Source of the DNA: an uncultured Collinsella sp. | Lineage (GTDB): Bacteria > Actinomycetota > Coriobacteriia > Coriobacteriales > Coriobacteriaceae | Length of the DNA: 64,000 nucleotides | Assembly (NCBI GenBank): GCA_958450865.1 | Contig: CAUDNY010000008.1 | Span: 56,748 to 120,747, forward strand | Reading direction: 5' to 3' | In this document: positions 1-64,000 of the stretch, in pieces | Numbering within the stretch: position 1 is the stretch's first letter | How the letters are laid out: each line of letters begins with the position of its first letter | The notes under the pieces: model-generated | What the model was told of the DNA's origin: nothing | Seen by the model: only the letters and a program-made list of their open reading frames with translations | Databases searched by the model: none | Made by a program: the position numbers and the translations under genes

Positions 1-563
1 GCCTGAGCGACAACATCGTGTACCTGACCAAGGACACCCATACCGATTACATCGACCGTGATATCGTCTACTCGATCTTGGACAAGCATCCCAAGCGCGC
101 TCGCGCCTGGTGGTTCGTGAATGTCGAGACCATGGACGAACCGCATACCTTTGCCTATTCGGTCGAGACGTTCGGCACCGACTACGTGTTCCGCGTGCAT
201 CTGTACCTGGGCTACAAGATTAACCAGCGCGTCAATGCCTACCTGCGTCAGGTCGTTCAGGACCTGGCTGCCACCGGCGAGCTGCCGGCGCAGACGCATG
301 ACTACTCGGTCTACAAGGATCCGGGCAACATCGGTACGTTCAAGTTCGTCCTGATCCGTAAGCTTCTGGCGCCCGAAAGCGATGTGGAGCCGAGCGAGCG
401 TACGGCCATCACGCTCAAGTACATCATTCGTCGCGCCGCCGGCACGCCTGCACGCTGGTACGGCCTGGAGAACTCCAACGTGAGCTTTGAGTACGTGCCG
501 CTGTTCACCAAGTTCAAGGCCGTGAACAAGATGCAACGCCTGGCTCCCAACGAGCGCCCGTAG
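1..563 (+). CDS. kup: KUP-family K+ uptake transporter, C-terminal cytoplasmic part (5' end upstream of window)
   Basis: Frame is open from nt 3 (LSDNIVYLTKD...). The tail HPKRARAWWFVNVETMDEPHTFAYSVETFGTDYVFRVHLYLGYKINQRVNAYLRQVV matches the conserved Kup/HAK/KT C-terminal domain. Stop at 561-563. Confidence 0.85.
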   Translation, partial: LSDNIVYLTKDTHTDYIDRDIVYSILDKHPKRARAWWFVNVETMDEPHTFAYSVETFGTDYVFRVHLYLGYKINQRVNAYLRQVVQDLAATGELPAQTHDYSVYKDPGNIGTFKFVLIRKLLAPESDVEPSERTAITLKYIIRRAAGTPARWYGLENSNVSFEYVPLFTKFKAVNKMQRLAPNERP

Positions 564-624
564 GCGCCGACAGGTTGCACGGAGTTGGTTTTCGATGGAC
601 AAAACTAAAGCCGGGGAGTTAAAC

Positions 625-795
625 ATGGATGCAAGGACACTCGACGTCCTCGAGGCGGGTATCGACGCCGCCGAAGATCGGTTCTTTACGAATCGGGCCA
701 ACATGGACATGGTCGATTGCGTGATTTCGATCGTGGCATTGGTATTTGGAGCGGTGTGCGTGTGCGCCCTGCTCGCGCACGTGCTGTTTGTCTAA
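625..795 (+). CDS. small hypothetical tail-anchored membrane protein (56 aa)
   Basis: ATG at 625 sits 6 nt after GGGGAG. C-terminal hydrophobic helix VISIVALVFGAVCVCALLAHVLFV. Followed by the terminator at 842-888. No family recognised. Confidence 0.35.
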   Translation: MDARTLDVLEAGIDAAEDRFFTNRANMDMVDCVISIVALVFGAVCVCALLAHVLFV

Positions 796-841
796 CGACC
801 GCAGGCTGTAAAGGCTATACACTTGGAACCACCACAAGGGG

Positions 842-888
842 AAACCACCACAAAGGTGCCTGTCCCCTTTGTGGTGGTTTTTGTTTTT
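842..888 (+). terminator. intrinsic terminator after kup/small ORF
   Basis: aaaccaccacaaagg / cctttgtggtggttt form a 15-bp stem followed by TTTTGTTTTT. Confidence 0.7.
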
Positions 889-908
889 GAGAGAGGGGCG
901 GGGCGCTG

Positions 909-2534
909 ATGGACGTCCATGCGGACGGCGATATTGCCGAGAACTTTTGGTGGCGGCGCACGACGCTGACGCGTCGCAGCCCTCTGTATGACGCCTGCGT
1001 ATCGGCGGGGCTGCTGGTCGCGGCGACGATTGTGGGCGCGCTGCTCGACCATCCGGGTCTCGCGCCGAGCATCATGATCGTCTATGTGTTCGCCGTGCAG
1101 CTGTGCGCGTTCTTTACCTGGAGCCGCCTGTATTGCTTGCTGAGTTCGGCTGCCGCCGTGGCGCTCTACAACTTCCTGTTTGTCGACCCGCGCCACTCGC
1201 TGTCGTTTATCGACCGCGTCTATCCCGGCATGTTCTTTATCATGTTTGCGGTCTCGCTCGTGTCGAGCTCGATTTCGCTTGCCCTGCGCCGTGCCTTAGC
1301 GCAGGCCGCCGCCAGCGACCGGCGCACGCAGATGGTGCTCGAGACCAACCGTATGCTGCAGCGCTGCGCCGATCAGCAGCAGATTGTCCATGCTATGGCA
1401 ACGCAGCTGGCGCGTCTTTCGGGCTGTCCTGTCGTGTGGTACAGCGCCGACGCCGAGGGCGATGACCTGCTGCCGCGTGCGACATACACGGCCGTGGGCG
1501 ATGTCGCGCCGGTGCATGAACTGGCGCCGCAGATGCCGCCGCGGCTCTCGGCGTCCGCCTATGTGGGAACGCCGCTCGATGCCACCTACGGCGGCTCGGC
1601 GTTCTACGGCATCTACCTGACCGTGCGCTCGGGCGACACCATGGTGCGCGCGGGCGATCCCGCCTCGGTGGTGGGCGTGTTGGCTATCGTTGCCGAGCCC
1701 GACGTGCTGACGCACGAGGAGCGGACACTTGCCGATGCCATCGTGAGCGAAGGCGAGCTGGCACTCGATCGCGCCCGCGCCATGGAGGCCCGCGAGGAGG
1801 CGGCGGTGCTTGCCAAAAATGAGCAGCTGCGCGCCAATCTGCTGCGCTCCATCTCGCACGATCTGCGCACGCCGCTTACCAGTATTTCGGGTAATGCCGA
1901 CGTGCTGCTCGATCAGGGTTCGACCGGCACCGCGGTGCTCGATGCCCAGACGCGCCGCGGCCTGCTGCTATCCATTCGCTCGGATGCGCTGTGGCTCAAC
2001 GCCACCGTCGAGAACCTGCTTGCCATCACCAAGCTCGAGGGCGGCGGCATGCATCTGTCGACCACGCTCGAGCTTATGGACGATATCGTCGAGGAGGCGC
2101 TGCGCCATGTAAATCCGGCCGTGCGCGAGCACGATCTTAAGGTGGTGGCGAGCGATGAGCCGGCGCTCGTCAATGTCGATGCGCGCCTGATGGTGCAGCT
2201 GGTGGTAAACCTGGTGAACAATGCCATTACCTACACGCCCGCAGGCTCGCATATCGTGATCTCGATTGACGCCGGCGATGGACGCGTGGCGTGCTCGGTG
2301 GCCGATGACGGCCCGGGCATTGCTCCCGAGGACCGCGAGCGTATCTTTGAGTCGTTCTACACCGCCAACCATGGTTTGGCCGATAGCCGACGCAGTGTGG
2401 GCCTGGGGCTTTCGCTTTGCCGCTCCATTGCGCTGGCGCATGGCGGTAGCATAGAGGTTGCCGCGGCGGACCCGCACGGCTCGGTCTTTACGATCGAGCT
2501 TCCCGCCGCCGACGTTTCGTTTGATAAGGAGTAG
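909..2534 (+). CDS. kdpD: KdpD-type sensor histidine kinase lacking the N-terminal KdpD/Usp sensor module (DUF4118 membrane domain + GAF-like + HisKA + HATPase)
   Basis: Membrane region LLVAATIVGALL...YNFLFVDPRHSLSF is DUF4118-like. H-box SISHDLRTPLTSI. N and G boxes LVNNAITYT, DDGPGI, GLGLSLC. Confidence 0.7.
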   Translation: MDVHADGDIAENFWWRRTTLTRRSPLYDACVSAGLLVAATIVGALLDHPGLAPSIMIVYVFAVQLCAFFTWSRLYCLLSSAAAVALYNFLFVDPRHSLSFIDRVYPGMFFIMFAVSLVSSSISLALRRALAQAAASDRRTQMVLETNRMLQRCADQQQIVHAMATQLARLSGCPVVWYSADAEGDDLLPRATYTAVGDVAPVHELAPQMPPRLSASAYVGTPLDATYGGSAFYGIYLTVRSGDTMVRAGDPASVVGVLAIVAEPDVLTHEERTLADAIVSEGELALDRARAMEAREEAAVLAKNEQLRANLLRSISHDLRTPLTSISGNADVLLDQGSTGTAVLDAQTRRGLLLSIRSDALWLNATVENLLAITKLEGGGMHLSTTLELMDDIVEEALRHVNPAVREHDLKVVASDEPALVNVDARLMVQLVVNLVNNAITYTPAGSHIVISIDAGDGRVACSVADDGPGIAPEDRERIFESFYTANHGLADSRRSVGLGLSLCRSIALAHGGSIEVAAADPHGSVFTIELPAADVSFDKE

Positions 2535-2538
2535 CGCT

Positions 2539-3252
2539 GTGCCGAACTCTGCCGTGAAACCGCTCATCTTAGTCGTTGAGGACGATCCCGCCGTCCGCAA
2601 CCTTATCGTCGCCGCGCTCGAGGCGCACGGCTTGCGCCATATGGCCGTGGAGACCGCCCATGCTGCCATCGCCGCCGCCTCGTCGCAGGCGCCGAGCATT
2701 GTGCTGCTCGATCTGGGCCTGCCCGATATGGACGGCGTCAAGGTGGTGGAGTCGGTGCGCACGTGGTCGGGCATGCCGATCATCGTGGTCTCGGCGCGCA
2801 GCGAGGACGCGGACAAGATCCGCGCGCTCGATGCTGGTGCCGACGACTACCTGACCAAGCCGTTTTCGGTCGAGGAACTGCTCGCGCGCATTCGCACGAC
2901 GCTCAGGCGCCTTTCGTATGCGCAAACGGGCGGCGTTGCCTCCGAGGGCTCGTTCGATACCGGTGAGCTGCATATCGATTTTGATGCTGGCATCGCCATG
3001 ATGGATGGCGAGGAACTGCACCTGACGCCGATCGAGTACAAGCTCCTGTGTCTGCTGGCGCACAACGCCGACAAGGTGTTGACGCACCAGTTTATCCTGC
3101 ACGAGATTTGGGGCACGGCGACCAAGAGCGACCTGGCGAGCCTGCGCGTCTTTATGGGCACGCTGCGCAAGAAAATCGAGTCCGACCCCGCGCATCCGCG
3201 CTATATCCAGACGCATGTGGGCATCGGCTACCGATTGGTCATCCAAGGCTAG
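2539..3252 (+). CDS. kdpE: OmpR-family response regulator KdpE
   Basis: GTG at 2539 lies just after the kdpD stop. ILVVEDDPAVRN...VLLDLGLPDMDG...VVSARSEDADKIRALDAGADDYLTKPF closely parallels E. coli KdpE. Winged-helix C-terminus present. Confidence 0.85.
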   Translation: MPNSAVKPLILVVEDDPAVRNLIVAALEAHGLRHMAVETAHAAIAAASSQAPSIVLLDLGLPDMDGVKVVESVRTWSGMPIIVVSARSEDADKIRALDAGADDYLTKPFSVEELLARIRTTLRRLSYAQTGGVASEGSFDTGELHIDFDAGIAMMDGEELHLTPIEYKLLCLLAHNADKVLTHQFILHEIWGTATKSDLASLRVFMGTLRKKIESDPAHPRYIQTHVGIGYRLVIQG

Positions 3253-3276
3253 ATCGCCAACCACCATCCCAATATG

Positions 3277-3343
3277 AGTTGCGGTGAAATACGGTCTAAA
3301 TTTGCCTAATTCCAGGCAAAACAGTCCGTATTCCACCGCAACT
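3277..3343. terminator. bidirectional nested hairpin between convergent kdpE and rlmKL
   Basis: agttgcggtgaaatacgg / ccgtattccaccgcaact (18 bp, 1 mismatch) enclose the inner hairpin tttgcct-aattcc-aggcaaa. TTTGTTATTT follows. Confidence 0.6.
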
Positions 3344-3346
3344 TTG

Positions 3347-5914
3347 TTATTTGCCCTTGGGCTTGCTGGCGTAGAACTTCTTCTTTTTGGGCTTGCCGGC
3401 GGAGTCAGACTTGCCGTTGCCGCGCGGCCCCCGGTCGCCTGCCTGCGCGTGCGCGGGCGCCGTTGCGCGAGGCTTGCGGGCTTCGGGGTTGCGCAGCTCC
3501 TCGACGCGCTCGGCAATTTCCTCGGCGCTAAAGCCGACTTCGGCCATGGCGTCCTCGATGGGCAGGCGGCGCACGATGTAGCAGTGGTGCACCTTCTGGT
3601 TGCGCGCGAAGTCCTCGGGGATGGTCTGCGCCGTAATGTCCTCCAGCACCACGCCCGCGCGGGCGAGCTTGCGCGTTTCGGGGCGGAAGCCGCGCAGGTT
3701 GCAGCTAAAGATGGCATGGCCGCCCTGCGCGAGCAGGCGCGATACGCCAGCCAAAAGCTCAACATGGTCGCGCTGGACATCCCAGGTGCGGCGGCCCATC
3801 TTGGACGAGTTCGAGAACGTGGGCGGGTCGACAAAGATCAGGTCCCAGCGGTTGCGCGTCTGGCGCTGGTCGCGAATCCAGGCGAGCACGTCGTCGCGCA
3901 CAAAATGATGCTGAGGCCCCACAAAGCCGTTCTGGCGCATGTTGCGCTCGGCCCAGTCCAGATAGGTATTGGAGAGGTCGACCGTCACGGTCTCATCGAC
4001 GCCGCCATCGGCCGCGTAGCAGGTGGCAGTGCCGGTGTAGGCAAACAGATTGAGGAAGCGGCGCGCCTGCTTGGCGTGCTCGCGCACCAGGTTGCGGGTG
4101 ACGCGGTGGTCCAAGAAGATGCCGACGTCCAGGTAGTCGTCAAAGTTGACGGCAAAGGTGAGGCCGCCCTCTTCGATGAGCGGCAGGCGACGACGCGCGA
4201 TATTGGCGCGCTCACCCGAGCCGCCCTTGCCGGCGCCCTGCTTGCCGTACTGCGAGCCGCCGCGCGAACGCATGCGGGCCTTGGCGTGCACATGCTCGGC
4301 GGGAACATCTAGGATGCGCGGCGCGATGGCCAGAATGTCGAGCATACGGGCCTGGGCCAGTGCGGGGTCGATGGTCTTGGGCGCGGCGTATTCGGCGATG
4401 ACGAGCCAGCGGCCCGGCGTCTGCGGGCAACCCTCGTACAGGTCGATAGCGGCGGAGTAGTCGGGCAGGTCGGCATCGTAGACGCGGTAGCAGCTCACGC
4501 CCTCGCGCCTGGCCCACTTGCGGCGCAGACGGGCATTCTTGCGCAGGCGGTTGGCGAACTGCTCGGACTCGGGGATGAGCACGGGCAGCGGCTTGCCGTC
4601 GCCCAGGTCGAGCATGGCGGCAGGCTCGGGCATGGCGGAAGCGGCGGCTTCATCGTTGACTTCGTTGGCATCCGCAGCCTCGGCCTCGGCATCTGCGCTG
4701 GTTGCAGCTTCAAATGCTGCGGCGGCGTGGTTGAGCGAAGGCCAGACTTCGACGGTCGCCTCTTCGTTGTTGGGCATGACGGCGATGGAGCGCGCGGGCT
4801 CGGCGTGGAGCGCGCGGGCCATAAGGCCATCGCGGGTGAGCGCGGCGACCGGTGCCGAAGCGAGCTCGGGCGCGCGGCGCAGCTCGCCGACCAGCGTCAT
4901 GGCGTCGTGCATGAGCGAAAGCGGCGTCTCGGTGGTGTCCGCGACCACGGCGGCACCGGCGACGGCGCCCGCATGGTCCAGCACGGTGGCGGGCTTGGCG
5001 GCGCAAAAGTCGACAAAACGCTTGTAGCCGGCGCACTTGACCATGCGCTCGGCAGTCTTGCGGGCGGCGGGGTCGATGTCTGCGGCCACGATGCGCGCCT
5101 GGCGCTCGCGCGCTGCCGCCTCGCGCTCGCGCGCCTCGGCAAGCAGCTGCTCCCACAGGGCGGCGTCGTGCAGCTGCCAGCCCTCAAAGCCCCAGTGCTC
5201 GCGGGCGGCGCCCGGGGCGCGGTCGGTTAGGATATTCACTGCCTCCAGCAGCAGACCGCCGCCGGCACACGAAGCGTCGACCAGCGTGGGCAGGGCTTCG
5301 TTCTCGTAATCGTCGGCCGTCAGCTCGCGCTCGCACAGTGCAGTCCAGCCGACCTGCGCCAGCACCAGGGCGGCGTAGTCGGGGCGCAGCACGTGTGTGC
5401 CCTCGCCGGCGCGGGTCGCGGCGGGCGGCAGGCGCTTGAACAGCGGGTCGCCCGAAAGGTCCAGGCTGATGCTCGCGCGGCGCTGACGCAGCGAAAGCAG
5501 CAGGTGGACGTCGGGATCGGCGGCGTCGACATCGGCGCGACGGCCCGTGGTCTCGGCCAGACGGTCGCACAGCGCGTCCTTGGCGCGTAGGGCCGAGAAG
5601 CGCGTGTTGCGCAGCTGCTCGGTCACGCCGCGGGCGGTGATGGCGATGGTGGCGCCGGGGCGGACGATGCTCTCCCAGGCGATGTCGTAAACGCCGTCGT
5701 ACAACTCATCGGCATCCTGCGCCTCAAAGCGCCCAAGCACTACAAACACGCGGCTCGCCAGGCGCGACCACAGACAGGCGCGGTAGCCTTCTTCGAGCTC
5801 GCCCTCAAACGTAGCGCGGCCCTTCAGGCGGCGGACATGCGAAAGCCCGAGGCGTTTAAGCTCATCGGCGAGTGCGGACTCAAAGCCCTCGGGGCAGCTT
5901 GCGTAAAATTCCAT
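3347..5914 (-). CDS. rlmL: bifunctional 23S rRNA (m2G2445/m7G2069) methyltransferase RlmKL-like (THUMP + two class I SAM MTase domains), expanded to 855 aa
   Basis: The N-terminus MEFYASCPEGFESALADELKRLG...LWSRLASRVFVVL...ISLDLSGDPLFKR parallels E. coli RlmL. RBS AGAGAGG lies upstream. Internal Ala/Asp-rich insert and Lys-rich C-tail. Confidence 0.8.
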   Translation of the reverse strand: MEFYASCPEGFESALADELKRLGLSHVRRLKGRATFEGELEEGYRACLWSRLASRVFVVLGRFEAQDADELYDGVYDIAWESIVRPGATIAITARGVTEQLRNTRFSALRAKDALCDRLAETTGRRADVDAADPDVHLLLSLRQRRASISLDLSGDPLFKRLPPAATRAGEGTHVLRPDYAALVLAQVGWTALCERELTADDYENEALPTLVDASCAGGGLLLEAVNILTDRAPGAAREHWGFEGWQLHDAALWEQLLAEAREREAAARERQARIVAADIDPAARKTAERMVKCAGYKRFVDFCAAKPATVLDHAGAVAGAAVVADTTETPLSLMHDAMTLVGELRRAPELASAPVAALTRDGLMARALHAEPARSIAVMPNNEEATVEVWPSLNHAAAAFEAATSADAEAEAADANEVNDEAAASAMPEPAAMLDLGDGKPLPVLIPESEQFANRLRKNARLRRKWARREGVSCYRVYDADLPDYSAAIDLYEGCPQTPGRWLVIAEYAAPKTIDPALAQARMLDILAIAPRILDVPAEHVHAKARMRSRGGSQYGKQGAGKGGSGERANIARRRLPLIEEGGLTFAVNFDDYLDVGIFLDHRVTRNLVREHAKQARRFLNLFAYTGTATCYAADGGVDETVTVDLSNTYLDWAERNMRQNGFVGPQHHFVRDDVLAWIRDQRQTRNRWDLIFVDPPTFSNSSKMGRRTWDVQRDHVELLAGVSRLLAQGGHAIFSCNLRGFRPETRKLARAGVVLEDITAQTIPEDFARNQKVHHCYIVRRLPIEDAMAEVGFSAEEIAERVEELRNPEARKPRATAPAHAQAGDRGPRGNGKSDSAGKPKKKKFYASKPKGK

Positions 5915-5989
5915 GGGTGACCTCTCTGGTTGCGTCGCTCCATTATATGATGGATGCTTCGTTTGCCCTTATCCTCGAAAGGAACCCAT

Positions 5990-6817
5990 ATGATTGATGC
6001 GTGCTCCGAATCCGCCGTGCTCTTTTTTGACGTGGACGGCACGCTGACGTCGTTCGATCCCGACGATATGACCGATAAGGACTTCAATGCAATCCATCCG
6101 TCGAAGGCCGTTGTCGATGCATTTGGTCGCCTGCGCAATGCGGGTCACCAGGCATTTATCTGCACGGGTCGCCCCTTGTGGCTGATTGCCGATGGCCTGC
6201 GCGCGCTGAACCCGGCGGGTATCGTTGCCATGGCGGGCGCCACACTCGAGGTCGAGGGATGCGTGGTACACGAGGACTGCTTTGACGAAGACATTGTTGA
6301 GGAGCTCGCGCGTCGCATTACTGTGGCGGGCGGCGAGGCGTTGTTCGAGACGAACGGTGCCACCTATTCACTTGAGCCAGTTGGTGTCGAACAGTCATTT
6401 CTGCTAGGCGCCGGCGTGGTGCATGGCGTTGATCAGATGCGCGTCGATGGGCATTTGCGCGTAGGCAAGGTGTGCATTAACGCGTGCGACCTGGCTCGCG
6501 TAGCCAACGATGATGGCTTTATCGATCGCGAGTTTGAGCTGTGCAACACCGGTGGCCAGAATCGCGAGCTGAGCCCCAAGGGCATCGACAAGGGCGTGGG
6601 CGTGGCGCGAGCGCTGGAATACCTGGGTCGCACCGGCAACGCGCGCACCTTTGGCTTTGGCGATTCCGGCAACGATCTGGGTATGCTCGCCGCCGTCGAG
6701 ACGGCTGTAGCCATGGGCAACGCCATGCCCGAGGTCAAGGCAGTCGCCGACTACGTGACCGACGATGTCGCACACGATGGCACCGTCACAGCGATGCGCC
6801 ATTTTGGGTTGATTTAA
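5990..6817 (+). CDS. HAD-IIB (Cof-type) phosphatase
   Basis: FFDVDGTLT motif I and GDSGNDLGML motif IV. RBS AAAGGAA lies 6 nt before the ATG at 5990. Confidence 0.8.
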   Translation: MIDACSESAVLFFDVDGTLTSFDPDDMTDKDFNAIHPSKAVVDAFGRLRNAGHQAFICTGRPLWLIADGLRALNPAGIVAMAGATLEVEGCVVHEDCFDEDIVEELARRITVAGGEALFETNGATYSLEPVGVEQSFLLGAGVVHGVDQMRVDGHLRVGKVCINACDLARVANDDGFIDREFELCNTGGQNRELSPKGIDKGVGVARALEYLGRTGNARTFGFGDSGNDLGMLAAVETAVAMGNAMPEVKAVADYVTDDVAHDGTVTAMRHFGLI

Positions 6818-6818
6818 T

Positions 6819-6859
6819 AAATGGCCGGGTCGCCCGCAGTGGGGGCGACCCGGCCATTT
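6819..6859. terminator. bidirectional terminator (HAD / DeoR convergent)
   Basis: aaatggccgggtcgccc - gcagtg - gggcgacccggccattt. A GC-rich 17-bp stem flanked by A and T runs. Confidence 0.75.
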
Positions 6860-6862
6860 GAG

Positions 6863-7654
6863 CTATTTTGCAATATAGAGCTTGGGATGACTGCGACTGC
6901 TCTCGATCGCCGCCGTCATGATGCCCTCGTCGTCTCCATCAACGATGATGCCGTCGAGGTCATCGATCTGCGCGGACTGATAAAAACTGGTCTTATTGAA
7001 CTTTCCCTGGTCAACCATCATGTAGCCCTGGTTTGAGTTGGTAAGGTACATATGCTTGATCATGGCCGAGAAGTCGTGCTCGACGGTAAAACCGTGGTCG
7101 GGGTGGAATCCGTCGGCACTGACAAACGCCTTGTCGGCATGTAGTTTGCTCATGCAGTCGAGCGTTAGTGCGCCCGCGAGATAGAGGTGGCCCTTGCGCA
7201 CGGAGCCGCCCAGCAGCACTACCGAAGCATTGGGGAGATTGAAGCTGGCGTAGTTCGCGATTGCAAGATCGCCGGTGATAATGGTGATCTCACGCTTGTC
7301 CATGAGGGCCTTAGCGAAGTAAAAGCCTGTGGTGCCGATATCAATTACCAGAACATCGCCATCATCAACAAGAGTTGCTGCGGTTGCGGCGATGGCTTCC
7401 TTGGCCTCGACTTGGACATTGATGCGCTCCTCGGGATACGAGATTGCGTTGGAGCGAGAAAGCGATACCGCTCCGCCGCGTACGCGACGCAGCTTGCCTT
7501 CGGATTCCAGCGAGATGAGGTCGTGTCGTGCGGTGACTTCCGAAACCGAAAAACGGCGAACGATGTCGGATACCGAGATATTTGGCTTTTCGGCCAGCCA
7601 ATTCATGATAAATCGCTGACGCTCGGCCGGTGAAAGGTCTGAAGTAGATGCCAT
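6863..7654 (-). CDS. DeoR-family transcriptional regulator
   Basis: From M50 of the tracked ORF: HTH ISVSDIVRRFSVSEVTARHDLISLESEGKLRRVRGGAV plus a DeoR C-terminal sugar-phosphate sensor domain. Confidence 0.85.
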   Translation of the reverse strand: MASTSDLSPAERQRFIMNWLAEKPNISVSDIVRRFSVSEVTARHDLISLESEGKLRRVRGGAVSLSRSNAISYPEERINVQVEAKEAIAATAATLVDDGDVLVIDIGTTGFYFAKALMDKREITIITGDLAIANYASFNLPNASVVLLGGSVRKGHLYLAGALTLDCMSKLHADKAFVSADGFHPDHGFTVEHDFSAMIKHMYLTNSNQGYMMVDQGKFNKTSFYQSAQIDDLDGIIVDGDDEGIMTAAIESSRSHPKLYIAK

Positions 7655-7897
7655 ATGCCGCTCCTTTTGAACAAAAGGTAAAAGATGCGCCTTTCGTAAT
7701 CGAAATATAACGTATCGATATGAAAAGAACAAGGCAAATTCGAATGAATCAAAAGAACGGAATGGCATGTCACAAATGCATGCGTAGCAGATAGTTCGCA
7801 CGTAAACGGGCTATAAAGAGTCTCATTCTGAAGGTGCCGCCCAAAAGAAGTACGTTCACGCCCGATATTCGACCGTTCACGGAAAGTTGACAATTGA

Positions 7898-7974
7898 GCT
7901 TTCGATAGCTTTTGAAATGGTTTATAAAAGAAAACCGAAAAGCTTTTGAAACAAAGAAGAAGGCTTTCGATAGC
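7898..7974 (+). promoter_or_regulatory. direct repeats GCTTTCGATAGC (7898-7909, 7963-7974), each near AGCTTTTGAAA, upstream of the first transaldolase gene; candidate DeoR operators
   Basis: Exact 12-mer repeated 65 bp apart in the AT-rich divergent promoter region. TTGACA at 7887-7892. Confidence 0.3.
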
Positions 7975-8002
7975 AATAGTGTTAGATGAGAAAGGACCGA
8001 AC

Positions 8003-8713
8003 ATGGCGATCAAGGTGTTTGCCGACGGCGCTAACCTCGAGGGTATGCTTGACATGCATGACAATGGCAACGTTCAGGGCTTCACGACCAATCCTTCCCT
8101 TATGAAGGCCGGCGGCGTGACCGACTACCGCGCTTTTGCCAAGACGGTTCTTGAGCACATTACTGATGTGTCGGTCTCTTTTGAGGTATTCGCCGACGAC
8201 GAGGCGGGTATGGAAGCCGAGGCTCGCGAGATCGCAACCTGGGCAGACAACGTCTACGTTAAGATCCCGGCGCTCAACACCAAGGGTGAGTCCACTGCCG
8301 CGCTGGTCAAGCGCCTTTCTGCCGACGGCATCAAGGTGAATGTCACCACTATCTTCACGCCCGAGCAGGTCGACGAGTTTGTCGATGCCGTCTCTGCTGA
8401 GACCCCCTCTATTCTGTCCATCTTTGCCGGTCGCATTGCCGATACCGGCGTCGATCCGCTGCCCCTCATGGCGGAGTCCGTAAAGAAGGCTGCCGTTAAG
8501 CCTGCTGCCGAGGTTCTCTGGGCGTCTACGCGCGAGGTCCTCAATATCTTCCAGGCGGAGTCCGTTGGCTGTCAGATCATTACGGTCCCCAATGCCCTTC
8601 TTGCCAAGCGCAAGAATTTCGGGAAAGATTTGCTTGAGTACTCGCTTGATACGGTCAAGGGCTTTGCCCGCGACATTCAGGCGCTTGGTTTTCATATCCT
8701 GCCCGAGGAGTAG
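8003..8713 (+). CDS. transaldolase-family protein (short type), paralog 1
   Basis: MAIKVFADGANLEGMLDM...VQGFTTNPSLMK signature. ATG at 8003. Confidence 0.85.
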   Translation: MAIKVFADGANLEGMLDMHDNGNVQGFTTNPSLMKAGGVTDYRAFAKTVLEHITDVSVSFEVFADDEAGMEAEAREIATWADNVYVKIPALNTKGESTAALVKRLSADGIKVNVTTIFTPEQVDEFVDAVSAETPSILSIFAGRIADTGVDPLPLMAESVKKAAVKPAAEVLWASTREVLNIFQAESVGCQIITVPNALLAKRKNFGKDLLEYSLDTVKGFARDIQALGFHILPEE

Positions 8714-8722
8714 GGGACGAGC

Positions 8723-9169
8723 ATGCTGACCGATCTTCTTAAGCCCGAGCTTGTTGCCTGCCACGTCGAGGCCTCCGACTGGGAGGAAGCGATCAAGGCA
8801 TGCGGTAAGTTGCTCGTAGACGCTGGCAAATGCGACCAGAGCTATGTTGACGCCATGATTTCATCGGTTCACAAATTCGGCCCCTATATGGTCTTGGAAG
8901 AGGGCATCGCCATGCCCCACGCTCAGGCAGATGGCAATGTGAGTGAAGCGGGGATCTGTATCGTCACGCTTGACCCTGCCATTGCGTTTGGACACGAGGA
9001 TTTCGATCCGGTTCACGTGCTCGTGGGTATTTGCGCACCCGACCCCAAGGCTCATCTTGGCTGCTTGGCGGAGCTTTCGCAGATGTTCGAGGACGAGGAC
9101 TGCGTTGCCAAGCTCAGCGCATGCGATACGCCCGAGCAGGTTTTGGAGACCATGCGTTCATTCTTTTAG
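8723..9169 (+). CDS. PTS EIIA component (ascorbate/mannitol-type, PTS_EIIA_2)
   Basis: EEGIAMPHAQ active-site His context; about 148 aa; operon with IIB/IIC. Confidence 0.85.
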   Translation: MLTDLLKPELVACHVEASDWEEAIKACGKLLVDAGKCDQSYVDAMISSVHKFGPYMVLEEGIAMPHAQADGNVSEAGICIVTLDPAIAFGHEDFDPVHVLVGICAPDPKAHLGCLAELSQMFEDEDCVAKLSACDTPEQVLETMRSFF

Positions 9170-9244
9170 GCCTTAATGGCACGGCGATGCGTCGCCGCTT
9201 TTGGATAGACGGAAAACCGTCACGTGTAGGAGAGGAAGGTTGCC

Positions 9245-9520
9245 ATGCATATCATCACCGTATGCGGAAACGGCATCGGGTCCAGCCTGATGCTCGCTGG
9301 CAAAGTCGAGGAGCTTTGCGAGGAGGAGGGCATCAAGGCCGACGTTGAGTCTATGGACCTGAACGGTGCTTCTTCCGCAAATCCGGATCTGTTCATCACC
9401 GTTAAAGAACTCGCCCCCGAGCTCCACGGCAACGTTGTGATCGTTCGCAGCTATGTGAACAAGAAGAAGATCCGCGAAGACGCCCTCGAGGCTATCAAGG
9501 CGGCCGCCGCTAACGCCTAA
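9245..9520 (+). CDS. PTS EIIB component (ascorbate family, UlaB/SgaB-like)
   Basis: MHIITVCGNGIGSSLML with the catalytic Cys near the N-terminus; 91 aa. Confidence 0.85.
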   Translation: MHIITVCGNGIGSSLMLAGKVEELCEEEGIKADVESMDLNGASSANPDLFITVKELAPELHGNVVIVRSYVNKKKIREDALEAIKAAAANA

Positions 9521-9591
9521 AGCGGCACAAAAAAGGGCGGTTCCCTGTGGAAGAGGGAAACGCGCCCACGTTAGAGAGAAAGGAAGCGCAG

Positions 9592-10983
9592 ATGCAAGCC
9601 ATCCTTCCCATACTTGAGTTTATCCAATCGATTCTGACCAAGCCAGCGTGGATTATGGGTCTATTTGCCTTTGTGGGCCTTGTCGCGCTTAAGCGTCCTG
9701 CCCACAAGGTGATGACGGGCACCCTGAAGCCCATTCTTGGTTACATCATGCTGTCCGCCGGCGCCGCTGTTGTTCAGGAGAACCTTGCTCCGCTGGGTAC
9801 CTTCATCGAGACCGGTTTCCACATCACCGGCGTCGTGCCCAACAACGAGGTCGTTGTTTCGATGGCTCAGAGCGTCCTCGGCGTTCAGACCATGATGATC
9901 CTGATTCTCGGCTATGTCGTGAACATTATCATTGCCCGCTTTACCAAGTTTAAGTACATCTTCCTGACGGGCCATCACAGCATGTTTATGGCCTGCCTGC
10001 TGTCTGCCGTTCTGCAGGCATCTGGCTTCCAGGATGTCCAGCTTGTCATCGTGGGCGGCATGTTCCTGGGCCTCGTGAGCGCTATGCTTCCCGCCGTTGG
10101 TCAGCGTTTCACCGAGAAGGTTACCGATGGCGATGAAATCGCCATGGGCCACTTCGGTTCACTCGCCTATTACATCTCCGCTGCAGTCGGTACGCTTTTT
10201 GCTAAGGACGCCGAGGAGAACAGCACCGAGAAGATCGAGGTTCCCGAGAAGTTCGCCTTCCTGCGCGACACTACCATCTCCACGGCTCTTACCATGGCCT
10301 TCTTCTACCTGGTTACCGCTTTCGCCGCTTACATCGCAGATCCTGCGGTCGTTACCAAGACCGCTGGCGGCGACAACGTGATTGTCTATGCCCTGACCTG
10401 TGCCCTGTCCTTTGCCGTTGGTGTCACCATCGTCTATAACGGCGTTCGTATGATCCTTGCCGACCTGGTCCCGGCTTTCCAGGGCATCTCCAACAAGCTG
10501 ATCCCCGGTGCCATCCCCGCCGTCGACTGCGCCGTCTTCTTCCCCTATGCTCCCACCGCCGTCATCCTCGGCTTTGTCGCATCCTTCATCGGTGGCGTGG
10601 TCGGTATGTTCATCGTGGGCGCTACCCTGGGCATCTTCATCATCCCGGGCATGGTTCCCCACTTCTTCTGCGGTGCTACCGCAGGCATCTACGGCAATGC
10701 TACCGGCGGTCGCAAGGGCGCAGCTCTTGGCGCTTTCGTCAACGGCCTGCTCATCACCTTCGCCCCGGCCCTGCTCCTGCCCGTTCTTGACGTCTTTGGC
10801 TTCAAGAACACTACGTTCGGCGACTTCGATTTCTCCGTCATTGGTATTACGCTTGGCCGCGCTGCCGAGGCCTTCGGTACCACCGGTGTCTACGCGATTC
10901 TTGCTGCCCTTCTGATCGTCGCCTTCGTCCCCAACTTCATCCACACCAAGGGTGCTGTGATTAACCACGTTGAGGAAGAGTAA
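9592..10983 (+). CDS. PTS EIIC permease (ascorbate family, UlaA/SgaT-like)
   Basis: ATG at 9592 after AAGGAAG. Polytopic membrane protein with UlaA-like length and hydrophobicity pattern. Confidence 0.85.
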   Translation: MQAILPILEFIQSILTKPAWIMGLFAFVGLVALKRPAHKVMTGTLKPILGYIMLSAGAAVVQENLAPLGTFIETGFHITGVVPNNEVVVSMAQSVLGVQTMMILILGYVVNIIIARFTKFKYIFLTGHHSMFMACLLSAVLQASGFQDVQLVIVGGMFLGLVSAMLPAVGQRFTEKVTDGDEIAMGHFGSLAYYISAAVGTLFAKDAEENSTEKIEVPEKFAFLRDTTISTALTMAFFYLVTAFAAYIADPAVVTKTAGGDNVIVYALTCALSFAVGVTIVYNGVRMILADLVPAFQGISNKLIPGAIPAVDCAVFFPYAPTAVILGFVASFIGGVVGMFIVGATLGIFIIPGMVPHFFCGATAGIYGNATGGRKGAALGAFVNGLLITFAPALLLPVLDVFGFKNTTFGDFDFSVIGITLGRAAEAFGTTGVYAILAALLIVAFVPNFIHTKGAVINHVEEE

Positions 10984-11041
10984 TCCAGGCATACGTTAAG
11001 CCCTAATCGGGCGGAGCTCCGATAACCGGCTCCTACACGGA

Positions 11042-11081
11042 AGCGGTGGCGTCTCAAATGAGGCGTCACCGCTTTTGTTTT
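11042..11081 (+). terminator. intrinsic terminator after PTS IIC
   Basis: agcggtggcgtctc - aaat - gaggcgtcaccgct followed by TTTTGTTTT. Confidence 0.7.
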
Positions 11082-11306
11082 GGAGTGGTTGTGAAAACGT
11101 ACCGGTGAAGCGCTGTCTCTGCGCCGCGAACGGAATCAACCGCGATGATCAGCAAAAACGTTTTGCCGCTGGGGTGTCGATATAAAAATGGTAAAACTGC
11201 AAAACCGTTCGCCGAGAAGATGAAAACCCGCAGCTCACGCCTTGATAAACGTAGGTAAAGTGTTTAGCAGTTTATCGCCCATGTGCAAGCGAAAGGAATC
11301 AGGCAG

Positions 11307-12011
11307 ATGGCAATCAAGGTGTTCGCTGACGGTGCAAATCTCGAGGGCATGCTCGACATGTACGAGAACGGCAACGTTCAGGGTTTCACGACCAACCCGT
11401 CCCTTATGAAGAAGGGCGGCGTGACGGATTACCGCGCGTTTGCCAAAGAGGTCTTGACCCACATCACCGATGTATCCGTGTCGTTTGAGGTCTTTGCCGA
11501 CGACGTCGAGACCATGGAGGGCGAGGCGCGCGAGATCGCTACCTGGGCCGAGAACGTCTATGTCAAGATTCCGTGCGTGACTACCAAGGGCGAGTCCACC
11601 GCCGAGCTAGTCCGCAAGCTTTCGGCCGACGGCATCAAGGTCAACGTCACCACCATCTTTACGCCTGCGCAGGTCGACGAGATGGTCGAGGCCGTTGAAG
11701 CCGAGACGCCGTCAATCATCTCGCTCTTTGCCGGCCGCATCGCCGACACCGGCGTCGACCCCATTCCGTTTATGACGGAGTCGGTCAAGAAGGCCGCCGC
11801 CAAGCCCAACTGCGAGGTCCTGTGGGCGTCCACGCGTGAGCTTATCAATATTTACCAGGCGGAAGGATGCGGTTGCCAGATCATCACGGTGCCCAACAGC
11901 ATCCTGGCCAAGCGTAAGAACATCGGCCGTGACCCGTACGAGGTCTCGCTCGATACCGTGCGCGGTTTTGCCAAGGATATCGCCTCGCTCGGTTTCCATA
12001 TCCTGCCGTAA
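11307..12011 (+). CDS. transaldolase-family protein, paralog 2 (roughly four fifths identical to 8003-8713 by eye)
   Basis: MAIKVFADGANLEGMLDMYENGNVQGFTTNPSLMK. Colinear with paralog 1 over its whole length. Confidence 0.85.
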   Translation: MAIKVFADGANLEGMLDMYENGNVQGFTTNPSLMKKGGVTDYRAFAKEVLTHITDVSVSFEVFADDVETMEGEAREIATWAENVYVKIPCVTTKGESTAELVRKLSADGIKVNVTTIFTPAQVDEMVEAVEAETPSIISLFAGRIADTGVDPIPFMTESVKKAAAKPNCEVLWASTRELINIYQAEGCGCQIITVPNSILAKRKNIGRDPYEVSLDTVRGFAKDIASLGFHILP

Positions 12012-12042
12012 CGCGAACGCTGGCTACATCGCGGGTTGTTCG

Positions 12043-12112
12043 CCCCGGCCTTTCCTTTCCCTATCGCTCACGCGCTTCGCGAGGGTCGCGCTAGGCAAAG
12101 GAAAGGCCGGGG
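12043..12112. repeat. 16-bp-stem hairpin (ccccggcctttccttt ... aaaggaaaggccgggg), 38-nt loop
   Basis: Perfect inverted repeat read directly. Lies between the two copies of the 16-mer ttccatatcctgccgt (11994-12009, 12150-12165). Confidence 0.6.
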
Positions 12113-12170
12113 CTGCCGACACAAACTTGCCGGTAGGTTGGTGATTGGCTTCCATATCCTGCCGTTGACA

Positions 12171-12378
12171 AGGGTACCCCCTGCAGCGACGTGCAAAATC
12201 TCGAGTATTCAGCAAGGTAAAGGCTTTTACCATCTGGTTGAAGCACGGAACAGCCCCCGTTTTGGCTCTGATGATGCTAAAACGGGGGCTGTTTTTGACG
12301 TCATTGTCTCTGTGGGGCATCCGGAACGGTGGAATTTGCAGAATACTCGCGATTTTGCACGTCGCGAGAGGGGGGACC
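12171..12378. repeat. MITE-like unit bounded by about 40-bp imperfect terminal inverted repeats
   Basis: agggtaccccctgcagcgacgtgcaaaatctcgagtattc (12171-12210) against the reverse complement of gaatactcgcgattttgcacgtcgcgagaggggggaccct (12339-12378). Encloses the terminator hairpin at 12250-12296. Confidence 0.55.
12250..12296. terminator. bidirectional terminator (tal paralog 2 / tex)
   Basis: acagcccccgtttt - 15 nt - aaaacgggggctgt followed by TTTTT. Confidence 0.65.
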
Positions 12379-12391
12379 CTTGCTTGGCGGT

Positions 12392-14539
12392 TTACTTCCC
12401 CTGCACCATGGTGAGGGAGATCTTCTTGCGGTCGCGATCGACCTTTTCAACCCACACCTTGACCGTGTCACCGACGCGCACCACGTCGCTGGGGTGCTTG
12501 ACGAAGCGGTTGGCCAGCTTGGAGATGTGCACGAGGCCGTCCTGGTGCACGCCCACGTCGACGAAGGCGCCAAAGTCGACGACGTTGCGCACCGTGCCCT
12601 TGAGTTCCATGCCGGGCTCCAGGTCGTCGATCGAAAGCGCCGAGCGGCTAAAGACTACCTCGGGCGCGTCGTCGCGCGGGTCGCGGCCGGGCTTCTTGAG
12701 CTCGTTGACAATGTCGATGAGCGTGAGGGTGCCGCAGTCTAGATCGCTTGCCAGCGCCGAGATGCTGCCCAGACGGCGCTCGATATCGGGCACGCCGCCG
12801 CGGTTGAGCTCGCTGGCTTTAACGCCGGCGCGCTCCAGGACAGACGTGGCCACCTCATAGCTCTCGGGGTGGACGCTTGTCGCGTCGAGCGGGTTTTTGC
12901 CGCCGCTGATGCGCAGGAAGCCCGCGGCGTTGAGATATGCCTTGGGTCCCAGCTTGGGGACCTTCTTAAGCTGGCGGCGATCGGTAAAGGCGCCGTTTTC
13001 CTCGCGGTAGGCCACGATGTTTTTGGCCACGCTTGGCGTAATGCCCGACACGTAGCCCAGCAGGCTCGCGCTTGCGGTGTTTACATCGACGCCCACGCGG
13101 TTGACGACGTCCTCCACCACGTGGCCCAGCGTGCGCGAGAGCTCGGCCTGGTCAAGGTCGTGCTGGTACTGGCCTACGCCGATGGACTGGGGCGGAATCT
13201 TGACGAGCTCTGCCAGCGGGTCCTGCAGGCGACGACCCAAGCTCATGGCGCCGCGCACGGTGACATCCAGATCGGGATACTCCTGGCTCGCGAGCTCGGA
13301 GGCGGAGTACACCGACGCGCCGGCCTCGTTGACGATGGTGTAGCGAAGGCTGGGCGCCTGCTCGGCAATAAACTCCGAGACGACTTCCTCGGTCTCGCGG
13401 CTGGCGGTGCCGTTGCCGATGACGATGGTGTTGACGCCATCCTTTTTGACGAGGCGGGCGAGCTCGCGTTTGGTGCCGGCGACGTCATGGCGCGGCTTGG
13501 TGGGGTAGACCACGCCGTGGTCAAGTAGCTTGCCGGTCTCGTCCATGACGGCGACCTTGCAGCCGGTGCGGTAGCCCGGATCGAGCGCGAGTACGCGGGC
13601 GCCACGGACGGGGCGTGCCGAGAGCAGGCCCTCGAGATTCTTGGCAAAGACGTTGATGGCCTCGGTCTGGGCGCGAACGGTGAGTTTGGCGCGGGCCTCG
13701 CGCTCCAGCGAGGGGGCCATCAGGCGCTTGTAGCCGTCGGCGATGGCAGCATCGAAGATGGGAGCAAACACGCCCTGGCGACGGGGCCAACGGCCGCCGA
13801 GGCGTGCCGTGGCGGCAGCGCCGTCGACGTTCACGCGCACGCGGAGCTTGCCCTCGCGCTCACCGCGGTCGATAGCCAGCACGCGGTGGTTGGGAATACG
13901 GCGCAGCGGCTCGTCAAAGTTGTAGTAGGGCTCGTAGGGAGTCTTCTCCGTGGGGTCGGTGGCCTCGACGACGATATCGGCGGTGTTTTGCGTAAAGGCG
14001 CGCAGGTCGGCGACGTTCTCGGGATCCTCGGCCACCGTCTCGGCCACGATGTCGGCGGCGCCGGCAAGCGCCTTCTCGGGCGTGTCGAAGCCGGCCTCCT
14101 CGTTGACGTATGTTGCGGCGGCGTCGAGCGCGCTGCCCTTGGCCGAGGCCTGCATGATGATCATGTTGGCGAGCGGCTCCAGGCCGGCTTCGCGGGCCTT
14201 CTGTGCGCGGGTCATACGCTTTTTGCGGTAGGGCTTGTAGAGGTCCTCGACACGCTGGAGCTGCGTGGCCTCGCGGATCTGCTGCTCGAGCTCGGGCGTG
14301 AGCTTACCCTGGGCGTCGATGAGCAGGATAACGTCCTCTTTGCGCTGCTCAAGATTGCGCAGGTATGACAGGCGCTCGTCGAGGGCGCGCAGGGCGACGT
14401 CGTCCATGCCGCCCGTGGCCTCCTTGCGGTAGCGCGAGATAAAGGGGATGGTGTTGCCCTCGTCGATGAGCTTGACGGCCGCTTCGATGTTGGCGGCCTT
14501 AAGGTTGAGCTCGCGGGCGAGCTGGGCGATAAGATCCAT
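12392..14539 (-). CDS. tex: Tex-like transcription accessory protein (YqgF/HhH/S1 domains)
   Basis: MDLIAQLARELNLKAANIEAAVKLIDEGNTIPFISRYRKEATGGMDD N-terminus. C-terminal S1 domain GTVRNVVDFGAFVDVGVHQDGLVHIS. AGGAG RBS before the ATG at 14539. Confidence 0.9.
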   Translation of the reverse strand: MDLIAQLARELNLKAANIEAAVKLIDEGNTIPFISRYRKEATGGMDDVALRALDERLSYLRNLEQRKEDVILLIDAQGKLTPELEQQIREATQLQRVEDLYKPYRKKRMTRAQKAREAGLEPLANMIIMQASAKGSALDAAATYVNEEAGFDTPEKALAGAADIVAETVAEDPENVADLRAFTQNTADIVVEATDPTEKTPYEPYYNFDEPLRRIPNHRVLAIDRGEREGKLRVRVNVDGAAATARLGGRWPRRQGVFAPIFDAAIADGYKRLMAPSLEREARAKLTVRAQTEAINVFAKNLEGLLSARPVRGARVLALDPGYRTGCKVAVMDETGKLLDHGVVYPTKPRHDVAGTKRELARLVKKDGVNTIVIGNGTASRETEEVVSEFIAEQAPSLRYTIVNEAGASVYSASELASQEYPDLDVTVRGAMSLGRRLQDPLAELVKIPPQSIGVGQYQHDLDQAELSRTLGHVVEDVVNRVGVDVNTASASLLGYVSGITPSVAKNIVAYREENGAFTDRRQLKKVPKLGPKAYLNAAGFLRISGGKNPLDATSVHPESYEVATSVLERAGVKASELNRGGVPDIERRLGSISALASDLDCGTLTLIDIVNELKKPGRDPRDDAPEVVFSRSALSIDDLEPGMELKGTVRNVVDFGAFVDVGVHQDGLVHISKLANRFVKHPSDVVRVGDTVKVWVEKVDRDRKKISLTMVQGK

Positions 14540-14621
14540 GGGACTCCTTGCGTTTAAGGTGCGTTTGCAGCACAGGGCTACCAAGGATACCACCCGTCCC
14601 AAAAGGCTGTTTTGGGGCCGC

Positions 14622-14781
14622 GCCACGAAAACGGCCTATCTACTACGTTTTACCCGTAGGGGCTGACCATACCTGGGTTTTCCGAAAATCGACAAGCCGG
14701 TTACCTGCGGTTTTTATTTCGCGAAATTCGGCATGGTTGAGGGCGATCGGTTAAACGTAGTAGATAGGCACATTTCGTGGC
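14622..14781. repeat. inverted-repeat-bounded 160-bp element (family E, copy 1)
   Basis: 17-bp perfect arms gcctatctactacgttt / aaacgtagtagataggc, extendable to 29 bp. The core tacctgcggtttt...gaaattcggcatggt is homologous to 25332-25483 in reverse orientation. Confidence 0.6.
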
Positions 14782-14840
14782 GAACGAATCAAGCTAAGGT
14801 GCAAAAAGTCCCCCGTCCCAGAAAAATCATTGACAACGTA

Positions 14841-14877
14841 GCAAAATGCCCCGCGGGCAGGAGGCTGCTCGCGGGGC
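14841..14877 (-). terminator. terminator of the Gfo/Idh/MocA gene
   Basis: gccccgcg - 14 nt - cgcggggc; on the minus strand it is followed by ATTTTGC. Confidence 0.55.
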
Positions 14878-14950
14878 GAAGAAGAGGGGCTTGTTTGTGG
14901 CGGATCGAGGGGCTCGGCATGGGGTTTCTGCCGTGGCCGCTCTTAAGGCA

Positions 14951-15991
14951 TTACAACTCGACGAGCTGGCCGGTCTCGGCGGCCTCCTTGATGGCGTTGA
15001 GAAGCGTGAGCGTCTTGACGTTGTCGGCGGGGGTCACGACGGGCTCGACCTCGCGGCGGACGACCTTCACAAAGTGCTTGAGCTGCATCTTGTGCGGCAG
15101 CGCCGGGTCCACAGCCGGGATCTCCATCTGCAGCGGCTTGTGCCAGTTGGAGGCACCGTCGTAGGAGAACTGGTGCAGGCGGGGTAGCGAAAGGGCGCCC
15201 TTGGTACCGCCAATAAAGTAGGCATCGGCGTCGAAGGGGCGATACTGCGGATCCTCGCGAGCGGTTGCCTCCCAGTTCCAGGGGCTGGCGGTGGCGTCGG
15301 AGATGGTCATGCTTGCGAGCGCGCCATCGGCAAAACGGACGTTGACCACGGCGGAGTCCTCGGTCTCAAAACCGCGGGCGGCGCTGGACTGCATGCCCTG
15401 GACGGCAACGGGCTCGCCCAGCAGGTAGCGGAGCAGGTCGACGTCGTGCACCAGGTTGACCAGGATCGGGCCGGCACCCTTCTTGCGGCGCCACTCGACA
15501 TCGAAGTACTCGTCATTCTTATAGATCATATAGTGCAAGCTCGACACGGTGAGCTTGCCCAGCTCGCCGGACTCGATGATCTCCTTGGCCTTGTTGACGA
15601 AGGGGTTGTGGCGACGGTGCTGACCCACGAGCACGGGCACGCCGGCGGTCTCGGCCTCGGCGGCGAAGGCCTGGGCATCCTCGAGGTCGTTGGAGATCGG
15701 CTTTTCGACCAGCGGCACGATGTTGCGCTTGATGGCCTCGCGGGCAACGCCCAGGTGCAGGTTGTTGGGGGTGGCGATAATGACGGCCTCGGGCTTGACC
15801 TCGTCCATCATCTGGGCGGGATCGGTATAAAACGGCACGCCGGCGGCCTCGGCCGTGGCGCGGGCGCCCTCAAAGGCGTCAGCGATGGCGACGAGCTCGG
15901 CCTCGGGCTCCTCGGTGACAAAGCGGATGTGGTTGCGGCCCATGGCGCCGGCGCCGATAACGGCAATGCGGACGGGGTTGAGCTCAGACAT
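14951..15991 (-). CDS. Gfo/Idh/MocA-family NAD(P)-dependent oxidoreductase
   Basis: N-terminal Rossmann IAVIGAGAMGRNH, EKPI motif (LVEKPIS), typical 346 aa. Confidence 0.85.
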   Translation of the reverse strand: MSELNPVRIAVIGAGAMGRNHIRFVTEEPEAELVAIADAFEGARATAEAAGVPFYTDPAQMMDEVKPEAVIIATPNNLHLGVAREAIKRNIVPLVEKPISNDLEDAQAFAAEAETAGVPVLVGQHRRHNPFVNKAKEIIESGELGKLTVSSLHYMIYKNDEYFDVEWRRKKGAGPILVNLVHDVDLLRYLLGEPVAVQGMQSSAARGFETEDSAVVNVRFADGALASMTISDATASPWNWEATAREDPQYRPFDADAYFIGGTKGALSLPRLHQFSYDGASNWHKPLQMEIPAVDPALPHKMQLKHFVKVVRREVEPVVTPADNVKTLTLLNAIKEAAETGQLVEL

Positions 15992-16021
15992 TTCGACTCC
16001 TTAATACTGGTGACCGGTGAA

Positions 16022-16052
16022 ATGCGACAAAGGGACAGTCCCTTTGCCGCAT
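16022..16052. repeat. GACAAAGGGAC palindrome, copy 1 (intra-operon, between the MFS stop and the oxidoreductase start)
   Basis: atgcgacaaagggacagtccctttgccgcat. Confidence 0.8.
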
Positions 16053-16060
16053 CGGTAAAA

Positions 16061-17317
16061 CTAGGCGGACTTCTTCTTGCTGTCGGAGACCATCATGTAG
16101 ACGGTGAGCACGACGGCGATGGCGGCGATCACAATGGCGCCGTAGAAGGACTGCTGGTAGGCGGCGCTGCCGGCCTCGGCGTGATACAGCACGGCGGTGA
16201 TGGGCTGGCTGATCCAGGTGGAGGCGGCGTAACCCAAAAACATGATGCCGTAGTTGACGCCGATGTTGCTGGTACCGAAGGCGCCACCGGTGAGCGGCGG
16301 GTAGATGACGAGCAGGGCGCCAAAGCTAAAGCCGAGCAGGGCGAGCGCCACAAAGAACATGCTCTGCGTAAAGCTCATCGACATGATAACGAGCGCGACG
16401 ATGGTGACGACAAGGCTGATGAGCAGCGACTTGTAGGCGCCGAGCTTGTCGATGATCTGGCCAAAGGACAGACGACCGACCAGGTTGGCGCAGGTGTTGA
16501 CGGAGACGACCACGCCGCCGAGGGCGACAGCTGCGGCGCTCGTGGGGTCGGCGAAGAGCTGGACGGCGGCGATGGAGGCAACCTTGCCCACGAGCAGGGT
16601 GCCTGCAGTGGCGGCAAAGGCGAAGGTGACGATGAGGACCCAGAAGCGCGGGGTTTTGACCATCTCGCCCGGGGTGAGGTCGCCGAAGGTGCCGGCGTGC
16701 GCGCCGCCCTTGGGGGCCTCGAAGCCCTCGGGCAGCCAACCGGCCTCGGGGGCCTTCAGGAACAGGGCGGAGGCGGCGATCATCACAAAGAAGATGACGC
16801 CGAGCGCCTTAAGGGCGCCAAAGATTCCCAGGCTTGGGATGAGCAGCGAGGCGAGCACCGGGGACAGCACGGCGGGGCCGGCGGTCGAAGCGGCCAGGGT
16901 GATGCCGGAGGCAAGGCCCTTTTTGTCGATGAACCACTTTTGGCCGGTGGTGAGTGCCGGGTTGTAGCCCAGGCCGTTGCCGATGGCGGCGACGAGCGAG
17001 AACCACAGGTAGAACTGCCACGGCTCGGTGACGGTGCCGGACATAAACCAGCCCAGGCCGTAGCACACAGCGGCGGCGATCACGACGTTGCGCGGGCCGA
17101 TCTTATCGGAGATACGGCCGGCGAAGATGCCCGTCACGGCCATGATGGTCTGAAAGACCGGGAACGCCCAGGTAAGGGCGCTGGACCACTCGGGGTAGAC
17201 GGCGAGCAGGTTCTTGCTCACGACGGAATACAGCGCGATGGAGCTGATGAAGAACATGGTGACGCACGCGGCGGAAAGCACGACGGCGCGACCCTTGTTG
17301 GAGTTGGTGGAAGCCAT
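16061..17317 (-). CDS. MFS transporter (oxalate/formate antiporter-like subfamily)
   Basis: 12-TM hydrophobicity pattern; GRISDKIGPR loop 2-3 motif. Confidence 0.8.
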   Translation of the reverse strand: MASTNSNKGRAVVLSAACVTMFFISSIALYSVVSKNLLAVYPEWSSALTWAFPVFQTIMAVTGIFAGRISDKIGPRNVVIAAAVCYGLGWFMSGTVTEPWQFYLWFSLVAAIGNGLGYNPALTTGQKWFIDKKGLASGITLAASTAGPAVLSPVLASLLIPSLGIFGALKALGVIFFVMIAASALFLKAPEAGWLPEGFEAPKGGAHAGTFGDLTPGEMVKTPRFWVLIVTFAFAATAGTLLVGKVASIAAVQLFADPTSAAAVALGGVVVSVNTCANLVGRLSFGQIIDKLGAYKSLLISLVVTIVALVIMSMSFTQSMFFVALALLGFSFGALLVIYPPLTGGAFGTSNIGVNYGIMFLGYAASTWISQPITAVLYHAEAGSAAYQQSFYGAIVIAAIAVVLTVYMMVSDSKKKSA

Positions 17318-17382
17318 TGGACTCTTTCTAATCGATACGGGGGAGGAGCGGGCGTGTCCGCGGGCCTCCCTGTTAGGTTGGT

Positions 17383-18264
17383 TTACTGGTCAGTCGGCTT
17401 GGCGACGCCGGACTCATCGGACCAGAGCTCGACACCCTTGTTCTTAAGGTAGTTGTCGGCATAGGCGCGACGGCCGCCGGGTTTGGCGGTGAGGTCGCCC
17501 ATCATGTTGGAGAAGCCGCCGTCGACCTTGATGGCGTCGCCGGTGGTAAAGTCCGAGCGCTTGGACGCCAGGAACATGACGGCGTTGGCGATATCGCTGA
17601 CCTCGCCGATGCGGCGCGTGGCGATCAGGCGGCTGCGGCTCTTTTCGACCTCGGGGTCGGCGTAGAAGTTGGCCGACATCGGGGTCTTAACGAAGCAGGG
17701 CTCGACGCAGTTGGAGCGGACGCCGTAGGGGCCCCACTCGGCGGCGAGCATCTTGGACATCATGTTGACGCCCGCCTTGGTGGAGCTGTACACGCCCGAG
17801 AACGTCTCGGGGGAGTGGCTGGCGACGGTCGAGATGTGCACCAGGCGGCCCTGGCCGGCCTTGATCATCTCGCGACCAAAACGCTGCGAGGTGATGAAGT
17901 AGCCGGTGAGGTTGACGTTGAGCACCTGCTCCCAGTCGCTCAGCGGCAGGTCCTCCATGGCGGCGAAGCGCAGGATGCCGGCGGTGTTGACGAGAACGTC
18001 GACGCGGCCGAAGTCGGCGATGGTGGCGTCGACGGCAGCCTGAACCTCGGCCTCGTCGGTGGCGTTCATCTTGTAACCCTCGGCATGGATGCCAAACTCA
18101 GCGGCGAGGTCGGCGGCAGCGGCCTTGACCTTCTCTTCGTCCAGGTCGAGCAGGACGACGTTGGCGCCGTTGCGGGCGAACTCGCGGCAAATCTCGACGC
18201 CCATACCGCCGAGCGCGCCAGTCACGGCGCAGACATCGCCCTCGAGCTTAAGCCAATTGCTCAT
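17383..18264 (-). CDS. SDR-family oxidoreductase
   Basis: TGALGGMG cofactor motif, NTAG, and a YSSTK catalytic Tyr-x3-Lys. Confidence 0.85.
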   Translation of the reverse strand: MSNWLKLEGDVCAVTGALGGMGVEICREFARNGANVVLLDLDEEKVKAAAADLAAEFGIHAEGYKMNATDEAEVQAAVDATIADFGRVDVLVNTAGILRFAAMEDLPLSDWEQVLNVNLTGYFITSQRFGREMIKAGQGRLVHISTVASHSPETFSGVYSSTKAGVNMMSKMLAAEWGPYGVRSNCVEPCFVKTPMSANFYADPEVEKSRSRLIATRRIGEVSDIANAVMFLASKRSDFTTGDAIKVDGGFSNMMGDLTAKPGGRRAYADNYLKNKGVELWSDESGVAKPTDQ

Positions 18265-18497
18265 AGGAACTTCCCTTCTTGTGCCTCCCGGTGGGTCGCT
18301 CCCATTAATCGACCCACGTGGTTTTCGCTGGTTATCGTATGCTTTGCATTTGCGCAGGTGAATTGCATATTTGTTAGAATGGCGTTAACTGTAGGTTTAC
18401 ACCGTGCGATGCAGTTTTTTCTCAATTGAGCGCGTGACCTGCCAAAACGACCCCCTTCGGTAGTTCATTGCCATGCGTCTGGAAACAGGAGATTGAC

Positions 18498-19376
18498 GTG
18501 TACGATCGACGACTCGAGGCCATATCGGCCGCCGCGGAGCTGGGAAGCTTCTCACGGGCGGCGGCAAAATTGCGCGTGTCGACTCCGGCGCTCGTCAAAC
18601 AGGTGTCGGGATTTGAGGCCGAGTTTGGCATCATGCTGTTCGAACGCTCGCACTCGGGCGTTAAAGTGACGCCGGCCGGCGCCCTGCTGGTGGACGACGC
18701 GCGCTCGATCATGCGGCAGTCCGAGGACGCGCTGCGCCGTGCCAGACGCGCGGCGGGCGATGGCGGTGCCGTGCGTCTGGGCGTGTCGATGATGTGCCCG
18801 GGGCGCCAAACGCTGTCGATGTGGTCGGACATTCACGATCTGGAACCGTCGCTGCGATTTGAGATCGTGCCGGTAAGCGACCTCTATGACGAGCGCGAAT
18901 CCGTCATGCGCAGCCTTGGTCGCGAGGTGGATGTAGTGCAGTCGAGTTTTTCGACCCCACGCTGGGGTGATGCCTGCCAAAAGCTCCGCATCGTTAACGT
19001 GCCGTTTTATATCGACCTGCCGCGTACGAGCCCGCTGGCGCGCAAGACGCGCATCACGGTTGCCGACTTAGAGGGCATGCGCCTGCGCGTGCTCCGTCAC
19101 GGCAACGACGCAATGGACAGTCTGCGCATCGACCTTCTGGCCGACGGCGGCGTTGACGTGATCGACGTGGACAGCTTTGACTTTGCGCTCTTTAACGAGG
19201 CGGAGGAAAAGGGCGACGCGGTGCTCACCTGCGGAGCGTGGTCGGGGGTGCACCCAGCCTTTGTGGGCGTGCCGTTCCTGTGCGGCCGCGAGGTGCCGGT
19301 CTTTCTGCACTACCCGCTCGAGCCCACCCTCCAAGTCCAAAAATTCGTCAACGCTATGGCACAACTTCTCAAATAG
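18498..19376 (+). CDS. LysR-family transcriptional regulator (start may be 18468)
   Basis: HTH LEAISAAAELGSFSRAAAKLRVSTPALVKQV. Divergent from the SDR operon. Confidence 0.8.
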   Translation: MYDRRLEAISAAAELGSFSRAAAKLRVSTPALVKQVSGFEAEFGIMLFERSHSGVKVTPAGALLVDDARSIMRQSEDALRRARRAAGDGGAVRLGVSMMCPGRQTLSMWSDIHDLEPSLRFEIVPVSDLYDERESVMRSLGREVDVVQSSFSTPRWGDACQKLRIVNVPFYIDLPRTSPLARKTRITVADLEGMRLRVLRHGNDAMDSLRIDLLADGGVDVIDVDSFDFALFNEAEEKGDAVLTCGAWSGVHPAFVGVPFLCGREVPVFLHYPLEPTLQVQKFVNAMAQLLK

Positions 19377-19495
19377 CTATCGTGTCGATGATTCTTTAAT
19401 CCCCGTCCTAGAAAAATCATCTGGTAGAGTTGACCTCACGTGAATTTCAGCACACTGTGTGCTACCTGCACTTTTGTCATTTGAGGAGTGAACTT

Positions 19496-20587
19496 GTGAA
19501 TGCTTCTGTCGCCAAGAAAGCCAGTCGGGCGATGCGCCTGCTCATGATGGTGCTCACGGCAGTTCTCATCTTCTTCTTCATTAATGTTATGCTGCTCGTC
19601 TCCGATATCCAGGGCACGGCGCGCGTGGTCAACTACGCCGGTCTGGTGCGCGGTACCACGCAGCGAATCGTTAAGCTCGAGGACGCGGGCCAGCCTCAAG
19701 ATGACCTGCTCAAAGCCGTGGATTCATACATCAACGGTTTGCGTTACGGAAGTGACGACCTCAACCTCGTCCGTCTCGACGACGATGAGTATCAGGCAAA
19801 GATGACCGAGCTTGCAAATTATTATGATGAGCTTTGCGCCGAGATTAGCCGCGTGCGCGAAGTCGGCTACGAGAGCACCGACATCATCTCCATGAGCGAG
19901 GAGTTCTTTGGCATTTGCGACGATGCTACGCGACTCGCAGAGGACTACTCTCAGGAGAAGGCGTCGGCGCTCAACTATCTCGAGGGCTTGGTGATCATCG
20001 ACATCGTGGGCTTGGTGGCGACCTTTGCGGTCGAACTTGTTCGCGCGGTGCGCACTGCCGCGCTCAACCGCGAGCTGCAGAGCAAAGTCTATCTCGACGA
20101 AGCCACGGGACTGCCCAACAAGAACAAGTGCGAGGAGATCTTGGGGCAGGAGCGGCCTGTCTCCGCGGAGGCGCCCGTTGCGGTGTGCGTCTTCGACCTT
20201 AACAATCTGCATACGGTCAATAACAACTTCGGCCACGAGAAGGGCGACGAATACATCCGTTCTTTTGCCCAGCAGCTGGGGTGCGTGGCGTCCGAGACCT
20301 GCTTTGTGGGCCGCGACGGTGGCGATGAGTTTATCGCGGTGCTGCGGGATGCCGATCGAGCTGCCGTGGAGTCCTGTCTCGCTCGGGTTCGTGCGAACGT
20401 GAACGAGTATTCCGAGGCTCACCCCGACATGCCTATCAGCTATGCGGTGGGCTACGCGCTTTCCAGTGATTTTGACGAACCGCCTACGATGCGCGAGCTC
20501 TTTTCCCAGGCCGACAAAAACATGTACATCGACAAGAACCGCGTAAAGACAGCTGAGGCAGCCGGGCTGCAACGCGAGGAACGGTAA
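19496..20587 (+). CDS. diguanylate cyclase (GGDEF) with membrane-anchored PilJ/NarX-like N-terminal sensor
   Basis: GTG at 19496 after GAGGAG. VNYAGLVRGTTQRIVKL P-box-like sensor. Catalytic RDGGDEFIAV. Confidence 0.8.
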   Translation: MNASVAKKASRAMRLLMMVLTAVLIFFFINVMLLVSDIQGTARVVNYAGLVRGTTQRIVKLEDAGQPQDDLLKAVDSYINGLRYGSDDLNLVRLDDDEYQAKMTELANYYDELCAEISRVREVGYESTDIISMSEEFFGICDDATRLAEDYSQEKASALNYLEGLVIIDIVGLVATFAVELVRAVRTAALNRELQSKVYLDEATGLPNKNKCEEILGQERPVSAEAPVAVCVFDLNNLHTVNNNFGHEKGDEYIRSFAQQLGCVASETCFVGRDGGDEFIAVLRDADRAAVESCLARVRANVNEYSEAHPDMPISYAVGYALSSDFDEPPTMRELFSQADKNMYIDKNRVKTAEAAGLQREER

Positions 20588-20607
20588 GCTTGTAACAAAG
20601 GGCATAG

Positions 20608-20645
20608 AAAAGCCTCCGCAGCTCGTGTGGCTGCGGAGGCTTTAT
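20608..20645. terminator. bidirectional terminator (GGDEF / ABC exporter convergent)
   Basis: AAAA gcctccgcagc - 7 nt - gctgcggaggc TTT. Confidence 0.75.
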
Positions 20646-20649
20646 TCGT

Positions 20650-20766
20650 TGCGGCGCATTGTGTTTGGGTCGTTGAGATGAGTCGATTTGCCCCGAAAGA
20701 GGAGGGCATTGACCTTAGGGTCATGCCCGACGAATGAGCAGCAAATCGGCCATCTCGGCGGGCCGA
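20650..20766 (-). repeat. structured intergenic element, degenerate copy E (reverse orientation, lacks module 1)
   Basis: The reverse complement reads cccgccgagatggccgatttgc...gggcatgaccctaaggtcaatgccc...ggcaaatcgactcatctc. Same architecture as the copies at 25089, 42400 and 48406. Starts right after the stop of the minus-strand ABC gene. Confidence 0.45.
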
Positions 20767-20767
20767 A

Positions 20768-22687
20768 CTACTCCAGCTCAAACGCTCCGGTATAGAGCTG
20801 GTAGTAATACCCGCGCTTGGCGATCAGCTCGTCGTGGTTGCCGCGCTCGATGATGCGGCCGTGGTCCAGGCAGATGATCGCGTCGGAGTTGCGCACGGTG
20901 GACAGGCGGTGCGCGATGACAAATGTCGTGCGGCCCTCCATGAGCTTGTCCATGCCGGCCTGCACGATAGCCTCGGTGCGGGTGTCAATGCTCGACGTGG
21001 CCTCGTCCAGAATCATTGCCGGCGGATCGGCGACGGCAGCGCGTGCGATTGAAATCAGCTGGCGCTGGCCCTGCGACAGCTGCGCGCCGTTGCCGGTGAG
21101 CATGGTGTCGTAGCCGTCGGGCAGGCGGGTGATAAAGTCGTCGGCGCCCGCGAGCTTGGCCGCCGCGATGCACTCCTCGTCGGTAGCGTCCAGGTTGCCG
21201 TAGCGGATGTTATCCATCACGGTGCCGGTGAACAGGTTCACGTCCTGCAGCACCACGCCCAGCGAGCGGCGCAGATCGGCCTTGCGGATCTTGTTGACGT
21301 TGATGCCGTCGTAGCGGATCTTGCCGTCGGCGATGTCATAGAAACGGTTGATGAGGTTGGTGATGGTCGTCTTACCGGCACCGGTGGCGCCGACAAACGC
21401 GACCTTCTGGCCCGGCTTGGCAAACACGGACACGCCGTGCAGCACCTCGTGGTCGGGCGTGTAGCCAAAGTCGACGTTGTCCATGACCAGGTCGCCACGC
21501 AGTGGCACGTACTCGACCTCGCCGGTTGCACGGTGCGGATGTTTCCACGCCCACATGCCGGTGTGGTGGTCGGCCTCCTCGAGCTGCCAGGTATCGGGGT
21601 TGACCTGCGCGTTGACGAGCGTCACATAGCCTTCGTCGGCTTCGGGCTCCTCGTCGATGAGCTCAAAGATACGGTCGGCGCCGGCGAGGCCCATGACCAC
21701 GGCGTTGATCTGCTGCGAGATCTGACCGATCTGTCCGCAGAACTGTTTGGTCATGTTGAGGAACGGCACCACGACGGCGATGGACAGCGCCATGCCCGAG
21801 ATGCTCAGGTTGGGCACGCCCAGTGCCAGGAAAATGCCGCCGGCAAGGGCCACCAGCACGTAGAGCAGGTTGCCCAGGTTCATAAGGATGGGCATGAGGA
21901 TGTTGGCGTACATGTTGGCCTTCTGCGAGACCTCGAAGAGCTTTTCGTTGCGCTCGTCAAAATCGGCCTCGGCGGCAGACTCGTGGCAGAATGCCTTGAC
22001 GACCTTCTGGCCGTTCATGACTTCCTCGATATGGCCCTCGACCACGCCGAGCTCGGTCTGCTGCGCAATGAAGAAGCGCGCGGAGTTGGAGCCGAGCAGC
22101 TTGGTCATAAAGGTCATAAAGGCGACGCCGGCCACAATGACCAGGCACATCCACACGCTGTAGTACAGCATGATAAAGAACACCGTGACGATGACGATAG
22201 TCGTCATGAGCAGGTTGGGCAGCGACTGGCTGATCATCTGGCGCAGCGTGTCGATGTCGTTGGTGTAGTGGCTCATGATGTCGCCGCGCTGGTGCGTGTC
22301 GAAGTAGCGAATCGGCAGGTCCTGCATGCGGTTGAACATCTTCTCGCGCAGCTTCTCGAGCGAGCCCTGCGTGACGATGGCCATGGCGCGGTTCCAGAAC
22401 AGCGAGGATAGGATGCCGACGCCGTAGATGCAGGCGAGGGTGGTCACGAGCTGTGCGATCTTGGGCTGTGCGGCTTCCCAATCGCCCGACTGCCACGATT
22501 CGCTAATAATCTGCAGGGCGCTCTGAAGGAAGGTCGCGCCGATGGAGTTGATGATGGCGCAGAGCACCACGCCGACGACGACGAGGGGCAAAAGCACGGG
22601 GTAGAAGCCAAAGAGCGTCTTGATGAGGCGCGACATGGTGCCGCCCTTGCGGTTGAGAGCGCGCTCGGCGGTCGTTGCCTTACTCAT
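20768..22687 (-). CDS. ABC exporter, fused permease/ATPase (heterodimer partner B)
   Basis: ATG at 22687 overlaps the upstream stop (ATGAGTAA). Walker A GATGAGKTT, signature LSQGQRQ, Walker B ILDEATS. Confidence 0.85.
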   Translation of the reverse strand: MSKATTAERALNRKGGTMSRLIKTLFGFYPVLLPLVVVGVVLCAIINSIGATFLQSALQIISESWQSGDWEAAQPKIAQLVTTLACIYGVGILSSLFWNRAMAIVTQGSLEKLREKMFNRMQDLPIRYFDTHQRGDIMSHYTNDIDTLRQMISQSLPNLLMTTIVIVTVFFIMLYYSVWMCLVIVAGVAFMTFMTKLLGSNSARFFIAQQTELGVVEGHIEEVMNGQKVVKAFCHESAAEADFDERNEKLFEVSQKANMYANILMPILMNLGNLLYVLVALAGGIFLALGVPNLSISGMALSIAVVVPFLNMTKQFCGQIGQISQQINAVVMGLAGADRIFELIDEEPEADEGYVTLVNAQVNPDTWQLEEADHHTGMWAWKHPHRATGEVEYVPLRGDLVMDNVDFGYTPDHEVLHGVSVFAKPGQKVAFVGATGAGKTTITNLINRFYDIADGKIRYDGINVNKIRKADLRRSLGVVLQDVNLFTGTVMDNIRYGNLDATDEECIAAAKLAGADDFITRLPDGYDTMLTGNGAQLSQGQRQLISIARAAVADPPAMILDEATSSIDTRTEAIVQAGMDKLMEGRTTFVIAHRLSTVRNSDAIICLDHGRIIERGNHDELIAKRGYYYQLYTGAFELE

Positions 22688-24494
22688 GTGCCTCGCCTCC
22701 TTCCTGGGTCTGAGCTTGCGTTGCGGATGCCTCGGTGTCGGCCTCGACGGCTCCTTCGCCCTCGGCAGACATCTTGTTTTGCGAGGTAAAGGTCTCGCGG
22801 TAGATCTCGCTTGTCTTAAGCAGCTCGTCATGGTTGCCGATCTGCGCGATGCGGCCACCCTCCATGACGATGATGCGGTCTGCGTCCTGCACGGAGCTAA
22901 TGCGCTGGGCGATGATGAGCTTGGTCGTGTTGGGCAGATAGCTTGCCAACCCTGCGCGAATCTTGGCGTCGGTCTTGGTGTCGACGGCGCTGGTGGAGTC
23001 GTCCAGGATCAAGATCTTGGGGCGACGCAGCAGGGCACGCGCAATGCACAGGCGCTGCTTCTGACCGCCGGAAACATTGGAGCCGCCCTGTTCGATCCAG
23101 GTGTCATAGCCCTTGGGGAAGCCATCGACAAACTCGTCGGCGCAGGCCAGATGCGCTGCCTCGCGGACCTCCTCGTCGGTGGCGTTCGGGTCGCCCCAGC
23201 GCAGATTCTCGGCGATGGTGCCGCTAAACAGCACGTTTTTCTGTAGCACCATAGCGACCTGGTGGCGCAGCGCGTCCAAGTCGTAGTCGCGCACGTCCAT
23301 GCCGCCTACGCGCACGGTGCCTTCGGTGGCGTCGTACAGGCGGGCGATGAGGTTTACGAGCGTGGACTTGGCCGAACCGGTGCCGCCGATGATGCCGATG
23401 GTCTCGCCGCTCTTAATGTGCAGGTCGATATCGTCGAGCGCCTGGCGCTTCGCATGCGCGGAATACTTAAAGCTCACGTGGTCAAAGTCGATGGAACCGT
23501 CGACAACCTCGAGCACGGGCTCGGCGGGATTGGCGATCGTGGGCTCGGCGGCCAACACCTCGGTAATGCGGTGCGCCGATTCGTCGGCCATGGTCACCAT
23601 GACAAAGATCATCGACAGCTGCATCAGGCTCATGAGGATCTGGAACCCATAGGTAAAGATCGAGGAGAGCTGGCCCACGTCGAACAGCGTGCCCTGGCTC
23701 GTGATGATGAGCTTGGAGCCCAGGTAGATGATGACGACAAACGCGCCGTTGACGCAGATGTTCATCATGGGGTTGTTAAAGGCGAGCAGCTTCTCGGCGC
23801 GGGTGAAGTCCATCTGAACGTCGCGCGCGGCGGTCGCGAACTTCTCCTTCTCAAAGTCTTCGCGCACATAGCTCTTTACCACGCGCATGCCGGTGACGTT
23901 TTCCTCGACGGACTCGTTAAGGGCGTCGTACTTGTGGAACACACGCGAGAAGATGGGGCGCACCTTAAAGATGATAAAGAACAGTCCAAAGCCCAGCAGC
24001 GGAATGATGACCAGGTAGACCATGGCGACGCTGCCGCCCATGATAAACGCCATGGTAAAGGCGAAGATCAAGACCAGCGGCGCGCGCACGGCGATACGGA
24101 TGATCATCATAAAGGCCTGCTGCACGTTGTTGATGTCGGTGGTCAGGCGCGTGACGAGCGAGGAGCTCGAGAACTCATCGATGTTGGCAAAGCTGAACGT
24201 CTGGATCTTGTAGAACAGGTCGTGACGCAGGTTCTTGGCAAAGCCGCAACTCGCATGGCTGCAGGTGACGCCGGCAGCGGCGCCAAAAGCAAGGGATGTC
24301 AGCGCGATGAGCACCAAAAAGCCTGCGGTGGGAAGCATCTCGGCTACGGTGGCGCCGTCTTTGATGGCGTCGATCAGGTTGGCGGTGATAAATGGAATCA
24401 GCATCTCGCAGAGCACCTCGCCAAGCACGAGCAATGGCGTGGCAATAGTGACTTTCATATAGTCGCGGATGCTGCCCATGAGGGTTTTAATCAT
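22680..24494 (-). CDS. ABC exporter, fused permease/ATPase (heterodimer partner A)
   Basis: Walker A GGTGSAKST, signature VSGGQKQR, Walker B LILDDSTS. Six N-terminal TM helices. Confidence 0.85.
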   Translation of the reverse strand: MIKTLMGSIRDYMKVTIATPLLVLGEVLCEMLIPFITANLIDAIKDGATVAEMLPTAGFLVLIALTSLAFGAAAGVTCSHASCGFAKNLRHDLFYKIQTFSFANIDEFSSSSLVTRLTTDINNVQQAFMMIIRIAVRAPLVLIFAFTMAFIMGGSVAMVYLVIIPLLGFGLFFIIFKVRPIFSRVFHKYDALNESVEENVTGMRVVKSYVREDFEKEKFATAARDVQMDFTRAEKLLAFNNPMMNICVNGAFVVIIYLGSKLIITSQGTLFDVGQLSSIFTYGFQILMSLMQLSMIFVMVTMADESAHRITEVLAAEPTIANPAEPVLEVVDGSIDFDHVSFKYSAHAKRQALDDIDLHIKSGETIGIIGGTGSAKSTLVNLIARLYDATEGTVRVGGMDVRDYDLDALRHQVAMVLQKNVLFSGTIAENLRWGDPNATDEEVREAAHLACADEFVDGFPKGYDTWIEQGGSNVSGGQKQRLCIARALLRRPKILILDDSTSAVDTKTDAKIRAGLASYLPNTTKLIIAQRISSVQDADRIIVMEGGRIAQIGNHDELLKTSEIYRETFTSQNKMSAEGEGAVEADTEASATQAQTQEGGEAHE

Positions 24495-24990
24495 CCAGTT
24501 CCTCCCAGGTTACACGGATTTTCTCGAGCATTTCGGCGAGCTGCTCGCGCTCGTCGTGGGTGAGCGCGCTAAAGGCCTGTTTTCTAAAGCGGATGCGGGC
24601 CGCCTGGTCGATGCGGGCGTTTTCTCGGCCGGTTTCGGTCAGGCGAATGGTGAGTTGCCGTCGATCCTTGGGGTTACGGCTGCGCTCGATGAGGCCGTTG
24701 ACCTCGAGCTTGGACAGGATCTCGGAAAGCGACCCCGGTTTGAGGTCAAAGTGCATGCCGAGTTCCTGCTGCGACATCTCGCCGCCGGGCTGCTTGGCCA
24801 GCAGGCAGATGATGGGCGCCTTGCCGGACACGCCTCCGCCATGAAAATGCATGTAATGGCCGCAAAAGCCCAGGCCGCTCAGGATGCGCTTGGCGAGTTT
24901 GTCTTCAGCGCTGACCGCTTCGGGTATGCCTACCGGTTGCGACGGGTCACCGCCGGGCTCATGCGGAAGGACGAGTGCTTCAACACACAT
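24487..24990 (-). CDS. MarR-family transcriptional regulator (first gene of the exporter operon)
   Basis: Winged HTH MSQQELGMHFDLKPGSLSEILSKLEVNGLIERSRNPKDRRQLTIRLT. 8-nt overlap with the ABC gene start. Confidence 0.8.
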   Translation of the reverse strand: MCVEALVLPHEPGGDPSQPVGIPEAVSAEDKLAKRILSGLGFCGHYMHFHGGGVSGKAPIICLLAKQPGGEMSQQELGMHFDLKPGSLSEILSKLEVNGLIERSRNPKDRRQLTIRLTETGRENARIDQAARIRFRKQAFSALTHDEREQLAEMLEKIRVTWEELDD

Positions 24991-25011
24991 ATCTAAGCTT
25001 CGCTCCTTTCC

Positions 25012-25047
25012 TTAGTTAGGTAGAGAAATTGTTTTGTGCCTAACTAA
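25012..25047. promoter_or_regulatory. inverted repeat TTAGTTAGG-N18-CCTAACTAA just upstream of marR; candidate MarR operator
   Basis: Perfect 9-bp arms read directly, about 20 nt upstream of the marR start codon. Confidence 0.4.
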
Positions 25048-25088
25048 TTTAGGAGCGCATAGATTGATTGTCAAGGTACCAAACTAGT

Positions 25089-25262
25089 GGTTACGCGGTT
25101 TTACCAAACCGCGTAACGGCTCGACGCTGCAAACCCGCCAGAGCGGCAATCTGCCTTTCAGCTTCGGCGGCATGACCAGAAGGTCAATGCCGCCTCGTTT
25201 CAAGGCACCTTGCTCGCTCTGGCGGGTTTTCGCTGACTTCGCCAAAACATCGGCGTTGCCCT
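25089..25262 (+). repeat. structured intergenic element, copy A
   Basis: Hairpin ggttacgcgg-ttttaccaaa-ccgcgtaac, then cgacgctgcaaacccgccagagcggcaat, central hairpin ggcggcat-gaccagaaggtca-atgccgcc, closing cgctctggcggg, then gccaaaacatcggcgtt. Confidence 0.7.
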
Positions 25263-25270
25263 TGTTGGGA

Positions 25271-25326
25271 TAGTCGTTGGGGACGTTCTTGTTTGACTAG
25301 TCATTTAAGAACGTCCCCAACGACTA
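25271..25326. repeat. perfect 20-bp-arm palindrome (tagtcgttggggacgttctt ... aagaacgtccccaacgacta)
   Basis: Read directly; 16-nt spacer. One arm (acgttcccaatgacta) recurs at the 3' end of copy B (42612-42627). Confidence 0.85.
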
Positions 25327-25331
25327 ACTTA

Positions 25332-25483
25332 AAAACTATGCCGAATTACGGGGCTGAATGACGGATTGCCGACCATGCCGAAATTGGTAAAAAGAAAACC
25401 GCAGGTAGAAGGCTCGCTATGATTTGAAAATAAGGGGTGTGGTTGGCTCATTCAGGTTCAGCCCCGTAATTCGGCATAGTTTT
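25332..25483. repeat. inverted-repeat-bounded element (family E, copy 2)
   Basis: Arms aaaactatgccgaattacggggctgaatga / tcattcag(gttcag)ccccgtaattcggcatagtttt. The core is homologous to 14622-14781 in reverse orientation. Confidence 0.6.
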
Positions 25484-25665
25484 GAAATGGCACTGAATAA
25501 GTGGCGGCAAATGAGCCGCAATGAAGCAAGCTAGCCCCTCGTTTCCGAAACCTTTCCGCAACAATTTGCCCTTCGTGCCGCTCGACTCCGCTCGCAACGT
25601 CCCCTGCGCTACACTTAGTCGCACTGTGGCGCTGCTGCGCCGCGCCCGAACCAAGGGAGACCCTC

Positions 25666-26490
25666 ATGAAGAACACTCAGCTGCTGCTGATCAACGATAT
25701 GTGCGGCTACGGCAAGGTCGCACTTTCCGCCATGCTGCCGGTGCTGTCGCACATGGGCTACCGTATCCATAATCTGCCGACGGCGCTCGTTTCCGACACG
25801 CTCAACTACCCCAAGTTCTACATCCACGACACCACCGAGTACGTGCGCCAAAGCCTCGCCATCTGGGAGGAGCTCGGCTTTGAGTTCGACGCTATCTCGA
25901 CCGGATTTATCGTGACCGAGGAAGAGACGCGCATCATCTCGGACTTTTGCCACCGCCGTGCGCAAAAGGGCACCAAGGTGTTCGTCGACCCCATCATGGG
26001 CGACAACGGCAAGCTCTATGCGGGCGTGCCCGAGTCCACGATTGGCCTTATGCGGCATCTGCTGGAGTGCGCAGACTACGCGGTACCCAACTATACCGAG
26101 GCATGCCTGCTCACCGATACGCCTATCGCCGAGCAAATCACGCCCGACGAGGCTCGCGTCCTTGTGGACGCCGTGCGTGAGCTGGGTGCCAAGTCGGTGG
26201 TCATTACGAGCGCCGTAGTCAATGGCACGAACGCGGTTATCGGTTACGACCATGTGGCGGGGGAGTACTTTACGATTCCCTTTGAGCTCATTCCGGTCTA
26301 CTTCCCGGGTACGGGCGACACGTTCTCGGCGGTGCTCGTCGGCCGCGTTATGGCAGGTTGGAGTCTGCAGCGCGCGACGTCCGATGCCATGCGTGTGGTG
26401 GCTGAGCTTATCGAGCGCAATGCCGACCAAGAGGACAAGTCGGCTGGCCTTCCCATCGAGGCCTGCCTGGATGTGATCGACCATGAGTAA
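25666..26490 (+). CDS. pdxK: pyridoxal/pyridoxine/pyridoxamine kinase (PdxK/PdxY ribokinase-fold family)
   Basis: LLINDMCGYGKVALSAMLPVLSHMG N-terminus and PGTGDTFSA anion-hole motif. Confidence 0.8.
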   Translation: MKNTQLLLINDMCGYGKVALSAMLPVLSHMGYRIHNLPTALVSDTLNYPKFYIHDTTEYVRQSLAIWEELGFEFDAISTGFIVTEEETRIISDFCHRRAQKGTKVFVDPIMGDNGKLYAGVPESTIGLMRHLLECADYAVPNYTEACLLTDTPIAEQITPDEARVLVDAVRELGAKSVVITSAVVNGTNAVIGYDHVAGEYFTIPFELIPVYFPGTGDTFSAVLVGRVMAGWSLQRATSDAMRVVAELIERNADQEDKSAGLPIEACLDVIDHE

Positions 26491-26812
26491 TGCTGGCGAG
26501 GGCGGCGTCAAGCCTGCGGGCGAGAACAAGCCGCTCGGCGCGCCGCGGGGCAAGCGTCCGCGCATCCGCGTGAGCTGCGTGGACCAGCTGGGTGTGTGCC
26601 GCTGCCACCATGGTCACAAGCCGGGCGACGTTTTTGACTTTGACCGAGACCGCGGCAAGATGTGCGCCATGGCCTGCCACGTGGGCTTTCCCTATATCGA
26701 TATCCTGCGCTATGGCGGAACCGTGCCTGGCAACGAGCCCGGCACGGCAAAGTTCTGCTGCCCCGAGGTTGATACGCTGAACGTCTGGCTTGCCGAGATT
26801 GTCGACGAGTAG
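26483..26812 (+). CDS. small Cys/His-rich protein, TIGR04076-type
   Basis: CRCHHGHKPGDVFDF...KMCAMACHVGFPYIDILRYGG...KFCCPE pattern. ATG overlaps the pdxK stop (ATGAGTAA). Confidence 0.6.
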   Translation: MSNAGEGGVKPAGENKPLGAPRGKRPRIRVSCVDQLGVCRCHHGHKPGDVFDFDRDRGKMCAMACHVGFPYIDILRYGGTVPGNEPGTAKFCCPEVDTLNVWLAEIVDE

Positions 26813-26813
26813 T

Positions 26814-26937
26814 CGAGCGTGGATTTTCTCCCACCGAGATAATGAGCGTGGATTTTCTCCCGTTTAGGGCGCACTTGAACGCTCAAAGTGGGAGATTTTC
26901 CACGCTCGTTTTTCATGTGGGAGATTATCCACGCTCG
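26814..26937. repeat. four copies of a 19-mer: two direct (26814-26832, 26844-26861) and two inverted (26890-26908, 26919-26937)
   Basis: cgagcgtggattttctccc twice, then gggagatt(t/a)tccacgctcg twice, at 29-30 bp spacing. The inner pair is followed by GTTTTTC. Confidence 0.85.
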
Positions 26938-26973
26938 TTTCGCGCCGAAGGCGTGGCCCGCGGCCTCGCTTGC

Positions 26974-27420
26974 CTACAGCTGCTCGAGCATGGACGTGCA
27001 GCCGGCGAGTACGTCGCGGTACGTGGCATCGAAATTGCCGGTGTACCAGGGATCGGCCACGTCGCCGGGACACTCGGTCCAATCGAGCATGCGCGTAATC
27101 TTGCCGTCGGGGTCGTCGCCAAAGATGCGACGCAGGCCCCGCGCGTTCTCAGCATCCATATAGACAATGTGATCCCAGTCGCCATACTCCGCGCGACGCA
27201 CCTGGCGGGCACGGTGCGCAACGACGGGAATCCCGACTTCGCGCAGCTTGGCGACCGTGCCATGATGCGGCGGGTTGCCAATCTCCTCAGTTGAAGTCGC
27301 CGCGGAATCGATGACAAATTCGCCCGCGCGCCCGGCGCGCCGCACCAGCTCGGTAAACACCGACTCAGCCATCGTCGAGCGGCAGATATTCCCATGGCAG
27401 ATAAACAGTACACGTTGCAT
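26974..27420 (-). CDS. low-molecular-weight protein-tyrosine phosphatase
   Basis: MQRVLFICHGNICRSTMAE contains the CX5R(S/T) P-loop. DPWY contains the general-acid Asp. Confidence 0.85.
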   Translation of the reverse strand: MQRVLFICHGNICRSTMAESVFTELVRRAGRAGEFVIDSAATSTEEIGNPPHHGTVAKLREVGIPVVAHRARQVRRAEYGDWDHIVYMDAENARGLRRIFGDDPDGKITRMLDWTECPGDVADPWYTGNFDATYRDVLAGCTSMLEQL

Positions 27421-27480
27421 AGAACGATACCTTTCATATAGAAGGCTGCTAAAGAGTCGAAGCCGGGCGCATGCCAAGTT

Positions 27481-28230
27481 TTATTTCTTGGCCAGTTTGA
27501 AGTAGCGCTCAAATATCAATTCGAAAACGTAATAGAACATCAATCGACTGTCGAGGTCCATGCTGCCCAAGCGGATTTCTTTTTGCACGGTGTAGATAGG
27601 GTAGTCGGCTAGTTTCGAGAGAGAATTTCGAGAAAAGCCGGTGAGCGTGACGACCTTGCATCCGCGCGTTTTGGCTATCGATGTGGCGTCAATAGACACC
27701 TGCGTCTCGCCGCTTACGGAAACGCTGAAGACCAGGTCGTTTTTGCCGAGGAGTTCTGCGTAATGCCTCATGACATGGCGTTCACTGAGCGTATCGGTGT
27801 TCTTGCCCATTATTTTGAGCTTTTCAGCCATTTCGAGGCACGGGTACTTCGAAAAGCCCGAGCAGAAGAACACGATATGCGAGGCGTCCTGGATAAGACT
27901 CACGACCGAATCGATGACCCGGTCGTTAAGCAGATCTTTGGTCTGTACGAGCTGGGTATCAAGAGGAAGCGCCTCGATAGTGAATCGATTGCGGTCGAGC
28001 GAGGCGGAATACGATTGTTTGAGCTCTGTAAACCCCGAGAAGCCAAGCTTGTGGGCAAGCCTGACGATTGTATTGGGAGCGACGAAGAACCGTTCAGCAA
28101 CGCTCTTAAGCGTGACATCGTCAATATCATCACGCAGCTCGATGATGTAGCGCATGATCTCGCTTTCGAGATCGTTGAGCTTGCTCTCGCCAGCTCGCAC
28201 ATGATCATAAAAAGATTCTTGATCTTTCAT
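27481..28230 (-). CDS. RpiR/MurR-family regulator (HTH + SIS), GlvR-like
   Basis: HTH LKSVAERFFVAPNTIVRLAHKLGFSGFTELK. SIS domain follows. Lower GC than the flanks. Confidence 0.85.
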   Translation of the reverse strand: MKDQESFYDHVRAGESKLNDLESEIMRYIIELRDDIDDVTLKSVAERFFVAPNTIVRLAHKLGFSGFTELKQSYSASLDRNRFTIEALPLDTQLVQTKDLLNDRVIDSVVSLIQDASHIVFFCSGFSKYPCLEMAEKLKIMGKNTDTLSERHVMRHYAELLGKNDLVFSVSVSGETQVSIDATSIAKTRGCKVVTLTGFSRNSLSKLADYPIYTVQKEIRLGSMDLDSRLMFYYVFELIFERYFKLAKK

Positions 28231-28528
28231 AAGATGTTTCAGCCCCTCGCACCTCGTCGTATATATGGTACCGCTTTGTGTTGCCAGGTGAGAAATCGGT
28301 AATCGGTCAAGATTGCCTATTGCCCATGAACTGGGCAAACGCGCGTGTCTGCCTACACATATCTGTGTCGTGAGCGAAATCATGTGTCCCCGTTTCGCAT
28401 TGGCCCACACGGGGACTCTCAAATGACCTTATGTCGCAAAATATCAATCGAAACGAAGCAAGCCGAGGACAACCGCGGAGCCCAAGGTCTTCGAGAACAC
28501 CGATCAGCCAACCCTGGAGGGACGGAAC

Positions 28529-29854
28529 ATGAAGGATAAGCTCAATATTGTGATCGTTGGCGGCGGCTCCACGTGGTGCCCTGGCATTCTTAAAGCCCTG
28601 ACCAAGCACATGGACATTCTGCCGCTGAACCGCGTGATGCTCTATGACATCGATGCCGAGCGTCAGCGTCCGATCGGCGAGTTTGGCAAGATCCTCTTCG
28701 CCGAGGAGGAGCCCGGTGTGGAGTTTGGTTACACCACCGATAAGGACGAGGCTTACACCGACGTCGACTTTGTGCTCTGCCAGATTCGTACCGGCGGCTA
28801 CGAGATGCGTAGCAAGGACGAGAAGATTCCGCTGCATATGGGAATCATCGGCCAGGAAACGGTGGGCCCTGGCGGCATGGCTTACGGTATGCGCTCCATG
28901 CATGACATGGTTGAGATCGTCAACGACGTTCGCGCTCATAGCCCGGAGGCGTGGATTATCAACTACACCAACCCGGCTGCTATTGTGGCATATGGTCTCG
29001 AGCGCGTCCTGCCCGATGAGCATCGCGTCCTCAACATCTGCGATCAGCCCGTCAACCTCATGCGCTCTTACGGTCGCCTGCTCGGTCGCGATATGAGCAA
29101 GACGGAGCCCGTGTACTTTGGTCTCAATCACTTCGGTTGGTTCAAGCACATCTACGATGAAGAGGGCCATGACCTTGTCCCGCAGATTAAGGAGTACACG
29201 GAGAAGAACGGCTTCCTTCCTGCCGATGCCGAGCAGCGTGACCAGTCCTGGCTCGACACCTACGCCATGGTCAAGGACATGCTCGAGGACTTCCCCGACT
29301 ATCTGCCCAACACTTATCTGCAGTACTATCTGTATCCCGAGTACAAGGTCGCTCACCTCGACCCCGACTACACTCGCTCCGACGAGGTTATCAACGGTCG
29401 TGAGAAGCGCGTGTTCGCCGAGTGCGAGCGTGTTGCCAAAGTCGGCACCGCAAAGAACTCCTCGGTTGTGCAGAACGATGCTCATGGCGATATGATCGTG
29501 GAAATCACCTCGGCCATTTATCGCAACACCAACAAGACCTTCATTGTCATCGTGCCCAACAACGGCATTATCGAGGGTATGCCCGATGACGCCATGGTCG
29601 AGGTCGCGGCAAGCGTGGGCGCCAATGGCCCGCAGCCCTATGCTGTTGGCAAGATCGGCACCTTCTATCGCGGCCTTATGGAGAACCAGTACGCCTATGA
29701 GCGCCTGACTGTTGAGGCTTGGATGGAGGGTTCCTACGAGAAGGCCCTGCAGGCACTCACGCTTAATCGTCTGGTCGGTGACGCAAAGAAGGCTCGCAAA
29801 GTGCTCGACAAGCTCATCGAGGCCAATAAGGATTACTGGCCGGAGCTTAAGTAG
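28529..29854 (+). CDS. glvA: GH4 6-phospho-alpha-glucosidase (GlvA/MalH-like)
   Basis: IVIVGGGSTWCPG NAD-binding N-terminus, GQETVGPGGMAYGMRS, NYTNPAAIV. Colinear with B. subtilis GlvA as I recall it. Confidence 0.8.
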   Translation: MKDKLNIVIVGGGSTWCPGILKALTKHMDILPLNRVMLYDIDAERQRPIGEFGKILFAEEEPGVEFGYTTDKDEAYTDVDFVLCQIRTGGYEMRSKDEKIPLHMGIIGQETVGPGGMAYGMRSMHDMVEIVNDVRAHSPEAWIINYTNPAAIVAYGLERVLPDEHRVLNICDQPVNLMRSYGRLLGRDMSKTEPVYFGLNHFGWFKHIYDEEGHDLVPQIKEYTEKNGFLPADAEQRDQSWLDTYAMVKDMLEDFPDYLPNTYLQYYLYPEYKVAHLDPDYTRSDEVINGREKRVFAECERVAKVGTAKNSSVVQNDAHGDMIVEITSAIYRNTNKTFIVIVPNNGIIEGMPDDAMVEVAASVGANGPQPYAVGKIGTFYRGLMENQYAYERLTVEAWMEGSYEKALQALTLNRLVGDAKKARKVLDKLIEANKDYWPELK

Positions 29855-29883
29855 CTAGTTCCATAGCGCTTGATAACTGTTAT

Positions 29884-29922
29884 GGGGCGTGTGGGCTGTA
29901 GAGCTGCACGCCCCGTTTCTTT
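29884..29922 (+). terminator. intercistronic hairpin + T-run between the GH4 and PTS genes (terminator or attenuator)
   Basis: ggggcgtg - 15 nt - cacgcccc followed by GTTTCTTT. Confidence 0.45.
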
Positions 29923-29936
29923 AAGAGGGGTATCCC

Positions 29937-31499
29937 ATGAACAAAGATGAGCTGCTGGCAAAGTTCCAGCGCCTGGGCAAAGTCCTCATGACGCCTGTCT
30001 TGATCCTGCCAATCGCCGGCATCCTTCAGGGCTTTGGCAATGCCTTTACCAGCCCCACCCTTACGGCAGCTGTTCCCTGGCTTGCTGCTCCGGGCTTTGC
30101 GATTTTCTTTTCGATTCTCAAGGCCGCGGCCGGCATCGTTATGAACAACATCCCGGTTATCTTCTCGATTTGTCTCGCCTATGGCTTCGCCAAGTCCGAG
30201 AAGGCTACCGCGGCGCTTTGTGGCTTTTTGGGCTACATGTGCATGAACTCCGTGATGGGCACGTTCCTTACGGCGACTGGCGTTATCGATCCTGCGAATC
30301 TTACGACGGGCCAGAGCACGATTCTCGGCATCACCACGCTCGACACTGGCGTTATCGGCGGTCTTCTGGTGGGTGCAATCGTCGCATGGCTGCATAACCG
30401 TTACTACAAGATTGAGCTGCCTGCCGTGTTCTCCATCTTCAACGGCACGCGCTTTATCCCGGCGGTGACGCTGCTCTCATGCAGCATCCTCGCATTGGTC
30501 ATGTCCTTTGTTTTCCCGTTTATTCAGAACGCTCTCGGCGCACTGTCCGAGTTCATCAAGACCACGGGTGCCTTTGGAGCATTTGTCTATGGCGCCGGCG
30601 AGCGTATGCTCCTGCCTTTTGGCCTGCATCATTTTGTCTATTTGCCGTTCTTCTTCACGTCGCTCGGTGGCGTCGAGACCATCGACGGCCAGACTGTTCA
30701 GGGCGCTATCAATATCTACAACGCGATCCTGGGCTCTTCTAGCACGCCGTTTAACATCGAGGTCAGCCGTTTTGTCATGAACGGCAAGGTTGTCTTCGCC
30801 ATGTTCGGCCTGCCTGGCGCTGCACTCGCCTTCTACAAGACAGCGCTTCCCAAGAACAAGAAGAAGACCGCAGCGCTCATGATCGCCATCGTGGTGCCTT
30901 GCATCCTCTCCGGCATTACCGAGCCGCTCGAGTACTCCTTCCTGTTCATCGCGCCCATCCTCTACGTGTTCCACGCTCTCATGGCTGGTCTTGCCTATGC
31001 GCTGACCTATATCCTGCAGTTCAACGTGGCCGGTTCCGCGTCCTTCGGCGGCCCGCTCCTGTCGCTTATCTTTAATGGCATCATGGGCGCCGCAAAGGGT
31101 TCCAACTGGCAGGTTATCCTGTTCCTCGGCCCCATCTACTTCGTGGTGTACTACTTCGTCTTCAAGTTCATCATTCTTAAGAAGGGCCTTAAGACCCCCG
31201 GCCGCGAGGAAGAGTCCGACGATGAGGCTGAAAAGGCTCCCAAGACCGTGATCAGCGACCTCATTCCCGCCATCGTTGAGGCAGTGGGCGGCGACAACAA
31301 TATTAAGTCTGTCGAGGCCTGCTTCACCCGTCTGCGCATCCAGCTCAATGACTGTGACAAGGTGGTTGATGACGCCGAGTTTACCGAAAAGCTCGAAGCG
31401 CGTGGCATCGTGCATGTTAACGGCGGCGTGCAGATTGTCTACGGCAACATGGCTTCTAACTACGCAACCCAGATGCGCGAGCTGCTGGGCATGGAGTAA
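29937..31499 (+). CDS. PTS EIICB, glucose/maltose/alpha-glucoside family (GlvC/MalP-like); no EIIA domain
   Basis: The N-terminus FQRLGKVLMTPVLILPIAGIL is typical of EIIC-Glc. C-terminal EIIB NIKSVEACFTRLRIQL carries the catalytic Cys. Confidence 0.85.
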   Translation: MNKDELLAKFQRLGKVLMTPVLILPIAGILQGFGNAFTSPTLTAAVPWLAAPGFAIFFSILKAAAGIVMNNIPVIFSICLAYGFAKSEKATAALCGFLGYMCMNSVMGTFLTATGVIDPANLTTGQSTILGITTLDTGVIGGLLVGAIVAWLHNRYYKIELPAVFSIFNGTRFIPAVTLLSCSILALVMSFVFPFIQNALGALSEFIKTTGAFGAFVYGAGERMLLPFGLHHFVYLPFFFTSLGGVETIDGQTVQGAINIYNAILGSSSTPFNIEVSRFVMNGKVVFAMFGLPGAALAFYKTALPKNKKKTAALMIAIVVPCILSGITEPLEYSFLFIAPILYVFHALMAGLAYALTYILQFNVAGSASFGGPLLSLIFNGIMGAAKGSNWQVILFLGPIYFVVYYFVFKFIILKKGLKTPGREEESDDEAEKAPKTVISDLIPAIVEAVGGDNNIKSVEACFTRLRIQLNDCDKVVDDAEFTEKLEARGIVHVNGGVQIVYGNMASNYATQMRELLGME

Positions 31500-31526
31500 A
31501 CGCCCCACATATCTATAAAATCCGGT

Positions 31527-31567
31527 AAAAAGGCGGCGGCAGACAATGCGTCTGTCGCCGCCTTTGA
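31527..31567 (+). terminator. intrinsic terminator after PTS EIICB
   Basis: AAAA aggcggcggcagac - aatgc - gtctgtcgccgcct TT. Confidence 0.7.
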
Positions 31568-31581
31568 GTTGCCCCACACGC

Positions 31582-31642
31582 ATTTCGTGTACTTGAAATA
31601 CACGAAATCGTAGAAAAGCGTGTATCTGAAGTACACGAAATT
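31582..31642. repeat. two tandem imperfect palindromes sharing TCGTGTA-N7-TACACGAAAT
   Basis: atttcgtgta-cttgaaa-tacacgaaat (31582-31608) and cgtgta-tctgaag-tacacgaaatt (31619-31642). Confidence 0.7.
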
Positions 31643-31725
31643 GCACTGCTGAAGCTTCCGGGCGGATAAACATACTCATATTGGGCGGTTCACCGGTTGC
31701 TCGCCACCCTAGGCTGTGTTCGCCC

Positions 31726-32988
31726 CTATGCCCGTATTGAGGGCTGTGCTGATTGACGGCGACGCTCCCAGCGAGCCAGCTTAATCGTCACCAGCGCGAG
31801 CGCCCAGGCCACAAGCGAGAACGCGGCTCCCACTGCGCCCACGTACGCAATGCCAATGCTGCTTACCACGGCGCCGCCCACTGCGGTGCCAAACGAGATG
31901 CCGACGTTAAACGCCATGGGCTCAACCGAACTTGCGAGTACCATCGACTTGGGATGGCGGCTGCGTGCCACGTCCATAAAGTGCGTGATGCACGACACCG
32001 AGAACAGGTACATGAGCAGCGCCAAGCTAAAGACAAAGACCAGCGCGAGCGGCATGGTGCCGCCCACAGCAAACAGCCCGAGCAGCGCCGCAGCCTGCAG
32101 CACAAACGTCACAAGCAGTGCCTTCATGCCAAAGCGCGCATCGATCCATCCGCCCAGGATGTTCGAGATCAGACAGAACACGCCGTAGGCCATAAGCGTG
32201 GTGCTCGCCTGAACGGTGCCCATGCCCAGCACCTGCTCAAGATAAGGCGTCACGTAGCCGTAGAACACGTAGACCGAGCCCACGCCAAACAAAAAGATGA
32301 GCATGCCGGTGATGATGCTCGGCTCGCGTAGCAGACCCGCCTGCTCGCGGAAGGTGGCAGGCTCGTCGGTTTGCCCAGCGCGCGGCATAAACGCCACGAG
32401 CGCTCCGCAGATCAGAACGGCAAAGGTAAGCGTGCCGTACATGGCCACGTGCCAGTCGAGCGTGTCGGCCACAAACTTGCCGATCGAAGTGACAAAGACC
32501 ATTGCCACGGAAAACGCACCATATACCACCGAGATGGCAAGCGAAGTTTGCTGCGGGGACAGCAGCTCGGGGATGTACGTCACGCCCACGGCGAGCAGTG
32601 CGCCCGAGACGGAGCCCAGGACAATGCGCGAGATAAACAGCACCTGGAAGTTGGGCGCCAACGCCATGACCAGGTTGCCGAGCACAAAGACGATGCTGTA
32701 GCACACGAGCAGCTGGTAGCGGCGGAATCGCCCCGTGCTGAGCGCAAGCGCCGGCGTGGCGATAGCGTAGACGAGCGCGAACACGCTGATGAGCTGGCCC
32801 GCAGTAGCAAGTGATACGCCGAGTTCCGTTGCCAAGTCGCTCTCGATACCGATGACCACGAACTCGGAGCAGCCGAGAGAGAATCCCAACAGCACGAGCA
32901 GCGCCAGGCAGAGCTTGGTGCGCGCGGGGGAGAGCGCGGCGGCGGTTGACTTACTTTTAGGCGTGGTTGCGGCGGTCAAGGTTGTCAC
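31726..32988 (-). CDS. MFS transporter (DHA1/YdhP-like); start uncertain (GTG 32988 or TTG 32979)
   Basis: 12-TM pattern; GRFRRYQ loop motif. The tracked ORF extends upstream through a non-coding palindrome, so a shorter start is preferred. Confidence 0.75.
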   Translation of the reverse strand: MTTLTAATTPKSKSTAAALSPARTKLCLALLVLLGFSLGCSEFVVIGIESDLATELGVSLATAGQLISVFALVYAIATPALALSTGRFRRYQLLVCYSIVFVLGNLVMALAPNFQVLFISRIVLGSVSGALLAVGVTYIPELLSPQQTSLAISVVYGAFSVAMVFVTSIGKFVADTLDWHVAMYGTLTFAVLICGALVAFMPRAGQTDEPATFREQAGLLREPSIITGMLIFLFGVGSVYVFYGYVTPYLEQVLGMGTVQASTTLMAYGVFCLISNILGGWIDARFGMKALLVTFVLQAAALLGLFAVGGTMPLALVFVFSLALLMYLFSVSCITHFMDVARSRHPKSMVLASSVEPMAFNVGISFGTAVGGAVVSSIGIAYVGAVGAAFSLVAWALALVTIKLARWERRRQSAQPSIRA

Positions 32989-33037
32989 TCCAATGTCGCA
33001 TGAATAAGCGGGATTCAATCCCTGCAACTCTAACAGA

Positions 33038-33068
33038 ATGTGACAAAGGAGCAGTCTCTTTGTCACAT
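33038..33068. repeat. GACAAAGGGAC palindrome, copy 2 (variant; in a divergent promoter region)
   Basis: atgtgacaaaggagcagtctctttgtcacat. Confidence 0.8.
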
Positions 33069-33075
33069 GAAGACC

Positions 33076-33106
33076 TTGCCTGTATAGTCGCAATACAGGC
33101 GAAGAT
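33076..33106 (+). promoter_or_regulatory. putative MerR-type promoter/operator P1: TTGCCT - 19 bp - GAAGAT with dyad CCTGTAT-N7-ATACAGG
   Basis: Read directly. 23 of 31 positions are identical to 34216-34246. Lies 35 nt upstream of the lpdD-idi ATG. Confidence 0.45.
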
Positions 33107-33140
33107 GGTCTCAGGTACATCGCGGGCGACAGGAGATCCC

Positions 33141-34088
33141 ATGGGTATGCACACGACAAAGGTTGCAGTGGGCGAGGGCAAGTTTGCGCTCGAGGCCCAG
33201 TTGACGGTGACGCCGCGAGGCATGGTGGCGTACGCCTGCTCGCCGGAGTTCGCGCACCTGGGCGCTACAGCGCAGGCCATTCCGCGCCCCGAGCCCGACC
33301 GTACGGCGACGGTGAGCATCCTGGCCGTTCCGTGCCATCGAGATGAGATCCCGGCGCACGATATCGCGGCGGCGCTGGCCACGCGCTTTAGTGTGCCGGT
33401 AGTTGCAAGCACAGGTTTTCATGTCGAGCAGGCGAGCACGGATGACCTGCAGCGCGTGCTCGATACCACCAAGGAGCTCATCGCCGCGCTCGAGGAAGCT
33501 GCCGCCCGCATTCTGCGCGCCGGCTGGGATGAGGGCGGCGCGGGTGCCGAGGTCGTGGCGGTCGATGCCGCGACCGGCGAGGCGCTCGGCCCCGTCGATC
33601 GCATCGAGGCCCATGCCGGTGAGGGCATCCTGCATCAGGCATTTCTGACGCTTCTGGTCGAGGGACAGGGCGAAGACGCGCGCCTGCTGCTCTGCCGCCG
33701 CAGCCCGCTCAAGCGCCTGTGGGGCGGCGTGCTGGCCGACGGCTGCGCCGGGCATCCGCTCCCTGGGGAAGACGTCGCCGTCGCGACGGCGCGTCGCATC
33801 AACGAAGAGCTCGGCATCACGCGCGCATCCGACCAGCTCAAGCACCTCGGTCACGTGACCTACCGCGAGGACCACGGCGACGGTCGCTGCGAGTGCGAAT
33901 GGTGCGAGGTCTACCTTGTCCATGTTGAGCCGGGCGAGCTGCATATCAACCAAGAGGAGATCTCGGAAGTGCGCCGCGTGGCCCCGTCCGAGCTCAAAGG
34001 CTACCTGCAGGGTCACCCTGAGCAGCTGGCCCCCTGGCTCCGCGAGGCTCTGGAGGTCCCCTCCATCCGCGCAGCCCTCGCTATGTGA
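33141..34088 (+). CDS. fusion protein: LpdD/KpdD-like prFMN-decarboxylase D subunit (N-terminal, about 135 aa) + isopentenyl-diphosphate delta-isomerase type 1 / Nudix domain (C-terminal, about 170 aa)
   Basis: AGGAG lies 5 nt before the ATG at 33141. The N-terminal part has ...SPEFAHLGAT...VPCHRDE...STGFHVEQASTDDL. The C-terminal part has EAH..LHQAF, RRSPLKRLWGGVLADGCAGHP, RRINEELGI and ECEWCEVY, in IDI-1 order. Single uninterrupted frame. Confidence 0.75.
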   Translation: MGMHTTKVAVGEGKFALEAQLTVTPRGMVAYACSPEFAHLGATAQAIPRPEPDRTATVSILAVPCHRDEIPAHDIAAALATRFSVPVVASTGFHVEQASTDDLQRVLDTTKELIAALEEAAARILRAGWDEGGAGAEVVAVDAATGEALGPVDRIEAHAGEGILHQAFLTLLVEGQGEDARLLLCRRSPLKRLWGGVLADGCAGHPLPGEDVAVATARRINEELGITRASDQLKHLGHVTYREDHGDGRCECEWCEVYLVHVEPGELHINQEEISEVRRVAPSELKGYLQGHPEQLAPWLREALEVPSIRAALAM

Positions 34089-34112
34089 AAAAAGACAGTT
34101 CCTTTGCCATAT
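34083..34112. repeat. GACAAAGGGAC palindrome, degenerate copy 3 (contains the lpdD-idi ATG-TGA end)
   Basis: atgtgaaaaaagacagttcctttgccatat. Same ATGTGA junction as copy 4, but the arms are decayed. Confidence 0.3.
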
Positions 34113-34114
34113 CC

Positions 34115-34181
34115 AAACCGTCACAGCATTCGATGAAAATCTCGAAATCGAGGAAAAGCGTCGAATGTTGTGACGGTTTTT
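34115..34181 (+). terminator. long-stem intrinsic terminator after lpdD-idi
   Basis: aaaccgtcacagcattcga - 27 nt - tcgaatgttgtgacggttt (19 bp, 1 mismatch) followed by TTTTT. Confidence 0.7.
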
Positions 34182-34215
34182 GTCCAGGGGATCGCTTCTC
34201 ATCCAAAAATCCCGC

Positions 34216-34246
34216 TTGACTGTATTGCCGCAACACAGCGCAACGT
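34216..34246 (+). promoter_or_regulatory. putative MerR-type promoter/operator P2: TTGACT - 19 bp - CAACGT with dyad CTGTAT-N9-ACACAG
   Basis: Aligns without gaps to P1: ttgaCTGTATtgcCGCAAcACAG versus ttgcCTGTATagtCGCAAtACAG. Confidence 0.4.
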
Positions 34247-34281
34247 AAGGGGTGTCCGATAACGGGCGCCCCTTTTTAAGT
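34247..34281 (+). promoter_or_regulatory. terminator-like hairpin in the 5' leader of the permease-ubiD-ubiX operon
   Basis: aaggggtgtccg - ATAA - cgggcgcccctt (12 bp including two G-U pairs), running into TTTTT. About 50 nt before the permease ATG. Confidence 0.45.
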
Positions 34282-34330
34282 GGCAACGCGGCTGCGAATC
34301 CGGAGCGCCCCCAACAAGAAAGGTGGGGAG

Positions 34331-35788
34331 ATGGAAGCGGAAAAGAAGGCGTTTAAGATCACCAAGCGCGAAATTGGCTTTGTGCTGGGTATCGTTGTCT
34401 TTTTGCTGGTGAAGTTTCTTCCTTTGGCGGAGCTGAGCTCGACGGTCGAGCTCACGGTCGGCGGTCAGACCTGTCTGGCGTTGACGCTCGCCACGGTGGT
34501 GTTCTGGGCGTGTGGCGTGGCACAGCCGGGCTTTGTGGGTCTGCTCTACTGCGCGCTGCTCGTTCTGTTTCAGGTGTGCGTGGACGACACGGGCGCCGCG
34601 AGTATCTCGGCGACGGTCGCCTCTACGTTTAGCTCGTGGACCAAAGCCACCATGTGGCTCGTCATCGGCGCCTACCTCATCGCCAGCGCGGTCAAGGAGT
34701 CGGGCCTGGGCGAGCGTATCGCCTACGCGTTTATGCTCAAGTTCGTGCGCGATGCCAAGTCGCTCATCATCTCGATCTTCGCGCTCACCTTTGTGCTGTC
34801 GCTGCTGATCCCGCACCCGTTCCCCCGTGCCTTCCTCATCCTCGCCGTCGTCTCGGTCATCGCCGAGTCCGCCGGCTACGGTGACGATGACCACGGCAAG
34901 CTCGGATTCCTCGTGTTTGCCGCTGCCGCCCCGGGTTCCATGTTCTTCCTGACGGGCGACTCCACGCTCAACCCGCTCGTTGCGCAGTACAGCGCCGAGG
35001 TCGGCGGCATGAGCCCGTCTTTCGTCGACTGGTTCCTCTACATGAGCGTGCCCATGCTGGTTGCGCTGCTGTGCACCCTGTTCCTGGGTCTCTTCCTCTT
35101 TAAGCCCAGCAAGGAGCTCGTCTACGATCGCGAGCAGATCGTGGCCAAGCAGGCCGCGCTCGGCAAGCTCTCCGTCAAGGAGATTCGCACCATCGTGTGG
35201 CTTGTCATCGCCATTGCGCTGTGGCTCACCGTCTCGGGCGATTACATCGGCTGGGTCACCCTGGCCATCGGCGTCTCTCTTGCCATGCCCATCATCGGCG
35301 AGGTCCTCACCCCCGCCAGCTGGAACGCTGTCGACATCAAGTCCCTCATGTTCCTGACGGCCGCCATGGCCGTGGGTTCCGTGGGCGGTGCCACCGGCAT
35401 GAACGCCTGGATCGCCGATGTCGTGCTTCCCAGCTCCGTGCCCGAGAACATCTTCCTGTTCGCCCTGCTTGTCGCCGCGCTCTCCATGGTCATCCACATG
35501 TTCATGGGCTCGGTCATGGCCGTGCTCGGCGTGTGCGTGCCGGCGTTCATCAGCTTCGCGGCCGGCTCCAGCGTAAGCCCGCTCGCCGTGGCGCTCATCG
35601 TCTTCACGTCCATCAACATCCACTACATTCTGCCGTTCCACAACCTGCCGATCCTTATCGGCGAGGGCAAGGACGCCGGCGGCTACACCTCCAAAGAGGC
35701 TATGCGCATGGGCATTCCCCTCACTGTGGTCGTCTTTATCGTCGTGCTGGTCGAGGCCGCCTGGTTCCACCTCTTTGGCCTGATGTAA
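34331..35788 (+). CDS. ion-transporter-superfamily anion permease (DASS/ArsB-like), putative aromatic-acid importer
   Basis: ATG after AAAGGTGGGGAG. About 12 TM segments with the two-repeat architecture typical of SLC13/CitMHS-like permeases. The substrate is inferred from context only. Confidence 0.7.
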   Translation: MEAEKKAFKITKREIGFVLGIVVFLLVKFLPLAELSSTVELTVGGQTCLALTLATVVFWACGVAQPGFVGLLYCALLVLFQVCVDDTGAASISATVASTFSSWTKATMWLVIGAYLIASAVKESGLGERIAYAFMLKFVRDAKSLIISIFALTFVLSLLIPHPFPRAFLILAVVSVIAESAGYGDDDHGKLGFLVFAAAAPGSMFFLTGDSTLNPLVAQYSAEVGGMSPSFVDWFLYMSVPMLVALLCTLFLGLFLFKPSKELVYDREQIVAKQAALGKLSVKEIRTIVWLVIAIALWLTVSGDYIGWVTLAIGVSLAMPIIGEVLTPASWNAVDIKSLMFLTAAMAVGSVGGATGMNAWIADVVLPSSVPENIFLFALLVAALSMVIHMFMGSVMAVLGVCVPAFISFAAGSSVSPLAVALIVFTSINIHYILPFHNLPILIGEGKDAGGYTSKEAMRMGIPLTVVVFIVVLVEAAWFHLFGLM

Positions 35789-35931
35789 GCGGTCGAGCGC
35801 TTGGGCTGTAAGCAGCCGAGTGCTCGAACTGCGAGTGGCCGAGCGTCCCATCTATGAGCGCCGCGGCCCCACTACGTTACCCAGCCCGGCGGCATCCTCG
35901 CCGCCGGGCACTCTCCCGAAAGGAGCATGCT

Positions 35932-37419
35932 ATGTCCACTACCGATGCTTCCCAGATCCACGACCTGCGCTCCGCGCTCGACTTTTTGCGCGAGGTGCCG
36001 GGCCAGCTGCTCGAGACCGACACCCAGGTCGATCCCGATGCCGAGGTCTCGGGCGTCTATCGCCACGTCGGTGCCGGCGGCACCGTTATGCGCCCGACCA
36101 AAGAGGGCCCGGCGATGGTCTTCAACAACGTCAAGGGCTTTGACGATGCCAAGGTCTGCATCGGCATGCTTGCCAGCCGCAAGCGCGTTGCCGCTCTGCT
36201 CGACCTGGACGAGGAGCACCTGGGCCTCGAGATCGGCAAGCGCTTCGAGAACCTGATCGCGCCCGAGCAGATCGCCGAGGGTGCGCACGTCGACTGTCAG
36301 GAGGTCGTGTACAAGGCGACCGACGAGGGCTTTGACCTGCGCAAGATCGTTCCCGCTCCCACCAACACGCCCGTCGATGGCGGCCCCTACATCACCATGG
36401 GCCTCGCCTACGGCACGAGCCCCGACGGCTCCCAGTCCGACGTGACCATCCACCGCTTCTCCTGCGTCGACAAGGATAAGCTTGCCATGTGGATTACCCC
36501 CGGCAGCCGTCACCTGGGCGCGTTCTTTGACGAGTACTGCCAGCGCGGCGAGGACATGCCCATCTCCATCTCCATCGGTTTGGACCCCGCCGTGTACATG
36601 TGCTGCGGTTTTGAGGCTCCCACCACACCGCTCGGCTTCAACGAGCTGCAAATTGCCGGCGCCCTGCGCGGCCACGCTGTCGAGCTTGCCGACTGCGTCA
36701 CCGTTCCGCAGAAGTGCATCGCCAATGCCGAGTACGTGCTCGAGGGCTACCTCATGCACGACGAGACCATCAACGAGGACGTCAACGGCCACGGCTACGC
36801 CATGCCCGAGTTCCCCGGCTACACCGGCGGCGCCAAGGTCTGCCCGGTGATCAAGATCACCGCCGTCACCACGCGTGTCAACCCCATTATGGAGAGCTGC
36901 ATCGGCCCTTCGCACGAGCACGTGTCCATGGCCGGTATCCCCACCGAGGCTTCCATCTACAAGATGGTCGAGACCGCTATCCCGGGCCGCCTGCTCAACG
37001 TCCACGCTGCTCCCTGCGGCGGCGGCAAGTTCGTTGCCATCATGCAGTTCAAGAAGTCGAGCAAAAATGACGAGGGCCGTCAGCGCAACGCCGCCATGCT
37101 CGCCTTCTCGGCATTCTCCGAGCTCAAGCATGTGATTCTGGTTGACGAAGACGTCGACATCTTCGACATGAGCGACGTGATGTGGGCCATGACCACGCGC
37201 TTCCAGGCCGACGTGGACCTCATCACCATCCCCGGCTGCCACTGCCACGTGCTCGACCCGTCCAACGATCCCGCGTTCGACCCCACGATCCGCGAGCATG
37301 GCATCGCCTGCAAGGCCATCTTCGACTGCACGGTTCCGTTCAACCTCAAGAAGAACTTCATCCGCTCGCAGTTCATGGAGATCGACAAGGACAAGTGGGC
37401 CAAGGAGATTGCTTTCTAG
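35932..37419 (+). CDS. UbiD-family prFMN-dependent decarboxylase, AroY/LpdC (protocatechuate/gallate decarboxylase) type
   Basis: AGGAG lies 6 nt before the ATG. DLRSALDFLREVPGQLLETDTQVDPDAEVSGVYRHVGAGGTVMRPTKEGPAMVFNNVKGF parallels the Klebsiella AroY / L. plantarum LpdC N-terminus. Confidence 0.85.
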   Translation: MSTTDASQIHDLRSALDFLREVPGQLLETDTQVDPDAEVSGVYRHVGAGGTVMRPTKEGPAMVFNNVKGFDDAKVCIGMLASRKRVAALLDLDEEHLGLEIGKRFENLIAPEQIAEGAHVDCQEVVYKATDEGFDLRKIVPAPTNTPVDGGPYITMGLAYGTSPDGSQSDVTIHRFSCVDKDKLAMWITPGSRHLGAFFDEYCQRGEDMPISISIGLDPAVYMCCGFEAPTTPLGFNELQIAGALRGHAVELADCVTVPQKCIANAEYVLEGYLMHDETINEDVNGHGYAMPEFPGYTGGAKVCPVIKITAVTTRVNPIMESCIGPSHEHVSMAGIPTEASIYKMVETAIPGRLLNVHAAPCGGGKFVAIMQFKKSSKNDEGRQRNAAMLAFSAFSELKHVILVDEDVDIFDMSDVMWAMTTRFQADVDLITIPGCHCHVLDPSNDPAFDPTIREHGIACKAIFDCTVPFNLKKNFIRSQFMEIDKDKWAKEIAF

Positions 37420-37452
37420 TAAGTAGCCCTACCAAGTAGTCAAGGAGTTGTC

Positions 37453-38031
37453 ATGCCTGAGTCTTCTGGCCGTCCCCGTCGCATCGTCGTTGGCGTGTCT
37501 GGCGCTAGCGGTGCCGCGCTGGGTCTTGAGTGCCTCAAATGCCTGCGTCAGGCCGGTGCCGAGTCGGCGCTTGTCGTCACACGTGGGGGAGAGATCACCA
37601 TCGAGCAGGAGCTCGGCATGACGCTCGACGAGTTTGCCGCGCATGCCGATGTGGTCTACGACAACAAGAACATCGGCGCCGCCATCGCAAGCGGCACCTA
37701 TCCGGTCGACGGCATGATCGTGGCCCCGTGCTCCATGAAGACGCTCGCCGGCATCGCAAGCGGCTACAGCGAAAACCTGCTGCTGCGTGCGGCCGACGTG
37801 CAGATGAAAGAGCAGCGCCGCCTGGTGCTCATGGTGCGCGAGACGCCCTTCAGCGCCATTCACATCGACAACATGGCGCGCCTGGCGCGCGTGCCGGGCG
37901 TCATGCTCATGCCGCCCATGCTCACGTTTTACAACGGCCCCGCCACGCTCGATGACGCGGTGCATCACATTGCCGCCAAGGCGCTCGAGGCCGTCGGCGT
38001 GTCATGTGCAAACTATAAGCGCTGGTCATAG
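37453..38031 (+). CDS. ubiX: flavin prenyltransferase UbiX (LpdB/KpdB equivalent)
   Basis: RIVVGVSGASGAALG..., VAPCSMKTLAGIASGYSENLLLRAADVQMKEQRRLVLMVRETP. Typical 192 aa. Confidence 0.9.
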   Translation: MPESSGRPRRIVVGVSGASGAALGLECLKCLRQAGAESALVVTRGGEITIEQELGMTLDEFAAHADVVYDNKNIGAAIASGTYPVDGMIVAPCSMKTLAGIASGYSENLLLRAADVQMKEQRRLVLMVRETPFSAIHIDNMARLARVPGVMLMPPMLTFYNGPATLDDAVHHIAAKALEAVGVSCANYKRWS

Positions 38032-38063
38032 GCGTCTTTAGGGTAGGATACGAGGAGTGTTTG

Positions 38064-38093
38064 AGCCCGCTGCCCCTGTGGGCGGCGGGCTTT
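38064..38093 (+). terminator. hairpin after ubiX
   Basis: agcccgctgccc - ctgt - gggcggcgggct (12 bp, one G-U pair) then TTTGG. Supports the merR start at 38112 rather than 38061. Confidence 0.5.
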
Positions 38094-38111
38094 GGTGTGT
38101 CGGGAGGATCT

Positions 38112-38981
38112 ATGCAGATGGGCATGTATGCGATTAGCGAGATGGCGAGCTTGTTTAACGTTTCGCGCCAAACGCTCATCTACTACGACAAGATCGGCCT
38201 GTTTAAGCCCGCCGTGGTTAACGAAAAAGGCTACCGTTTCTATTCGCCCACGCAGATCCCGCTCATGCGTCTGATCTGCATGCTGCGCGACCTGGGGCTC
38301 GAACTCGACGAGATCGACCGTCTGACCTCGACGTTCGACATTGGCGAGATGACCGATCACCTGCGCTCACGGGTGCAGGCGCTCGACGAGCAGATTGCCG
38401 GGCTCAAAGCCGAGCGTGCGAGCGTGCAGGAGCGTCTGAGCTTTTACGACGAGGCAGTTTACTGGCGCGAGCGGGAGGGCAAGCCGGAGCTCAAGCAGTT
38501 TGAGCGTCGCTACGTGGTCTTTGAGGAGTTTCCGGGCGATATCGAGCGTGGCCGCTCGATGCTGCACCCCACGCTCATGCGGGCGATTCTGCGCATGCGT
38601 ACGCTGACGGGCACGCGTCCCATGCGCGGCTGGGGCGCCATGCTGCGTCGCGAGGCGCTGCATTCCGACGACCCCATCGCCGGCGCCGGCTCCTTTGCCG
38701 TGCTGCCGCGCGGTGCCGAGGAGTTGCTGCCGAGCGACGCTGCCGAGCTGGCAGAGATCGGCATCGAAGTGCTGCCCGAGGGCACATACCTGTGCATGAG
38801 CCGCTGGGGCATGCCGTACGAGCCCGAAGGCATCCGCGCCATCGTGGCCTGCATGGACGAGCACGCGCTCCAGCCCGTTGGCAACGCCTTCGACTTTTGC
38901 TACCTCGATACCACGAGCTACGACGAGTCCCACCAAGAGGACTTCTGCTGCATCCAAATCCCCGTCGCCCTCCAGATGTGA
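38112..38981 (+). CDS. MerR-family regulator with C-terminal GyrI-like effector-binding domain
   Basis: GGAGG before the ATG. HTH YAISEMASLFNVSRQTLIYYDKIGLFKP...GYRFYSPTQIPLMRLICMLRDLGLELDEI, a coiled coil, then an effector domain of about 170 aa. Confidence 0.8.
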   Translation: MQMGMYAISEMASLFNVSRQTLIYYDKIGLFKPAVVNEKGYRFYSPTQIPLMRLICMLRDLGLELDEIDRLTSTFDIGEMTDHLRSRVQALDEQIAGLKAERASVQERLSFYDEAVYWREREGKPELKQFERRYVVFEEFPGDIERGRSMLHPTLMRAILRMRTLTGTRPMRGWGAMLRREALHSDDPIAGAGSFAVLPRGAEELLPSDAAELAEIGIEVLPEGTYLCMSRWGMPYEPEGIRAIVACMDEHALQPVGNAFDFCYLDTTSYDESHQEDFCCIQIPVALQM

Positions 38982-39006
38982 CAAAGGGACAGTCCCTTTG
39001 TCACAT
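38976..39006. repeat. GACAAAGGGAC palindrome, copy 4 (consensus; supplies the merR ATG-TGA end)
   Basis: atgtgacaaagggacagtccctttgtcacat; 13-bp perfect arms. Confidence 0.9.
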
Positions 39007-39018
39007 CCACGCCCATTT

Positions 39019-39098
39019 CTTAGAAACTTGCAAAAACTGCAAGTTTCTAAGGTAACATCTTATAAACTTGCAAATAATGCAAGTTTATAAGATGTTAC
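39019..39098. repeat. two abutting perfect AT-rich palindromes sharing the core AAACTTGCA-N5-TGCAAGTTT
   Basis: P1 is cttagaaacttgca-aaaac-tgcaagtttctaag (39019-39051). P2 is gtaacatcttataaacttgca-aataa-tgcaagtttataagatgttac (39052-39098). Confidence 0.9.
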
Positions 39099-39124
39099 GT
39101 CTGGCCGGGCGCTAGGGAGACTCT

Positions 39125-40441
39125 ATGAACATCGTTCGCCGAAGCCGCTATCTTGATCGACTCATTGCTTTTCAGGATACCGACCTCATCAAAATCGTGA
39201 CGGGTATACGCCGTTGCGGCAAATCCACGTTATTGGACATGATGAGGGAGCACCTGGCGCAACAGGGGGTGCCGGCCGAGCGTTTGCTGACCTTTAAGAT
39301 GGAATCTCTAGAGTATGCGGGGATTACAGATTACCTGACGTTTTATCGCATGGTTCGGGAGCGCGTTGACGGTGTCGATCGTCCCTATCTGTTCTTTGAC
39401 GAGCTCCAGAATGTCGAGGGCTGGGAAAAGGCGGTTAACTCGCTCCGAATCGATTTGCCGTGCGATATCTATGTCACGGGCTCCAATGCCTTTTTGCTAT
39501 CGAGCGAGCTTGCAACGCTTATCTCGGGCCGGTATATCGAGGTCAAGATGCAGCCGCTCACGTTTGGCGAGTATCTTGATTTTCGCTCGATTGATGCGGT
39601 CGTTGCCGAAGGGCTTGGCGAGAGGGCCGAGCTCGTTTCCAAGACGGGCGATCGCCTTAATTCAAACACCGTGCTCGAGCAGTACATAACCTATGGCGGC
39701 ATGCCGTTTCTGGCTCATGACGAGCCGAGACGCGAACCGTGCCTCGACTACATCCGCAGCCTCTATCAGACGATTGTCGCGCGCGATATCCTATTGCGCG
39801 CGACGCGTAGAGGTCGCGGAGCTATCACCAAGCGCGACGTTCTCGAGCGGCTCTGTGCGTATCTGGCAGACAACATCTCCAATCAAACTTCGGTCAACAA
39901 AATCGTAGGGACGCTCAACGAATCATCGGGCGGTAAGACCAACGCATCGACGGTGTCGGCGTATATTGACGCTCTGGAAGAGACGTACCTGTTTACCAAG
40001 GTAAAAAGGTATGACGTCAAGGGGCGGGAGCTTCTCAAGACAGGCGGTAAATATTACATAGCCGATACGGGAATCCGCAGCTATCTTGACGGATATAGAG
40101 GCAGCGATAGCGGAAGGATGCTCGAGAACGTTATCTACAACCAGCTTGTCTTTGAAGGATACGAAGTGTTTTGCGGCCATCTGCGCGCGGGGGAAATCGA
40201 CTTTGTCGCAATCGGCGAGGGATCGGACCGTAAATATATCCAGGTTACCGAACGGATCGATGCTGAGGCGACCAGAGAGCGTGAGCTGCGACCGCTCAAA
40301 CTAAACACGCTGGGAAAAATCCCTGATTCGTACGAGAAGATCCTGATTGTCAGGGATGGTGAGCATCCAACAGACATCGACGGCATCAGAATCGTAGGGG
40401 CGGCCGATTTCTTGCTGAGAAACAAGATCGCCCACGGCTAA
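39125..40441 (+). CDS. AAA-family ATPase with DUF4143 C-terminal domain (AAA_14/DUF4143 architecture)
   Basis: Walker A GIRRCGKST and Walker B LFFDELQ. The layout ITGSNAFLLSSELATLISGRY...PLTFGEY is typical of this family. Visibly lower GC than its neighbours. Confidence 0.8.
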   Translation: MNIVRRSRYLDRLIAFQDTDLIKIVTGIRRCGKSTLLDMMREHLAQQGVPAERLLTFKMESLEYAGITDYLTFYRMVRERVDGVDRPYLFFDELQNVEGWEKAVNSLRIDLPCDIYVTGSNAFLLSSELATLISGRYIEVKMQPLTFGEYLDFRSIDAVVAEGLGERAELVSKTGDRLNSNTVLEQYITYGGMPFLAHDEPRREPCLDYIRSLYQTIVARDILLRATRRGRGAITKRDVLERLCAYLADNISNQTSVNKIVGTLNESSGGKTNASTVSAYIDALEETYLFTKVKRYDVKGRELLKTGGKYYIADTGIRSYLDGYRGSDSGRMLENVIYNQLVFEGYEVFCGHLRAGEIDFVAIGEGSDRKYIQVTERIDAEATRERELRPLKLNTLGKIPDSYEKILIVRDGEHPTDIDGIRIVGAADFLLRNKIAHG

Positions 40442-40447
40442 ACGCAA

Positions 40448-40480
40448 AATGTGACAAAGGGACAGCCCCTTTGTCACATT
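40448..40480. repeat. GACAAAGGGAC palindrome, copy 5
   Basis: aatgtgacaaagggacagcccctttgtcacatt. Confidence 0.9.
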
Positions 40481-40555
40481 CCATGCGAGCTCCCGTGTCA
40501 TCTGGGGGTATAAGGCTAGCAAGTGTTTATTTGCGAGGCCAAGGGGGCGCCCCGT

Positions 40556-41425
40556 ATGGATATCGATAACTATGAGTGGTGGTATAGCGAGGGCGAGGCT
40601 CCGGATGAGGGGTGGGACGAGCCCGCGCCGCGTGACGTGTCGAGCGACAAGGCTGAGACCGGCAATGATGCTGCCGCCGACTCGGATGCCGCCCTCGACC
40701 CCGTCGAGCCCCTGACCTTTGAACAAGCCTGGGCCCAGGCCGAGGCAGACGAGGCCAAGGCCGACGCTACGGCCACGCTCGGCGAGCCGGCCGACATGTC
40801 AATCTCGCCGGCAAAGACCCCGCAGCCGCGTCACACTATCGACCCCGACAGCACGGCATCCTTCAGCATTCTCGACGTGCCCTCGCAGGGCGCTCAGGCG
40901 CCCGCACCCACACGTCGCCCCAATCTGTCTCGCGAGGAAGATGCAGGACGTCGCTCGCCGCTCGGCCCCATCCTTATCGCCTTCATGGCCGGCGTTATCG
41001 CATGCTCGGTAATTGGAAACGTCTGGAGCCATGTTGAACAACAGCGAAAAGACGCCGCCAAGGTCGAGATGTCCGTCGAGCAATCGCTCAGCCGCACGCG
41101 CTCGGTGCATGTGTCGGTCGAGGTTAAGGATGGCGCGGCGTGGGATACCACGCGCGGCGACAGCCAAATGCTCGTCCATATCGTGGGCCGCACACTCAAG
41201 GGACAAGCAATCGACGAGTATCAATACGTCAATTCCGAAGGTGACGGCATCGAGCTCAAACCCGGCGACTACGAGCTCACGGTCGATGAGCCGCCCGTCG
41301 CCACCGACGGCACGCGTTACCGCGCCTCAAAGCGCATGGTTCCGGTGAGTTTTAATTCACAGGCTCCCGACACGGTCGATAGCACGCCGCAGGGCGGGTT
41401 TGACCTTTACGCTATTGCTCAATAA
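40556..41425 (+). CDS. hypothetical single-pass membrane protein (acidic disordered N-terminus, one TM, extracytoplasmic beta-rich domain)
   Basis: TM helix LGPILIAFMAGVIACSVIGNVW. High-GC codon usage consistent with neighbours. No family recognised. Confidence 0.55.
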   Translation: MDIDNYEWWYSEGEAPDEGWDEPAPRDVSSDKAETGNDAAADSDAALDPVEPLTFEQAWAQAEADEAKADATATLGEPADMSISPAKTPQPRHTIDPDSTASFSILDVPSQGAQAPAPTRRPNLSREEDAGRRSPLGPILIAFMAGVIACSVIGNVWSHVEQQRKDAAKVEMSVEQSLSRTRSVHVSVEVKDGAAWDTTRGDSQMLVHIVGRTLKGQAIDEYQYVNSEGDGIELKPGDYELTVDEPPVATDGTRYRASKRMVPVSFNSQAPDTVDSTPQGGFDLYAIAQ

Positions 41426-41504
41426 CTGCGCCTGCCGATCAACCCCGCCGCCAAGAGTGGGACAATAGCCCTTGGCACCGTTGTTTACCATTGGAGGAAG
41501 TAGC

Positions 41505-42398
41505 ATGTCCACCGTCACTACCATCAAGCGCGGCGGCCTCACCGCGGCCATCGATTCCATGGGCGCCCAGCTCACGAGCCTTGCCCTTAACGGCAACGAG
41601 TATCTGTGGCAGGGCGACCCGGCCTTTTGGGGCAAGCACGCGCCCATCCTGTTCCCCATCGTGGGATCGCTGCGCAACAACACGGCGACGTCTGCGGCCG
41701 GCACCTGCGAGATGGCTCGCCACGGCATCGCGCGTATCGTGGAGCACAAGATCGTCGAGGTGTCGGAGGACGGCTCCTCGGTAACGTACGAGATCACCGA
41801 CACGCCCGAGTCGCTCAAGGCGTTCCCGTTCCACTTTAAGCTCAACATGACCTATGCCCTGACTGGTGACGCCACGCTTACCCAGACCTTTGCCGTCACC
41901 AATACCGGCGACGTGGACCTGCCGTTCTCGGTGGGCGGCCACCCCGCATTTAACGTGCCCGCCCCCGGTGCCGAGGACGAGGCGTTCGAGGATTACGAGC
42001 TGGCGTTTACCGAGGCTTGGACCAACGAGGCCCCCATCATCACGCCCGATGGCCTTATGACGTTCGAGGGTAGCTACAAGGCTCCCGATAACTCGGACGT
42101 GCTGCCCATCACGCACCGCAGCTTCGATAACGACGCCATCATGTTCACCGATACCCCGGGCTCCACGCTCACGCTGCGCGGTCGCAAGTCGGGCCACGGC
42201 GTCAAGATCGACTTTGAGGGCTTTAAGTACATCGGCGTGTGGTCTGCCGCCAACGACGCCCCGTTTGTGGCGCTCGAGCCCTGGACTGGTCACACCACCA
42301 TGGACACCGAGGACGACGTCTTTGAGCACAAGGTCAACACCATTACGCTGGCGCCGGGCGCTACCGACACCCGTTCCTTTAGCGTCACCCTGCTCTAG
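41505..42398 (+). CDS. aldose 1-epimerase-family protein (YihR/LacX-like)
   Basis: GGAGG before the ATG. GAQLTSLALNGNEYLWQGDPAFWGKHAPILFPIVG and GGHPAFN motifs. Confidence 0.8.
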   Translation: MSTVTTIKRGGLTAAIDSMGAQLTSLALNGNEYLWQGDPAFWGKHAPILFPIVGSLRNNTATSAAGTCEMARHGIARIVEHKIVEVSEDGSSVTYEITDTPESLKAFPFHFKLNMTYALTGDATLTQTFAVTNTGDVDLPFSVGGHPAFNVPAPGAEDEAFEDYELAFTEAWTNEAPIITPDGLMTFEGSYKAPDNSDVLPITHRSFDNDAIMFTDTPGSTLTLRGRKSGHGVKIDFEGFKYIGVWSAANDAPFVALEPWTGHTTMDTEDDVFEHKVNTITLAPGATDTRSFSVTLL

Positions 42399-42399
42399 A

Positions 42400-42629
42400 G
42401 GTTCCACCGTTCTGACGAACGGCGGGCCGGTCGACGCTGCGCCCTTAGGTTCCGCCGTTCTGACGAACGGCGGGCCGGTCGACGCTGCGCGCCACCCAGA
42501 GCGACAATTTGTCATTCAAAAGGCACGGCATGACCAGAAGGTCTATGCCGTGCCTTTTTCATGCCAACTTGTTCGCTCTGGGCGGCGCTCGCTGGCATTG
42601 CCAAAACATCGACGTTCCCAATGACTACC
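42400..42629 (+). repeat. structured intergenic element, copy B (module 1 tandemly duplicated)
   Basis: ggttcc(a/g)ccgttctgacgaacggcgggccggtcgacgctgcgc occurs twice (42400-42444, 42448-42492). Then cccagagcgacaa, the terminator-like hairpin aaaaggcacggcat-13 nt-atgccgtgccttttt (42518-42559), ttgttcgctctggg, and gccaaaacatcgacgtt. Confidence 0.85.
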
Positions 42630-42726
42630 GCGTGTCTATTAATTTTTCGAGCTTGTGCTGCGCTACTGGTCGCTGGCGTATATCCTGTTAAGTCGTCAGC
42701 ATACAATTCAACAGGGAAGGCAGATT

Positions 42727-43653
42727 ATGCATTCTCCCCATCAACGCGACGCGCATCCACAGCTGGTGTGCAGCCGTCGCATCTTCTTGGGTAGCGCTCT
42801 CGCTGCGAGCGCTACCGTTGTCGCCGGCGCACTTTCCGGTTGCCAGCGCCCCTCCACGCTGGAAGTAGTTCAGCCCACGACGGGCGGCGGTCGCGACGAC
42901 CTGTCCGATTCTGTGATCGGCAAGGATAAGATCCGCATTGGCATGGAGGCGGCCTACGCCCCGTACAACTGGCAGGTTTCCGAGGCCAGCGAGTTCACGA
43001 TCCCCATCGACAACGTGCAGGGCGCCTATGCCGATGGCTACGACGTGCAGATCGCCAAGATCGTCTGCAAGGCTCTCGGCGGCGAGCCCGTTGCCGTCAA
43101 GCAGAGCTTCTCGGGCCTTATCGACTCGCTCAACAACGGCCAGATTGACCTCATCATCGCCGGCATGAGCGCCACGCCCGAGCGCGAGGAGTCCGTCGGC
43201 TTTTCCGACCCGTACTTCATTGGCTACTTTGGCCTGTTCGTAAAAGAGGGCTCGCCCTACCAAAACGCCACCAAGCTCAGCGACTTCAGCGGTGCCACGG
43301 TGCTCGGCCAAAAGGACACCATGCTCGATACCGTCATCGACGAGATTCCGGGCGTTGTGCACAAGAACCCGGTCGATTCGGTCCCCACGGTGTTCTCGAA
43401 TCTGCTGCAGGGCACGTGCGACGCCGTGACCTACAACACGGAGAACGAAAAGGGCTATATGGCCCAAAATCCCGGTATCGTCCCCATCCACTTTGCCGAG
43501 GGCGAGGGCTTTAAGCAGGAGGTCACGGCAAATGTCGGTTGCCGCAAGGGCTCGGACAAACTGCTTAAGCTCATCGACAAGACACTCAAGGGCATTAGCC
43601 AAGAGGAGCGCGACCAAATGTGGGACGCGTGCCTCGACCGTCAGCCGGCATAG
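42727..43653 (+). CDS. amino-acid ABC transporter substrate-binding lipoprotein
   Basis: Signal peptide with lipobox LSGC. SBP_bac_3-like body (IRIGMEAAYAPYNW..., DLIIAGMSATPERE). Confidence 0.85.
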   Translation: MHSPHQRDAHPQLVCSRRIFLGSALAASATVVAGALSGCQRPSTLEVVQPTTGGGRDDLSDSVIGKDKIRIGMEAAYAPYNWQVSEASEFTIPIDNVQGAYADGYDVQIAKIVCKALGGEPVAVKQSFSGLIDSLNNGQIDLIIAGMSATPEREESVGFSDPYFIGYFGLFVKEGSPYQNATKLSDFSGATVLGQKDTMLDTVIDEIPGVVHKNPVDSVPTVFSNLLQGTCDAVTYNTENEKGYMAQNPGIVPIHFAEGEGFKQEVTANVGCRKGSDKLLKLIDKTLKGISQEERDQMWDACLDRQPA

Positions 43654-43662
43654 GGAGGCAGC

Positions 43663-44811
43663 ATGAAAGGCATCAATCGTCTGGCCTCCTTTATCAAGGC
43701 CGACCACCGTTATGTGTACCTGGGCACGAGCGTTATCGCGGCGCTCGGCTTGGCATTTAGCCAGCGCAACCCCACGCCGCTGAGCTTTTTGGCGCCCACC
43801 GGCATCTTCCAAGATTGCCTTTGGGCGATTCTTTGGGCCTGGATCGTCGTGTCGGCGGCAGCGCTCGTCACCAAGGTTATGCACTGGAGCGACTATCGCG
43901 AAACGTCGCCGTTTGCATCCGAGCGTTTCCGTCGCGGCGCGCGCCTGGGCAGCTATGTCGTGGTCGTCATCGCGGCGATCTTCTTTGTCGACCGCTGCGT
44001 CATGTCGTTTATCGACCTGGTGCAGGTGAGTATTGTCTCGGACTCCAACCCCAGCGACTTTTTGTCGAGCCTGGTCTACATGACCTACAAGAGCGGGGAC
44101 TTCTTTATCCGCGGCATCGAGATCACCATCGCGCTTGCCACCTTCGGCACGGTCATCGCCTTCTTCTTGGCGCTGCTCTTTGTGTTCTTGCGCACCCAGA
44201 CCTTCGATCGCGTCGACAACGACCTGGTGCGCTTCTTTAAGAGTGTCGGCCGCGGCTTTGCGACCATCTACTCCACCATCGTGCGTGGCACGCCCATGAT
44301 GGTCCAGGGCCTACTCATCTATTACGCGGGCTTCACCGTTTTGCGCGGCATGGGCTTCGAGACCGCCCAGGCCAACCAGATCTGGAGTACCTTCACTGCC
44401 GGCCTCGTCACCATCTCGCTCAACTCCACCGCCTACATGATGGAGGTCCTGCGCGGCGGCATCGAGTCCATCGACCCCGGTCAGGCCGAGGCGGCGCGCT
44501 CGCTGGGTCTGTCGCAGTGGCAGGCTATGCGCAAGGTCGTGTTCCCCCAGGGTATTAAAAACGCGATCCCCGCGCTCACCAACGAGCTCATCATCAACAT
44601 CAAGGACTCGTCGGTGCTTTCGGTTATCGGCGTGTTCGACCTTATGTACGCTACTACCACGGTCGCCGGCGTGTACTACCGCCAGATGGAGGTCTACTGC
44701 GTGGCGCTCGTGGTCTACCTGATCCTGACGCTCGTGGCGAGCCGCCTGCTCGAGGCCTTTGGCAAAAAGCTCGGCGCCGAGGCTCCTGCCACGCTGCCCA
44801 GCTCTAACTAG
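43663..44811 (+). CDS. amino-acid ABC transporter permease with N-terminal membrane extension of about 150 aa
   Basis: C-terminal HisM/GlnP-type core with the EAA loop ([21 protein letters not shown]). Confidence 0.85.
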
Positions 44812-44833
44812 GCTTAAGACGAGGAGAATCATC

Positions 44834-45619
44834 ATGGCAGATACCGCCATTACCGGCGTTGCGGCCGCCGCACAGACCAATGAGCCGCTCATCCGCGTCG
44901 AGGGCCTGCGCAAGAGCTTTGGTTCGCTCGAGGTGCTCAAGGGCATCGACCTGTCCGTCAATCCCGGTGAGGTTGTCACCATCATCGGCGCCTCGGGCTC
45001 GGGCAAATCGACCTTCCTGCGCTGCCTCAACCTGCTCGAGACCCCGGACGCGGGCCACATCTGGTTCCACGGCCAGGACCTCACGGCCGAGCGCTGCAAC
45101 ATCAACAAATTGCGCGAGGACATCGGCATGGTGTTCCAGGGCTTTAACCTGTTCAACAACATGGATGTGCTCGACAACTGCACGCTCGCGCCCGTCACGC
45201 TTAAAAAGATGAGCAAGGCCGAGGCCGAGAAGGTCGCGATGGAGCATCTGACGAGCGTGGGACTCGAAAAGTTCGCGCACGCCGCCGTTGGTCGCCTGTC
45301 CGGTGGTCAAAAACAGCGCGTGGCCATCGCTCGTGCCCTATGTATGAATCCGCAGATCATGCTGTTCGACGAGCCGACCTCAGCGCTCGACCCCGAGATC
45401 GTGGGCGAGGTGCTCGAGGTCATGCGCAAGCTCGCCGCCGACGGCATGACCATGGTCGTCGTCACGCATGAGATGGCCTTTGCCCGAACCGTGTCCGACC
45501 GCGTGGTCTTTATGGACAAGGGCGTGGTGCTCGAGGATGCCGCGCCGGCCGAGCTCTTCGGCAACCCCAAACACCAGCGCACTCGTGAGTTCCTCTCTCG
45601 CTATCTCGAGGACAAATAA
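44834..45619 (+). CDS. amino-acid ABC transporter ATP-binding protein
   Basis: Walker [10 protein letters not shown], signature LSGGQKQR, Walker [12 protein letters not shown]. Confidence 0.9.
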
Positions 45620-45642
45620 CCGACCGCAAACGCTTACGTTGC

Positions 45643-45670
45643 AGGGCCGCTCCCGTGGGGCGGCCTTTGT
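45643..45670 (+). terminator. weak hairpin after the ABC importer operon
   Basis: agggccgc - 9 nt - gcggcctt then TG. Confidence 0.4.
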
Positions 45671-45691
45671 CGTCACAATCGAAAGGATGTC

Positions 45692-47107
45692 ATGGCCGAG
45701 GTTTGGCGCTTCTTTGCGCATGAGGACGATTTTGCCGATATAGACGAGGTCGGCGCGTGCGAGCGCTTGGGCCGCGTGCTGTCGTTTCCGACCATTTCGA
45801 GCATGGATGCCGAGGCGGTGGACTGGCAGCCCTTCGACGACCTGCGCGCGTATATGCAGCAGGCCTGGCCGCACGTATTTGCGGCGGGCGAGGTCGAGCT
45901 TGTCGGCCATTCGCTGTTGGTGACGCTTGGCGGTTCCGACTCCGCCCTCAAACCCGTCATGCTCATGGGCCACATGGACGTGGTCCCCGTGGTGCCGGGT
46001 ACCGAGGCCGACTGGACGCACGCCCCCTTTAGCGGACAGGTGGACGACACCTACATTTGGGGTCGCGGCGCTATCGACATGAAGGATCAGGTCGCAGGCA
46101 TTCTCGAGGCGGTTGAGTATGCGTTGGCGCACGGTTGGGAGCACAAGCGTTCGCTGTTGCTCGCCTTTGGCCAGGACGAGGAAACCACGCAGTACGGCGC
46201 TGGAGCTATCGGCCGCGTGCTCGAGGAGCGCGGTGTTGAGCTCGAGTTCCTGATCGACGAGGGTGACTACCGTATCGTTTCGGCTGCCGAGTACGGCGTG
46301 GGCGAGGGCTGGCTTATGCATGCCGACCTGGCCGAAAAGGGCTATGCCGATATCGTGCTCAAGACGAAGAGCGCGGGCGGGCATTCGTCTAACCCCTACG
46401 GCGGCACGTCGCTCGAGGTGCTCAGCCGTGCCATCGCCGCAATCTGCGATATCGAGTGGCCGACGCGCGTGACCGATCTGCTTGCCGCGCAGCTTGTCGA
46501 GCTGGGGCTCTACACGGCGGATGAGATTGCCGCCAACGGGGATGCCATCGTGCGCGAGTGCCTCGCCAGCAAAAAGCTCTATCCGCTGGTGACGACCACC
46601 TGCGCGCCCACGCAGATCGAGGGAGGCAGCGCCGGCGCCAACGTAATGCCGCAGGATATGTGGGCCAACATTAACTTCCGCATGCTCGAGGGCACGAGCG
46701 TGGCCGACGTTGTGGCGCGCTGCCGTGAGGCGGTTGCCGGGGCGGACCTTGCCGGTCGTGTCGAAGTGGAGCTGGGCCCCGGCAGCTCCGAGCCCTCGCC
46801 GTCCCCGCGCATCGGTGGTCCCGGCCTCGAGGCGGTTCGCTCCATCGCCGCCCGCTATTTCCGCGATCCAAAGGGGACGGAGGAAAACGGATCATCCGAG
46901 CCGTTGGCGATTGTCCCCTCGACCGTGATCGGCGCGACCGACGCTGCCAACTACCAGCACATTTGCTCCGAATGCATTCGTTTTTCGGCGTTTGTGGTCG
47001 ACGATGACGAGTGCGACCGCGGCGTCCACGGCACCAACGAGCGCATCACCCGCCGCGCCTACCTCCAGGGTGTCCGCTTCCTCATCGCCCTGCTCCATAC
47101 GCTCTAG
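45692..47107 (+). CDS. M20-family metallopeptidase (carboxypeptidase/dipeptidase-like)
   Basis: MGHMDVVP, GRGAIDMKD and FGQDEE metal-ligand motifs. Confidence 0.8.
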   Translation: MAEVWRFFAHEDDFADIDEVGACERLGRVLSFPTISSMDAEAVDWQPFDDLRAYMQQAWPHVFAAGEVELVGHSLLVTLGGSDSALKPVMLMGHMDVVPVVPGTEADWTHAPFSGQVDDTYIWGRGAIDMKDQVAGILEAVEYALAHGWEHKRSLLLAFGQDEETTQYGAGAIGRVLEERGVELEFLIDEGDYRIVSAAEYGVGEGWLMHADLAEKGYADIVLKTKSAGGHSSNPYGGTSLEVLSRAIAAICDIEWPTRVTDLLAAQLVELGLYTADEIAANGDAIVRECLASKKLYPLVTTTCAPTQIEGGSAGANVMPQDMWANINFRMLEGTSVADVVARCREAVAGADLAGRVEVELGPGSSEPSPSPRIGGPGLEAVRSIAARYFRDPKGTEENGSSEPLAIVPSTVIGATDAANYQHICSECIRFSAFVVDDDECDRGVHGTNERITRRAYLQGVRFLIALLHTL

Positions 47108-47141
47108 AATCCGACAAAGGGACTCTCCCTTTGTCGGATTC
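47107..47141. repeat. GACAAAGGGAC palindrome, copy 6 (variant outer arms)
   Basis: gaatccgacaaagggactctccctttgtcggattc. Confidence 0.85.
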
Positions 47142-47336
47142 CGTGCGGGTTATATGCAGGTTTGCCTGCGCACGCTATCATGTATGGGTTAGACCGCAAC
47201 TATGTACCCCGTACGCGAAGGGATGCGCATGTATCTGAAGATCGACATGCTCTAGCTGGACTTACCCCCGCAATGGCGCCGTGCGCCCCATCAATTCTGC
47301 CGATTTTCACCTTCACGCATATAAAGGAGTCCCGTC

Positions 47337-48404
47337 ATGCGCGACAAGCTCGAAAAGATCATCAAGGCCTACGAGGAGCTCGAGAAAAAGCTTTCCGACC
47401 CGGCCGTCGCCTCCGATATCAAGGAGTTCACGCGTCTCAACAAGGAGTACGCGCACCAGTCCGACCTCATCGCTGCCTCGCGCGAGTACATCGGCGCGCT
47501 CGATGACATCGAGGCCGCCAAGGAAATGCTCCACGATACTACCGATGCCGATGAGAAGGAGATGCTCCAGATGGACATCTCCGAAAACGAGGCCAAGCTT
47601 CCCCAGCTCGAGGAAGACATTAAGTACATGCTCATCCCGAGCGACCCCAACGACGACAAGAACACCATCGTCGAGATTCGCTCCGCCGCTGGTGGCGACG
47701 AGGCGGCCATCTTTGCCGGCGATCTGTACAAGATGTATCAGCGCTTCTGCGAGTCGCGCGGCTGGAAGACCACCGTGCTCGACTCCAGCCCCAGCGAGGC
47801 CGGCGGCTTTAAGTCCATCGAGTTCAAGGTCGAGGGCGACCGCGTCTACTCCGTCATGAAGTTCGAGTCCGGCGTGCACCGCGTCCAGCGCGTTCCCAAG
47901 ACCGAGTCCCAGGGCCGTATCCAGACCTCCACGGCGACCGTCGCCGTACTTCCCGAGGCCGAGGAGATCGACGTCCAGATCAACCAGTCCGACCTGCGTA
48001 TCGACACCTACTGCGCCTCCGGTCCTGGCGGTCAGTGCGTTAACACCACTTATTCCGCCGTGCGCATCACCCACCTGCCCACCAACACCGTGGTGCAGTC
48101 GCAGGAACAGCGCTCCCAGATCCAGAACCGCGAAGTCTGCATGCAGATGCTGCGCGCCCGTCTGTACGAGATGGAGCTCGAGAAGCAGCAGGCAGAGCTC
48201 GGTGCCGAGCGCCAGAGCCAGATCGGCCACGGTAACCGTTCCGAGAAGATCCGTACCTACAACCAGCCCCAGGACCGCGTGACCGATCACCGCATCGGCT
48301 TCAACTCCACCTACAACGGCGTCCTTCTGGGCGACCAGCTCGGCACCGTCATCGAGGCACTCGCCGCCGCCGAGCGAGCCGAGAAGCTGGCACAGGCAGT
48401 CTAA
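47337..48404 (+). CDS. prfA: peptide chain release factor 1
   Basis: PxT-type recognition region plus the SGPGGQCVNTTYSAVRITHLPT GGQ motif. Confidence 0.95.
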   Translation: MRDKLEKIIKAYEELEKKLSDPAVASDIKEFTRLNKEYAHQSDLIAASREYIGALDDIEAAKEMLHDTTDADEKEMLQMDISENEAKLPQLEEDIKYMLIPSDPNDDKNTIVEIRSAAGGDEAAIFAGDLYKMYQRFCESRGWKTTVLDSSPSEAGGFKSIEFKVEGDRVYSVMKFESGVHRVQRVPKTESQGRIQTSTATVAVLPEAEEIDVQINQSDLRIDTYCASGPGGQCVNTTYSAVRITHLPTNTVVQSQEQRSQIQNREVCMQMLRARLYEMELEKQQAELGAERQSQIGHGNRSEKIRTYNQPQDRVTDHRIGFNSTYNGVLLGDQLGTVIEALAAAERAEKLAQAV

Positions 48405-48405
48405 G

Positions 48406-48585
48406 TTCCGCCGTTCTACCGAACGGCGGACCAGCCGACGCTGCGCGCCGTCCAGAGCGACAATTTGTCATTCAAAAGGCAAGGCATGACCAGAAGGTCT
48501 ATGCCTTGCCTTTTTCATGCCAACTTGTTCGCTCTGGACGTCGCTCGCTGACATTGCCAAATCATTGGCGTTTCCTTGGTTGTCA
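48406..48585 (+). repeat. structured intergenic element, copy C
   Basis: About nine tenths identical to copy B by eye. Central hairpin aaaaggcaaggcat-13 nt-atgccttgccttttt (48475-48516). Starts 2 nt after the prfA stop. Confidence 0.85.
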
Positions 48586-48993
48586 AATGATCCGTAGGGA
48601 GTCATTGGTGACATTGCCTTGATATTTTATTCAGTCGGCTGTGATGTCATTTGAGCTGCTTACCTGCTTAAGGTAATTGACGGCATAAGTCCGCTATCGA
48701 AAATATTGCTCAAAATATCGTTCAAGAAGTCGCGGAGCGATTTTTGATGGGTCGTGCGTCAAGCGATGTGGCAAGTTCTTGGTTAGATATTGGTCAGTTT
48801 TGGGGCAACCTTGCCAAAAGCTTGACGGATGCAGATTTAGACGTCGACGAATGAACACTCTAGGCAGGCTCCAAGCAAAATTCTGGGCTGATTCTCGATA
48901 ATCGCCTTTAATCGCCCCTTGCCAAGCGCTGGCCTCGCTTACAATCTGCTCCGACATTCGCGCGCCGTCCGGCGCTTAAGAGGGGAGGGCCCC

Positions 48994-50244
48994 ATGGCAA
49001 ACGAGATTTGGACCATCAAGCGTTGTCTCGAGTGGACCAAGGAGTACCTGGCCGAGCGCGGCGAGGAGCATCCCCGTCTTTCTGCCGAGTGGCTGCTGTG
49101 CGCGGCCACGGGCCTGGCGCGTATCGACTTGTATATGCGCATGGACGAGACGCTTAACGCAGCCCAGCTCGAGACCATGCACGCGGCCGTCGTTCGTCGC
49201 GCCAAAGGCGAGCCGCTGCAGTACATCACGGGCAGCACGCAGTTTCGCATGATCGACGTCGCGTGCGCCCCCGGCGTGCTCATCCCGCGCCCCGAGACCG
49301 AGATGCTCGTCGAAGAAGTCCTGAACTATCTGGATACCGAGGTGCTGAGCCCCGAGGCCGCTGCCCGTCAGCGTGTTGAGCTGCCTTGGAACGATGAGGT
49401 CGAGCAGGCCCGCAAAGCTGAGGCGGCGCTGGCCGACGAACGCGCGACCGCCGAGCGCCGTGCTGCCAACCTGACGGCCGCCGATGAGGCTGCGCTGGGT
49501 AGCGACGTGCTCGGTAGCCGCGCCTATGCCGAGGAGCTTGCCGATCGCGAGGCCGAGGAAGCCGCCGCGCAAGCAGCAGAAGCCGAAGCCGCAAAAGCCG
49601 CCGAGCCCGAGCTCGACGAATACGACATCGCCATCGAGGGCGCCGACCAGGAGACGGTTTCAGCTCAGGATGCCGCTGCGCCTGCCCCAGCCGAGCCCCG
49701 CACTGCCCGCGTTCTCGAGGTCGGCTGCGGCACGGGCTGTATCTCGCTCTCGATCGCCTGGGAGCGTCGCGGCCACGTCACCTGCACTGCTACCGATATC
49801 GAGCCGCGCGCCATCGACCTTGCTACCAAAAACCGCGATGCGCTTGGCCTCACGTCCGACGAGGTCGCCTTCAGCCTCACGAACCTGGTGAGCTCCATTC
49901 CCCGTGAAGAGTGGGGCACCTTTGACGTACTCGTCTCCAACCCGCCCTACATCCCCACCGATGTCATGCGCTCGCTGCCGCACGAGGTCAAGGACTTTGA
50001 GCCCGACCTGGCGCTCGAGGGCGGTGCCGACGGCCTGGACATCTTCCGCCGCCTGCTCAATGCGGCACCCTATATGCTGCGTGCCGGCGGCCTGTTTGCC
50101 TGCGAGCTCTACGAGGGCGCGCTCGACGCCGCGGCCGAGCTCTGTCGTCAAGCGGGTCTGTCGGACGTGCGCATCGTCCACGACCTCACCGATCGCCCCC
50201 GCATCGTCCGAGCCATCGTCACCGAGCCCAAGCAACGCCAGTAA
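48994..50244 (+). CDS. prmC: release-factor glutamine N5-methyltransferase PrmC/HemK with a low-complexity insert of about 120 aa
   Basis: EPLQYITGSTQF, VLEVGCGTGC (SAM motif I), SNPPYIP (NPPY). Confidence 0.85.
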   Translation: MANEIWTIKRCLEWTKEYLAERGEEHPRLSAEWLLCAATGLARIDLYMRMDETLNAAQLETMHAAVVRRAKGEPLQYITGSTQFRMIDVACAPGVLIPRPETEMLVEEVLNYLDTEVLSPEAAARQRVELPWNDEVEQARKAEAALADERATAERRAANLTAADEAALGSDVLGSRAYAEELADREAEEAAAQAAEAEAAKAAEPELDEYDIAIEGADQETVSAQDAAAPAPAEPRTARVLEVGCGTGCISLSIAWERRGHVTCTATDIEPRAIDLATKNRDALGLTSDEVAFSLTNLVSSIPREEWGTFDVLVSNPPYIPTDVMRSLPHEVKDFEPDLALEGGADGLDIFRRLLNAAPYMLRAGGLFACELYEGALDAAAELCRQAGLSDVRIVHDLTDRPRIVRAIVTEPKQRQ

Positions 50245-50258
50245 TATTTATTAACTGG

Positions 50259-50288
50259 TTAGCAAAAATTATAAAGTAGTTTATAATT
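50259..50288 (+). promoter_or_regulatory. hicAB promoter TTAGCA-17-TATAAT overlapped by the palindrome AATTATAAA-GTAG-TTTATAATT
   Basis: Read directly in the AT-rich tract 50245-50300. The palindrome (50267-50288) covers the -10 element and is a likely HicB operator. Confidence 0.55.
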
Positions 50289-50312
50289 AGGACGGCTGAA
50301 AGAGGTCGGCCC

Positions 50313-50498
50313 ATGCAACCTCCTACCTTTCGGGAAATCATTGCCCTACTCAAGCACGATGGATTCGTGAAGGTCGCGCAAGTCGGTAGTCATGCTAAGT
50401 ATGTTTCTGGTGACCGCGTTGTCACCGTGAACGGCTCTGGTGGTGATCGACCAAAGAAGGGCACGTGGGCAAGTATTCGTCGCCAAGCTGGATGGTAG
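50313..50498 (+). CDS. hicA: type II toxin HicA (mRNA interferase)
   Basis: 61 aa; FREIIALLKHDGFVKV.QVGSHAKY...P.KGTW pattern of the YcfA/HicA family. Confidence 0.85.
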   Translation: MQPPTFREIIALLKHDGFVKVAQVGSHAKYVSGDRVVTVNGSGGDRPKKGTWASIRRQAGW

Positions 50499-50509
50499 TT
50501 GGAGGCAAA

Positions 50510-50956
50510 ATGAGGCAGCGATTTACCTATGACTGCGTTCTCATAAAAGAAGACGACGGTTACTGCGCTAGCTTCCCGCAGATTCCCGGCGCCTTTGCCG
50601 ATGGCGATACGCGCGAAGAAGCGATTGCCCATGCCACCGAGGCACTGATGGCGTTTTTGGCCGACGACCTCAACAACGGTTTGACTCCGGCAGGGTACGA
50701 ACGCTCGGCCGAGGTCGTGGCCCTTTCAGTCGAAATCGACCACGAGGACGCTCGGGAAGCGGCGTGCCGAACATTTAAAGACGCAGCGCTGGACCTCAAA
50801 GTCTCCGCTCCGCGGATTACCGCGCTGGTCAAAGCCGGAAAGCTCGATGTTGAACTCGTCGACGGCCGTCGGATGATAACGATAGACAGCATCGAGCGCT
50901 ACGCCGCCCAAGAACGCCACGCCGGCAGGCCAAAGAAGTTCGTCGCAGTCCAATAA
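50510..50956 (+). CDS. hicB: type II antitoxin HicB with C-terminal HTH (excisionase/MerR-like) DNA-binding domain
   Basis: GGAGG before the ATG. FTYDCVLIKEDDGYCASFPQIPGAFADGDTREEAIAHATEAL is the HicB RNase-H-like fold signature. Confidence 0.8.
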   Translation: MRQRFTYDCVLIKEDDGYCASFPQIPGAFADGDTREEAIAHATEALMAFLADDLNNGLTPAGYERSAEVVALSVEIDHEDAREAACRTFKDAALDLKVSAPRITALVKAGKLDVELVDGRRMITIDSIERYAAQERHAGRPKKFVAVQ

Positions 50957-51090
50957 CCCCCTCACTTTCACCGACTACTAGAGCCGCTCACCAAACCAAC
51001 ATGCGCTCTGGGCAAATAGGTTGAACGTTTCGTGCGAGAATGCCCCACAGTAAACAAACTTGCACCAGAGCGTAAGGGGCTGGCATACAC

Positions 51091-51834
51091 ATGCAGACGG
51101 TCTATCGGGTATACGAGGGAACGCGCGAGCCGCATCGGCTTGCCGTCGAGCGCACGGCCGAGGTGCTCGGCCGCGGCGGCCTGGCTTTGATCCCGACCGA
51201 GACCGTCTACGGTGTCGCCGTGGCAGTCAACGCCTTCTCGGACGCCGTGCCCCAAGATACAAGCGAATTCCCATCGTGGCCGCGCGATCCGCAGGCTGCC
51301 GTCAATGGCGCCGCAGTTCCTGCGCTCGGCACCGGCTATCGCCGTATCTTCACTCTCAAGCAACGTGAACTCACGCAAACCGTCGCTTGGCTGGTCGATG
51401 GCGTCGAAGCACTCGACCGCTATGGCGTGGATATCCCGGAAGATGCCCGCATACTCGCGCGACGATGCTGGCCGGGAGCCCTGACTATCGTGGTCAAGGC
51501 AGCCCCCTGCGTGCCGACCTTTATGCGCGCTGCCGACGACACGGTGGCACTTCGCGCTTCGGCCTCGCCCGTGGTGCAGGCGCTCATTCGCGCCTGTGGC
51601 AGCCCCCTTGCCTGCACCAGCGCCAACACGCATGGCGCGCCCGCGCCGGCAAGTTTTATCACGGTGGAGGGTCGCATCCTGGAGGGGGTCGATGTTGCCG
51701 TCGACGCCGGTGAGACCCCGTGTCGCGACGCCTCGACCATCGTGTCGTTTCAGCACGGCGAGCTCCAGATCCTGCGCCAAGGCGCACTTCCCGCATCAGA
51801 GATCGAACGGGTCCTGTCCGACCCGATGCAATAG
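51091..51834 (+). CDS. tsaC: L-threonylcarbamoyladenylate synthase (Sua5/YwlC/TsaC family, short form)
   Basis: GGLALIPTETVYGVAV and ALRASASPV...ACTSANTHGAP motifs. Conserved position after prmC. Confidence 0.8.
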   Translation: MQTVYRVYEGTREPHRLAVERTAEVLGRGGLALIPTETVYGVAVAVNAFSDAVPQDTSEFPSWPRDPQAAVNGAAVPALGTGYRRIFTLKQRELTQTVAWLVDGVEALDRYGVDIPEDARILARRCWPGALTIVVKAAPCVPTFMRAADDTVALRASASPVVQALIRACGSPLACTSANTHGAPAPASFITVEGRILEGVDVAVDAGETPCRDASTIVSFQHGELQILRQGALPASEIERVLSDPMQ

Positions 51835-51847
51835 AAAGGTTTAAGCG

Positions 51848-53389
51848 ATGTCGTTGAATCTGGGCAGCCTGGGCATGGAAGATGCCTCGTTTGACTTTGG
51901 CGGTTCCTACATCATGGCGCTCGACTGCGGCACCACCTCGGTACTTGCGACCATCGTCGACGAGTACGGATGCATCGTCGCGCAGGCACGTCGCAGCGTC
52001 AAAACCAGCTTCCCGCGTCCCGGCTGGGTGGAGCAAGACCCCATGGCGGTCCTTGCTAGCCAGATCGCCGTCATGATGGAAGTCCAGTTTAAGAGCGGTA
52101 TCCACTCCGACCGCATTGCCGCCATCGGCATCTCCAACCAGCGCGAGACCACGGTGGTCTGGGACCGCGTGAGCGGTCAGCCGATCTATAACGCCATCGT
52201 ATGGCAGTGCCGCCGTACCGCGCCGGCAATCGACGCGTTGGTTGAACAGGGTTGCGAGGAGCTGGTGCGCTCCCGCACGGGACTCACGCTCGACCCGTAT
52301 TTCTCGGCCTCCAAGGTGCAGTGGATTCTCGACAACGTCGACGGCGCACGCGAGAGCGCGGCGGCGGGCGACCTCATGTTTGGCACCATCGACACCTGGC
52401 TCATCTACAACCTCACCGGCGGCCAGGTCTTTGCCACCGACTACACCAATGCCAGCCGCACGGCACTCTTTAATATCCATACGCTCGATTGGGACGACGA
52501 CCTGCTGGCACTCTTTGACGTTCCACGTTCCATGATGCCCGAGGTTCGCTGGAGCTCGGGCGACTACGGCCGCGTCGCGAGCGACATCATGACCAACATG
52601 CCGCCCATCATGGGCGTGGCGGGTGACCAACAGGCGTCGCTGTTCGGCCACTGCTGTTTCCGTCCCGGCCAGACCAAAAACACCTATGGCACGGGTTGCT
52701 TTATGCTCATGAACACCGGCGACGAGATCGTCGAATCCAAGAACGGTCTGGTCTCCACCATCGGTATCGCTGCGAACGGGAAGATCGGCTATGCACTCGA
52801 GGGTTCCATCTTTGCTGCCGGTTCCACCATGAACTGGCTTCGCAACAACATGGGCATCATCTCGAGCGTGAGCGAGTCGGCACAACTCGCCGCTTCGATT
52901 AGCGACAACGAGGGCTGCTACTTCGTTCCCGCCTTTGCGGGTCTGGGCGCTCCCTGGTGGGACCCGCATGCCCGCGGTATCGTGTGCGGTCTGACCGGCG
53001 CCTCGAGCCGTGCGACCATCGTACGTGCTGCCTGCGAATCCATGGCATATCAGAGCTACGACGTGCTGCGCGCCATGGAGCAGGACGTGGGGCTTTCGAT
53101 CGAGCGCCTGTCTGTCGATGGCGGTGCCTCGCGCAACGAGTTCATCATGCAATTCCAGGCCGACCTGCTGGATATCCCCGTGCTGCAATGCGAGACGGTG
53201 GAGACCACGGCAATCGGTGCCGCGTACTTGGCGGGTCTTGCCGTCGGCTATTGGGAAGACCTGGAAGAGCTGGAGCAAAATGCCCAGATCGTTAGGACCT
53301 TCCTTCCCCACATGTCCGCCGAGCGCCGCGAACAAAACCTTGCGGGCTGGTGTGATGCAGTCAGGCGCTCGCTCAGTACCGCACAGTAG
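51848..53389 (+). CDS. glpK: glycerol kinase
   Basis: ALDCGTTSV, ISNQRETTVVWD, GTGCFMLMNTG, DGGASRN motifs. Confidence 0.9.
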   Translation: MSLNLGSLGMEDASFDFGGSYIMALDCGTTSVLATIVDEYGCIVAQARRSVKTSFPRPGWVEQDPMAVLASQIAVMMEVQFKSGIHSDRIAAIGISNQRETTVVWDRVSGQPIYNAIVWQCRRTAPAIDALVEQGCEELVRSRTGLTLDPYFSASKVQWILDNVDGARESAAAGDLMFGTIDTWLIYNLTGGQVFATDYTNASRTALFNIHTLDWDDDLLALFDVPRSMMPEVRWSSGDYGRVASDIMTNMPPIMGVAGDQQASLFGHCCFRPGQTKNTYGTGCFMLMNTGDEIVESKNGLVSTIGIAANGKIGYALEGSIFAAGSTMNWLRNNMGIISSVSESAQLAASISDNEGCYFVPAFAGLGAPWWDPHARGIVCGLTGASSRATIVRAACESMAYQSYDVLRAMEQDVGLSIERLSVDGGASRNEFIMQFQADLLDIPVLQCETVETTAIGAAYLAGLAVGYWEDLEELEQNAQIVRTFLPHMSAERREQNLAGWCDAVRRSLSTAQ

Positions 53390-53512
53390 GGCTGCGATGG
53401 GCTGCTCGATACAACAAACCGCTAAACTAATGCATGGCGTGCGGCGGCAACATTGCTGCGCGCCTTGTCAGCAAGGCCGTTTTGCGGCCGCAACGAAAGG
53501 GGCAATCAACCC

Positions 53513-54160
53513 ATGACCGTCACCTACGATGCGTCCCGCGTGACGCTTGTCGATCACCCGCTCGTCCAGCACAAGCTGTCGATCCTGCGCGACAAAAACA
53601 CCGGCACCAACCAGTTCCGCCAGCTCGTGCGCGAGCTCGCGCTTTTTGACGGCTACGAGGCCATGCGCGACCTGCCTATGGAAGACGTCGAGGTCGAGAC
53701 CCCCATCACTACCGCCACGTTCAAACGGCTCGCCGGCAAGAAACTCGCCATCGTGCCCATCCTGCGTGCGGGCCTTGGAATGGTCGACGGCATTCTCGAC
53801 TTGGTGCCCTCCGCTCGCGTGGGCCACATCGGCATGGAGCGCGACGAGGTCACCCACGAGCCGCACGAGTATTACTGCAAGATGCCCAAGGATATCGACC
53901 AGCGCATCTGCCTGGTCGTCGACCCCATGCTCGCCACGGGCGGTTCGGCCGAGATGGCCATCAGCTACCTGCGCGAGCGCGGTGTCAAGGACATCCGCAT
54001 GCTGTGCATCGTCGCCGCGCCCGAGGGCCTCAAGTCGCTGACCGAGAAGGATCCTGACGTACATATTTATACGTGTGCTATCGACGACCATCTCAACGAG
54101 GCTGCCTACATCGTTCCCGGCCTCGGCGACGCCGGCGACCGCATCTACGGCACGCTCTAG
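53513..54160 (+). CDS. upp: uracil phosphoribosyltransferase
   Basis: [36 protein letters not shown] (PRPP loop), [12 protein letters not shown]. Confidence 0.9.
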
Positions 54161-54202
54161 TCGCTGGGCTAAGACGGCCGCGGCTGCAAATACGAAGAAA
54201 CG

Positions 54203-54237
54203 GTGCGCGCGGTCGAACAAAAGGCGACCGCGCGCAC
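54203..54237 (+). terminator. hairpin after upp
   Basis: gtgcgcgcggtcg - 9 nt - cgaccgcgcgcac (13 bp); no clear T-run. Confidence 0.5.
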
Positions 54238-54352
54238 TCCTGTTAACGGACGTTTTGCCCTGCAGGGTTCGAGAAAAACGTATTACCGTACCTGCGGCAT
54301 AAAGAAGGTCTTAAGAAAACGAACAGGTGCGTATTAACCGATGCTTTTTCGG

Positions 54353-54380
54353 TTGTACTTTAACGATTGGCTCGTACAAT
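54353..54380 (+). promoter_or_regulatory. putative atp operon promoter TTGTAC-16-TACAAT
   Basis: Read directly. It implies that the TTG at 54367 is not the start of the first atp-operon ORF. Confidence 0.5.
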
Positions 54381-54429
54381 AGTCACCAATGTTTGGCGGG
54401 AACTGTTCTGTGAGGCGTTAAAAAGGAAA

Positions 54430-54753
54430 GTGAGGACGCCAGTGTTTCAGATAGCCGATCTGCTCGCTATCGTTGCAGGCGCCATCGCGGGCGCAATTGC
54501 CTTCCTTCCCTTTGTCTTTACGCTCAAGCCGGTTCTTGACGATAAGCAGAATGCGGACATGCTCAAGGGTATGGTGAGTCTGGCGGTCTCGGCAATCGCC
54601 CTGCTCGTCTTTACCTTGGTTGTGTTTGTGTTGTTCGGAGAGGCATTTCGCATGTTCCTCCTGGGCGAGGCGATCGGCTTCGTGGCCTTTATGGCCGCCT
54701 GCGCGGTTCGCGTCGCCAAGGCGCTGCGAGATCCTCATGAGGTCGAAAGGTAA
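54430..54753 (+). CDS. small membrane protein preceding atpB (AtpI/AtpZ-like); start uncertain (GTG 54430 or 54442)
   Basis: Three to four hydrophobic helices. Positional analogy with atpI. No strong motif. Confidence 0.45.
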   Translation: MRTPVFQIADLLAIVAGAIAGAIAFLPFVFTLKPVLDDKQNADMLKGMVSLAVSAIALLVFTLVVFVLFGEAFRMFLLGEAIGFVAFMAACAVRVAKALRDPHEVER

Positions 54754-54756
54754 GTC

Positions 54757-55560
54757 GTGGAAATTTTTGAAAAGCTGCCTGATGAGATTAATCATCTGGT
54801 CAGCGAGTTCAGCTCCACCCCTGTCGTGGGCGATCTGAGCTGCGGCATCACGCAGTACTCGTTTTGGCTGATCGTCTCCACGATCGTGCTCCTGATCGTC
54901 CTGGCCGTGTTCAAGAAGAAGCAGACCCTGGTTCCCAAGGGCTTCTTCGTCAACGGTTTCGAGTACATCATCGAGTACGTCGAGAACGATATCGGCAAGG
55001 GTGTCGTGGGTGAGAACTGGAAGAAGCACTTCCCGTTCCTGTGCTCGCTTTTCCTGTTCATCCTGATCAATAACATGATCGGCCTGATCCCGGGAATGAA
55101 GCCCGGCACCGGCGCAATCGGCTCCACCGCCGCACTCGCCATTTTCGCCTTCGTGTACTTCATCTACTACGGATGCAAGGCTCACGGCGTGATCGGCTAC
55201 ATCAAGAGCCTCGCCCCGCAGGGCGTGAGCTTCCCGATGAACGTGCTCGTGTGGGTCGTCGAGCTTTTCTCGACCTTCCTGCGCCTCATCACGCTCGCCG
55301 TCCGTCTGTTCTGCAACATGTTCGCAGGACACGTGGTCATGGGCTCGTTCGCCATCATGGCGAGCATGTTCATGCAGCCGCTGCTTCAGCAGGTTTCCGC
55401 GGCGCACGCCGTCGGCGCCCTGCCTTCGCTGGCCTGGCTTGCCATCCTCATCCTGATCTATGCGATCGAGCTTGTGGTCGGCGCTATCCAGGCTTACGTC
55501 TTCACGGTCCTTACCGCCGTGTATGTCTCCGAGGCAGAGGAGGTCGCAGAGGAGGAGTAG
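54757..55560 (+). CDS. atpB: F-type ATP synthase Fo subunit a
   Basis: LRLITLAVRLFCNMFAGH contains the essential Arg. Confidence 0.9.
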   Translation: MEIFEKLPDEINHLVSEFSSTPVVGDLSCGITQYSFWLIVSTIVLLIVLAVFKKKQTLVPKGFFVNGFEYIIEYVENDIGKGVVGENWKKHFPFLCSLFLFILINNMIGLIPGMKPGTGAIGSTAALAIFAFVYFIYYGCKAHGVIGYIKSLAPQGVSFPMNVLVWVVELFSTFLRLITLAVRLFCNMFAGHVVMGSFAIMASMFMQPLLQQVSAAHAVGALPSLAWLAILILIYAIELVVGAIQAYVFTVLTAVYVSEAEEVAEEE

Positions 55561-55683
55561 TCTTCCGTTCGCGCCTTAAAGGTAAGCAATTCGTTAAACC
55601 GCCGGTGCCCGTACCCATGGAGCCCGGCAGTTATAAAAAGGTTATCCTGCGTGAAATAAGACACGCACGACAAAGGAGGAATC

Positions 55684-55878
55684 GTGGGAGTTATCGGTTA
55701 CGGTCTCGGTGTTATCGGCGCTGGTCTTGCTATCGGCCTGTCTGCTCTGGGTGCTACGGGTGCTATGGCCCGTCAGCCTGAGGTCCAGGGCCGCGTGTTC
55801 ACCGTCTTCATCATGGGCTCCGCCTTCGGCGAGGCTCTGGCTCTGATCGGCTTCGTTGTCGCGCTGATCGTTAAATAG
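55684..55878 (+). CDS. atpE: F-type ATP synthase Fo subunit c
   Basis: AAAGGAGG before the GTG. Hairpin protein with ARQPE loop and FGEALALIGF carboxylate helix. Confidence 0.9.
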   Translation: MGVIGYGLGVIGAGLAIGLSALGATGAMARQPEVQGRVFTVFIMGSAFGEALALIGFVVALIVK

Positions 55879-55893
55879 CACGGAGCGTCAAGT

Positions 55894-56496
55894 ATGAATC
55901 TTTCATCCCAGAAGAGCGCGATCGCACTCTCCGCGTCCGCGGCCGCGCTGCTCATGCCGGTTTCCGCGTTCGCCGAGGACGGCGCCGCCGGTGCGGACAT
56001 CCTCATCCCTAAGATGGCGGAGTTCATCCCGGCGCTTATCGCCTTCCTGATCATCTGGATCGTGCTGGCCAAGGTCGCCCTGCCGGGCATCATGAAAACC
56101 ATGGAGGAGCGCGGCAAGAAGATCGAGGAGAGCCTCGACGAGGCCGAGAAGACCAAGCAGGAGGCTATCGCCAAGCGCGCTGAGTCCGACTCGATCGTCA
56201 CCGACGCCCGCCGTCAGGCTGCCGACATCGTCCTCGAGGCCCGTAAGGACGCCGAGTCCGAGCGCGCCCGTATCATCGAGGCTGCTCACAAGGAGGCCGA
56301 GGAGATCATCGCCAAGGCCCATACGACCGTCGAGGACGAGCGCAAGTCCATTTACGCCGGTGCCGCGAGCTCCATCGCCGACCTGTCCGTTGCCGTCGCC
56401 ACCAAGATCGTGGGCGAGGCACTCGAGGACGATGCCGAGCAGAAGAAGCTCATCGAGCGCTACATCCAGGAAGCAGGTAGCCTGAATGCCGACTAG
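55894..56496 (+). CDS. atpF: F-type ATP synthase Fo subunit b, with signal-peptide-like N-terminal extension
   Basis: LIPKMAEFIPALIAFLIIWIVLAKVALPGIMKTMEERGKKIEESL followed by a long charged helix. Confidence 0.85.
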   Translation: MNLSSQKSAIALSASAAALLMPVSAFAEDGAAGADILIPKMAEFIPALIAFLIIWIVLAKVALPGIMKTMEERGKKIEESLDEAEKTKQEAIAKRAESDSIVTDARRQAADIVLEARKDAESERARIIEAAHKEAEEIIAKAHTTVEDERKSIYAGAASSIADLSVAVATKIVGEALEDDAEQKKLIERYIQEAGSLNAD

Positions 56497-56962
56497 CCGC
56501 TATCAGGACAAGGTGCTCGAGACCTACGCGCGCTCCCTTCTGGAAGCCGCTAAGGCCGAGAACCATGTGTTCGAGGACCTCGAGATGATCGAGCGCTTGG
56601 CTTCTGCCAGCCCCGAGATCATCGCCGTGCTCGACACCATGTCCAAGCGCGACCAGCTCGACCTTCTTCCCAAGGTGGCAGCTGCCTTTAAGTATGTTGC
56701 CGAGGAAGACGAGGATGTAGTGGGCGTGACCGTCACCACGGCGATCCCGCTCGACGACGAGCTGCGTCAAACCATCACTAAGAAATGCGAGCAGGACTTC
56801 GGCCGCAAGGTATTCCTTATCGAGCAGGTCGACCCGTCTATCGTGGGCGGCCTGGTGCTCGAGGCCCGCGGCGAGCGTCGTGATATTTCCGTCAAGACGC
56901 AGCTGCGCATCGCGCAGGAGACCCTCGCAAACTCTGCTAATTCGTACGGAGGTGAAGCCTAA
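56486..56962 (+). CDS. atpH: F-type ATP synthase F1 subunit delta (OSCP), short
   Basis: Position, start/stop overlaps with neighbours, and the C-terminal [26 protein letters not shown] motif. Confidence 0.8.
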
Positions 56963-58560
56963 TGTCCGAAACCCTCAATGCCCAGGATATCGCCAAGAAA
57001 CTGCAGGAGCGGCTCACGAGCCTCTCCGCGACGGTCGATACGCATGAGGTTTCAACGGTCGACGAGGTAGGCGACGGCATCGCGCGCGTCTCCGGCCTCA
57101 AGAGCGCCATGGCAGGCGAGCTTCTGGAGTTCAAGAGCTCCGATACCGGTGAGACCGTCTTCGGCCTTGCCCAGAACCTTGACCGTGACGAGGTCGGCGC
57201 CGTTCTGTTCGGTGCCGTCGACTCCATCAAGGAAGGCGACGAGTGCCGCACCACTGGCCGCATTATGGATATCCCCGTGAGCCGTGCCATGCTCGGCCGC
57301 GTCGTCAATCCGCTCGGCCAGCCCATCGACGGCCTGGGCGACATCGTCGCCACGCACCGTCGCCCCATCGAGTTCAAGGCTCCCGGCGTCATCGATCGTA
57401 CCCCGGTGTGCGAGCCGGTTCAGACCGGTCTGCTCGCTATCGACTCCATGGTGCCTATTGGCCGCGGTCAGCGTGAGCTCATCATCGGCGACCGTAAGAC
57501 CGGTAAGACCGCCATCGCCATCGACGCTATCCTCAACCAGCGCGGCAAGGGCATGGTCTGCATCTATGTCGCCATCGGCCAGAAGGCCTCCACGGTTGCC
57601 AACATCCGCGAGACCCTCGCTCAGCACGGTGCGCTCGACTACACCATCATCGTTTCGGCCACCGCTGCCGATTCCGCCCCTATGCAGTACATCGCGCCTA
57701 TGGCCGGTGCCGCTATCGGCGAGTTCTTCATGTACAACGGCGAGGACGGCAAGCCCGCCAGCGAGACCAACCCCGGCGGCCACGTGCTCGTCATCTACGA
57801 CGACCTGTCCAAGCAGGCTGTGGCCTACCGTCAGATGTCGCTGACGCTGCATCGTCCGCCCGGACGCGAGGCCTATCCTGGCGACATCTTCTACCTGCAC
57901 TCTCGTCTGCTCGAGCGTGCCGTCAAGATGTCCAAGAAGAACGGTTACGGCTCCATGACGGCACTGCCGATCATCGAGACCCAGGACGGCGACGTCTCGG
58001 CCTACATTCCGACCAACGTCATTTCCATTACCGATGGTCAGATTTACCTGCAGTCCGAGCTCTTCTTCCAGGGTCAGCGCCCGGCAGTCGACGTGGGCAT
58101 CTCCGTGTCCCGCGTCGGTGGCGATGCGCAGACCAAGGCCATGAAGCAGGTCGCCGGCAACCTCCGTCTGGACCTCGCTTCCTATCAGGAGCTCGCTGGC
58201 TTTACGCAGTTCGGCTCCGACCTCGACGAGGCTACTCAGAAGCAGCTGACCCATGGTGCTCGCATGACCGAGCTCCTGAAGCAGCCGCGTTACAAGCCGT
58301 TTGAGGTTGGCGAGCAGATCGTTACGCTGTTCGCTGGCAACGAGGGCTTCCTGGATGACCTGGAGATCGCCGACGTGCTGCCCTTCCGTGCCGAGCTCAT
58401 CGAGTACATGGACAATGGCTTTGGTTCGCTGCTCGACAAGGTTCGCGCCAAGAAGATCGATGATGACACCAAGGCTGAGCTCTTGCGCGTCATCGGCGAC
58501 TTCAAGCAGCAGTTCATGGCCAAGCACCATTCGGATGTTTCTGGATCAGAGGAGAACTAA
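56962..58560 (+). CDS. atpA: F-type ATP synthase F1 subunit alpha
   Basis: GDRKTGKT Walker A; strongly conserved throughout. Confidence 0.95.
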
Positions 58561-58565
58561 GCCCC

Positions 58566-60928
<2,363 letters not shown>

Positions 60929-60931
60929 GTT

Positions 60932-61324
60932 ATGCGTATCCGCATCGTGTGCCCCGTGAGCTGCGCCTATGAGGGCGACGCTGCGTTTGTGTCGATTCCG
61001 TCCACGGATGGCGAGTTTGGCGTCCTGCCTGCTCACTCCAGCGAGATCTGCACGATCGACCGCGGTTACGTTCGCGTTTCCGATAAGGCCATGGGCACTG
61101 TCGACCACACGTTTGCCGTGGCCGGCGGCTATGCCCAGGTTGCGGACGATGTCGTGACCGTTCTCGCCGAGCGCGCTTGCGATTTGGCGACCGTCGATGC
61201 CGACAAGCTTAAAGCTGATATTCAAGGTTTTGAAGAGAAGCTGGGTAATTTGTCGGAGGATGATGCACGCCGCGCCTACCTCTATAATGAAATCGCATGG
61301 TGTAAGCTCAAGCTTGCCCAATAG
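60932..61324 (+). CDS. atpC: F-type ATP synthase F1 subunit epsilon
   Basis: Size, position, and GEFGVLPAHS motif. Confidence 0.9.
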   Translation: MRIRIVCPVSCAYEGDAAFVSIPSTDGEFGVLPAHSSEICTIDRGYVRVSDKAMGTVDHTFAVAGGYAQVADDVVTVLAERACDLATVDADKLKADIQGFEEKLGNLSEDDARRAYLYNEIAWCKLKLAQ

Positions 61325-61360
61325 TCAAACGATTTAGCGTTCGACCATTTGCGAACACAT

Positions 61361-61399
61361 CATGCCCGGGATGGCCCAGCCACCCCGGGCATGCTTTTT
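61361..61399 (+). terminator. intrinsic terminator of the atp operon
   Basis: catgcccggg - 13 nt - cccgggcatg followed by CTTTTT. Confidence 0.8.
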
Positions 61400-61412
61400 G
61401 AAAGGGTAGACC

Positions 61413-62696
61413 TTGGATATTATCCGCGTTGAGGGTGGCCACGCCATCGGAGGCTCCGTGCCCGTCTCGGGTGCCAAGAACTCCGCGCTCAAACTCATGG
61501 CGGCAACGCTTCTGGCGCCGGGCAAGACGACGCTGCAGAACGTGCCCGATATTTCCGATGTTCACGTGATGGGCAAGGTGCTCAAGGGCATGGGCGCTAC
61601 GATCGATGTTCTCGACGAGCACACGCTCGAGATTGATACCTCTCAGGTCGATTCATGGGAGGCCCCCTACGAGCTCGTTGCCAAGATGCGTGCTTCCACC
61701 GCCGTCATGGGACCCCTGCTGGGCCGCTTCCATCGCGCCAAGATTGCCATGCCGGGCGGCTGCAACCTGGGTGCTCGCAAGATCGATATGCACATTCTGG
61801 GTCTCGAGGCCCTGGGCGTTGAGTTCGATACCGCCCACGGTTACATCAACGCTAATGCGCCCCAAGGTCTGCGCGGTACCACCGTCACGCTCGAGTTCGC
61901 CAGCGTCGGTGCGACCGAGAACCTCATCATGGCCTCTGTGCGCGCACAGGGCACCACGGTTATCGACAATGCCGCCCGCGAGCCCGAGATTGTCGATCTC
62001 GCCAACATGCTCAACGAGATGGGCGCCAAGATTGTAGGCGCCGGTACGCCCGTCGTGACTATCGAAGGCGTGGAAGAGCTCCATCCCGTTACCCATCGCG
62101 TGGTGGGCGACCGCATCGAGGCCGGTACCTTTATCGTTGCCGGTGCGTTGATGGCCGACGATCGCGGTGTCGATGTCACGGGCTTTTGCCCCATTCACTT
62201 GGGCATGGTGCTCAAGAAGATGGAGCTCATGGGTATCGACTGCGAGCGCGTCGAGGATGGCGTCCATGTGAACCGTGCCGAGCGTATCAAGCCGGTCGAC
62301 ATCCAGACGCTTCCGTTCCCCGGCTTCCCGACGGACATGCAGGCGCAGATTATGGTACTCTCCGCCCTTGCCGATGGTAGCTCCGTTATCACCGAGAACA
62401 TCTTCGAGAATCGCTTTATGTTTGCCTCTGAGCTGGTACGCATGGGTGCCGACATTCGTATCGAGAGCCATCATGCCATGATTCATGGCGTCAAGGGCTT
62501 CTCGGGTGCACAGGTTACCTCGCCCGATCTGCGTGGCGGAGCGGCCCTCGTCGTAGCGGGCTTGATCGCCGACGGGACGACCGAGGTTTCGGCTATCCAT
62601 CACATCAAGCGCGGCTACGAGCAGTTTGTCGAAAAGCTGCAGGCGCTCGGCGCGCATGTCGAGCATGCTACCGTCCCCGATCCCGTCATCTACTAA
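61413..62696 (+). CDS. murA: UDP-N-acetylglucosamine 1-carboxyvinyltransferase
   Basis: TTG start after AAGGG. VSGAKNSALKLMAA and the active-site loop PGGCNLGARKID (Cys). Confidence 0.9.
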   Translation: MDIIRVEGGHAIGGSVPVSGAKNSALKLMAATLLAPGKTTLQNVPDISDVHVMGKVLKGMGATIDVLDEHTLEIDTSQVDSWEAPYELVAKMRASTAVMGPLLGRFHRAKIAMPGGCNLGARKIDMHILGLEALGVEFDTAHGYINANAPQGLRGTTVTLEFASVGATENLIMASVRAQGTTVIDNAAREPEIVDLANMLNEMGAKIVGAGTPVVTIEGVEELHPVTHRVVGDRIEAGTFIVAGALMADDRGVDVTGFCPIHLGMVLKKMELMGIDCERVEDGVHVNRAERIKPVDIQTLPFPGFPTDMQAQIMVLSALADGSSVITENIFENRFMFASELVRMGADIRIESHHAMIHGVKGFSGAQVTSPDLRGGAALVVAGLIADGTTEVSAIHHIKRGYEQFVEKLQALGAHVEHATVPDPVIY

Positions 62697-62708
62697 TACA
62701 GGTTGCCT

Positions 62709-63944
62709 ATGTTTAATAAAAAGCCCCTCGCGGATACCACCACCCGAAGACCCTCAACTGGTGCGCAGGCCAAGATCTACAGTCGCGATAACGTGGCTCG
62801 CTATTCCGAGCGAGCTCGCCAACGTCGTCGTAGCCACACGATTCGTCACGTCGCGCTCATTGTCGTGCTTGGCGTGCTGCTGAGTGCCACTACCGCTGCC
62901 GGCCTGTGGTTTGCCACCATTATGGGCAAGCTCGGCGATTCTAATGTCATTACCGACAATCTGCGTCGGGTTCTGGTTGACACCGATGAGGCAAAGGATC
63001 CGTTCTACGTGCTGCTTCTTGGCACCGACGGCCGTCCGGGCGAGGATACGTATCGTGCCGACTCGATTATCCTGGCACGCATCGACCCCACGCAAAAGCA
63101 GGCGACGCTCATTTCCGTTCCGCGCGACACCAAGGTCGAGTACAAGGGCGAGACCATGAAGATCAACGCCTGCCATACCGTTGGCGGCGCCGAGGCCATG
63201 GTCGAGGCGGTCAACGAGCTGTGCGGTGTTCAGATTTCCCACTATGCCGAGGTCAGCTTCGACGGTATGCAGGCGCTGATTGATTCGGTTGGCGGTATCG
63301 ACATTAACGCAACCGATGATGTTGACGACCCCGAGCACCTGGATATTAAGATTACCGCTGGCCAGCAGCATATGGACGGTGCCACCGCCCTTACCTATGC
63401 CCGCTGCCGCTACACCTATGCCGACGGCGATTACACGCGCATGCGCCACCAGCGTCAGGTGCTTGGCGCCCTTGCCAACCAGATTCTCAATAACTTCGAT
63501 GCCACGAAGATCTTTGGCCTGGTTAATTCGCTGTCCGATATGCTCGTAACCGATATGAGCGTTCAGGATATCGTGGCTACGGTCAATGCCATGCGCGGTA
63601 TGGATGTCGACGGAATCTACTCGGCCAACCTGCCCTCGTACGCCGACGACAGCACCATGATCGACGGTGTGAGCTACGTCTTTGTCTACGAGGACGAGCT
63701 CAAGGAAATGATGGAGCGCGTCGATGCCGGCAAGGATCCCAAGGGTCCCAACACCATGGGTCTTTCCGACGGTTCCAGCTCTACGATCGGCGACCTGAAC
63801 AACAACACGTCTGACGACTACGCAAACGGTACCGCAACCTCATCGGTCAGCTCTGACGATTCCGATGACTCAAGCGATTCGAGCGATTCGGACTACTACG
63901 AAGAGCCCACCGGCGACGGCAACGGCTACGAAGCCAATTATTAG
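62709..63944 (+). CDS. LCP-family (LytR/CpsA/Psr) cell-envelope phosphotransferase with acidic Ser/Asp-rich C-tail
   Basis: N-terminal TM anchor. FYVLLLGTDGRPGEDTYRADSIILARIDP and ISVPRDT motifs. Confidence 0.85.
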   Translation: MFNKKPLADTTTRRPSTGAQAKIYSRDNVARYSERARQRRRSHTIRHVALIVVLGVLLSATTAAGLWFATIMGKLGDSNVITDNLRRVLVDTDEAKDPFYVLLLGTDGRPGEDTYRADSIILARIDPTQKQATLISVPRDTKVEYKGETMKINACHTVGGAEAMVEAVNELCGVQISHYAEVSFDGMQALIDSVGGIDINATDDVDDPEHLDIKITAGQQHMDGATALTYARCRYTYADGDYTRMRHQRQVLGALANQILNNFDATKIFGLVNSLSDMLVTDMSVQDIVATVNAMRGMDVDGIYSANLPSYADDSTMIDGVSYVFVYEDELKEMMERVDAGKDPKGPNTMGLSDGSSSTIGDLNNNTSDDYANGTATSSVSSDDSDDSSDSSDSDYYEEPTGDGNGYEANY

Positions 63945-64000
63945 GGTTACGCGGGCTTACCAGCCCGCGTAACCAGTTGACGCTGCAAACCCGCCAGAGC
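63945..64000 (+). repeat. structured intergenic element, copy D (A-type; truncated by the window end)
   Basis: gggttacgcgggcttaccagcccgcgtaaccagttgacgctgcaaacccgccagagc begins right after the LCP stop codon. Matches copy A module for module. Confidence 0.75.

Follow-up and report, generated by a model that had tools for sequence, protein, structure and literature searches.

Which genes around lpdD-idi in this Collinsella genome form one decarboxylase system, and on what would that system act? The window, the whole stretch of 64,000 nucleotides that was analysed, encodes five genes at 33141–38981, identified by Pfam and NCBIfam scans as lpdD-idi, a DASS permease, ubiD, ubiX and merR. An earlier note had described six elements in 6 kb as a self-sufficient decarboxylase island. 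The gene content and the terminator are all confirmed, the grouping of uptake, cofactor synthesis, chaperone and sensor at one locus is supported, and the reading of an AroY/LpdC-type prFMN-dependent decarboxylase core held in every test run. The features are as follows.

31726–32995, minus strand: Cmx/AraJ-like MFS transporter, transcribed divergently from lpdD-idi; Pfam MFS_1, 118.6 bits
33039–33067, no strand: palindrome with 3 mismatches, in the divergent intergenic region
33076–33106, plus strand: putative MerR-type promoter of lpdD-idi; -35 TTGCCT, 19-nt spacer, -10-like GAAGAT
33080–33098, plus strand: dyad CTGTAT-N7-ATACAG within the 19-nt spacer of the lpdD-idi promoter
33141–33515, plus strand: LpdD domain (PF21758), N-terminal half of the fusion
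33549–34088, plus strand: IDI-like Nudix domain (NUDIX/IDI-like), C-terminal half of the fusion
34084–34112: palindrome, a decayed half-copy alone
34115–34183, plus strand: intrinsic terminator of lpdD-idi; 21-bp stem with inner hairpin, then UUUUU
34216–34246, plus strand: putative MerR-type promoter of DASS-ubiD-ubiX; -35 TTGACT, 19-nt spacer, -10-like CAACGT
34220–34238, plus strand: dyad CTGTAT-N7-ACACAG within the 19-nt spacer of the DASS-ubiD-ubiX promoter
34331–35788, plus strand: DASS permease, 485 aa; PF00939 Na_sulph_symp
35932–37419, plus strand: UbiD, 495 aa; three UbiD Pfam domains
37453–38031, plus strand: UbiX; NF004685, TIGR00421
38112–38981, plus strand: BmrR-type MerR regulator, 289 aa; Pfam MerR_1/MerR and fold
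38977–39005, no strand: perfect palindrome, overlapping the merR stop codon; left junction of an ATPase insertion

Judged from its sequence, the locus likely encodes a decarboxylase that is inducible, depends on prFMN and acts on hydroxybenzoates of the catechol type (protocatechuate and/or gallate). The UbiD protein contains the domains PF20695, PF01977 and PF20696 (55, 165 and 108 bits) and matches the AroY structures 5o3m and 5ny5 at E = 5e-166, with 52% identity to EcAroY of E. cloacae. In AroY, mutation of the catechol-binding residues R188, H327, K363 and H436 abolishes activity, and E289 is catalytic (PMC5656893). All five are kept, as R193, H330, K366, H439 and E293. E293 and the ionic-network arginine R175 are invariant across seven UbiDs, and the catechol-pocket residues are shared by AroY-like orthologues, whereas VdcC-type paralogues have others there. 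The enzyme is as far from enterobacterial AroY (52–58% identity) as from lactobacillar LpdC-like enzymes (about 54%), so protocatechuate and gallate are indistinguishable as substrates.

Other assignments of the UbiD fit poorly. As a true VdcC (NF041204) it scores 435.6 bits against a cut-off of 650, and this candidate was rejected; the true VdcC members in loci L002–L004 and L006 score 677–722 bits. A gene for a VdcD-type subunit (PF26358) was not found at the locus in an ORF and Pfam survey. The quinone-pathway models were rejected as well (TIGR03701, 165 against 495.9 bits; NF008175, 126.8 against 788), in agreement with the earlier placement of the enzyme in the AroY/LpdC type. The match to HmfF, which acts on furandicarboxylate, is much weaker (E = 3.5e-60).

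The partner UbiX exceeds both curated cut-offs (NF004685, 217.5 against 188 bits; TIGR00421, 210.9 against 108.9). The permease family, which the earlier note had held not to be deducible, is most probably DASS, judged by PF00939 (121.7 bits against 27). DASS (TC 2.A.47) belongs to the IT superfamily, in line with the proposal of an ion-transporter-superfamily permease. The TIGR00785 score, 131 bits, lies below the cut-off of 198.6, and the protein would belong to a divergent DASS subfamily. It is 48–51% identical to DASS genes within the VdcCD-type clusters L002, L003, L004 and L006, and among solved structures it comes closest to the exchangers DiT2.1, DiT1 and LaINDY. The permease is probably a hydroxybenzoate carrier, although the usual cargo of DASS carriers, di-/tricarboxylates or sulfate, speaks against the preferred reading.

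Several known systems resemble the locus. The AroY systems of K. pneumoniae and E. cloacae, with KpdB and EcdB, share the UbiD subclade, the catechol-binding and catalytic residues, the need for a UbiX partner, and the absence of a VdcD-type subunit beside the catalytic gene. Their accessory protein is a small Zn-ribbon D protein (EcdD/KpdD), whereas here it is the LpdD-IDI fusion; the present host is a strict anaerobe, and its permease and BmrR-type regulator lie in the same unit. In L. plantarum, LpdB, LpdC, LpdD and lp_2943 (GacP) comprise a UbiX, a UbiD, an LpdD chaperone and an IT-superfamily carrier, the likeness to LpdC and lp_2943 being by description. The L. plantarum genes are spread over two loci; their LpdD, of 14 kDa, stands alone and has no IDI domain, and lp_0274, a transcriptional regulator of unstated family, is co-induced. 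The L. plantarum gallate system is substrate-inducible, with a proposed precursor/product exchange that generates a proton-motive force (PMC4600210, PMC10865409); the IT-superfamily carrier beside lpdC is itself gallate-induced, and decarboxylation yields the proton-motive force (PMC4600210). The vanillate and 4-hydroxybenzoate systems VdcBCD, BsdBCD and EcdBCD share the family and the cofactor, but differ in the VdcC score, the D gene and the pocket residues. VdcBCD-type clusters in other Collinsella and relatives contain the same DASS subfamily, UbiX and LpdD-IDI fusion.

The earlier note had set the gathering of B, C and D genes at one site against reference systems in which they are often split. 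Compact C-B-D clusters are not rare and also occur in Clostridium butyricum and on Ligilactobacillus and Companilactobacillus plasmids, as LysR/UbiD-UbiX-LpdD clusters, and the lactobacillar plasmid UbiD homologues are about 54% identical to the UbiD here. The locus is a variation on a known decarboxylase system, distinguished by the IDI fusion, the dedicated DASS subfamily and the BmrR-type regulator. The fusion is undescribed in the literature searched. Also new are a common promoter dyad, a variable DASS-UbiD-UbiX-MerR unit, nine contexts of the fusion, and an IDI domain without its canonical cysteine.

The fusion is a protein of 315 residues (33141–34088) that joins PF21758 (LpdD/PAC_bac) to a NUDIX/IDI-like domain. 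The LpdD domain scores 66.4 bits against a cut-off of 27, and its profile matches the L. plantarum LpdD structures 8po5 and 8pzh (E = 1e-12). L. plantarum LpdD is a prFMNH2-binding chaperone with a metal triad of H35, H61 and D63 (PMC10865409); this triad corresponds to the conserved H39, H66 and D68 of the fusion. The LpdD half is accordingly predicted from sequence to be a prFMNH2 chaperone that would bind reduced prFMN and activate apo-UbiD.

The IDI-like half has the fold of a type-1 IPP isomerase, with E. coli Idi as its nearest structure (TM 0.82–0.84 to 1nfs and 1hx3). Alignment to E. coli IDI shows H158, H165, H205, E251, E253, Y241 and W299 to be invariant, so that the E. coli metal ligands H25, H32, H69, E114 and E116 (E116 being the catalytic Glu) are kept, as are Y104 and W161. 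The basic diphosphate-binding residues are also retained. E. coli Idi differs in standing free of LpdD and in its C67, which is replaced by Ala203 in the fusion motif D-G-C-A-G-H-P; an invariant Cys202 lies one position earlier. The Ala203/Cys202 pattern is the same in all 13 close relatives, and the canonical position is Ser in some relatives. The canonical cysteine directly precedes [GS]HP in about 191 of some 210 homologues. The domain falls under both NCBIfam IDI equivalog cut-offs (124.5 against 127 and 71.6 against 105.8 bits); distant LpdD-IDI fusions with TCCSHP exceed both. Because the cut-offs are missed and an alanine occupies the position of the catalytic cysteine, the earlier suggestion of prenyl-donor supply by this half is plausible and not secure.

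In nine contexts, namely the window, L001–L007 and L091, the fusion gene is at most four genes away from ubiX, and it is often translationally coupled to it. It co-occurs with three UbiD subclasses (AroY-like, true VdcC and a third type), and in L091 a single fusion gene is present at a site with three UbiD genes. We tentatively entertain the possibility that the fusion is a dedicated prFMN supply-and-delivery protein, whose IDI half, having lost the canonical catalytic cysteine in Coriobacteriaceae, would capture or make the dimethylallyl donor for UbiX and whose LpdD half would accept the oxygen-sensitive prFMNH2 and load any UbiD present.

The regulator is composed of an N-terminal HTH (Pfam MerR_1/MerR), a long coiled coil, and a C-terminal domain that is GyrI-like by fold. 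The latter has no Pfam match even at E = 10. An AlphaFold (AF2) model with a pLDDT of 82 matches BmrR (3iao, E = 5e-15), BrlR and EcmrR in Foldseek searches, and its C-terminal domain matches GyrI/SbmC (1jyh and 1bow). The MerR/GyrI-like label of the earlier note therefore stands through the fold match, its GyrI-like part being invisible to Pfam. As modelled, the regulator is a BmrR-type MerR with a GyrI-like ligand-binding domain. It resembles BmrR, BrlR and EcmrR in the full-length fold and in promoters with a 19-nt spacer and central dyad, but shares about 20% identity with them; those proteins regulate a multidrug pump, and the regulon proposed here is a catabolic decarboxylase.

The promoters of lpdD-idi and DASS-ubiD-ubiX share the consensus TTGmCTGTAT-N7-AyACAG, in which the -35 element is followed by the dyad in the 19-nt spacer. 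The dyad 19-mer occurs at just these two sites in 64 kb, against 0.06 expected, and the copy at lpdD-idi is identical in all 80 Collinsella loci. Sites homologous to the DASS-ubiD-ubiX promoter are found in L001 (11032), L005 (5058, TTGACTGTATTTCTACTATACATCT-TACACT) and L091 (4759), and the -35, dyad and 19-nt architecture of the lpdD-idi promoter is present in Coriobacterium glomerans and L091. In total, the three elements keep one register at six sites, two in the window and four elsewhere, in four genomes. One dyad-bearing genome has 55% GC and a MerR merely 34% identical. Since the dyad recurs in Coriobacterium and a distant genome, it is probably the operator of the MerR regulator.

The terminator that the earlier note assigned to lpdD-idi is real, with a folding energy of -43.7 kcal/mol (z = -6.9). 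This element of roughly 75 nt forms direct repeats that flank the module in 38 related genomes. The palindromes had been read as borders of the island (GACAAAGGGAC). The unit is a 29-nt TGTGACAAAGGGAC-A-GTCCCTTTGTCACA, with further copies at 16023 and 40450 and looser ones at 47113 and 54506. Ten arm matches are present against 0.7 expected, far above chance. The palindromes form a REP-like family dispersed through the window, and do not delimit the module.

A different boundary emerges from the comparison of Collinsella genomes. The variable unit is DASS-UbiD-UbiX-MerR, spanning 34181–39006, or 34181–40486 when a later ATPase insertion is included. It is missing with defined junctions in 10 of 80 loci. 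The lpdD-idi gene lies outside this unit and is intact where the module is absent; its dN/dS there is 0.11–0.20 at dS 0.2–0.43, the same as in module-positive genomes, indicating purifying selection. The six elements of the supposed self-sufficient island are thus co-located, but lpdD-idi is not part of the variable unit. Persistence of lpdD-idi and its dyad promoter without the module or MerR indicates that the fusion is not tied to this decarboxylase alone, and that the motif may be used by a different regulator or belong to the core promoter. The module has a GC content of 0.62–0.65, similar to its flanks and not atypical, and an ORF and Pfam survey found no integrase or transposase at the locus. 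The divergent MFS gene stays with lpdD-idi in all Collinsella loci, module-less ones included. Its best NCBIfam matches are far under the cut-offs, and its membership in the system is uncertain. The MFS start, as read from the sequence, is at about 32990.

These data bear on several rival explanations. The same machinery might serve another hydroxy- or hetero-aromatic carboxylate, such as a dicarboxylate of the kind that a DASS carrier would accept, 2,3-dihydroxybenzoate, a drug or a host metabolite. Di- and tricarboxylates are classical DASS cargo, the nearest permease structures are dicarboxylate exchangers, and the VdcC score is under its cut-off; moreover, UbiD specificity is determined by a few residues, and 48% of the positions here are unlike AroY. 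Yet all four AroY residues that hold two adjacent hydroxyls are kept and are absent from the VdcC-type paralogues, HmfF is far more distant, and true VdcC enzymes, which act on monocarboxylates, occur together with this DASS subfamily. Another substrate is on balance quite unlikely. It is extremely improbable that the UbiD functions in quinone biosynthesis or runs in the carboxylating direction, turning catechol into protocatechuate for anaerobic ring degradation. UbiD reactions can run both ways, and in vitro AroY does carboxylate catechols (PMC5656893), but the menaquinone/ubiquinone equivalog scores are at most a third of the cut-offs, the module is dispensable in the 10 genomes that lack it, and the ORF and Pfam survey found no ring-reduction or CoA-ligase genes near the locus.

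Two further alternatives concern the fusion and the dyad. That lpdD-idi is mainly a housekeeping IPP isomerase or a helper of other UbiDs, and a chance neighbour of the module, would accord with its survival in the module-less genomes, its own promoter and terminator, and the three UbiD genes served in L091. We nevertheless regard this as unlikely: we know of no role for LpdD outside prFMN handling, ubiX and ubiD adjoin the fusion in every context examined, the promoter has the same dyad as the operon promoter, and the missing cysteine is odd for a housekeeping isomerase. The dyad might instead be bound by a repressor at a conventional promoter, or be simply conserved core promoter sequence, with MerR regulating something else. 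In favour of this, a conventional promoter, TTGTCA-17-TATAGT, can be recognised at the lpdD-idi site, its -10 covered by the dyad. The dyad is also unchanged where the adjacent MerR is missing, and Collinsella sp. An2, whose cluster has a LysR regulator, has a related sequence ahead of its fusion gene. This too seems improbable, given the register kept at six sites in four genomes, including that with the 34% identical MerR. MerR/BmrR-activated promoters are characterised by a 19-nt spacer with a dyad at its centre, and paralogous MerRs (65–67% identity), present in many Collinsella genomes, could occupy the site.

Under the preferred reading of an inducible catechol-type decarboxylase, the dedicated permease would import the acid, perhaps by exchanging it for the neutral product, a mode suggested for L. 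plantarum lp_2943. An aromatic ligand bound in the GyrI-like domain would cause the regulator, positioned on CTGTAT-N7-AyACAG in both 19-nt spacers, to activate both promoters; we infer this regulator–operator pairing, and activation over repression. UbiX would prenylate FMNH2, and the LpdD half would hold prFMNH2 and hand it over to the apo-decarboxylase, while the IDI-like half may bind IPP/DMAPP and raise the local supply of prenyl donor. The AroY-type UbiD of C. aerofaciens would then convert protocatechuate or gallate to catechol or pyrogallol and CO2.

Supply of prFMN is a limiting factor for AroY-type enzymes, and the LpdD-IDI fusion that recurs beside ubiX is a candidate helper protein. 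If it is indeed a supply-and-delivery protein, it would explain the source of the prenyl donor and holo-enzyme formation in anaerobes, and could be used as it stands to help activate UbiD enzymes heterologously. The conserved dyad can be tested as the operator of a new BmrR-type regulator that would respond to aromatic acids. Collinsella aerofaciens is common in the human gut. When polyphenols are broken down in the colon, protocatechuate and gallate are among the major products, and their decarboxylation gives the bioactive compounds catechol and pyrogallol. Our literature search found no paper tying Collinsella to protocatechuate/gallate-type decarboxylation. Of at least 551 Collinsella genomes at species level, most have the module; among those inspected, about one in eight lacks it. 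Being common yet naturally missing, the module, with its natural knock-outs, is a candidate gene basis for person-to-person differences in protocatechuate and gallate conversion.

Pfam and NCBIfam searches, ribosome-binding sites and RNA folding place five genes and a terminator at the positions proposed in the earlier note. The genes, with starts set by ribosome-binding sites, and two neighbors are as follows.

Genes of the locus
31726-32995, minus strand: MFS transporter, divergent to lpdD-idi
Start 33141: lpdD-idi; LpdD/PAC_bac domain (PF21758), then a NUDIX/IDI-like domain, 315 aa
Start 34331: Na_sulph_symp/DASS permease, 485 aa
Start 35932: UbiD, 495 aa, with all three UbiD domains
Start 37453: UbiX, above two curated cut-offs
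Start 38112: MerR regulator, 289 aa
39125-40441: AAA_14/DUF4143 ATPase gene, within an insertion at 39007-40484

The terminator past lpdD-idi is composed of a 21-bp stem, an inner hairpin and a U-run (-43.7 kcal/mol, z = -6.9). Long antisense ORFs on the minus strand (34199-35851 and 35872-37299) were taken as high-GC artefacts.

The UbiD protein most resembles AroY. In a PDB search it matches AroY structures 5o3m and 5ny5 with E = 5e-166, followed by HmfF (3.5e-60) and VdcC (2.8e-28); LpdC has no PDB entry. It shares 52% identity with Enterobacter cloacae AroY and has homologs on lactobacillar plasmids (~54% identity), in enterobacteria (52-58%) and in Clostridium butyricum (61%). Alignment to AroY reveals that the equivalents of Arg188, His327, Lys363 and His436, along with the acid Glu289, are retained. 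The first four residues grip the two adjacent hydroxyls in AroY, and their mutation kills the enzyme (PMC5656893). The catechol-binding and acid residues are kept in UbiD orthologs of Coriobacterium (58% identity) and of comparison loci L005 (60%) and L003 (63%), and the same positions are substituted in VdcC-type paralogs of related genomes. The score against the VdcC model is 435.6, below the cut-off of 650, and the locus contains no D-subunit gene. Quinone-pathway models of NCBIfam give one third of their cut-offs or less; on these scores, and on the dispensability of the surrounding genes described below, a role in quinone biosynthesis was rejected. Because of the AroY matches, the kept residues, the sub-threshold VdcC and quinone scores and the homolog identities, the protein is, as judged from its sequence, an AroY/LpdC-type enzyme. 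The functional reading of the earlier note was largely right. The sequence cannot separate protocatechuate from gallate as the substrate.

The decarboxylase genes form a unit that is distinct from lpdD-idi. The LpdD-IDI fusion protein is 99% identical to its counterpart in Collinsella aerofaciens 2789STDY5834902. Its relatives are encoded in at least 551 species-level genomes, the best 80 of which are all Collinsella, with at least 90% identity. Comparison of 80 related loci with the window defines a DASS-UbiD-UbiX-MerR module (34181-39006) that is present without the ATPase gene in 46 loci and, as in the window, with it in 15. The region 34181-40486 is cleanly missing in ten loci, where lpdD-idi with its promoter remains, as does the MFS gene; in the other nine, contig ends intervene or partial deletions are found. 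A terminator element of ~75 nt forms direct repeats on both sides of the module in 38 loci and is present as one copy at empty sites. In the window, the insertion 39007-40484 takes the place of the second copy. lpdD-idi is intact in module-less genomes, with dN/dS of 0.11-0.20 at dS of 0.2-0.43; the median dN/dS in module-positive genomes is 0.13. The composition of the module is host-like, and no mobility gene is present at the locus. The retained MFS transporter could export catechol or pyrogallol, or could be unrelated.

These junctions correct the borders of the apparently self-sufficient island at 33038-38981 described previously, since lpdD-idi stays in module-less loci. Judged by the comparative junctions, the palindromes thought to mark those borders were rejected as boundaries. 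Their GACAAAGGGAC arms are parts of a 29-nt palindrome, TGTGACAAAGGGAC-A-GTCCCTTTGTCACA, of which the copy at 38977 is perfect, the one at 33039 differs at three positions and only a decayed half remains at 34084. Further copies lie at 16023 and 40450, and looser ones at 47113 and 54506. The palindrome is a dispersed REP-like element. Two copies fall on an indel junction, and the element may promote rearrangement in Collinsella genomes. The ATPase insertion is flanked by the copies at 38977 and 40450. The ATPase gene has a GC content of ~0.53, compared with 0.62 in its surroundings. Upstream of it lie two perfect AT-rich hairpins, 39019-39050 and 39052-39098, both containing AACTTGCAAAnAnTGCAAGTT.

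The Collinsella-like locus L091 (1-9837) occupies the same chromosomal site as the window, with aldose epimerase and RF-1 genes downstream. It encodes VdcD, the fusion, two UbiD proteins of 492 aa, two MerR proteins, one DASS and one UbiX, and is a case of several decarboxylase modules with one cofactor-support set in common. Taken together with the arrangement of L091, the presence/absence pattern among the 80 loci identifies a hot spot: modules made up of a UbiD and a regulator come and go here, next to a cofactor-support gene that stays.

The fusion gene lies at most four genes from ubiX in nine contexts.

Genomic contexts of the fusion
Window: fusion / DASS-UbiD-UbiX-MerR
Coriobacterium glomerans (L001): fusion-UbiD-DUF554-UbiX-MerR
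Collinsella sp. AGMB00827 (L002) and L004: LysR / VdcC-VdcD-DASS-UbiX-fusion
Collinsella sp. An2 (L003): LysR / VdcC-VdcD-DASS-UbiX-UbiD-fusion
L005: MerR-UbiD-DUF554-UbiX-fusion
L006: VdcC-VdcD-...-DASS::UbiX-...-fusion
L007: UbiD-DASS-UbiX-fusion
L091: VdcD-fusion-x-UbiD-MerR-DASS-UbiD-UbiX-MerR

The partnering UbiD proteins are of three kinds: AroY-like ones, true VdcC at 677-722 bits, and a further type. In L004 and L007, ubiX and the fusion gene overlap at the 3' end of ubiX. Lactobacillar and clostridial plasmids carry a plain LysR/UbiD-UbiX-LpdD arrangement with unfused LpdD. In L006, a single called gene (5425-7383, 652 aa) contains Na_sulph_symp and Flavoprotein (UbiX) domains. Either permease and UbiX are fused here, or two genes have been joined by a frameshift or a wrong gene call.

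A profile built from the N-terminal domains of the fusions matches the crystal structures of L. plantarum LpdD (E = 1e-12). LpdD is a prFMNH2 chaperone with a metal site formed by His35, His61 and Asp63 (PMC10865409), which correspond to the conserved H39, H66 and D68 of the fusion. The AlphaFold model of the whole fusion protein has a pLDDT of 88 and a pTM of 0.78. The IDI-like half matches the fold of E. coli IDI with TM of 0.82-0.84 and keeps all metal ligands, Glu116, Tyr104 and Trp161, as well as the basic diphosphate-binding residues. The "idi" label nevertheless needs correction: the domain falls under both IDI equivalog cut-offs of NCBIfam, and the residue equivalent to the catalytic Cys67 is Ala, or in some relatives Ser. 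One residue upstream lies an invariant Cys, and a Cys immediately precedes the [GS]HP motif in 191 of ~210 homologs.

The Nudix domain might instead hydrolyze DMAPP to DMAP. This activity is ranked below that of an isomerase or binder, as the domain resembles IDI in its fold and in every ligand and retains an invariant Cys. In an exhaustive HMMER search, LpdD-IDI fusions of full length were detected at identities as low as 28%. Those closest to Collinsella have the C-A/S-G-H-P variant in common; more distant ones possess the canonical T-C-C-S-H-P and lie above both IDI cut-offs, so the fusion originated with a true isomerase. A protein search with a distant fusion as query returned stand-alone IDIs. 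For the distant fusions, taxonomic spread is based on metagenome contigs. The literature searched yielded no mention of an LpdD fusion of any kind, and no paper on UbiX/DMAP together with Nudix or on Collinsella together with UbiD.

The window DASS permease is 48-51% identical to those encoded within the VdcCD clusters of L002, L003, L004 and L006, which places it in a subfamily dedicated to gene clusters for hydroxybenzoate decarboxylases. Its closest solved structures are the exchangers DiT2.1, DiT1 and LaINDY, and a plasmid search with the protein gave matches at 23-24% identity only. In L. plantarum, gallate raises expression of the IT-superfamily gene lp_2943, which adjoins lpdC, 73-fold, and the decarboxylation reaction yields proton-motive force (PMC4600210). 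By analogy with lp_2943, DASS would take up the acid, perhaps by exchange. In the AroY-type clusters of L001 (12755-13498) and L005 (6648-7367), DASS is replaced by a DUF554 membrane protein (56% mutual identity), which may be an uncharacterised carrier for the aromatic acid or product. L066, a comparison locus from one Collinsella genome, has a ~520-bp deletion inside the DASS gene around 9830-9931 (window 34968-35490), with the remaining module retained. The DASS-ubiD spacer (35789-35931, 143 nt) folds strongly into two long GC-rich hairpins without a U-run (-73.7 kcal/mol, z = -4.25) and may act in the processing or stability of the mRNA.

The C-terminal half of MerR has no Pfam match, even at E = 10. 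In Foldseek, the entire AlphaFold model (pLDDT 82) matches BmrR (E = 5e-15), followed by BrlR and EcmrR, and its C-domain matches GyrI/SbmC. The description of this domain as GyrI-like is thus supported by fold and not by Pfam. Both promoter regions contain TTGmCTGTAT-N7-AyACAG, with an xAxxxT hexamer 19 nt past the -35.

Putative operator sites
Site 1, starts 33076: TTGCCTGTATAGTCGCAATACAGGC-GAAGAT
Site 2, starts 34216: TTGACTGTATTGCCGCAACACAGCG-CAACGT

The dyad 19-mer occurs only at these two sites in 64 kb (0.06 expected) and is essentially invariant across 80 Collinsella loci. The identical register is found upstream of both transcription units in Coriobacterium and upstream of the L091 DASS operon. 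In L005, whose MerR is only 34% identical, TTGACTGTATTTCTACTATACATCT-TACACT lies upstream of ubiD in the same register. A dyad within a 19-nt spacer is a signature of MerR-type activation. We infer both the binding of MerR to the two dyad promoters and the direction of its control. Site 1 can alternatively be read as a conventional TTGTCA-17-TATAGT promoter. A terminator-like hairpin (34247-34277; 12-bp stem, then a U-run) lies directly past the putative -10 of the promoter driving the DASS operon; no counterpart was seen in Coriobacterium or L091. Should transcription begin further upstream, the hairpin could act as a leader attenuator. Rfam searches (E <= 1) detected no riboswitch, such as FMN, and gave only chance miRNA-model matches on AT-rich hairpins.

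The decarboxylase system itself is already known in kind, and the present locus is a variant of it. Its value lies in the LpdD-IDI fusion, the DASS subfamily, the putative operator and a natural presence/absence polymorphism that occurs in a very common gut bacterium.

Follow-up and report, generated by a model that had tools for sequence, protein, structure and literature searches.

A single gene of an uncultured Collinsella sp., inferred to be a gut actinobacterium, encodes a protein in which an LpdD-type chaperone domain, inferred by homology to bind the prenylated-flavin cofactor (prFMN) of aromatic-acid decarboxylases, is joined to a divergent type-1 isopentenyl-diphosphate isomerase (IDI)-like Nudix domain, of the kind that makes the prenyl building block of the cofactor. 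The same pairing recurs beside the cofactor-synthesis gene ubiX in many relatives, pointing to a dedicated supply line for this cofactor, and no description of the architecture was found in the literature searched. The gene was encountered in a 64,000-nucleotide stretch of contig CAUDNY010000008.1 (GenBank assembly GCA_958450865.1; hereafter the window), where a first-pass annotation made from the sequence alone had reported an in-frame fusion of an LpdD-like D subunit to an IDI-1 domain. That observation was confirmed, with the exception of two details, whereas its interpretation as a physical coupling of prenyl-donor formation to a cofactor chaperone was supported only in part.

The fusion gene and its domains

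The fusion gene occupies positions 33141..34088 (+) and comprises 315 sense codons followed by TGA, without an internal stop. A ribosome-binding site, AGGAG, is found at 33131..33135 (+), 5 nt before the ATG, and homologs start at the same place. The exact protein is present in public collections, within a cluster of 611 members. Within the 64-kb window, there is no paralog of either domain.

The N-terminal half (residues ~1-127) is an LpdD-type domain. Pfam model PF21758, named PAC_bac in the copy used and LpdD_chaperone in newer Pfam labels, matches aa 12-119 (33174..33497, +) at 66.4 bits against a cut-off of 27, covering profile positions 2-112 of 115. A single-sequence search of the PDB with this domain returned nothing, even at E values up to 10, but a profile built from the family hit the LpdD crystal chains 8po5, 8pzh and 8p4w over their full length at E values of 9e-5 to 1.4e-4. 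Consistent with this, an AF2 model of the domain (pLDDT 94) gave LpdD 8po5_A as its top Foldseek match (E 3.7e-6), with TM values of 0.73-0.83 across the LpdD chains, followed by the PAC3/PAC4/Pba3-4 chaperones. The Mn2+-binding triad of LpdD, His35, His61 and Asp63 (PMC10865409), aligns to His39 (33255), His66 (33336) and Asp68 (33342), and these are invariant in an alignment of 17 family members. The LpdD motifs cited in the first-pass annotation, PHIG and GIHVNQITKAQI, are indeed present in LpdD and align to FAHLGAT and GFHVEQASTDDL, respectively. The last helix of the LpdD fold is long (aa 100-127; 33438..33521, +) in the DSSP assignments of the AF2 models and runs into the linker, where it is followed by a conserved R-A-x-W motif (Arg126 and Trp129, both invariant in the 17-sequence alignment).

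The annotation had further likened this half to the D subunits of both LpdBCD- and KpdBCD-type decarboxylases, but this conflated two families. The D subunit of KpdBCD, EcdBCD and BsdBCD belongs to PF26358, which was not among the Pfam hits to the fusion protein at E values up to 0.1; in other genomes it is encoded beside the fusion as a separate gene of 68-69 aa, next to a second, VdcC-type UbiD.

The C-terminal half (aa 137-310; 33549..34070, +) is a type-1 IDI-like Nudix domain. PF00293 (NUDIX) matches aa 165-298, and sequence searches recovered the IDI of Escherichia coli and Salmonella at E values of 1e-13. However, the domain scores below both curated equivalog cut-offs, with 124.5 bits against 127 for NCBIfam NF002995/PRK03759 and 71.6 against 105.8 for TIGR02150. 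The full-length AF2 model (pLDDT 89, pTM 0.83) matched E. coli IDI (1nfs/1hx3) best, with 1nfs_A at E 1.8e-14 and a TMt of 0.84, and the top 16 Foldseek hits in the PDB were all bacterial or human IDI. Models of Nudix hydrolases (YfcD and others) scored at most 23.6 bits.

Active-site residues of the IDI-like domain

Of the six E. coli Idi residues that the first-pass annotation had assigned by eye, five hold: His158, His165, His205, Glu251 and Glu253 correspond to His25, His32, His69, Glu114 and Glu116 of the metal site, and they are invariant in the family. The equivalents of the diphosphate/Mg ligands are Arg154 (Lys21), Arg187 (Arg51), Lys191 (Lys55), Arg219 (Arg83) and Glu223 (Glu87), while Tyr241 and Trp299 correspond to Tyr104, of the Glu116/Tyr104 proton relay, and Trp161, the carbocation shield. 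The metal, diphosphate, Glu116, Tyr104 and Trp161 equivalents are all kept in this protein, and almost without exception across 139 representative relatives.

The sixth assignment, that of a cysteine to the catalytic Cys67, was incorrect, and hence the Cys/Glu catalytic pair is not intact. In the active-site strand Cys202-Ala203-Gly204-His205 (33744..33755, +), HMMER and MAFFT alignments are ungapped from W58/W194 to G68-H69-P70/G204-H205-P206 and place Cys202 at Val66 and Ala203 at Cys67, the latter falling onto the Ala of the C67A mutant chain 1ow2. Cys202 is invariant in the 17-sequence alignment, and residue 203 is either Ala or Ser. In a regular beta-strand, Cys202 would be expected to point away from the site, and Cys-to-Ala mutants of the E. 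coli and yeast enzymes are essentially inactive. A further cysteine, Cys255, occupies the Cys118 position. The Nudix box reads G204-x5-E210-x7-R218-R219-I-N-E222-E223-L-G225-I, in which the Glu of the RE pair is replaced by Arg exactly as in true IDIs. The notion that this sequence, RRINEELGI, is more hydrolase-like than the box of E. coli IDI was rejected, as Glu-Glu at positions 86/87 is the norm among the 139 IDI representatives and the Tyr-Glu of E. coli is the exception.

Organization of the gene cluster in the window

Downstream of the fusion gene, three genes on the same strand precede a regulator. The first (34280..35788, +) encodes an anion:Na+ symporter of the DASS family (PF00939, 121.6 bits; TIGR00785), the presumed substrate importer; a DASS gene also lies between ubiD and ubiX in three loci of relatives (designated L008, L009 and L019), and in a fourth (L014) it is fused to UbiX. 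The second (35854..37419, +; true start probably the ATG at 35929) encodes a UbiD-family decarboxylase with UbiD_N, UbiD and UbiD_C domains, of the AroY/LpdC (protocatechuate/gallate decarboxylase) type, its best PDB relatives being the AroY entries 5o3m, 5o3n and 5ny5 (547-557 bits, E 5e-166). The third (37453..38031, +) encodes the flavin prenyltransferase UbiX, followed by a MerR-family regulator (38061..38981, +).

A candidate sigma-70-like promoter, TTGTCA-17-TATAGT, is located at 33060..33088 (+). It matches 10 of 12 consensus positions and is the only such site in 32700-39200, but this is a consensus match only, and about 1.3 sites are expected by chance. Overlapping its -35 element, and 73 bp upstream of the ORF, is a 29-bp palindrome, TGTGACAAAGG..CAGTC.CTTTGTCACA (33039..33067). 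It is one of four copies in the window, where none is expected by chance, and a second copy at 38977 closes the gene cluster; it may represent a REP-like element, a terminator or an operator. Directly after the stop codon of the fusion gene, a long hairpin followed by UUUUU (34115..34185, +) is a likely intrinsic terminator, or an attenuator before the transporter gene. Folding of 34086-34200 gave -48.6 kcal/mol (z = -7.2), a scan also listed the inner stem plus T-run, and there was no Rfam match. Given that this strong terminator-like hairpin separates the fusion gene from the DASS, ubiD and ubiX genes, co-transcription is not assured here. No riboswitch or known RNA was found by Rfam in 32700-39200, the only hits being spurious matches of miRNA models to hairpins at 39021-39115.

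Conservation of the pairing with ubiX

The fusion was found in Collinsella, Coriobacterium, Lancefieldella and uncultured relatives. Of the 120 listed clusters at 90% identity, about 82 carry both Pfam domains, reaching down to 53% identity in Coriobacterium glomerans. Every fusion locus examined lies within a few kb of ubiX, and of ubiD where the contig reaches that far, in at least five different gene orders. The order in the window is fusion-DASS-UbiD-UbiX-MerR; in C. glomerans, it is fusion-UbiD-DUF554-UbiX-MerR; in Collinsella AGMB00827, UbiD-EcdD-DASS-UbiX-fusion; in Ca. C. stercoripullorum, UbiD-EcdD-DASS-UbiX-UbiD-fusion; in Lancefieldella sp. Marseille-QA0953, UbiD-69aa-DASS-UbiX-fusion, with a 17-nt overlap with ubiX; and in the metagenomic locus P0229, UbiD-EcdD-DASS::UbiX-153aa-fusion. 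In a second, independent lineage (group B), LpdD is fused to a canonical Cys-Cys IDI, and the order is (MerR-UbiD-)DUF554-UbiX-fusion, with the MerR gene adjacent in one locus; the group-B fusion P0340 passes both NCBIfam IDI cut-offs.

The same two domains also occur as separate neighboring genes next to ubiX in metagenome-assembled genomes (MAGs) of Coriobacteriia and other Actinomycetota, arranged as UbiX-LpdD-IDI, UbiX-LpdD-UbiD-IDI or UbiX-IDI-LpdD. In these split versions, the R-A-x-W motif belongs to the N-terminus of the IDI-like protein, which starts with ...AAW(Q/R)xDE; one of them, L024, passes the PRK03759 cut-off only (146.1 bits). Conversely, some closely related stand-alone LpdD genes are not near ubiX or an IDI gene. 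The search of the genome collection used a degenerate DNA pattern that was validated on known loci and that deliberately excludes the common Collinsella "LWG" variant, and hence it is not a census; the pattern unexpectedly did not return C. glomerans from the genome collection, although it matches that locus.

Of 12 genomic hits of this "C[AS]GH" IDI subtype (the Cx type), nine adjoin UbiX/LpdD/UbiD, compared to 0 of 120 metagenomic loci for its sister clade in the distance tree (Fisher p = 9e-12), which ruled out the idea that all IDI-like proteins lacking Cys67 are linked to prFMN. The sister clade has no Cys at position 66 either (motif TVA[ST]HP), although the Cys118 position is Cys in most of its members, and it passes the IDI cut-offs. 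It is found instead in archaeal-type operons for mevalonate kinase, isopentenyl phosphate kinase (IPK), IDI and GGPP synthase, in 45 of 60 loci of at least 5 kb. The absence of Cys67 is therefore compatible with being the IDI of a pathway. No isoprenoid-pathway gene neighbors any Cx-type locus.

The premise of the first-pass annotation that UbiX requires a monophosphate donor is too narrow, as several UbiX enzymes, including those of E. coli O157, E. coli K12 and A. niger, use DMAPP directly (PMC6541611). His172 of the UbiX encoded in the window aligns to His164 of E. coli O157 UbiX, the position that contacts the DMAPP beta-phosphate, and all 15 distinct UbiX sequences compared (14 from the LpdD/IDI-linked loci plus that of the window) have His there. 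However, His at this 181/164 position is explicitly not the sole determinant of DMAPP use (PMC6541611).

Proposed function in prFMN biogenesis

Given these domain identities, conserved residues and genomic associations, the 315-aa protein is proposed to serve as a two-domain accessory factor of a UbiX/UbiD aromatic-acid decarboxylase system, a reading to which a probability of roughly 0.55 is assigned. By homology, the N-terminal domain would bind the oxygen-sensitive product of UbiX, prFMNH2, at its His-His-Asp/Mn2+ surface and hand it to the AroY/LpdC-type decarboxylase. The C-terminal domain, a member of a specialized clade found almost only beside ubiX and lpdD that keeps the whole isoprenyl-diphosphate site, most likely converts IPP to DMAPP, which could be used directly by this UbiX. 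In this view, the fusion brackets the UbiX reaction, with one domain raising the local supply of the scarcer C5 isomer and the other capturing the product. While the identities of the domains, their conserved residues and the association with ubiX, both as a fusion and as neighboring genes, rest on the data presented here, the binding of prFMNH2 and activation of apo-UbiD, the isomerase activity despite Ala at the Cys67 position, the use of DMAPP by this UbiX and any physical complex with UbiX are inferred.

The loss of Cys67 and the scores below the IDI cut-offs leave room for other functions of the C-terminal domain, though each is considered unlikely. As the first-pass annotation had also suggested, it may be a phosphohydrolase that trims DMAPP (or IPP) to DMAP, the donor of DMAP-specific UbiX enzymes, doing in cis what NudJ, NudB and NudF do in E. 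coli. The replacement of Cys67 by Ala or Ser throughout the UbiX-linked clade, the nearly complete Nudix box and the precedent of Nudix hydrolases as a route to DMAP (Wang et al., 2018, cited in PMC12359138) are in keeping with this, but the box deviates exactly as in true IDIs, its Glu-Glu pair is not a reversion, and the residues that serve isomerization only (the His3Glu2 metal site, Glu116, Tyr104 and Trp161) remain invariant. The parallel fusion of LpdD to a fully canonical IDI, the His of the associated UbiX proteins and the position of the Cys67-less sister clade in mevalonate operons likewise argue against it. Somewhat less likely is a catalytically dead or very slow IPP/DMAPP-binding module that docks on UbiX, for substrate delivery or sensing, or gates chaperone function according to isoprenoid supply. 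Retention of every ligand-binding residue without the general base, and fusion to a non-enzymatic chaperone, would fit this notion. However, the Glu116, Tyr104 and Trp161 equivalents and Cys255 are strictly conserved over sequences only 30-55% identical, which is more than binding alone would require; moreover, the split genes persist as independent ORFs and the group-B fusions keep full catalytic equipment. A speculative and likewise improbable extension of these alternatives is that the UbiX-linked clade is not an IPP isomerase at all but a new enzyme of prFMN biogenesis, either a dedicated DMAPP-to-DMAP phosphohydrolase or a proton-transfer catalyst applying the Glu/Tyr/Trp carbocation machinery to the prenyl group during or after flavin prenylation. 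It would work in a physical complex with LpdD and UbiX, a "prFMN synthase metabolon," with LpdD acting at the UbiX step rather than only as a passive carrier.

That the gene is simply the housekeeping IDI of the organism, accidentally fused to LpdD near ubiX, is disfavored. Family members are plainly annotated by NCBI and UniRef as isopentenyl-diphosphate Delta-isomerase or NUDIX hydrolase, but the association is kept through at least five gene orders, in fused and split forms, in two independent IDI lineages and in several genera, and both the counts of UbiX-adjacent hits and the absence of neighboring isoprenoid-pathway genes distinguish it from the sister clade. A frameshift artefact joining two genes, which the first-pass annotation had named as a possible refutation, was rejected. 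Some Collinsella sequences are split by a frameshift in the GC-rich linker (P0126) or carry an internal deletion (P0062), but the intact fusion is present in about 82 independent 90%-identity clusters, including clusters of 10,574 and 611 member sequences, and in the isolate genomes of C. glomerans PW2 and Lancefieldella sp. Marseille-QA0953, and the linker is a confidently modeled helix with conserved Arg126 and Trp129.

Relationship to known systems

The closest characterized relative of the N-terminal domain is LpdD of Lactiplantibacillus plantarum (lp_0272; PDB 8PO5/8PZO), the prFMNH2-binding chaperone of the LpdB/LpdC gallate decarboxylase system (Gahloth et al., 2024; PMC10865409). The two share the PF21758 family, the Pba3/4-like fold, the metal triad and, as partners, a UbiX and an AroY/LpdC-type UbiD. 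However, they are only about 13% identical in the structural alignment, and LpdD is a free protein of 120-140 aa to which no isoprenoid enzyme has been linked, whereas the fusion protein carries a C-terminal IDI-like domain of 180 aa. With respect to E. coli Idi (PDB 1HX3/1NFS), this domain differs in having Ala at position 67 and Cys at position 66, in its N-terminal R-A-x-W extension, and in its association with LpdD and UbiX instead of isoprenoid-pathway genes. In E. coli, the C5 prenyl donor for flavin prenylation is supplied by the Nudix hydrolases NudJ, NudB and NudF and the kinase ThiM (Wang et al., 2018, as summarized in PMC12359138). NudJ, NudB and NudF share the Nudix fold, but all four are promiscuous housekeeping enzymes unlinked to ubiX, are hydrolases or kinases rather than IDI-like proteins, and are not fused to a chaperone. 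Other small accessory proteins encoded in UbiD/UbiX operons, the flavin-reductase-like oxidative maturase PhdC/YclD (PMC13040415) and the EcdD/BsdD/VdcD small subunits (PF26358), encoded next to VdcC-type decarboxylase genes, have unrelated folds and roles and match neither domain of the fusion, although EcdD-type genes co-occur with it in several loci.

UbiD/UbiX decarboxylases are widespread and sought after for biocatalysis, but many cannot be activated heterologously, and both the in vivo source of the prenyl donor of UbiX and the mode of action of LpdD-type chaperones remain gaps. The conserved pairing of LpdD with a dedicated IDI-like protein brings together in one small system the questions of whether local conversion of IPP to DMAPP limits prFMN synthesis and whether LpdD docks on UbiX, and it points to co-expression of ubiX with lpdD::idi as a simple recipe for activating recalcitrant UbiD enzymes. 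It also defines a subclade of IDI-1 proteins that lack the textbook catalytic cysteine and, together with the occupation of the IDI position of archaeal-type mevalonate operons by a sister clade without that residue, questions how universal the Cys67 mechanism is. Finally, it exposes a drift in annotation, as stand-alone LpdD proteins of 131 aa are labeled isopentenyl-diphosphate isomerase.

The Fused Open Reading Frame

The + strand from 33141 to 34088 was found to translate without interruption into 315 residues followed by TGA, with AGGAG at 33131-33135, five bases before the ATG, and homologues begin at the same Met. The exact protein is present in public collections within a 90%-identity cluster of 611 sequences, and a neighboring cluster at 94% identity contains 10,574. 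Of the 120 homologous clusters listed, about 82 carry both Pfam domains, and these reach down to 53% identity in the isolate genome of Coriobacterium glomerans PW2. Hence, the single ORF is not an assembly artefact, and the observation made in the first-pass annotation, that one gene joins the two domains, was upheld. Strain-level variants do exist in Collinsella; one homologue (P0126) carries a frameshift in the GC-rich linker, a second (P0062) has an in-frame deletion removing residues ~55-155, and in a third (P0115) the LpdD domain is joined to an unrelated tail matching PF25137. The source names of the closest homologues and the G+C content of 60.5% point, by inference, to a Collinsella species.

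The N-Terminal LpdD-Type Domain

Pfam PF21758 matches residues 12-119 at 66 bits against a cut-off of 27; the model is named PAC_bac in the Pfam release used, and LpdD_chaperone in the newer labels attached to public gene calls. A search of the PDB with the single sequence returned no match, but a profile built from eleven family members hit the three Lactiplantibacillus plantarum LpdD entries over their whole length at E about 1e-4. An AlphaFold model of the domain (pLDDT 94) has LpdD 8PO5 as its best structural match, with TM 0.73-0.83, followed by the proteasome-assembly chaperones that LpdD is known to resemble. LpdD itself was shown to bind only reduced prFMN, to support activation of apo-UbiD, and to have a Mn2+ site formed by His35, His61, and Asp63 (Gahloth et al., PMC10865409). 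These three residues align to His39, His66, and Asp68 of the window protein, which are invariant in the family. The first-pass assignment of this half to LpdD was thus correct. However, its equation of LpdD with the KpdD/EcdD/BsdD small subunits was not; those belong to PF26358, which does not match this protein and which occurs as a separate 68-aa gene beside the fusion in other genomes.

Stand-alone LpdD genes also exist that are 70-77% identical to the N-domain of the window protein. Carried on contigs of up to 1 Mb (loci L001-L003, 7251-8396, and L004-L006), they have no UbiD or UbiX within 8 kb, and one type sits 52 nt after a gene for a HAD-family hydrolase and before an AIRC/POR/AMP-ligase set. 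Two such 131-aa LpdD-only proteins are labelled isopentenyl-diphosphate delta-isomerase by JGI, apparently by transfer from the fusion.

The C-Terminal IDI-Like Domain

PF00293 matches residues 165-298. The NCBIfam IDI equivalog PRK03759 scores 124.5 bits, just below its cut-off of 127, while TIGR02150 scores 71.6 against 105.8. The best sequence hits in the PDB are the IDI enzymes of Escherichia coli and Salmonella, at 1e-13, and these are also the best structural matches of the full-length model (pLDDT 89, pTM 0.83; TMt 0.84, E 1e-14). Compared residue by residue with E. coli IDI, the equivalents of the metal ligands are present as His158 (H25), His165 (H32), His205 (H69), Glu251 (E114), and Glu253 (E116), those of the diphosphate/Mg ligands as Arg154 (K21), Arg187 (R51), Lys191 (K55), Arg219 (R83), and Glu223 (E87), and those of the proton relay and carbocation shield as Tyr241 (Y104) and Trp299 (W161).

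The exception is the catalytic cysteine. The spacing between the anchors Trp194 (W58) and Gly204-His205-Pro206 (G68-H69-P70) is identical to that in E. coli, and therefore Cys202 aligns to Val66 and Ala203 aligns to Cys67; Ala203 superposes on the Ala of the C67A mutant chain 1OW2. Cys202 is invariant in the family, and position 203 is Ala or Ser. Among 139 representative IDI-like domains drawn from 1.8 billion proteins, 97 were counted with Cys-Cys at positions 66/67, 12 with Cys at 67 only (the E. coli type), 14 with Cys at 66 only (the type found here, denoted Cx), and 18 with neither (denoted xx). The position of Cys118 is Cys in 28 of the 32 sequences that lack Cys67.

Genomic Context of the Fusion

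In the window, the fusion gene is followed by a strong hairpin plus U-run (34115-34185), a DASS anion symporter, a UbiD whose closest solved relatives are the AroY protocatechuate decarboxylases (557 bits, E 5e-166), a UbiX whose closest solved relative is that of E. coli O157, and a MerR regulator. This is the same kind of system as LpdB/LpdC/LpdD of L. plantarum.

Every fusion locus that could be retrieved elsewhere lies beside ubiX, and beside ubiD where the contig is long enough, although the gene order differs. The order is fusion-UbiD-DUF554-UbiX-MerR in C. glomerans, UbiD-EcdD-DASS-UbiX-fusion in Collinsella sp. AGMB00827, UbiD-EcdD-DASS-UbiX-UbiD-fusion in Ca. C. stercoripullorum, UbiD-69aa-DASS-UbiX-fusion in Lancefieldella sp. 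Marseille-QA0953, where the fusion overlaps ubiX by 17 nt, and UbiD-EcdD-DASS::UbiX-153aa-fusion at the locus of the metagenomic homologue P0229. A single ORF of 650-670 aa fusing a DASS-family transporter to UbiX (Na_sulph_symp plus Flavoprotein) was seen upstream of an LpdD::IDI fusion on three independent metagenomic contigs (L014, at 5254-7380, L015, and L016); this would be a membrane-anchored flavin prenyltransferase. Some loci (L009/L010, 2188-7711, and L025) carry two different UbiD genes around one UbiX and one LpdD/IDI set, the one encoding a VdcC-like UbiD and followed by an EcdD/BsdD small subunit, and the other an AroY-like UbiD close to that of the window. One cofactor-supply module may therefore serve two decarboxylases.

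An exhaustive search of representative sequences, together with a further profile search, revealed a second group of fusions (homologues P0340 and P0373-P0377). Their IDI domain is canonical, with the motif NTCCSHP, and passes both NCBIfam cut-offs. These fusions also sit directly after ubiX, in the order (MerR-UbiD-)DUF554-UbiX-fusion. In a rough neighbor-joining tree of 153 IDI domains, the two groups fall in different parts of the family, and hence the LpdD-IDI fusion seems to have arisen at least twice.

Split Genes and Specificity of the Association

One genome per species (GTDB) was scanned with a degenerate DNA pattern for the Cx active-site region, which was designed to skip the very numerous Collinsella LWG variant and was first validated on loci already identified. 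Of the 12 hits obtained, local HMM annotation showed nine to lie next to UbiX, LpdD, and/or UbiD. In seven of these nine, the LpdD and IDI-like domains are encoded by separate genes, arranged as UbiX-LpdD-IDI (loci L027, L030, and L033), UbiX-LpdD-IDI with about 1.3 kb of unannotated sequence before the IDI gene (L026), UbiX-LpdD-UbiD-IDI (L024 and L025), and UbiX-IDI-LpdD (L028). All of these split proteins, the first group of fusions (group A), and three stand-alone representatives form one clade of 16 members. A second hint of a link between this clade and flavin metabolism, albeit one resting on a single 3.4-kb contig (L017, 239-2100), is a stand-alone Cx-type IDI-like gene (P0234, 201 aa, with the N-terminal motif R-A-A-W) that starts 3 nt after a ribBA gene (DHBP synthase/GTP cyclohydrolase II).

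As a control, metagenomes were scanned for the sister xx clade, yielding at least 120 loci (L034-L153). All of the 120 recovered contain an IDI-like domain, and none has UbiX, UbiD, LpdD, or the DASS transporter. Instead, 78 of the 120 have mevalonate kinase, isopentenyl phosphate kinase, and/or a GGPP-synthase-like gene in an overlapping operon (e.g., L040, 7107-10464), and among loci of at least 5 kb the figure is 45 of 60; the family names were confirmed. The contigs are mostly low in G+C (median 36%). The IDI-1-like proteins concerned lack Cys at both positions 66 and 67 (motif WDGTVA[ST]HP) and yet pass both curated IDI cut-offs, suggesting that the textbook Cys67 is dispensable in a whole branch of IDI-1. 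The contrast between the clades is 9 of 12 against 0 of 120 (Fisher p = 9e-12), with the reservation that the two scans used different collections and locus lengths. It was concluded that the Cx clade is a dedicated neighbor of the prFMN machinery rather than a housekeeping IDI, and that a lack of Cys67, being compatible with occupation of the IDI slot of an isoprenoid pathway, does not by itself argue for loss of isomerase activity.

Proposed Role in prFMN Biogenesis

The first-pass annotation gave the prenyl donor of UbiX as a dimethylallyl (mono)phosphate. UbiX does not generally need the monophosphate DMAP; the UbiX enzymes of Aspergillus niger and E. coli K12 were shown to be DMAPP-specific, that of E. 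coli O157 uses both donors, and that of Pseudomonas aeruginosa is DMAP-specific (Marshall et al., 2019, PMC6541611). The residue at position 181 of the P. aeruginosa enzyme (Phe in that enzyme, Gln203 in A. niger, and His164 in O157) contacts or blocks the beta-phosphate, though it is not the sole determinant. The UbiX of the window has His172 at this position, as do all 14 other distinct UbiX sequences from the LpdD/IDI-linked loci, which on present evidence shows compatibility only. DMAPP made by an IDI could then be used directly, without a separate trimming step.

It is proposed that the C-domain converts IPP to DMAPP, that UbiX uses DMAPP and FMNH2 to make prFMNH2, and that the LpdD domain captures prFMNH2 and delivers it to the AroY-type UbiD for oxidative maturation. 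The analysis establishes the domain families, the conservation of the ligand-binding and catalytic residues other than Cys67, and the conserved genomic coupling, whereas each biochemical step, and any physical complex, is inferred. Membership of the UbiX/UbiD system is considered highly likely and the binding of prFMNH2 probable, while genuine isomerase activity is judged about as likely as not, or slightly more so; the overall probability of the model is placed at approximately 0.55. The interpretation offered in the first-pass annotation, that the fusion couples formation of the prenyl donor to the cofactor chaperone of a UbiD enzyme, is supported in part.

The rival possibilities are that the C-domain functions as a DMAPP phosphohydrolase or as a non-catalytic binding module, that the gene is an incidental housekeeping IDI, or that the fusion is an artefact. 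The absence of Cys67 and the scores below both NCBIfam cut-offs leave isomerase activity unproven, but the sister xx clade indicates that the former does not of itself favor a loss of this activity. The incidental association of a housekeeping IDI is disfavored by the contrast between the Cx and xx clades, and an artefact by the many clusters in which both domains are found.

The constituent parts, LpdD and IDI-1, are known, and the proteins themselves are already held in databases, annotated as isopentenyl-diphosphate Delta-isomerase or NUDIX hydrolase. What was not found described is their pairing, whether fused or adjacent, as a conserved component of UbiX/UbiD operons, together with the existence of a UbiX-linked IDI clade that lacks Cys67. 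Full-text searches linking LpdD, prFMN, UbiX, or UbiD with Nudix proteins or IDI, in which most subscription journals were not represented and absence is thus not proof, returned only unrelated work and the papers on LpdD and PhdC, neither of which mentions Nudix, isomerase, or a protein fusion. Although activity is unproven, the pairing turns two open questions of prFMN biogenesis into direct experiments.

Other Features of the Window

The hairpin at 34115-34185, with a roughly 21-bp stem and a U-run, is very stable (z = -7.2), lies immediately after the fusion gene, and has no Rfam match. In this genome, the fusion gene may be its own transcription unit, or the hairpin may be an attenuator for the DASS-UbiD-UbiX genes. 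Two further long hairpins lie adjacent to each other at 39021-39115, between the MerR gene and the AAA_14 gene, and these give only spurious sub-threshold hits to miRNA models in Rfam.

A perfect or near-perfect palindrome of 29 bp, TGTGACAAAGG(N2)CAGTC(N)CTTTGTCACA, occurs four times in the window (16023-16051, 33039-33067, 38977-39005, and 40450-40478), where none is expected by chance. The copies at 33039 and 38977 bracket the whole fusion-DASS-UbiD-UbiX-MerR cluster, while those at 38977 and 40450 bracket the AAA_14/DUF4143 gene, which is absent from the syntenic locus of C. glomerans, where MerR is followed directly by aldose epimerase. The palindrome may be a REP-like element, a terminator, or an operator. 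The upstream neighbors (25666-31499) are unrelated sugar genes, encoding a PdxK/ThiD-like kinase, an RpiR regulator, a GH4 6-phospho-glycosidase, and a PTS EIICB, and an MFS transporter (31726-33159, minus strand) is divergently transcribed from the fusion gene.

Follow-up and report, generated by a model that had tools for sequence, protein, structure and literature searches.

A dispersed, stop-anchored mosaic palindrome of Collinsella genomes and its probable role as a terminator-like 3'-end cassette

The 64-kb stretch of Collinsella DNA analysed here (hereafter the window) carries several copies of a non-coding, modular palindrome of the REP/BIME/NIME/TRIT kind of mosaic intergenic repeat. 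The copies are dispersed over many genomic sites, their left ends are anchored at stop codons, the complementarity of their stems is maintained, and their modules are exchanged between copies. Judged by its sequence and placement, the element probably acts as a terminator or 3'-end hairpin. With fair confidence, we read it as a Collinsella-specific mosaic palindromic intergenic repeat that bears a terminator-like 3'-end cassette and is maintained and reshuffled at the DNA level. An initial annotation of the window, made from the letters of the DNA, had left a broad set of options for these repeats, namely a 3'-UTR-derived small RNA, a terminator or stabiliser module, a protein-binding RNA and a MITE-like long hairpin; the evidence set out below narrows them to a mosaic dispersed repeat with a terminator-like core.

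Exactly five copies of the element lie in the window (A to E), of which D is cut by the window end and E is degenerate. Copy A (25089–25262, plus strand; 132.8 bits) is composed of a 5' hairpin, termed H1, at 25090–25117, a core hairpin at 25120–25240 and a tail at 25241–25262; it does not follow a gene, its neighbours being a divergent MarR-family gene and a pyridoxal-kinase-like gene. Copy B is preceded by an extra tandem 5' module of 48 nt (42399–42446, plus strand; H1 at 42401–42427 and GACGCTGC at 42433–42440), which begins 2 nt past the TAG stop codon (42396–42398) of an aldose-epimerase-like gene and shows 98% identity to 42447–42490 in a direct-repeat scan. The full element of copy B then extends over 42447–42620 on the plus strand (H1 42449–42475, core hairpin 42478–42599, tail 42600–42620; 129.1 bits), with an apical terminator-like hairpin at 42518–42559 (plus strand) whose stem, AAAAGGCACGGCAT / ATGCCGTGCC(UUUU), encloses GACC-AGAA-GGTC and is followed by TTTTT at 42555–42559. 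Copy C (48405–48575, plus strand; H1 48405–48431, core 48434–48555, tail 48556–48575; 127.7 bits) is located between prfA, the gene for RF1, and prmC, and its H1 starts at the next base past the prfA TAA (48402–48404). The same immediate adjacency is seen for copy D, whose H1 begins at the next base past the TAG (63942–63944) of a LytR-family gene; only its first 56 nt precede the window end (63945–64000, plus strand; H1 63945–63974, GACGCTGC 63979–63986), and full elements are present in its orthologues in other genomes (the L044/L025/L043/L077 group). Copy E is a short form on the minus strand (20675–20756; 72.1 bits, E 3.9e-15) that begins 12 nt past the TAG (20768–20770) of an ABC-transporter gene; it retains the conserved apical module within an outer stem of unrelated sequence (GAGATG..CGATTTGC / GCAAATCG..CATCTC) and is without H1, GACGCTGC and tail.

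This census is consistent across search methods. A profile HMM built from copies A, B and C and run over the window with nhmmer matches all five copies (A to E) together with the additional 5' module of B, and no more. The apical 22-mer, with up to three mismatches allowed, has four matches in the window (A, B, C and E) against 0 expected from shuffled sequence. A covariance model of 28 diverse copies, with which the whole window was scanned with filters off, matches A, B, C and E only and discriminates the strands clearly, at about 130 bits for the sense strand against 36–50 for the antisense strand. In the direct-repeat scan, B resembles C over 174 nt (90%), A resembles D over 56 nt (86%), and in their 3' portions all three full copies, A, B and C, are alike. 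A, B and C each fold far more stably than shuffled sequence (z −7.7 to −11.7). The HMM, apical-motif and covariance-model searches thus bear out the five copies and the positions given for them in the initial annotation, and the module order, the compensatory pairs between B and C, the different yet complementary stems of E and the division into A/D and B/C subfamilies that it described are all visible in the sequences. Its observation that four of the five copies lie past the stop codon of a co-oriented gene likewise holds for B, C, D and E, with A as the exception.

The anatomy of the element was taken from an alignment of 110 distinct copies. It is 170–180 nt long and non-coding, with arms of about 50 nt, and its modules run in a set order: a 5' hairpin, CGACGCTGC, a long hairpin with the apical GACCAGAAGGTC, the closing CGCTCTGG, and then GCCAAAACAT..GCGTT. 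H1 is a 12-bp hairpin formed by a 28-nt palindrome, GTTNCGSSGTTY-TACC-RAACSSCGNAAC; it occurs in at least five stem variants and is optional, two site groups being without it. A linker of 5–6 nt follows H1 and leads to the nearly invariant GACGCTGC. The core is an imperfect hairpin of about 105 nt, the outer and middle stems of which vary freely; its internal mismatches (UUCAA opposite UUUCA, and CAAUYUG) are conserved, and its apex, CATGACC-NNAA-GGTC(A/T)ATG, is nearly invariant. These conserved mismatches, along with the invariant GACC-N4-GGTC of the apex, suggest a putative protein partner. Directly after the core hairpin stands the junction CTCGCTG, to which several alternative tails are joined (GCCAAAACATCGGCGTTGCC; TCCGTCCTCTACCTGCGGCGTTGCC; ACKTWTGCTCAACCTGCGGYG; CATATGACCCAATCC...). 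Beyond this canonical layout, 5' modules also occur solo and in tandem, short forms such as copy E consist of the long hairpin only, with the same apex and an unrelated but complementary outer stem, three copies (L164, L061 and L078) are truncated on the 3' side, and in two others (L111 and L112) the apical loop is physically inverted (CATAGACCTTCTGGTCATG). A separate small hairpin repeat (TAGTCRTTGGGGACGTTCTT...) often adjoins the tail. We also considered an attenuator-like pairing of the H1 3' arm with the CGGCGTT of the tail, which was rejected as H1 and tail types show no co-variation by eye.

The repeat family is apparently genus-specific and previously undescribed. At least 120 stretches match the apical motif in a one-genome-per-species GTDB set, and the matches listed all come from Collinsella or unnamed Coriobacteriaceae. 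By comparison, a single match was recovered among 2.9 million viral contigs, none was found in the phage genomes searched for the element, and the only match in PLSDB is a 900-kb C. aerofaciens 'plasmid' with 8 places; as this record contains recA, ftsK and lysS, it is a mislabelled piece of chromosome. A phage or plasmid origin is ruled out by these viral-contig, phage and PLSDB searches. The window's region is absent from the PLSDB Collinsella record, and copy density differs between the two, with 5 copies in the 64 kb of the window versus 8 in 900 kb of the other strain. Rfam 15 gave 0 matches in the window at gathering score and tRNAs only in 143 kb from 18 Collinsella loci with copies, and in E-value mode returned only generic miRNA-hairpin models far under their thresholds. 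The Collinsella-1 motif (RF01700), described in Collinsella aerofaciens and in metagenomes of the human gut (Weinberg et al. 2010, PMC2864571), is likewise a structured non-coding motif of Collinsella, but its model matches no copy, whether at E ≤ 10 for copy B, at E ≤ 1 for three loci, or at gathering score for the window and the 18 loci. The element, which the initial annotation could not match to a named repeat or Rfam family, thus has no counterpart in Rfam 15, RF01700 included, and full-text searches of the literature on Collinsella repeats and hairpins gave no account of it.

To compare positions relative to genes, copies were clustered by their upstream flank into 32 independent sites. 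In 29 of these, the element runs in the direction of the nearest gene upstream, and in 26 of the 32 its left end is found −1 to +8 nt from that co-oriented gene's stop codon; two of the 26 are sites with an extra 5' module in tandem between the two. No stop anchoring is seen at the right end, which is 26–360 nt away from a convergent stop codon, and the gene that follows is co-directional at 16 sites and convergent at 13. Two further copies in the PGAP/RefSeq annotation conform to this placement, lying 2–4 nt past lysS and an SDR gene on the same strand. The apex of the core is polar as well: 65 of 110 copies have five or more T within the 9 nt that follow the apical stem on its 3' side, and none of the 110 has five or more A at the mirror 5' position. 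Since the T-rich tract is thus found on the strand of the upstream gene only, the apex is terminator-like in the direction of that gene. The B/C core type, with a 14-bp stem followed by UUUUU, is the only one that appears bidirectional, and the U-tract is weak or interrupted in the A and P core types (e.g. CUCGUUUC). Of the options first proposed, the terminator-like one is accordingly retained in qualified form, in that the apical part resembles a terminator and is situated at the 3' ends of genes. GC skew follows gene orientation in the window, where replication strand is inseparable from gene strand.

Two readings that would tie the element to the stop codon itself were rejected. Scarcity of TGA had raised the idea that the element supplies the stop codon; window genes use TGA at only about 1 in 50 anyway, and both the RF1 gene and the gene at the L012/L022 site terminate at native stop codons. 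A recoding signal (read-through, SECIS-like or PYLIS-like) was rejected by inspection, as TAG and TAA are both used and the spacing of −1 to +8 nt between stop codon and hairpin means that the reading frame is not kept.

Filled and empty states of an orthologous site were compared, and one such pair was found: L012 has the empty state, and L022, L036 and L103 have the filled one. At the L022 site, the inserted block measures about 285 nt and starts from the base directly past the stop codon, while a native canonical terminator about 40 nt downstream is kept in both filled and empty states. No target-site duplication was seen between L012 and L022, L036 and L103, a single filled/empty pair from different species in which the insertion junction is therefore not firmly defined, and no motif is common to the sequences that flank non-orthologous copies on the right. 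The three filled copies already vary in their H1 variant. A flank-pairing screen of 114 copies for further empty sites gave L012 only. That this single empty site has no pre-existing hairpin at the stop codon mildly favours target choice, and not selection, as the source of the anchoring.

Module exchange is most evident at prfA. A metagenome scan with the RF1 protein recovered 80 contigs encoding RF1 that is 99–100% identical, and the element stands directly after prfA in all 62 contigs with at least 230 nt of downstream sequence; the other 18 break off within the repeat, 13–109 nt past the prfA stop codon. Among the 62 contigs, the types of H1, core, apex and tail are combined in at least 30 ways at this one site. 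Even between contigs with prfA 99–99.8% identical at the nucleotide level, the modules differ in 5 of 7 pairs, the flanks of such pairs being near-identical and the replaced patch reaching from the stop codon to about +300. Part of this reassortment in short-read metagenome contigs could be assembly chimerism, but chimerism as the sole cause is weakened by genome assemblies, isolates and a complete chromosome among them, that show the same heterogeneity within a site; certain other sites are homogeneous. The element is also found at the edges of larger changes. L124 and L144 show a junction between the left half of copy B and the small hairpin repeat upstream of prfA and have lost the 5-kb ABC-transporter operon present in the window, in an indel bounded by copy B. 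Coinciding as it does with indel boundaries, the repeat probably shapes genome rearrangement.

The stems are kept complementary across copies. Of the 39 pairs predicted by RNAalifold, 24 carry compensatory changes on both sides. With H1 included, 94.7% of 5155 pair cells in the 110 distinct copies hold standard pairs, against 80.8% in column shuffles (none of 500 as high as observed) and no more than 41.7% after a shift of the partners by 1–3 columns, and changes on both sides occur in 29 of 47 pairs. The stem covariation noticed earlier in a few copies is thereby extended to the family as a whole. The selected RNA structure inferred from it stands only in part: the hairpin family is real and selected or maintained, but its covariation is not specific to the sense strand. 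The pair cells show no excess of G:U over A:C (82 versus 107), and for the core, the reverse-complement RNA has the better fold, with a mean advantage of 6.9 kcal/mol, in 98 of 110 copies. Wobble-pair and strand-specific folding tests thus carry no signal of selection on a sense-strand RNA, and a candidate explanation on that basis was rejected. Inversion of the apical loop is, moreover, a DNA event. Taken together, the lack of G:U excess, the better antisense fold and the flipped loop speak against covariation as proof of a sense-strand RNA and make the long hairpin best read as a DNA-level palindrome. The symmetric signal fits such a palindrome, the arms of which could be matched either by selection for a DNA hairpin or by conversion from arm to arm or from copy to copy.

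The mosaic repeat with a 3'-end cassette that we favour would work as follows. The long palindrome would be kept at the DNA level as the inverted arms of a small non-autonomous element, new copies of which would be inserted immediately 3' of a stop codon, with no duplication of the target, and ectopic gene conversion would homogenise or reshuffle the copies. The transcript of the upstream gene would run into H1 and then into the apical GC-rich hairpin and its U-rich tract, and its 3' end would be formed or protected about 90–100 nt past the stop codon, by an intrinsic terminator and/or a protective hairpin. Such a role would explain the retained orientation and stop-adjacent position of the element, and also why any module variant seems acceptable at a site. 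At the L022 site, however, the element is not needed for termination, since the canonical terminator is still present downstream. If transcription ends at the apical tract, the conserved outer stem, whose 3' arm would never be in the RNA, would have no RNA role. The conserved pyrimidine mismatches and invariant GACC-N4-GGTC go beyond what a simple terminator explains. Against a 3'-end role, copy A is not at a 3' end and copy C is found between prfA and prmC. The latter two genes are often co-transcribed.

As a kind, dispersed palindromic intergenic repeats with terminator-like cores are already known, and no named family fits the Collinsella element. By analogy of behaviour, its closest counterpart is the TRIT of Mycobacterium, which is not known to terminate transcription in its host. 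TRIT comprises 147 sequence-conserved, mostly palindromic hairpins within a very narrow range of positions around stop codons (PMC3152330), is restricted to Mycobacterium, with a dedicated binding factor suspected (Gardner et al. 2011, PMC3152330), and is one short hairpin whose centre falls about 8 nt within the coding sequence (PMC3152330). Both repeats belong to Actinomycetota, are present in many copies, conserve sequence as well as structure, are largely palindromic, and combine restriction to one genus with a narrow stop-relative position. Unlike TRIT, to which it is presumably unrelated in sequence, the Collinsella element is 170–180 nt long and modular (H1, core and tail), starts just past the stop codon, and has modules that reassort.

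REP and BIME sequences provide the second point of reference. They are short palindromes mostly downstream of coding regions, probably transcribed, with proposed functions in termination and mRNA stabilisation; they form mosaics or dimers able to make long hairpins and are thought to be non-autonomous mobile DNA (PMC3733652). The organisation of REP/BIME (PMC3733652) and of neisserial mosaic elements (PMC3184786) resembles that found here. REPs of the GTAG/CGTC definition are palindromes of 20–40 nt with GTAG or CGTC at the foot, and no such families were reported in Actinobacteria (PMC3733652). H1 differs from these in having no tag at its foot, CGTC being 5–6 nt off and on the opposite strand, within GACGCTGC; no RAYT could be tied to the element, and the genes flanking the window copies include no transposase gene. 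In E. coli, REPs at most about 15 nt from a stop codon reportedly affect translation of the upstream gene, a finding credited to Liang, Rudd and Deutscher in 2015.

The strongest competitor, though unlikely, is a purely selfish miniature transposable element without host function, whose hairpin would represent terminal inverted repeats and whose position and orientation would result from transposase target choice together with purifying selection against harmful insertions. Neisserial dRS3/RS, Correia, ERIC and bacterial MITEs are non-coding elements of about 100–200 bp with long imperfect inverted arms that yield RNA hairpins if co-transcribed; these families display mosaic modules and presence/absence polymorphism, have terminal inverted repeats and TA or other target duplications, and lie at varied distances from genes. 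The Collinsella element shares with MITEs its small size, non-coding nature, multiple copies, inverted arms and presence/absence polymorphism at an orthologous site, and the MITE-like option raised in the initial annotation fits its DNA-level behaviour, namely the filled and empty site, module exchange, loop inversion and truncations. Spread over at least 32 unrelated sites, association with indel boundaries, uneven copy density (5 per 64 kb versus 8 per 900 kb) and the lack of a strand-specific wobble signal all speak for selfishness. The resemblance to Correia, ERIC and MITEs ends at the absence of any observed duplication, the anchoring of one end at stop codons, the terminator-like apex and the parent element, which was not found. 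No transposase or recombinase linked to the element occurs in the window or next to copies, no split left and right arms with cargo were detected in about 1.3 Mb of Collinsella DNA, and a 3.7-kb interval at L084, considered as a parent element, was rejected, as it encodes a sugar isomerase-like protein, a PTS EIIC and a DeoR regulator and represents a sugar operon. Presence after prfA in 62 of 62 contigs suggests retention, the asymmetry of the T-tract agrees with the direction of the upstream gene, and selection against harm would by itself hardly anchor just one end so tightly at stop codons.

A bolder proposal, which we consider distinctly improbable, is a homing cassette-exchange system for 3' ends, in which a putative recombinase would insert a single-stranded DNA hairpin at the base past the stop codon and swap H1, core and tail at GACGCTGC and CTCGCTG. 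Were it true, host terminators would be mobile, interchangeable parts, and the GACC-N4-GGTC apex and conserved mismatches would be protein recognition features. In a related form that we find very doubtful, the element would be a single-stranded DNA hairpin recombination site, inserted 3' of stop codons by an HUH/Y1 transposase or a tyrosine recombinase, with modules swapped at the same two motifs. Such a site would account for insertion without duplication directly 3' of TA(G/A), for the fixed orientation, and for module boundaries that coincide with invariant short motifs beside an invariant apical palindrome, GACC-N4-GGTC; the conserved mismatches within a freely covarying stem would be comparable to the extrahelical bases of attC. 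Integron attC sites are imperfect palindromes of 60–140 nt directly past the stop codon of an ORF, in fixed orientation, with variable sequence, conserved structure and conserved unpaired bases, and the Collinsella element is like them in these respects. In attC, R'' (RYYYAAC) comes first and R' (GTTRRRY) last, and cassettes form arrays next to intI. The order is reversed in the Collinsella element, with GTTNCGS first and SCGNAAC second (GTTACGC ... GCGTAAC), and there are neither arrays nor an integrase nearby, the copies lying kilobases apart after prfA, lysS and ABC-transporter genes among core genes in conserved synteny. The element has neither the defining motifs of attC nor those of GTAG/CGTC REPs, no recombinase is found in the window or beside copies, the flanks of which are ordinary housekeeping genes, and homologous gene conversion among dispersed copies suffices for the exchange of modules, with no dedicated enzyme required.

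A functional sense-strand RNA, either a 3'-UTR-derived small RNA or a protein-binding RNA with the whole long hairpin active, is hardly credible: the fold is very stable, covariation is strong, the apical loop region is invariant and the position implies co-transcription with upstream genes, yet G:U pairs do not exceed A:C pairs, the better fold is that of the antisense strand, variants are freely swapped at one locus, loop inversion is tolerated, the RNA would be cut at the mid-element T-tract, ahead of the 3' arm, no relative is found in Rfam, and nothing points to a discrete trans-acting small RNA.

Collinsella is an abundant and very diverse genus of the human gut with almost no molecular genetics, and the repeat marks the 3' ends of many of its genes, so a model of it would aid the annotation of transcript units and terminators. 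It also breaks short-read assemblies, as seen in the 18 of 80 contigs that end inside it, and its module content, which varies where neighbouring prfA genes are about 99% identical, is a possible typing marker. Together with the Mycobacterium TRIT, it constitutes a second actinobacterial case of sequence-conserved, stop-anchored hairpins; the pairing lends weight to the view that 3'-end formation in some Actinomycetota relies on repeated hairpins, possibly bound by a factor, and provides another system for testing that view.

Hairpins adjacent to stop codons are also a more general habit of Collinsella genomes. At 348 Collinsella gene ends with a real intergenic spacer, hairpins of at least 9 bp that are not of the H1 type begin 0–8 nt past the stop codon in 32 cases, 9–20 nt in 12 and 21–45 nt in 60, an enrichment at 0–8 nt. 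Within the window, a second palindrome family and several unique hairpins start 0–8 nt past stop codons.

Directly 3' of copy A of the ~180-nt Collinsella hairpin repeat lies a small hairpin repeat, TAGTCGTTGGGGACGTTCTT...AAGAACGTCCCCAACGACTA (window 25282-25335), which also directly follows many copies of the main element in other Collinsella. Outside the window, we recovered this small repeat at the Collinsella loci L007, L012, L014, L026 and L165 (4278-4312), as well as upstream of the RF1 gene prfA in L122 and L135, where, compared with the window, it constitutes a ~56-nt insertion within the palindrome preceding that gene. Copy A itself is thus clustered with repeats of other types, three different ones in all. 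Two ~160-nt elements in the window (14621-14782 and 25329-25486) make up a third family of small repeats, each carrying its own 30-34 nt inverted repeats at the ends and both sharing, in opposite orientation, the internal core ACCATGCCGAAWTT ... AAAACCGCAGGTA.

Between copy B and prfA, the window encodes a 5-kb amino-acid ABC-transporter operon (42655-47107) that is absent from two metagenome contigs, L124 (2530-3010) and L144. Both contigs show a fusion of copy B's left half with the small hairpin repeat upstream of prfA, and the 5-kb indel is therefore bounded by repeats.

The second hairpin repeat family of the window, ATGTGACAAAGGGAC-NNN-GTCCCTTTGTCACAT, comprises five copies (16021-16060, 33037-33076, 38975-39014, 40448-40487 and 47108-47147), with a perfect palindrome of 14-15 bp. 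Three of the five either overlap a stop codon or follow one at a distance of 0-7 nt, the corresponding genes ending at 38981, 40441 and 47107. These hairpins probably represent a further reusable hairpin of the terminator type.

Repetition of another kind was observed near 8-12 kb, where two paralogous genes (7946-8713 and 11283-12011), ~3.3 kb apart, retain 71-79% DNA identity along similar stretches (8003-8302 versus 11307-11606, and 8636-8703 versus 11940-12007). The convergent spacer after the latter gene harbors further long inverted repeats, one with 26-nt arms of 92% complementarity (12042-12113) and the other with 47-nt arms of 87% complementarity separated by 120 nt (12169-12382).

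The sole PLSDB match of the main element, NZ_OY725717.1 (represented by the loci L202, L203 and L204), is a 900-kb C. aerofaciens TSDC17.2-1.1 record bearing the name 'plasmid 6'. It carries recA, ftsK, der, scpAB, lysS and tgt, and is a chromosome segment under a wrong plasmid label.

Four copies of the 20-mer GAGCGTGGAWWWTCTCCCAC, two direct and two inverted, are clustered at 26814-26937 between the convergent genes 26483-26812 (plus strand) and 26974-27477 (minus strand). The core of this 20-mer, TTATCCAC, resembles a DnaA box; neither dnaA nor dnaN was found near the cluster. The predominant coding strand changes from minus to plus near 24-28 kb. The sign of the GC skew flips there too, with the sense strand being C-rich; the skew thus tracks gene orientation. 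Across the window, TGA stops are nearly absent among genes in the correct frame (~1 in 50), with TAG and TAA used about equally.
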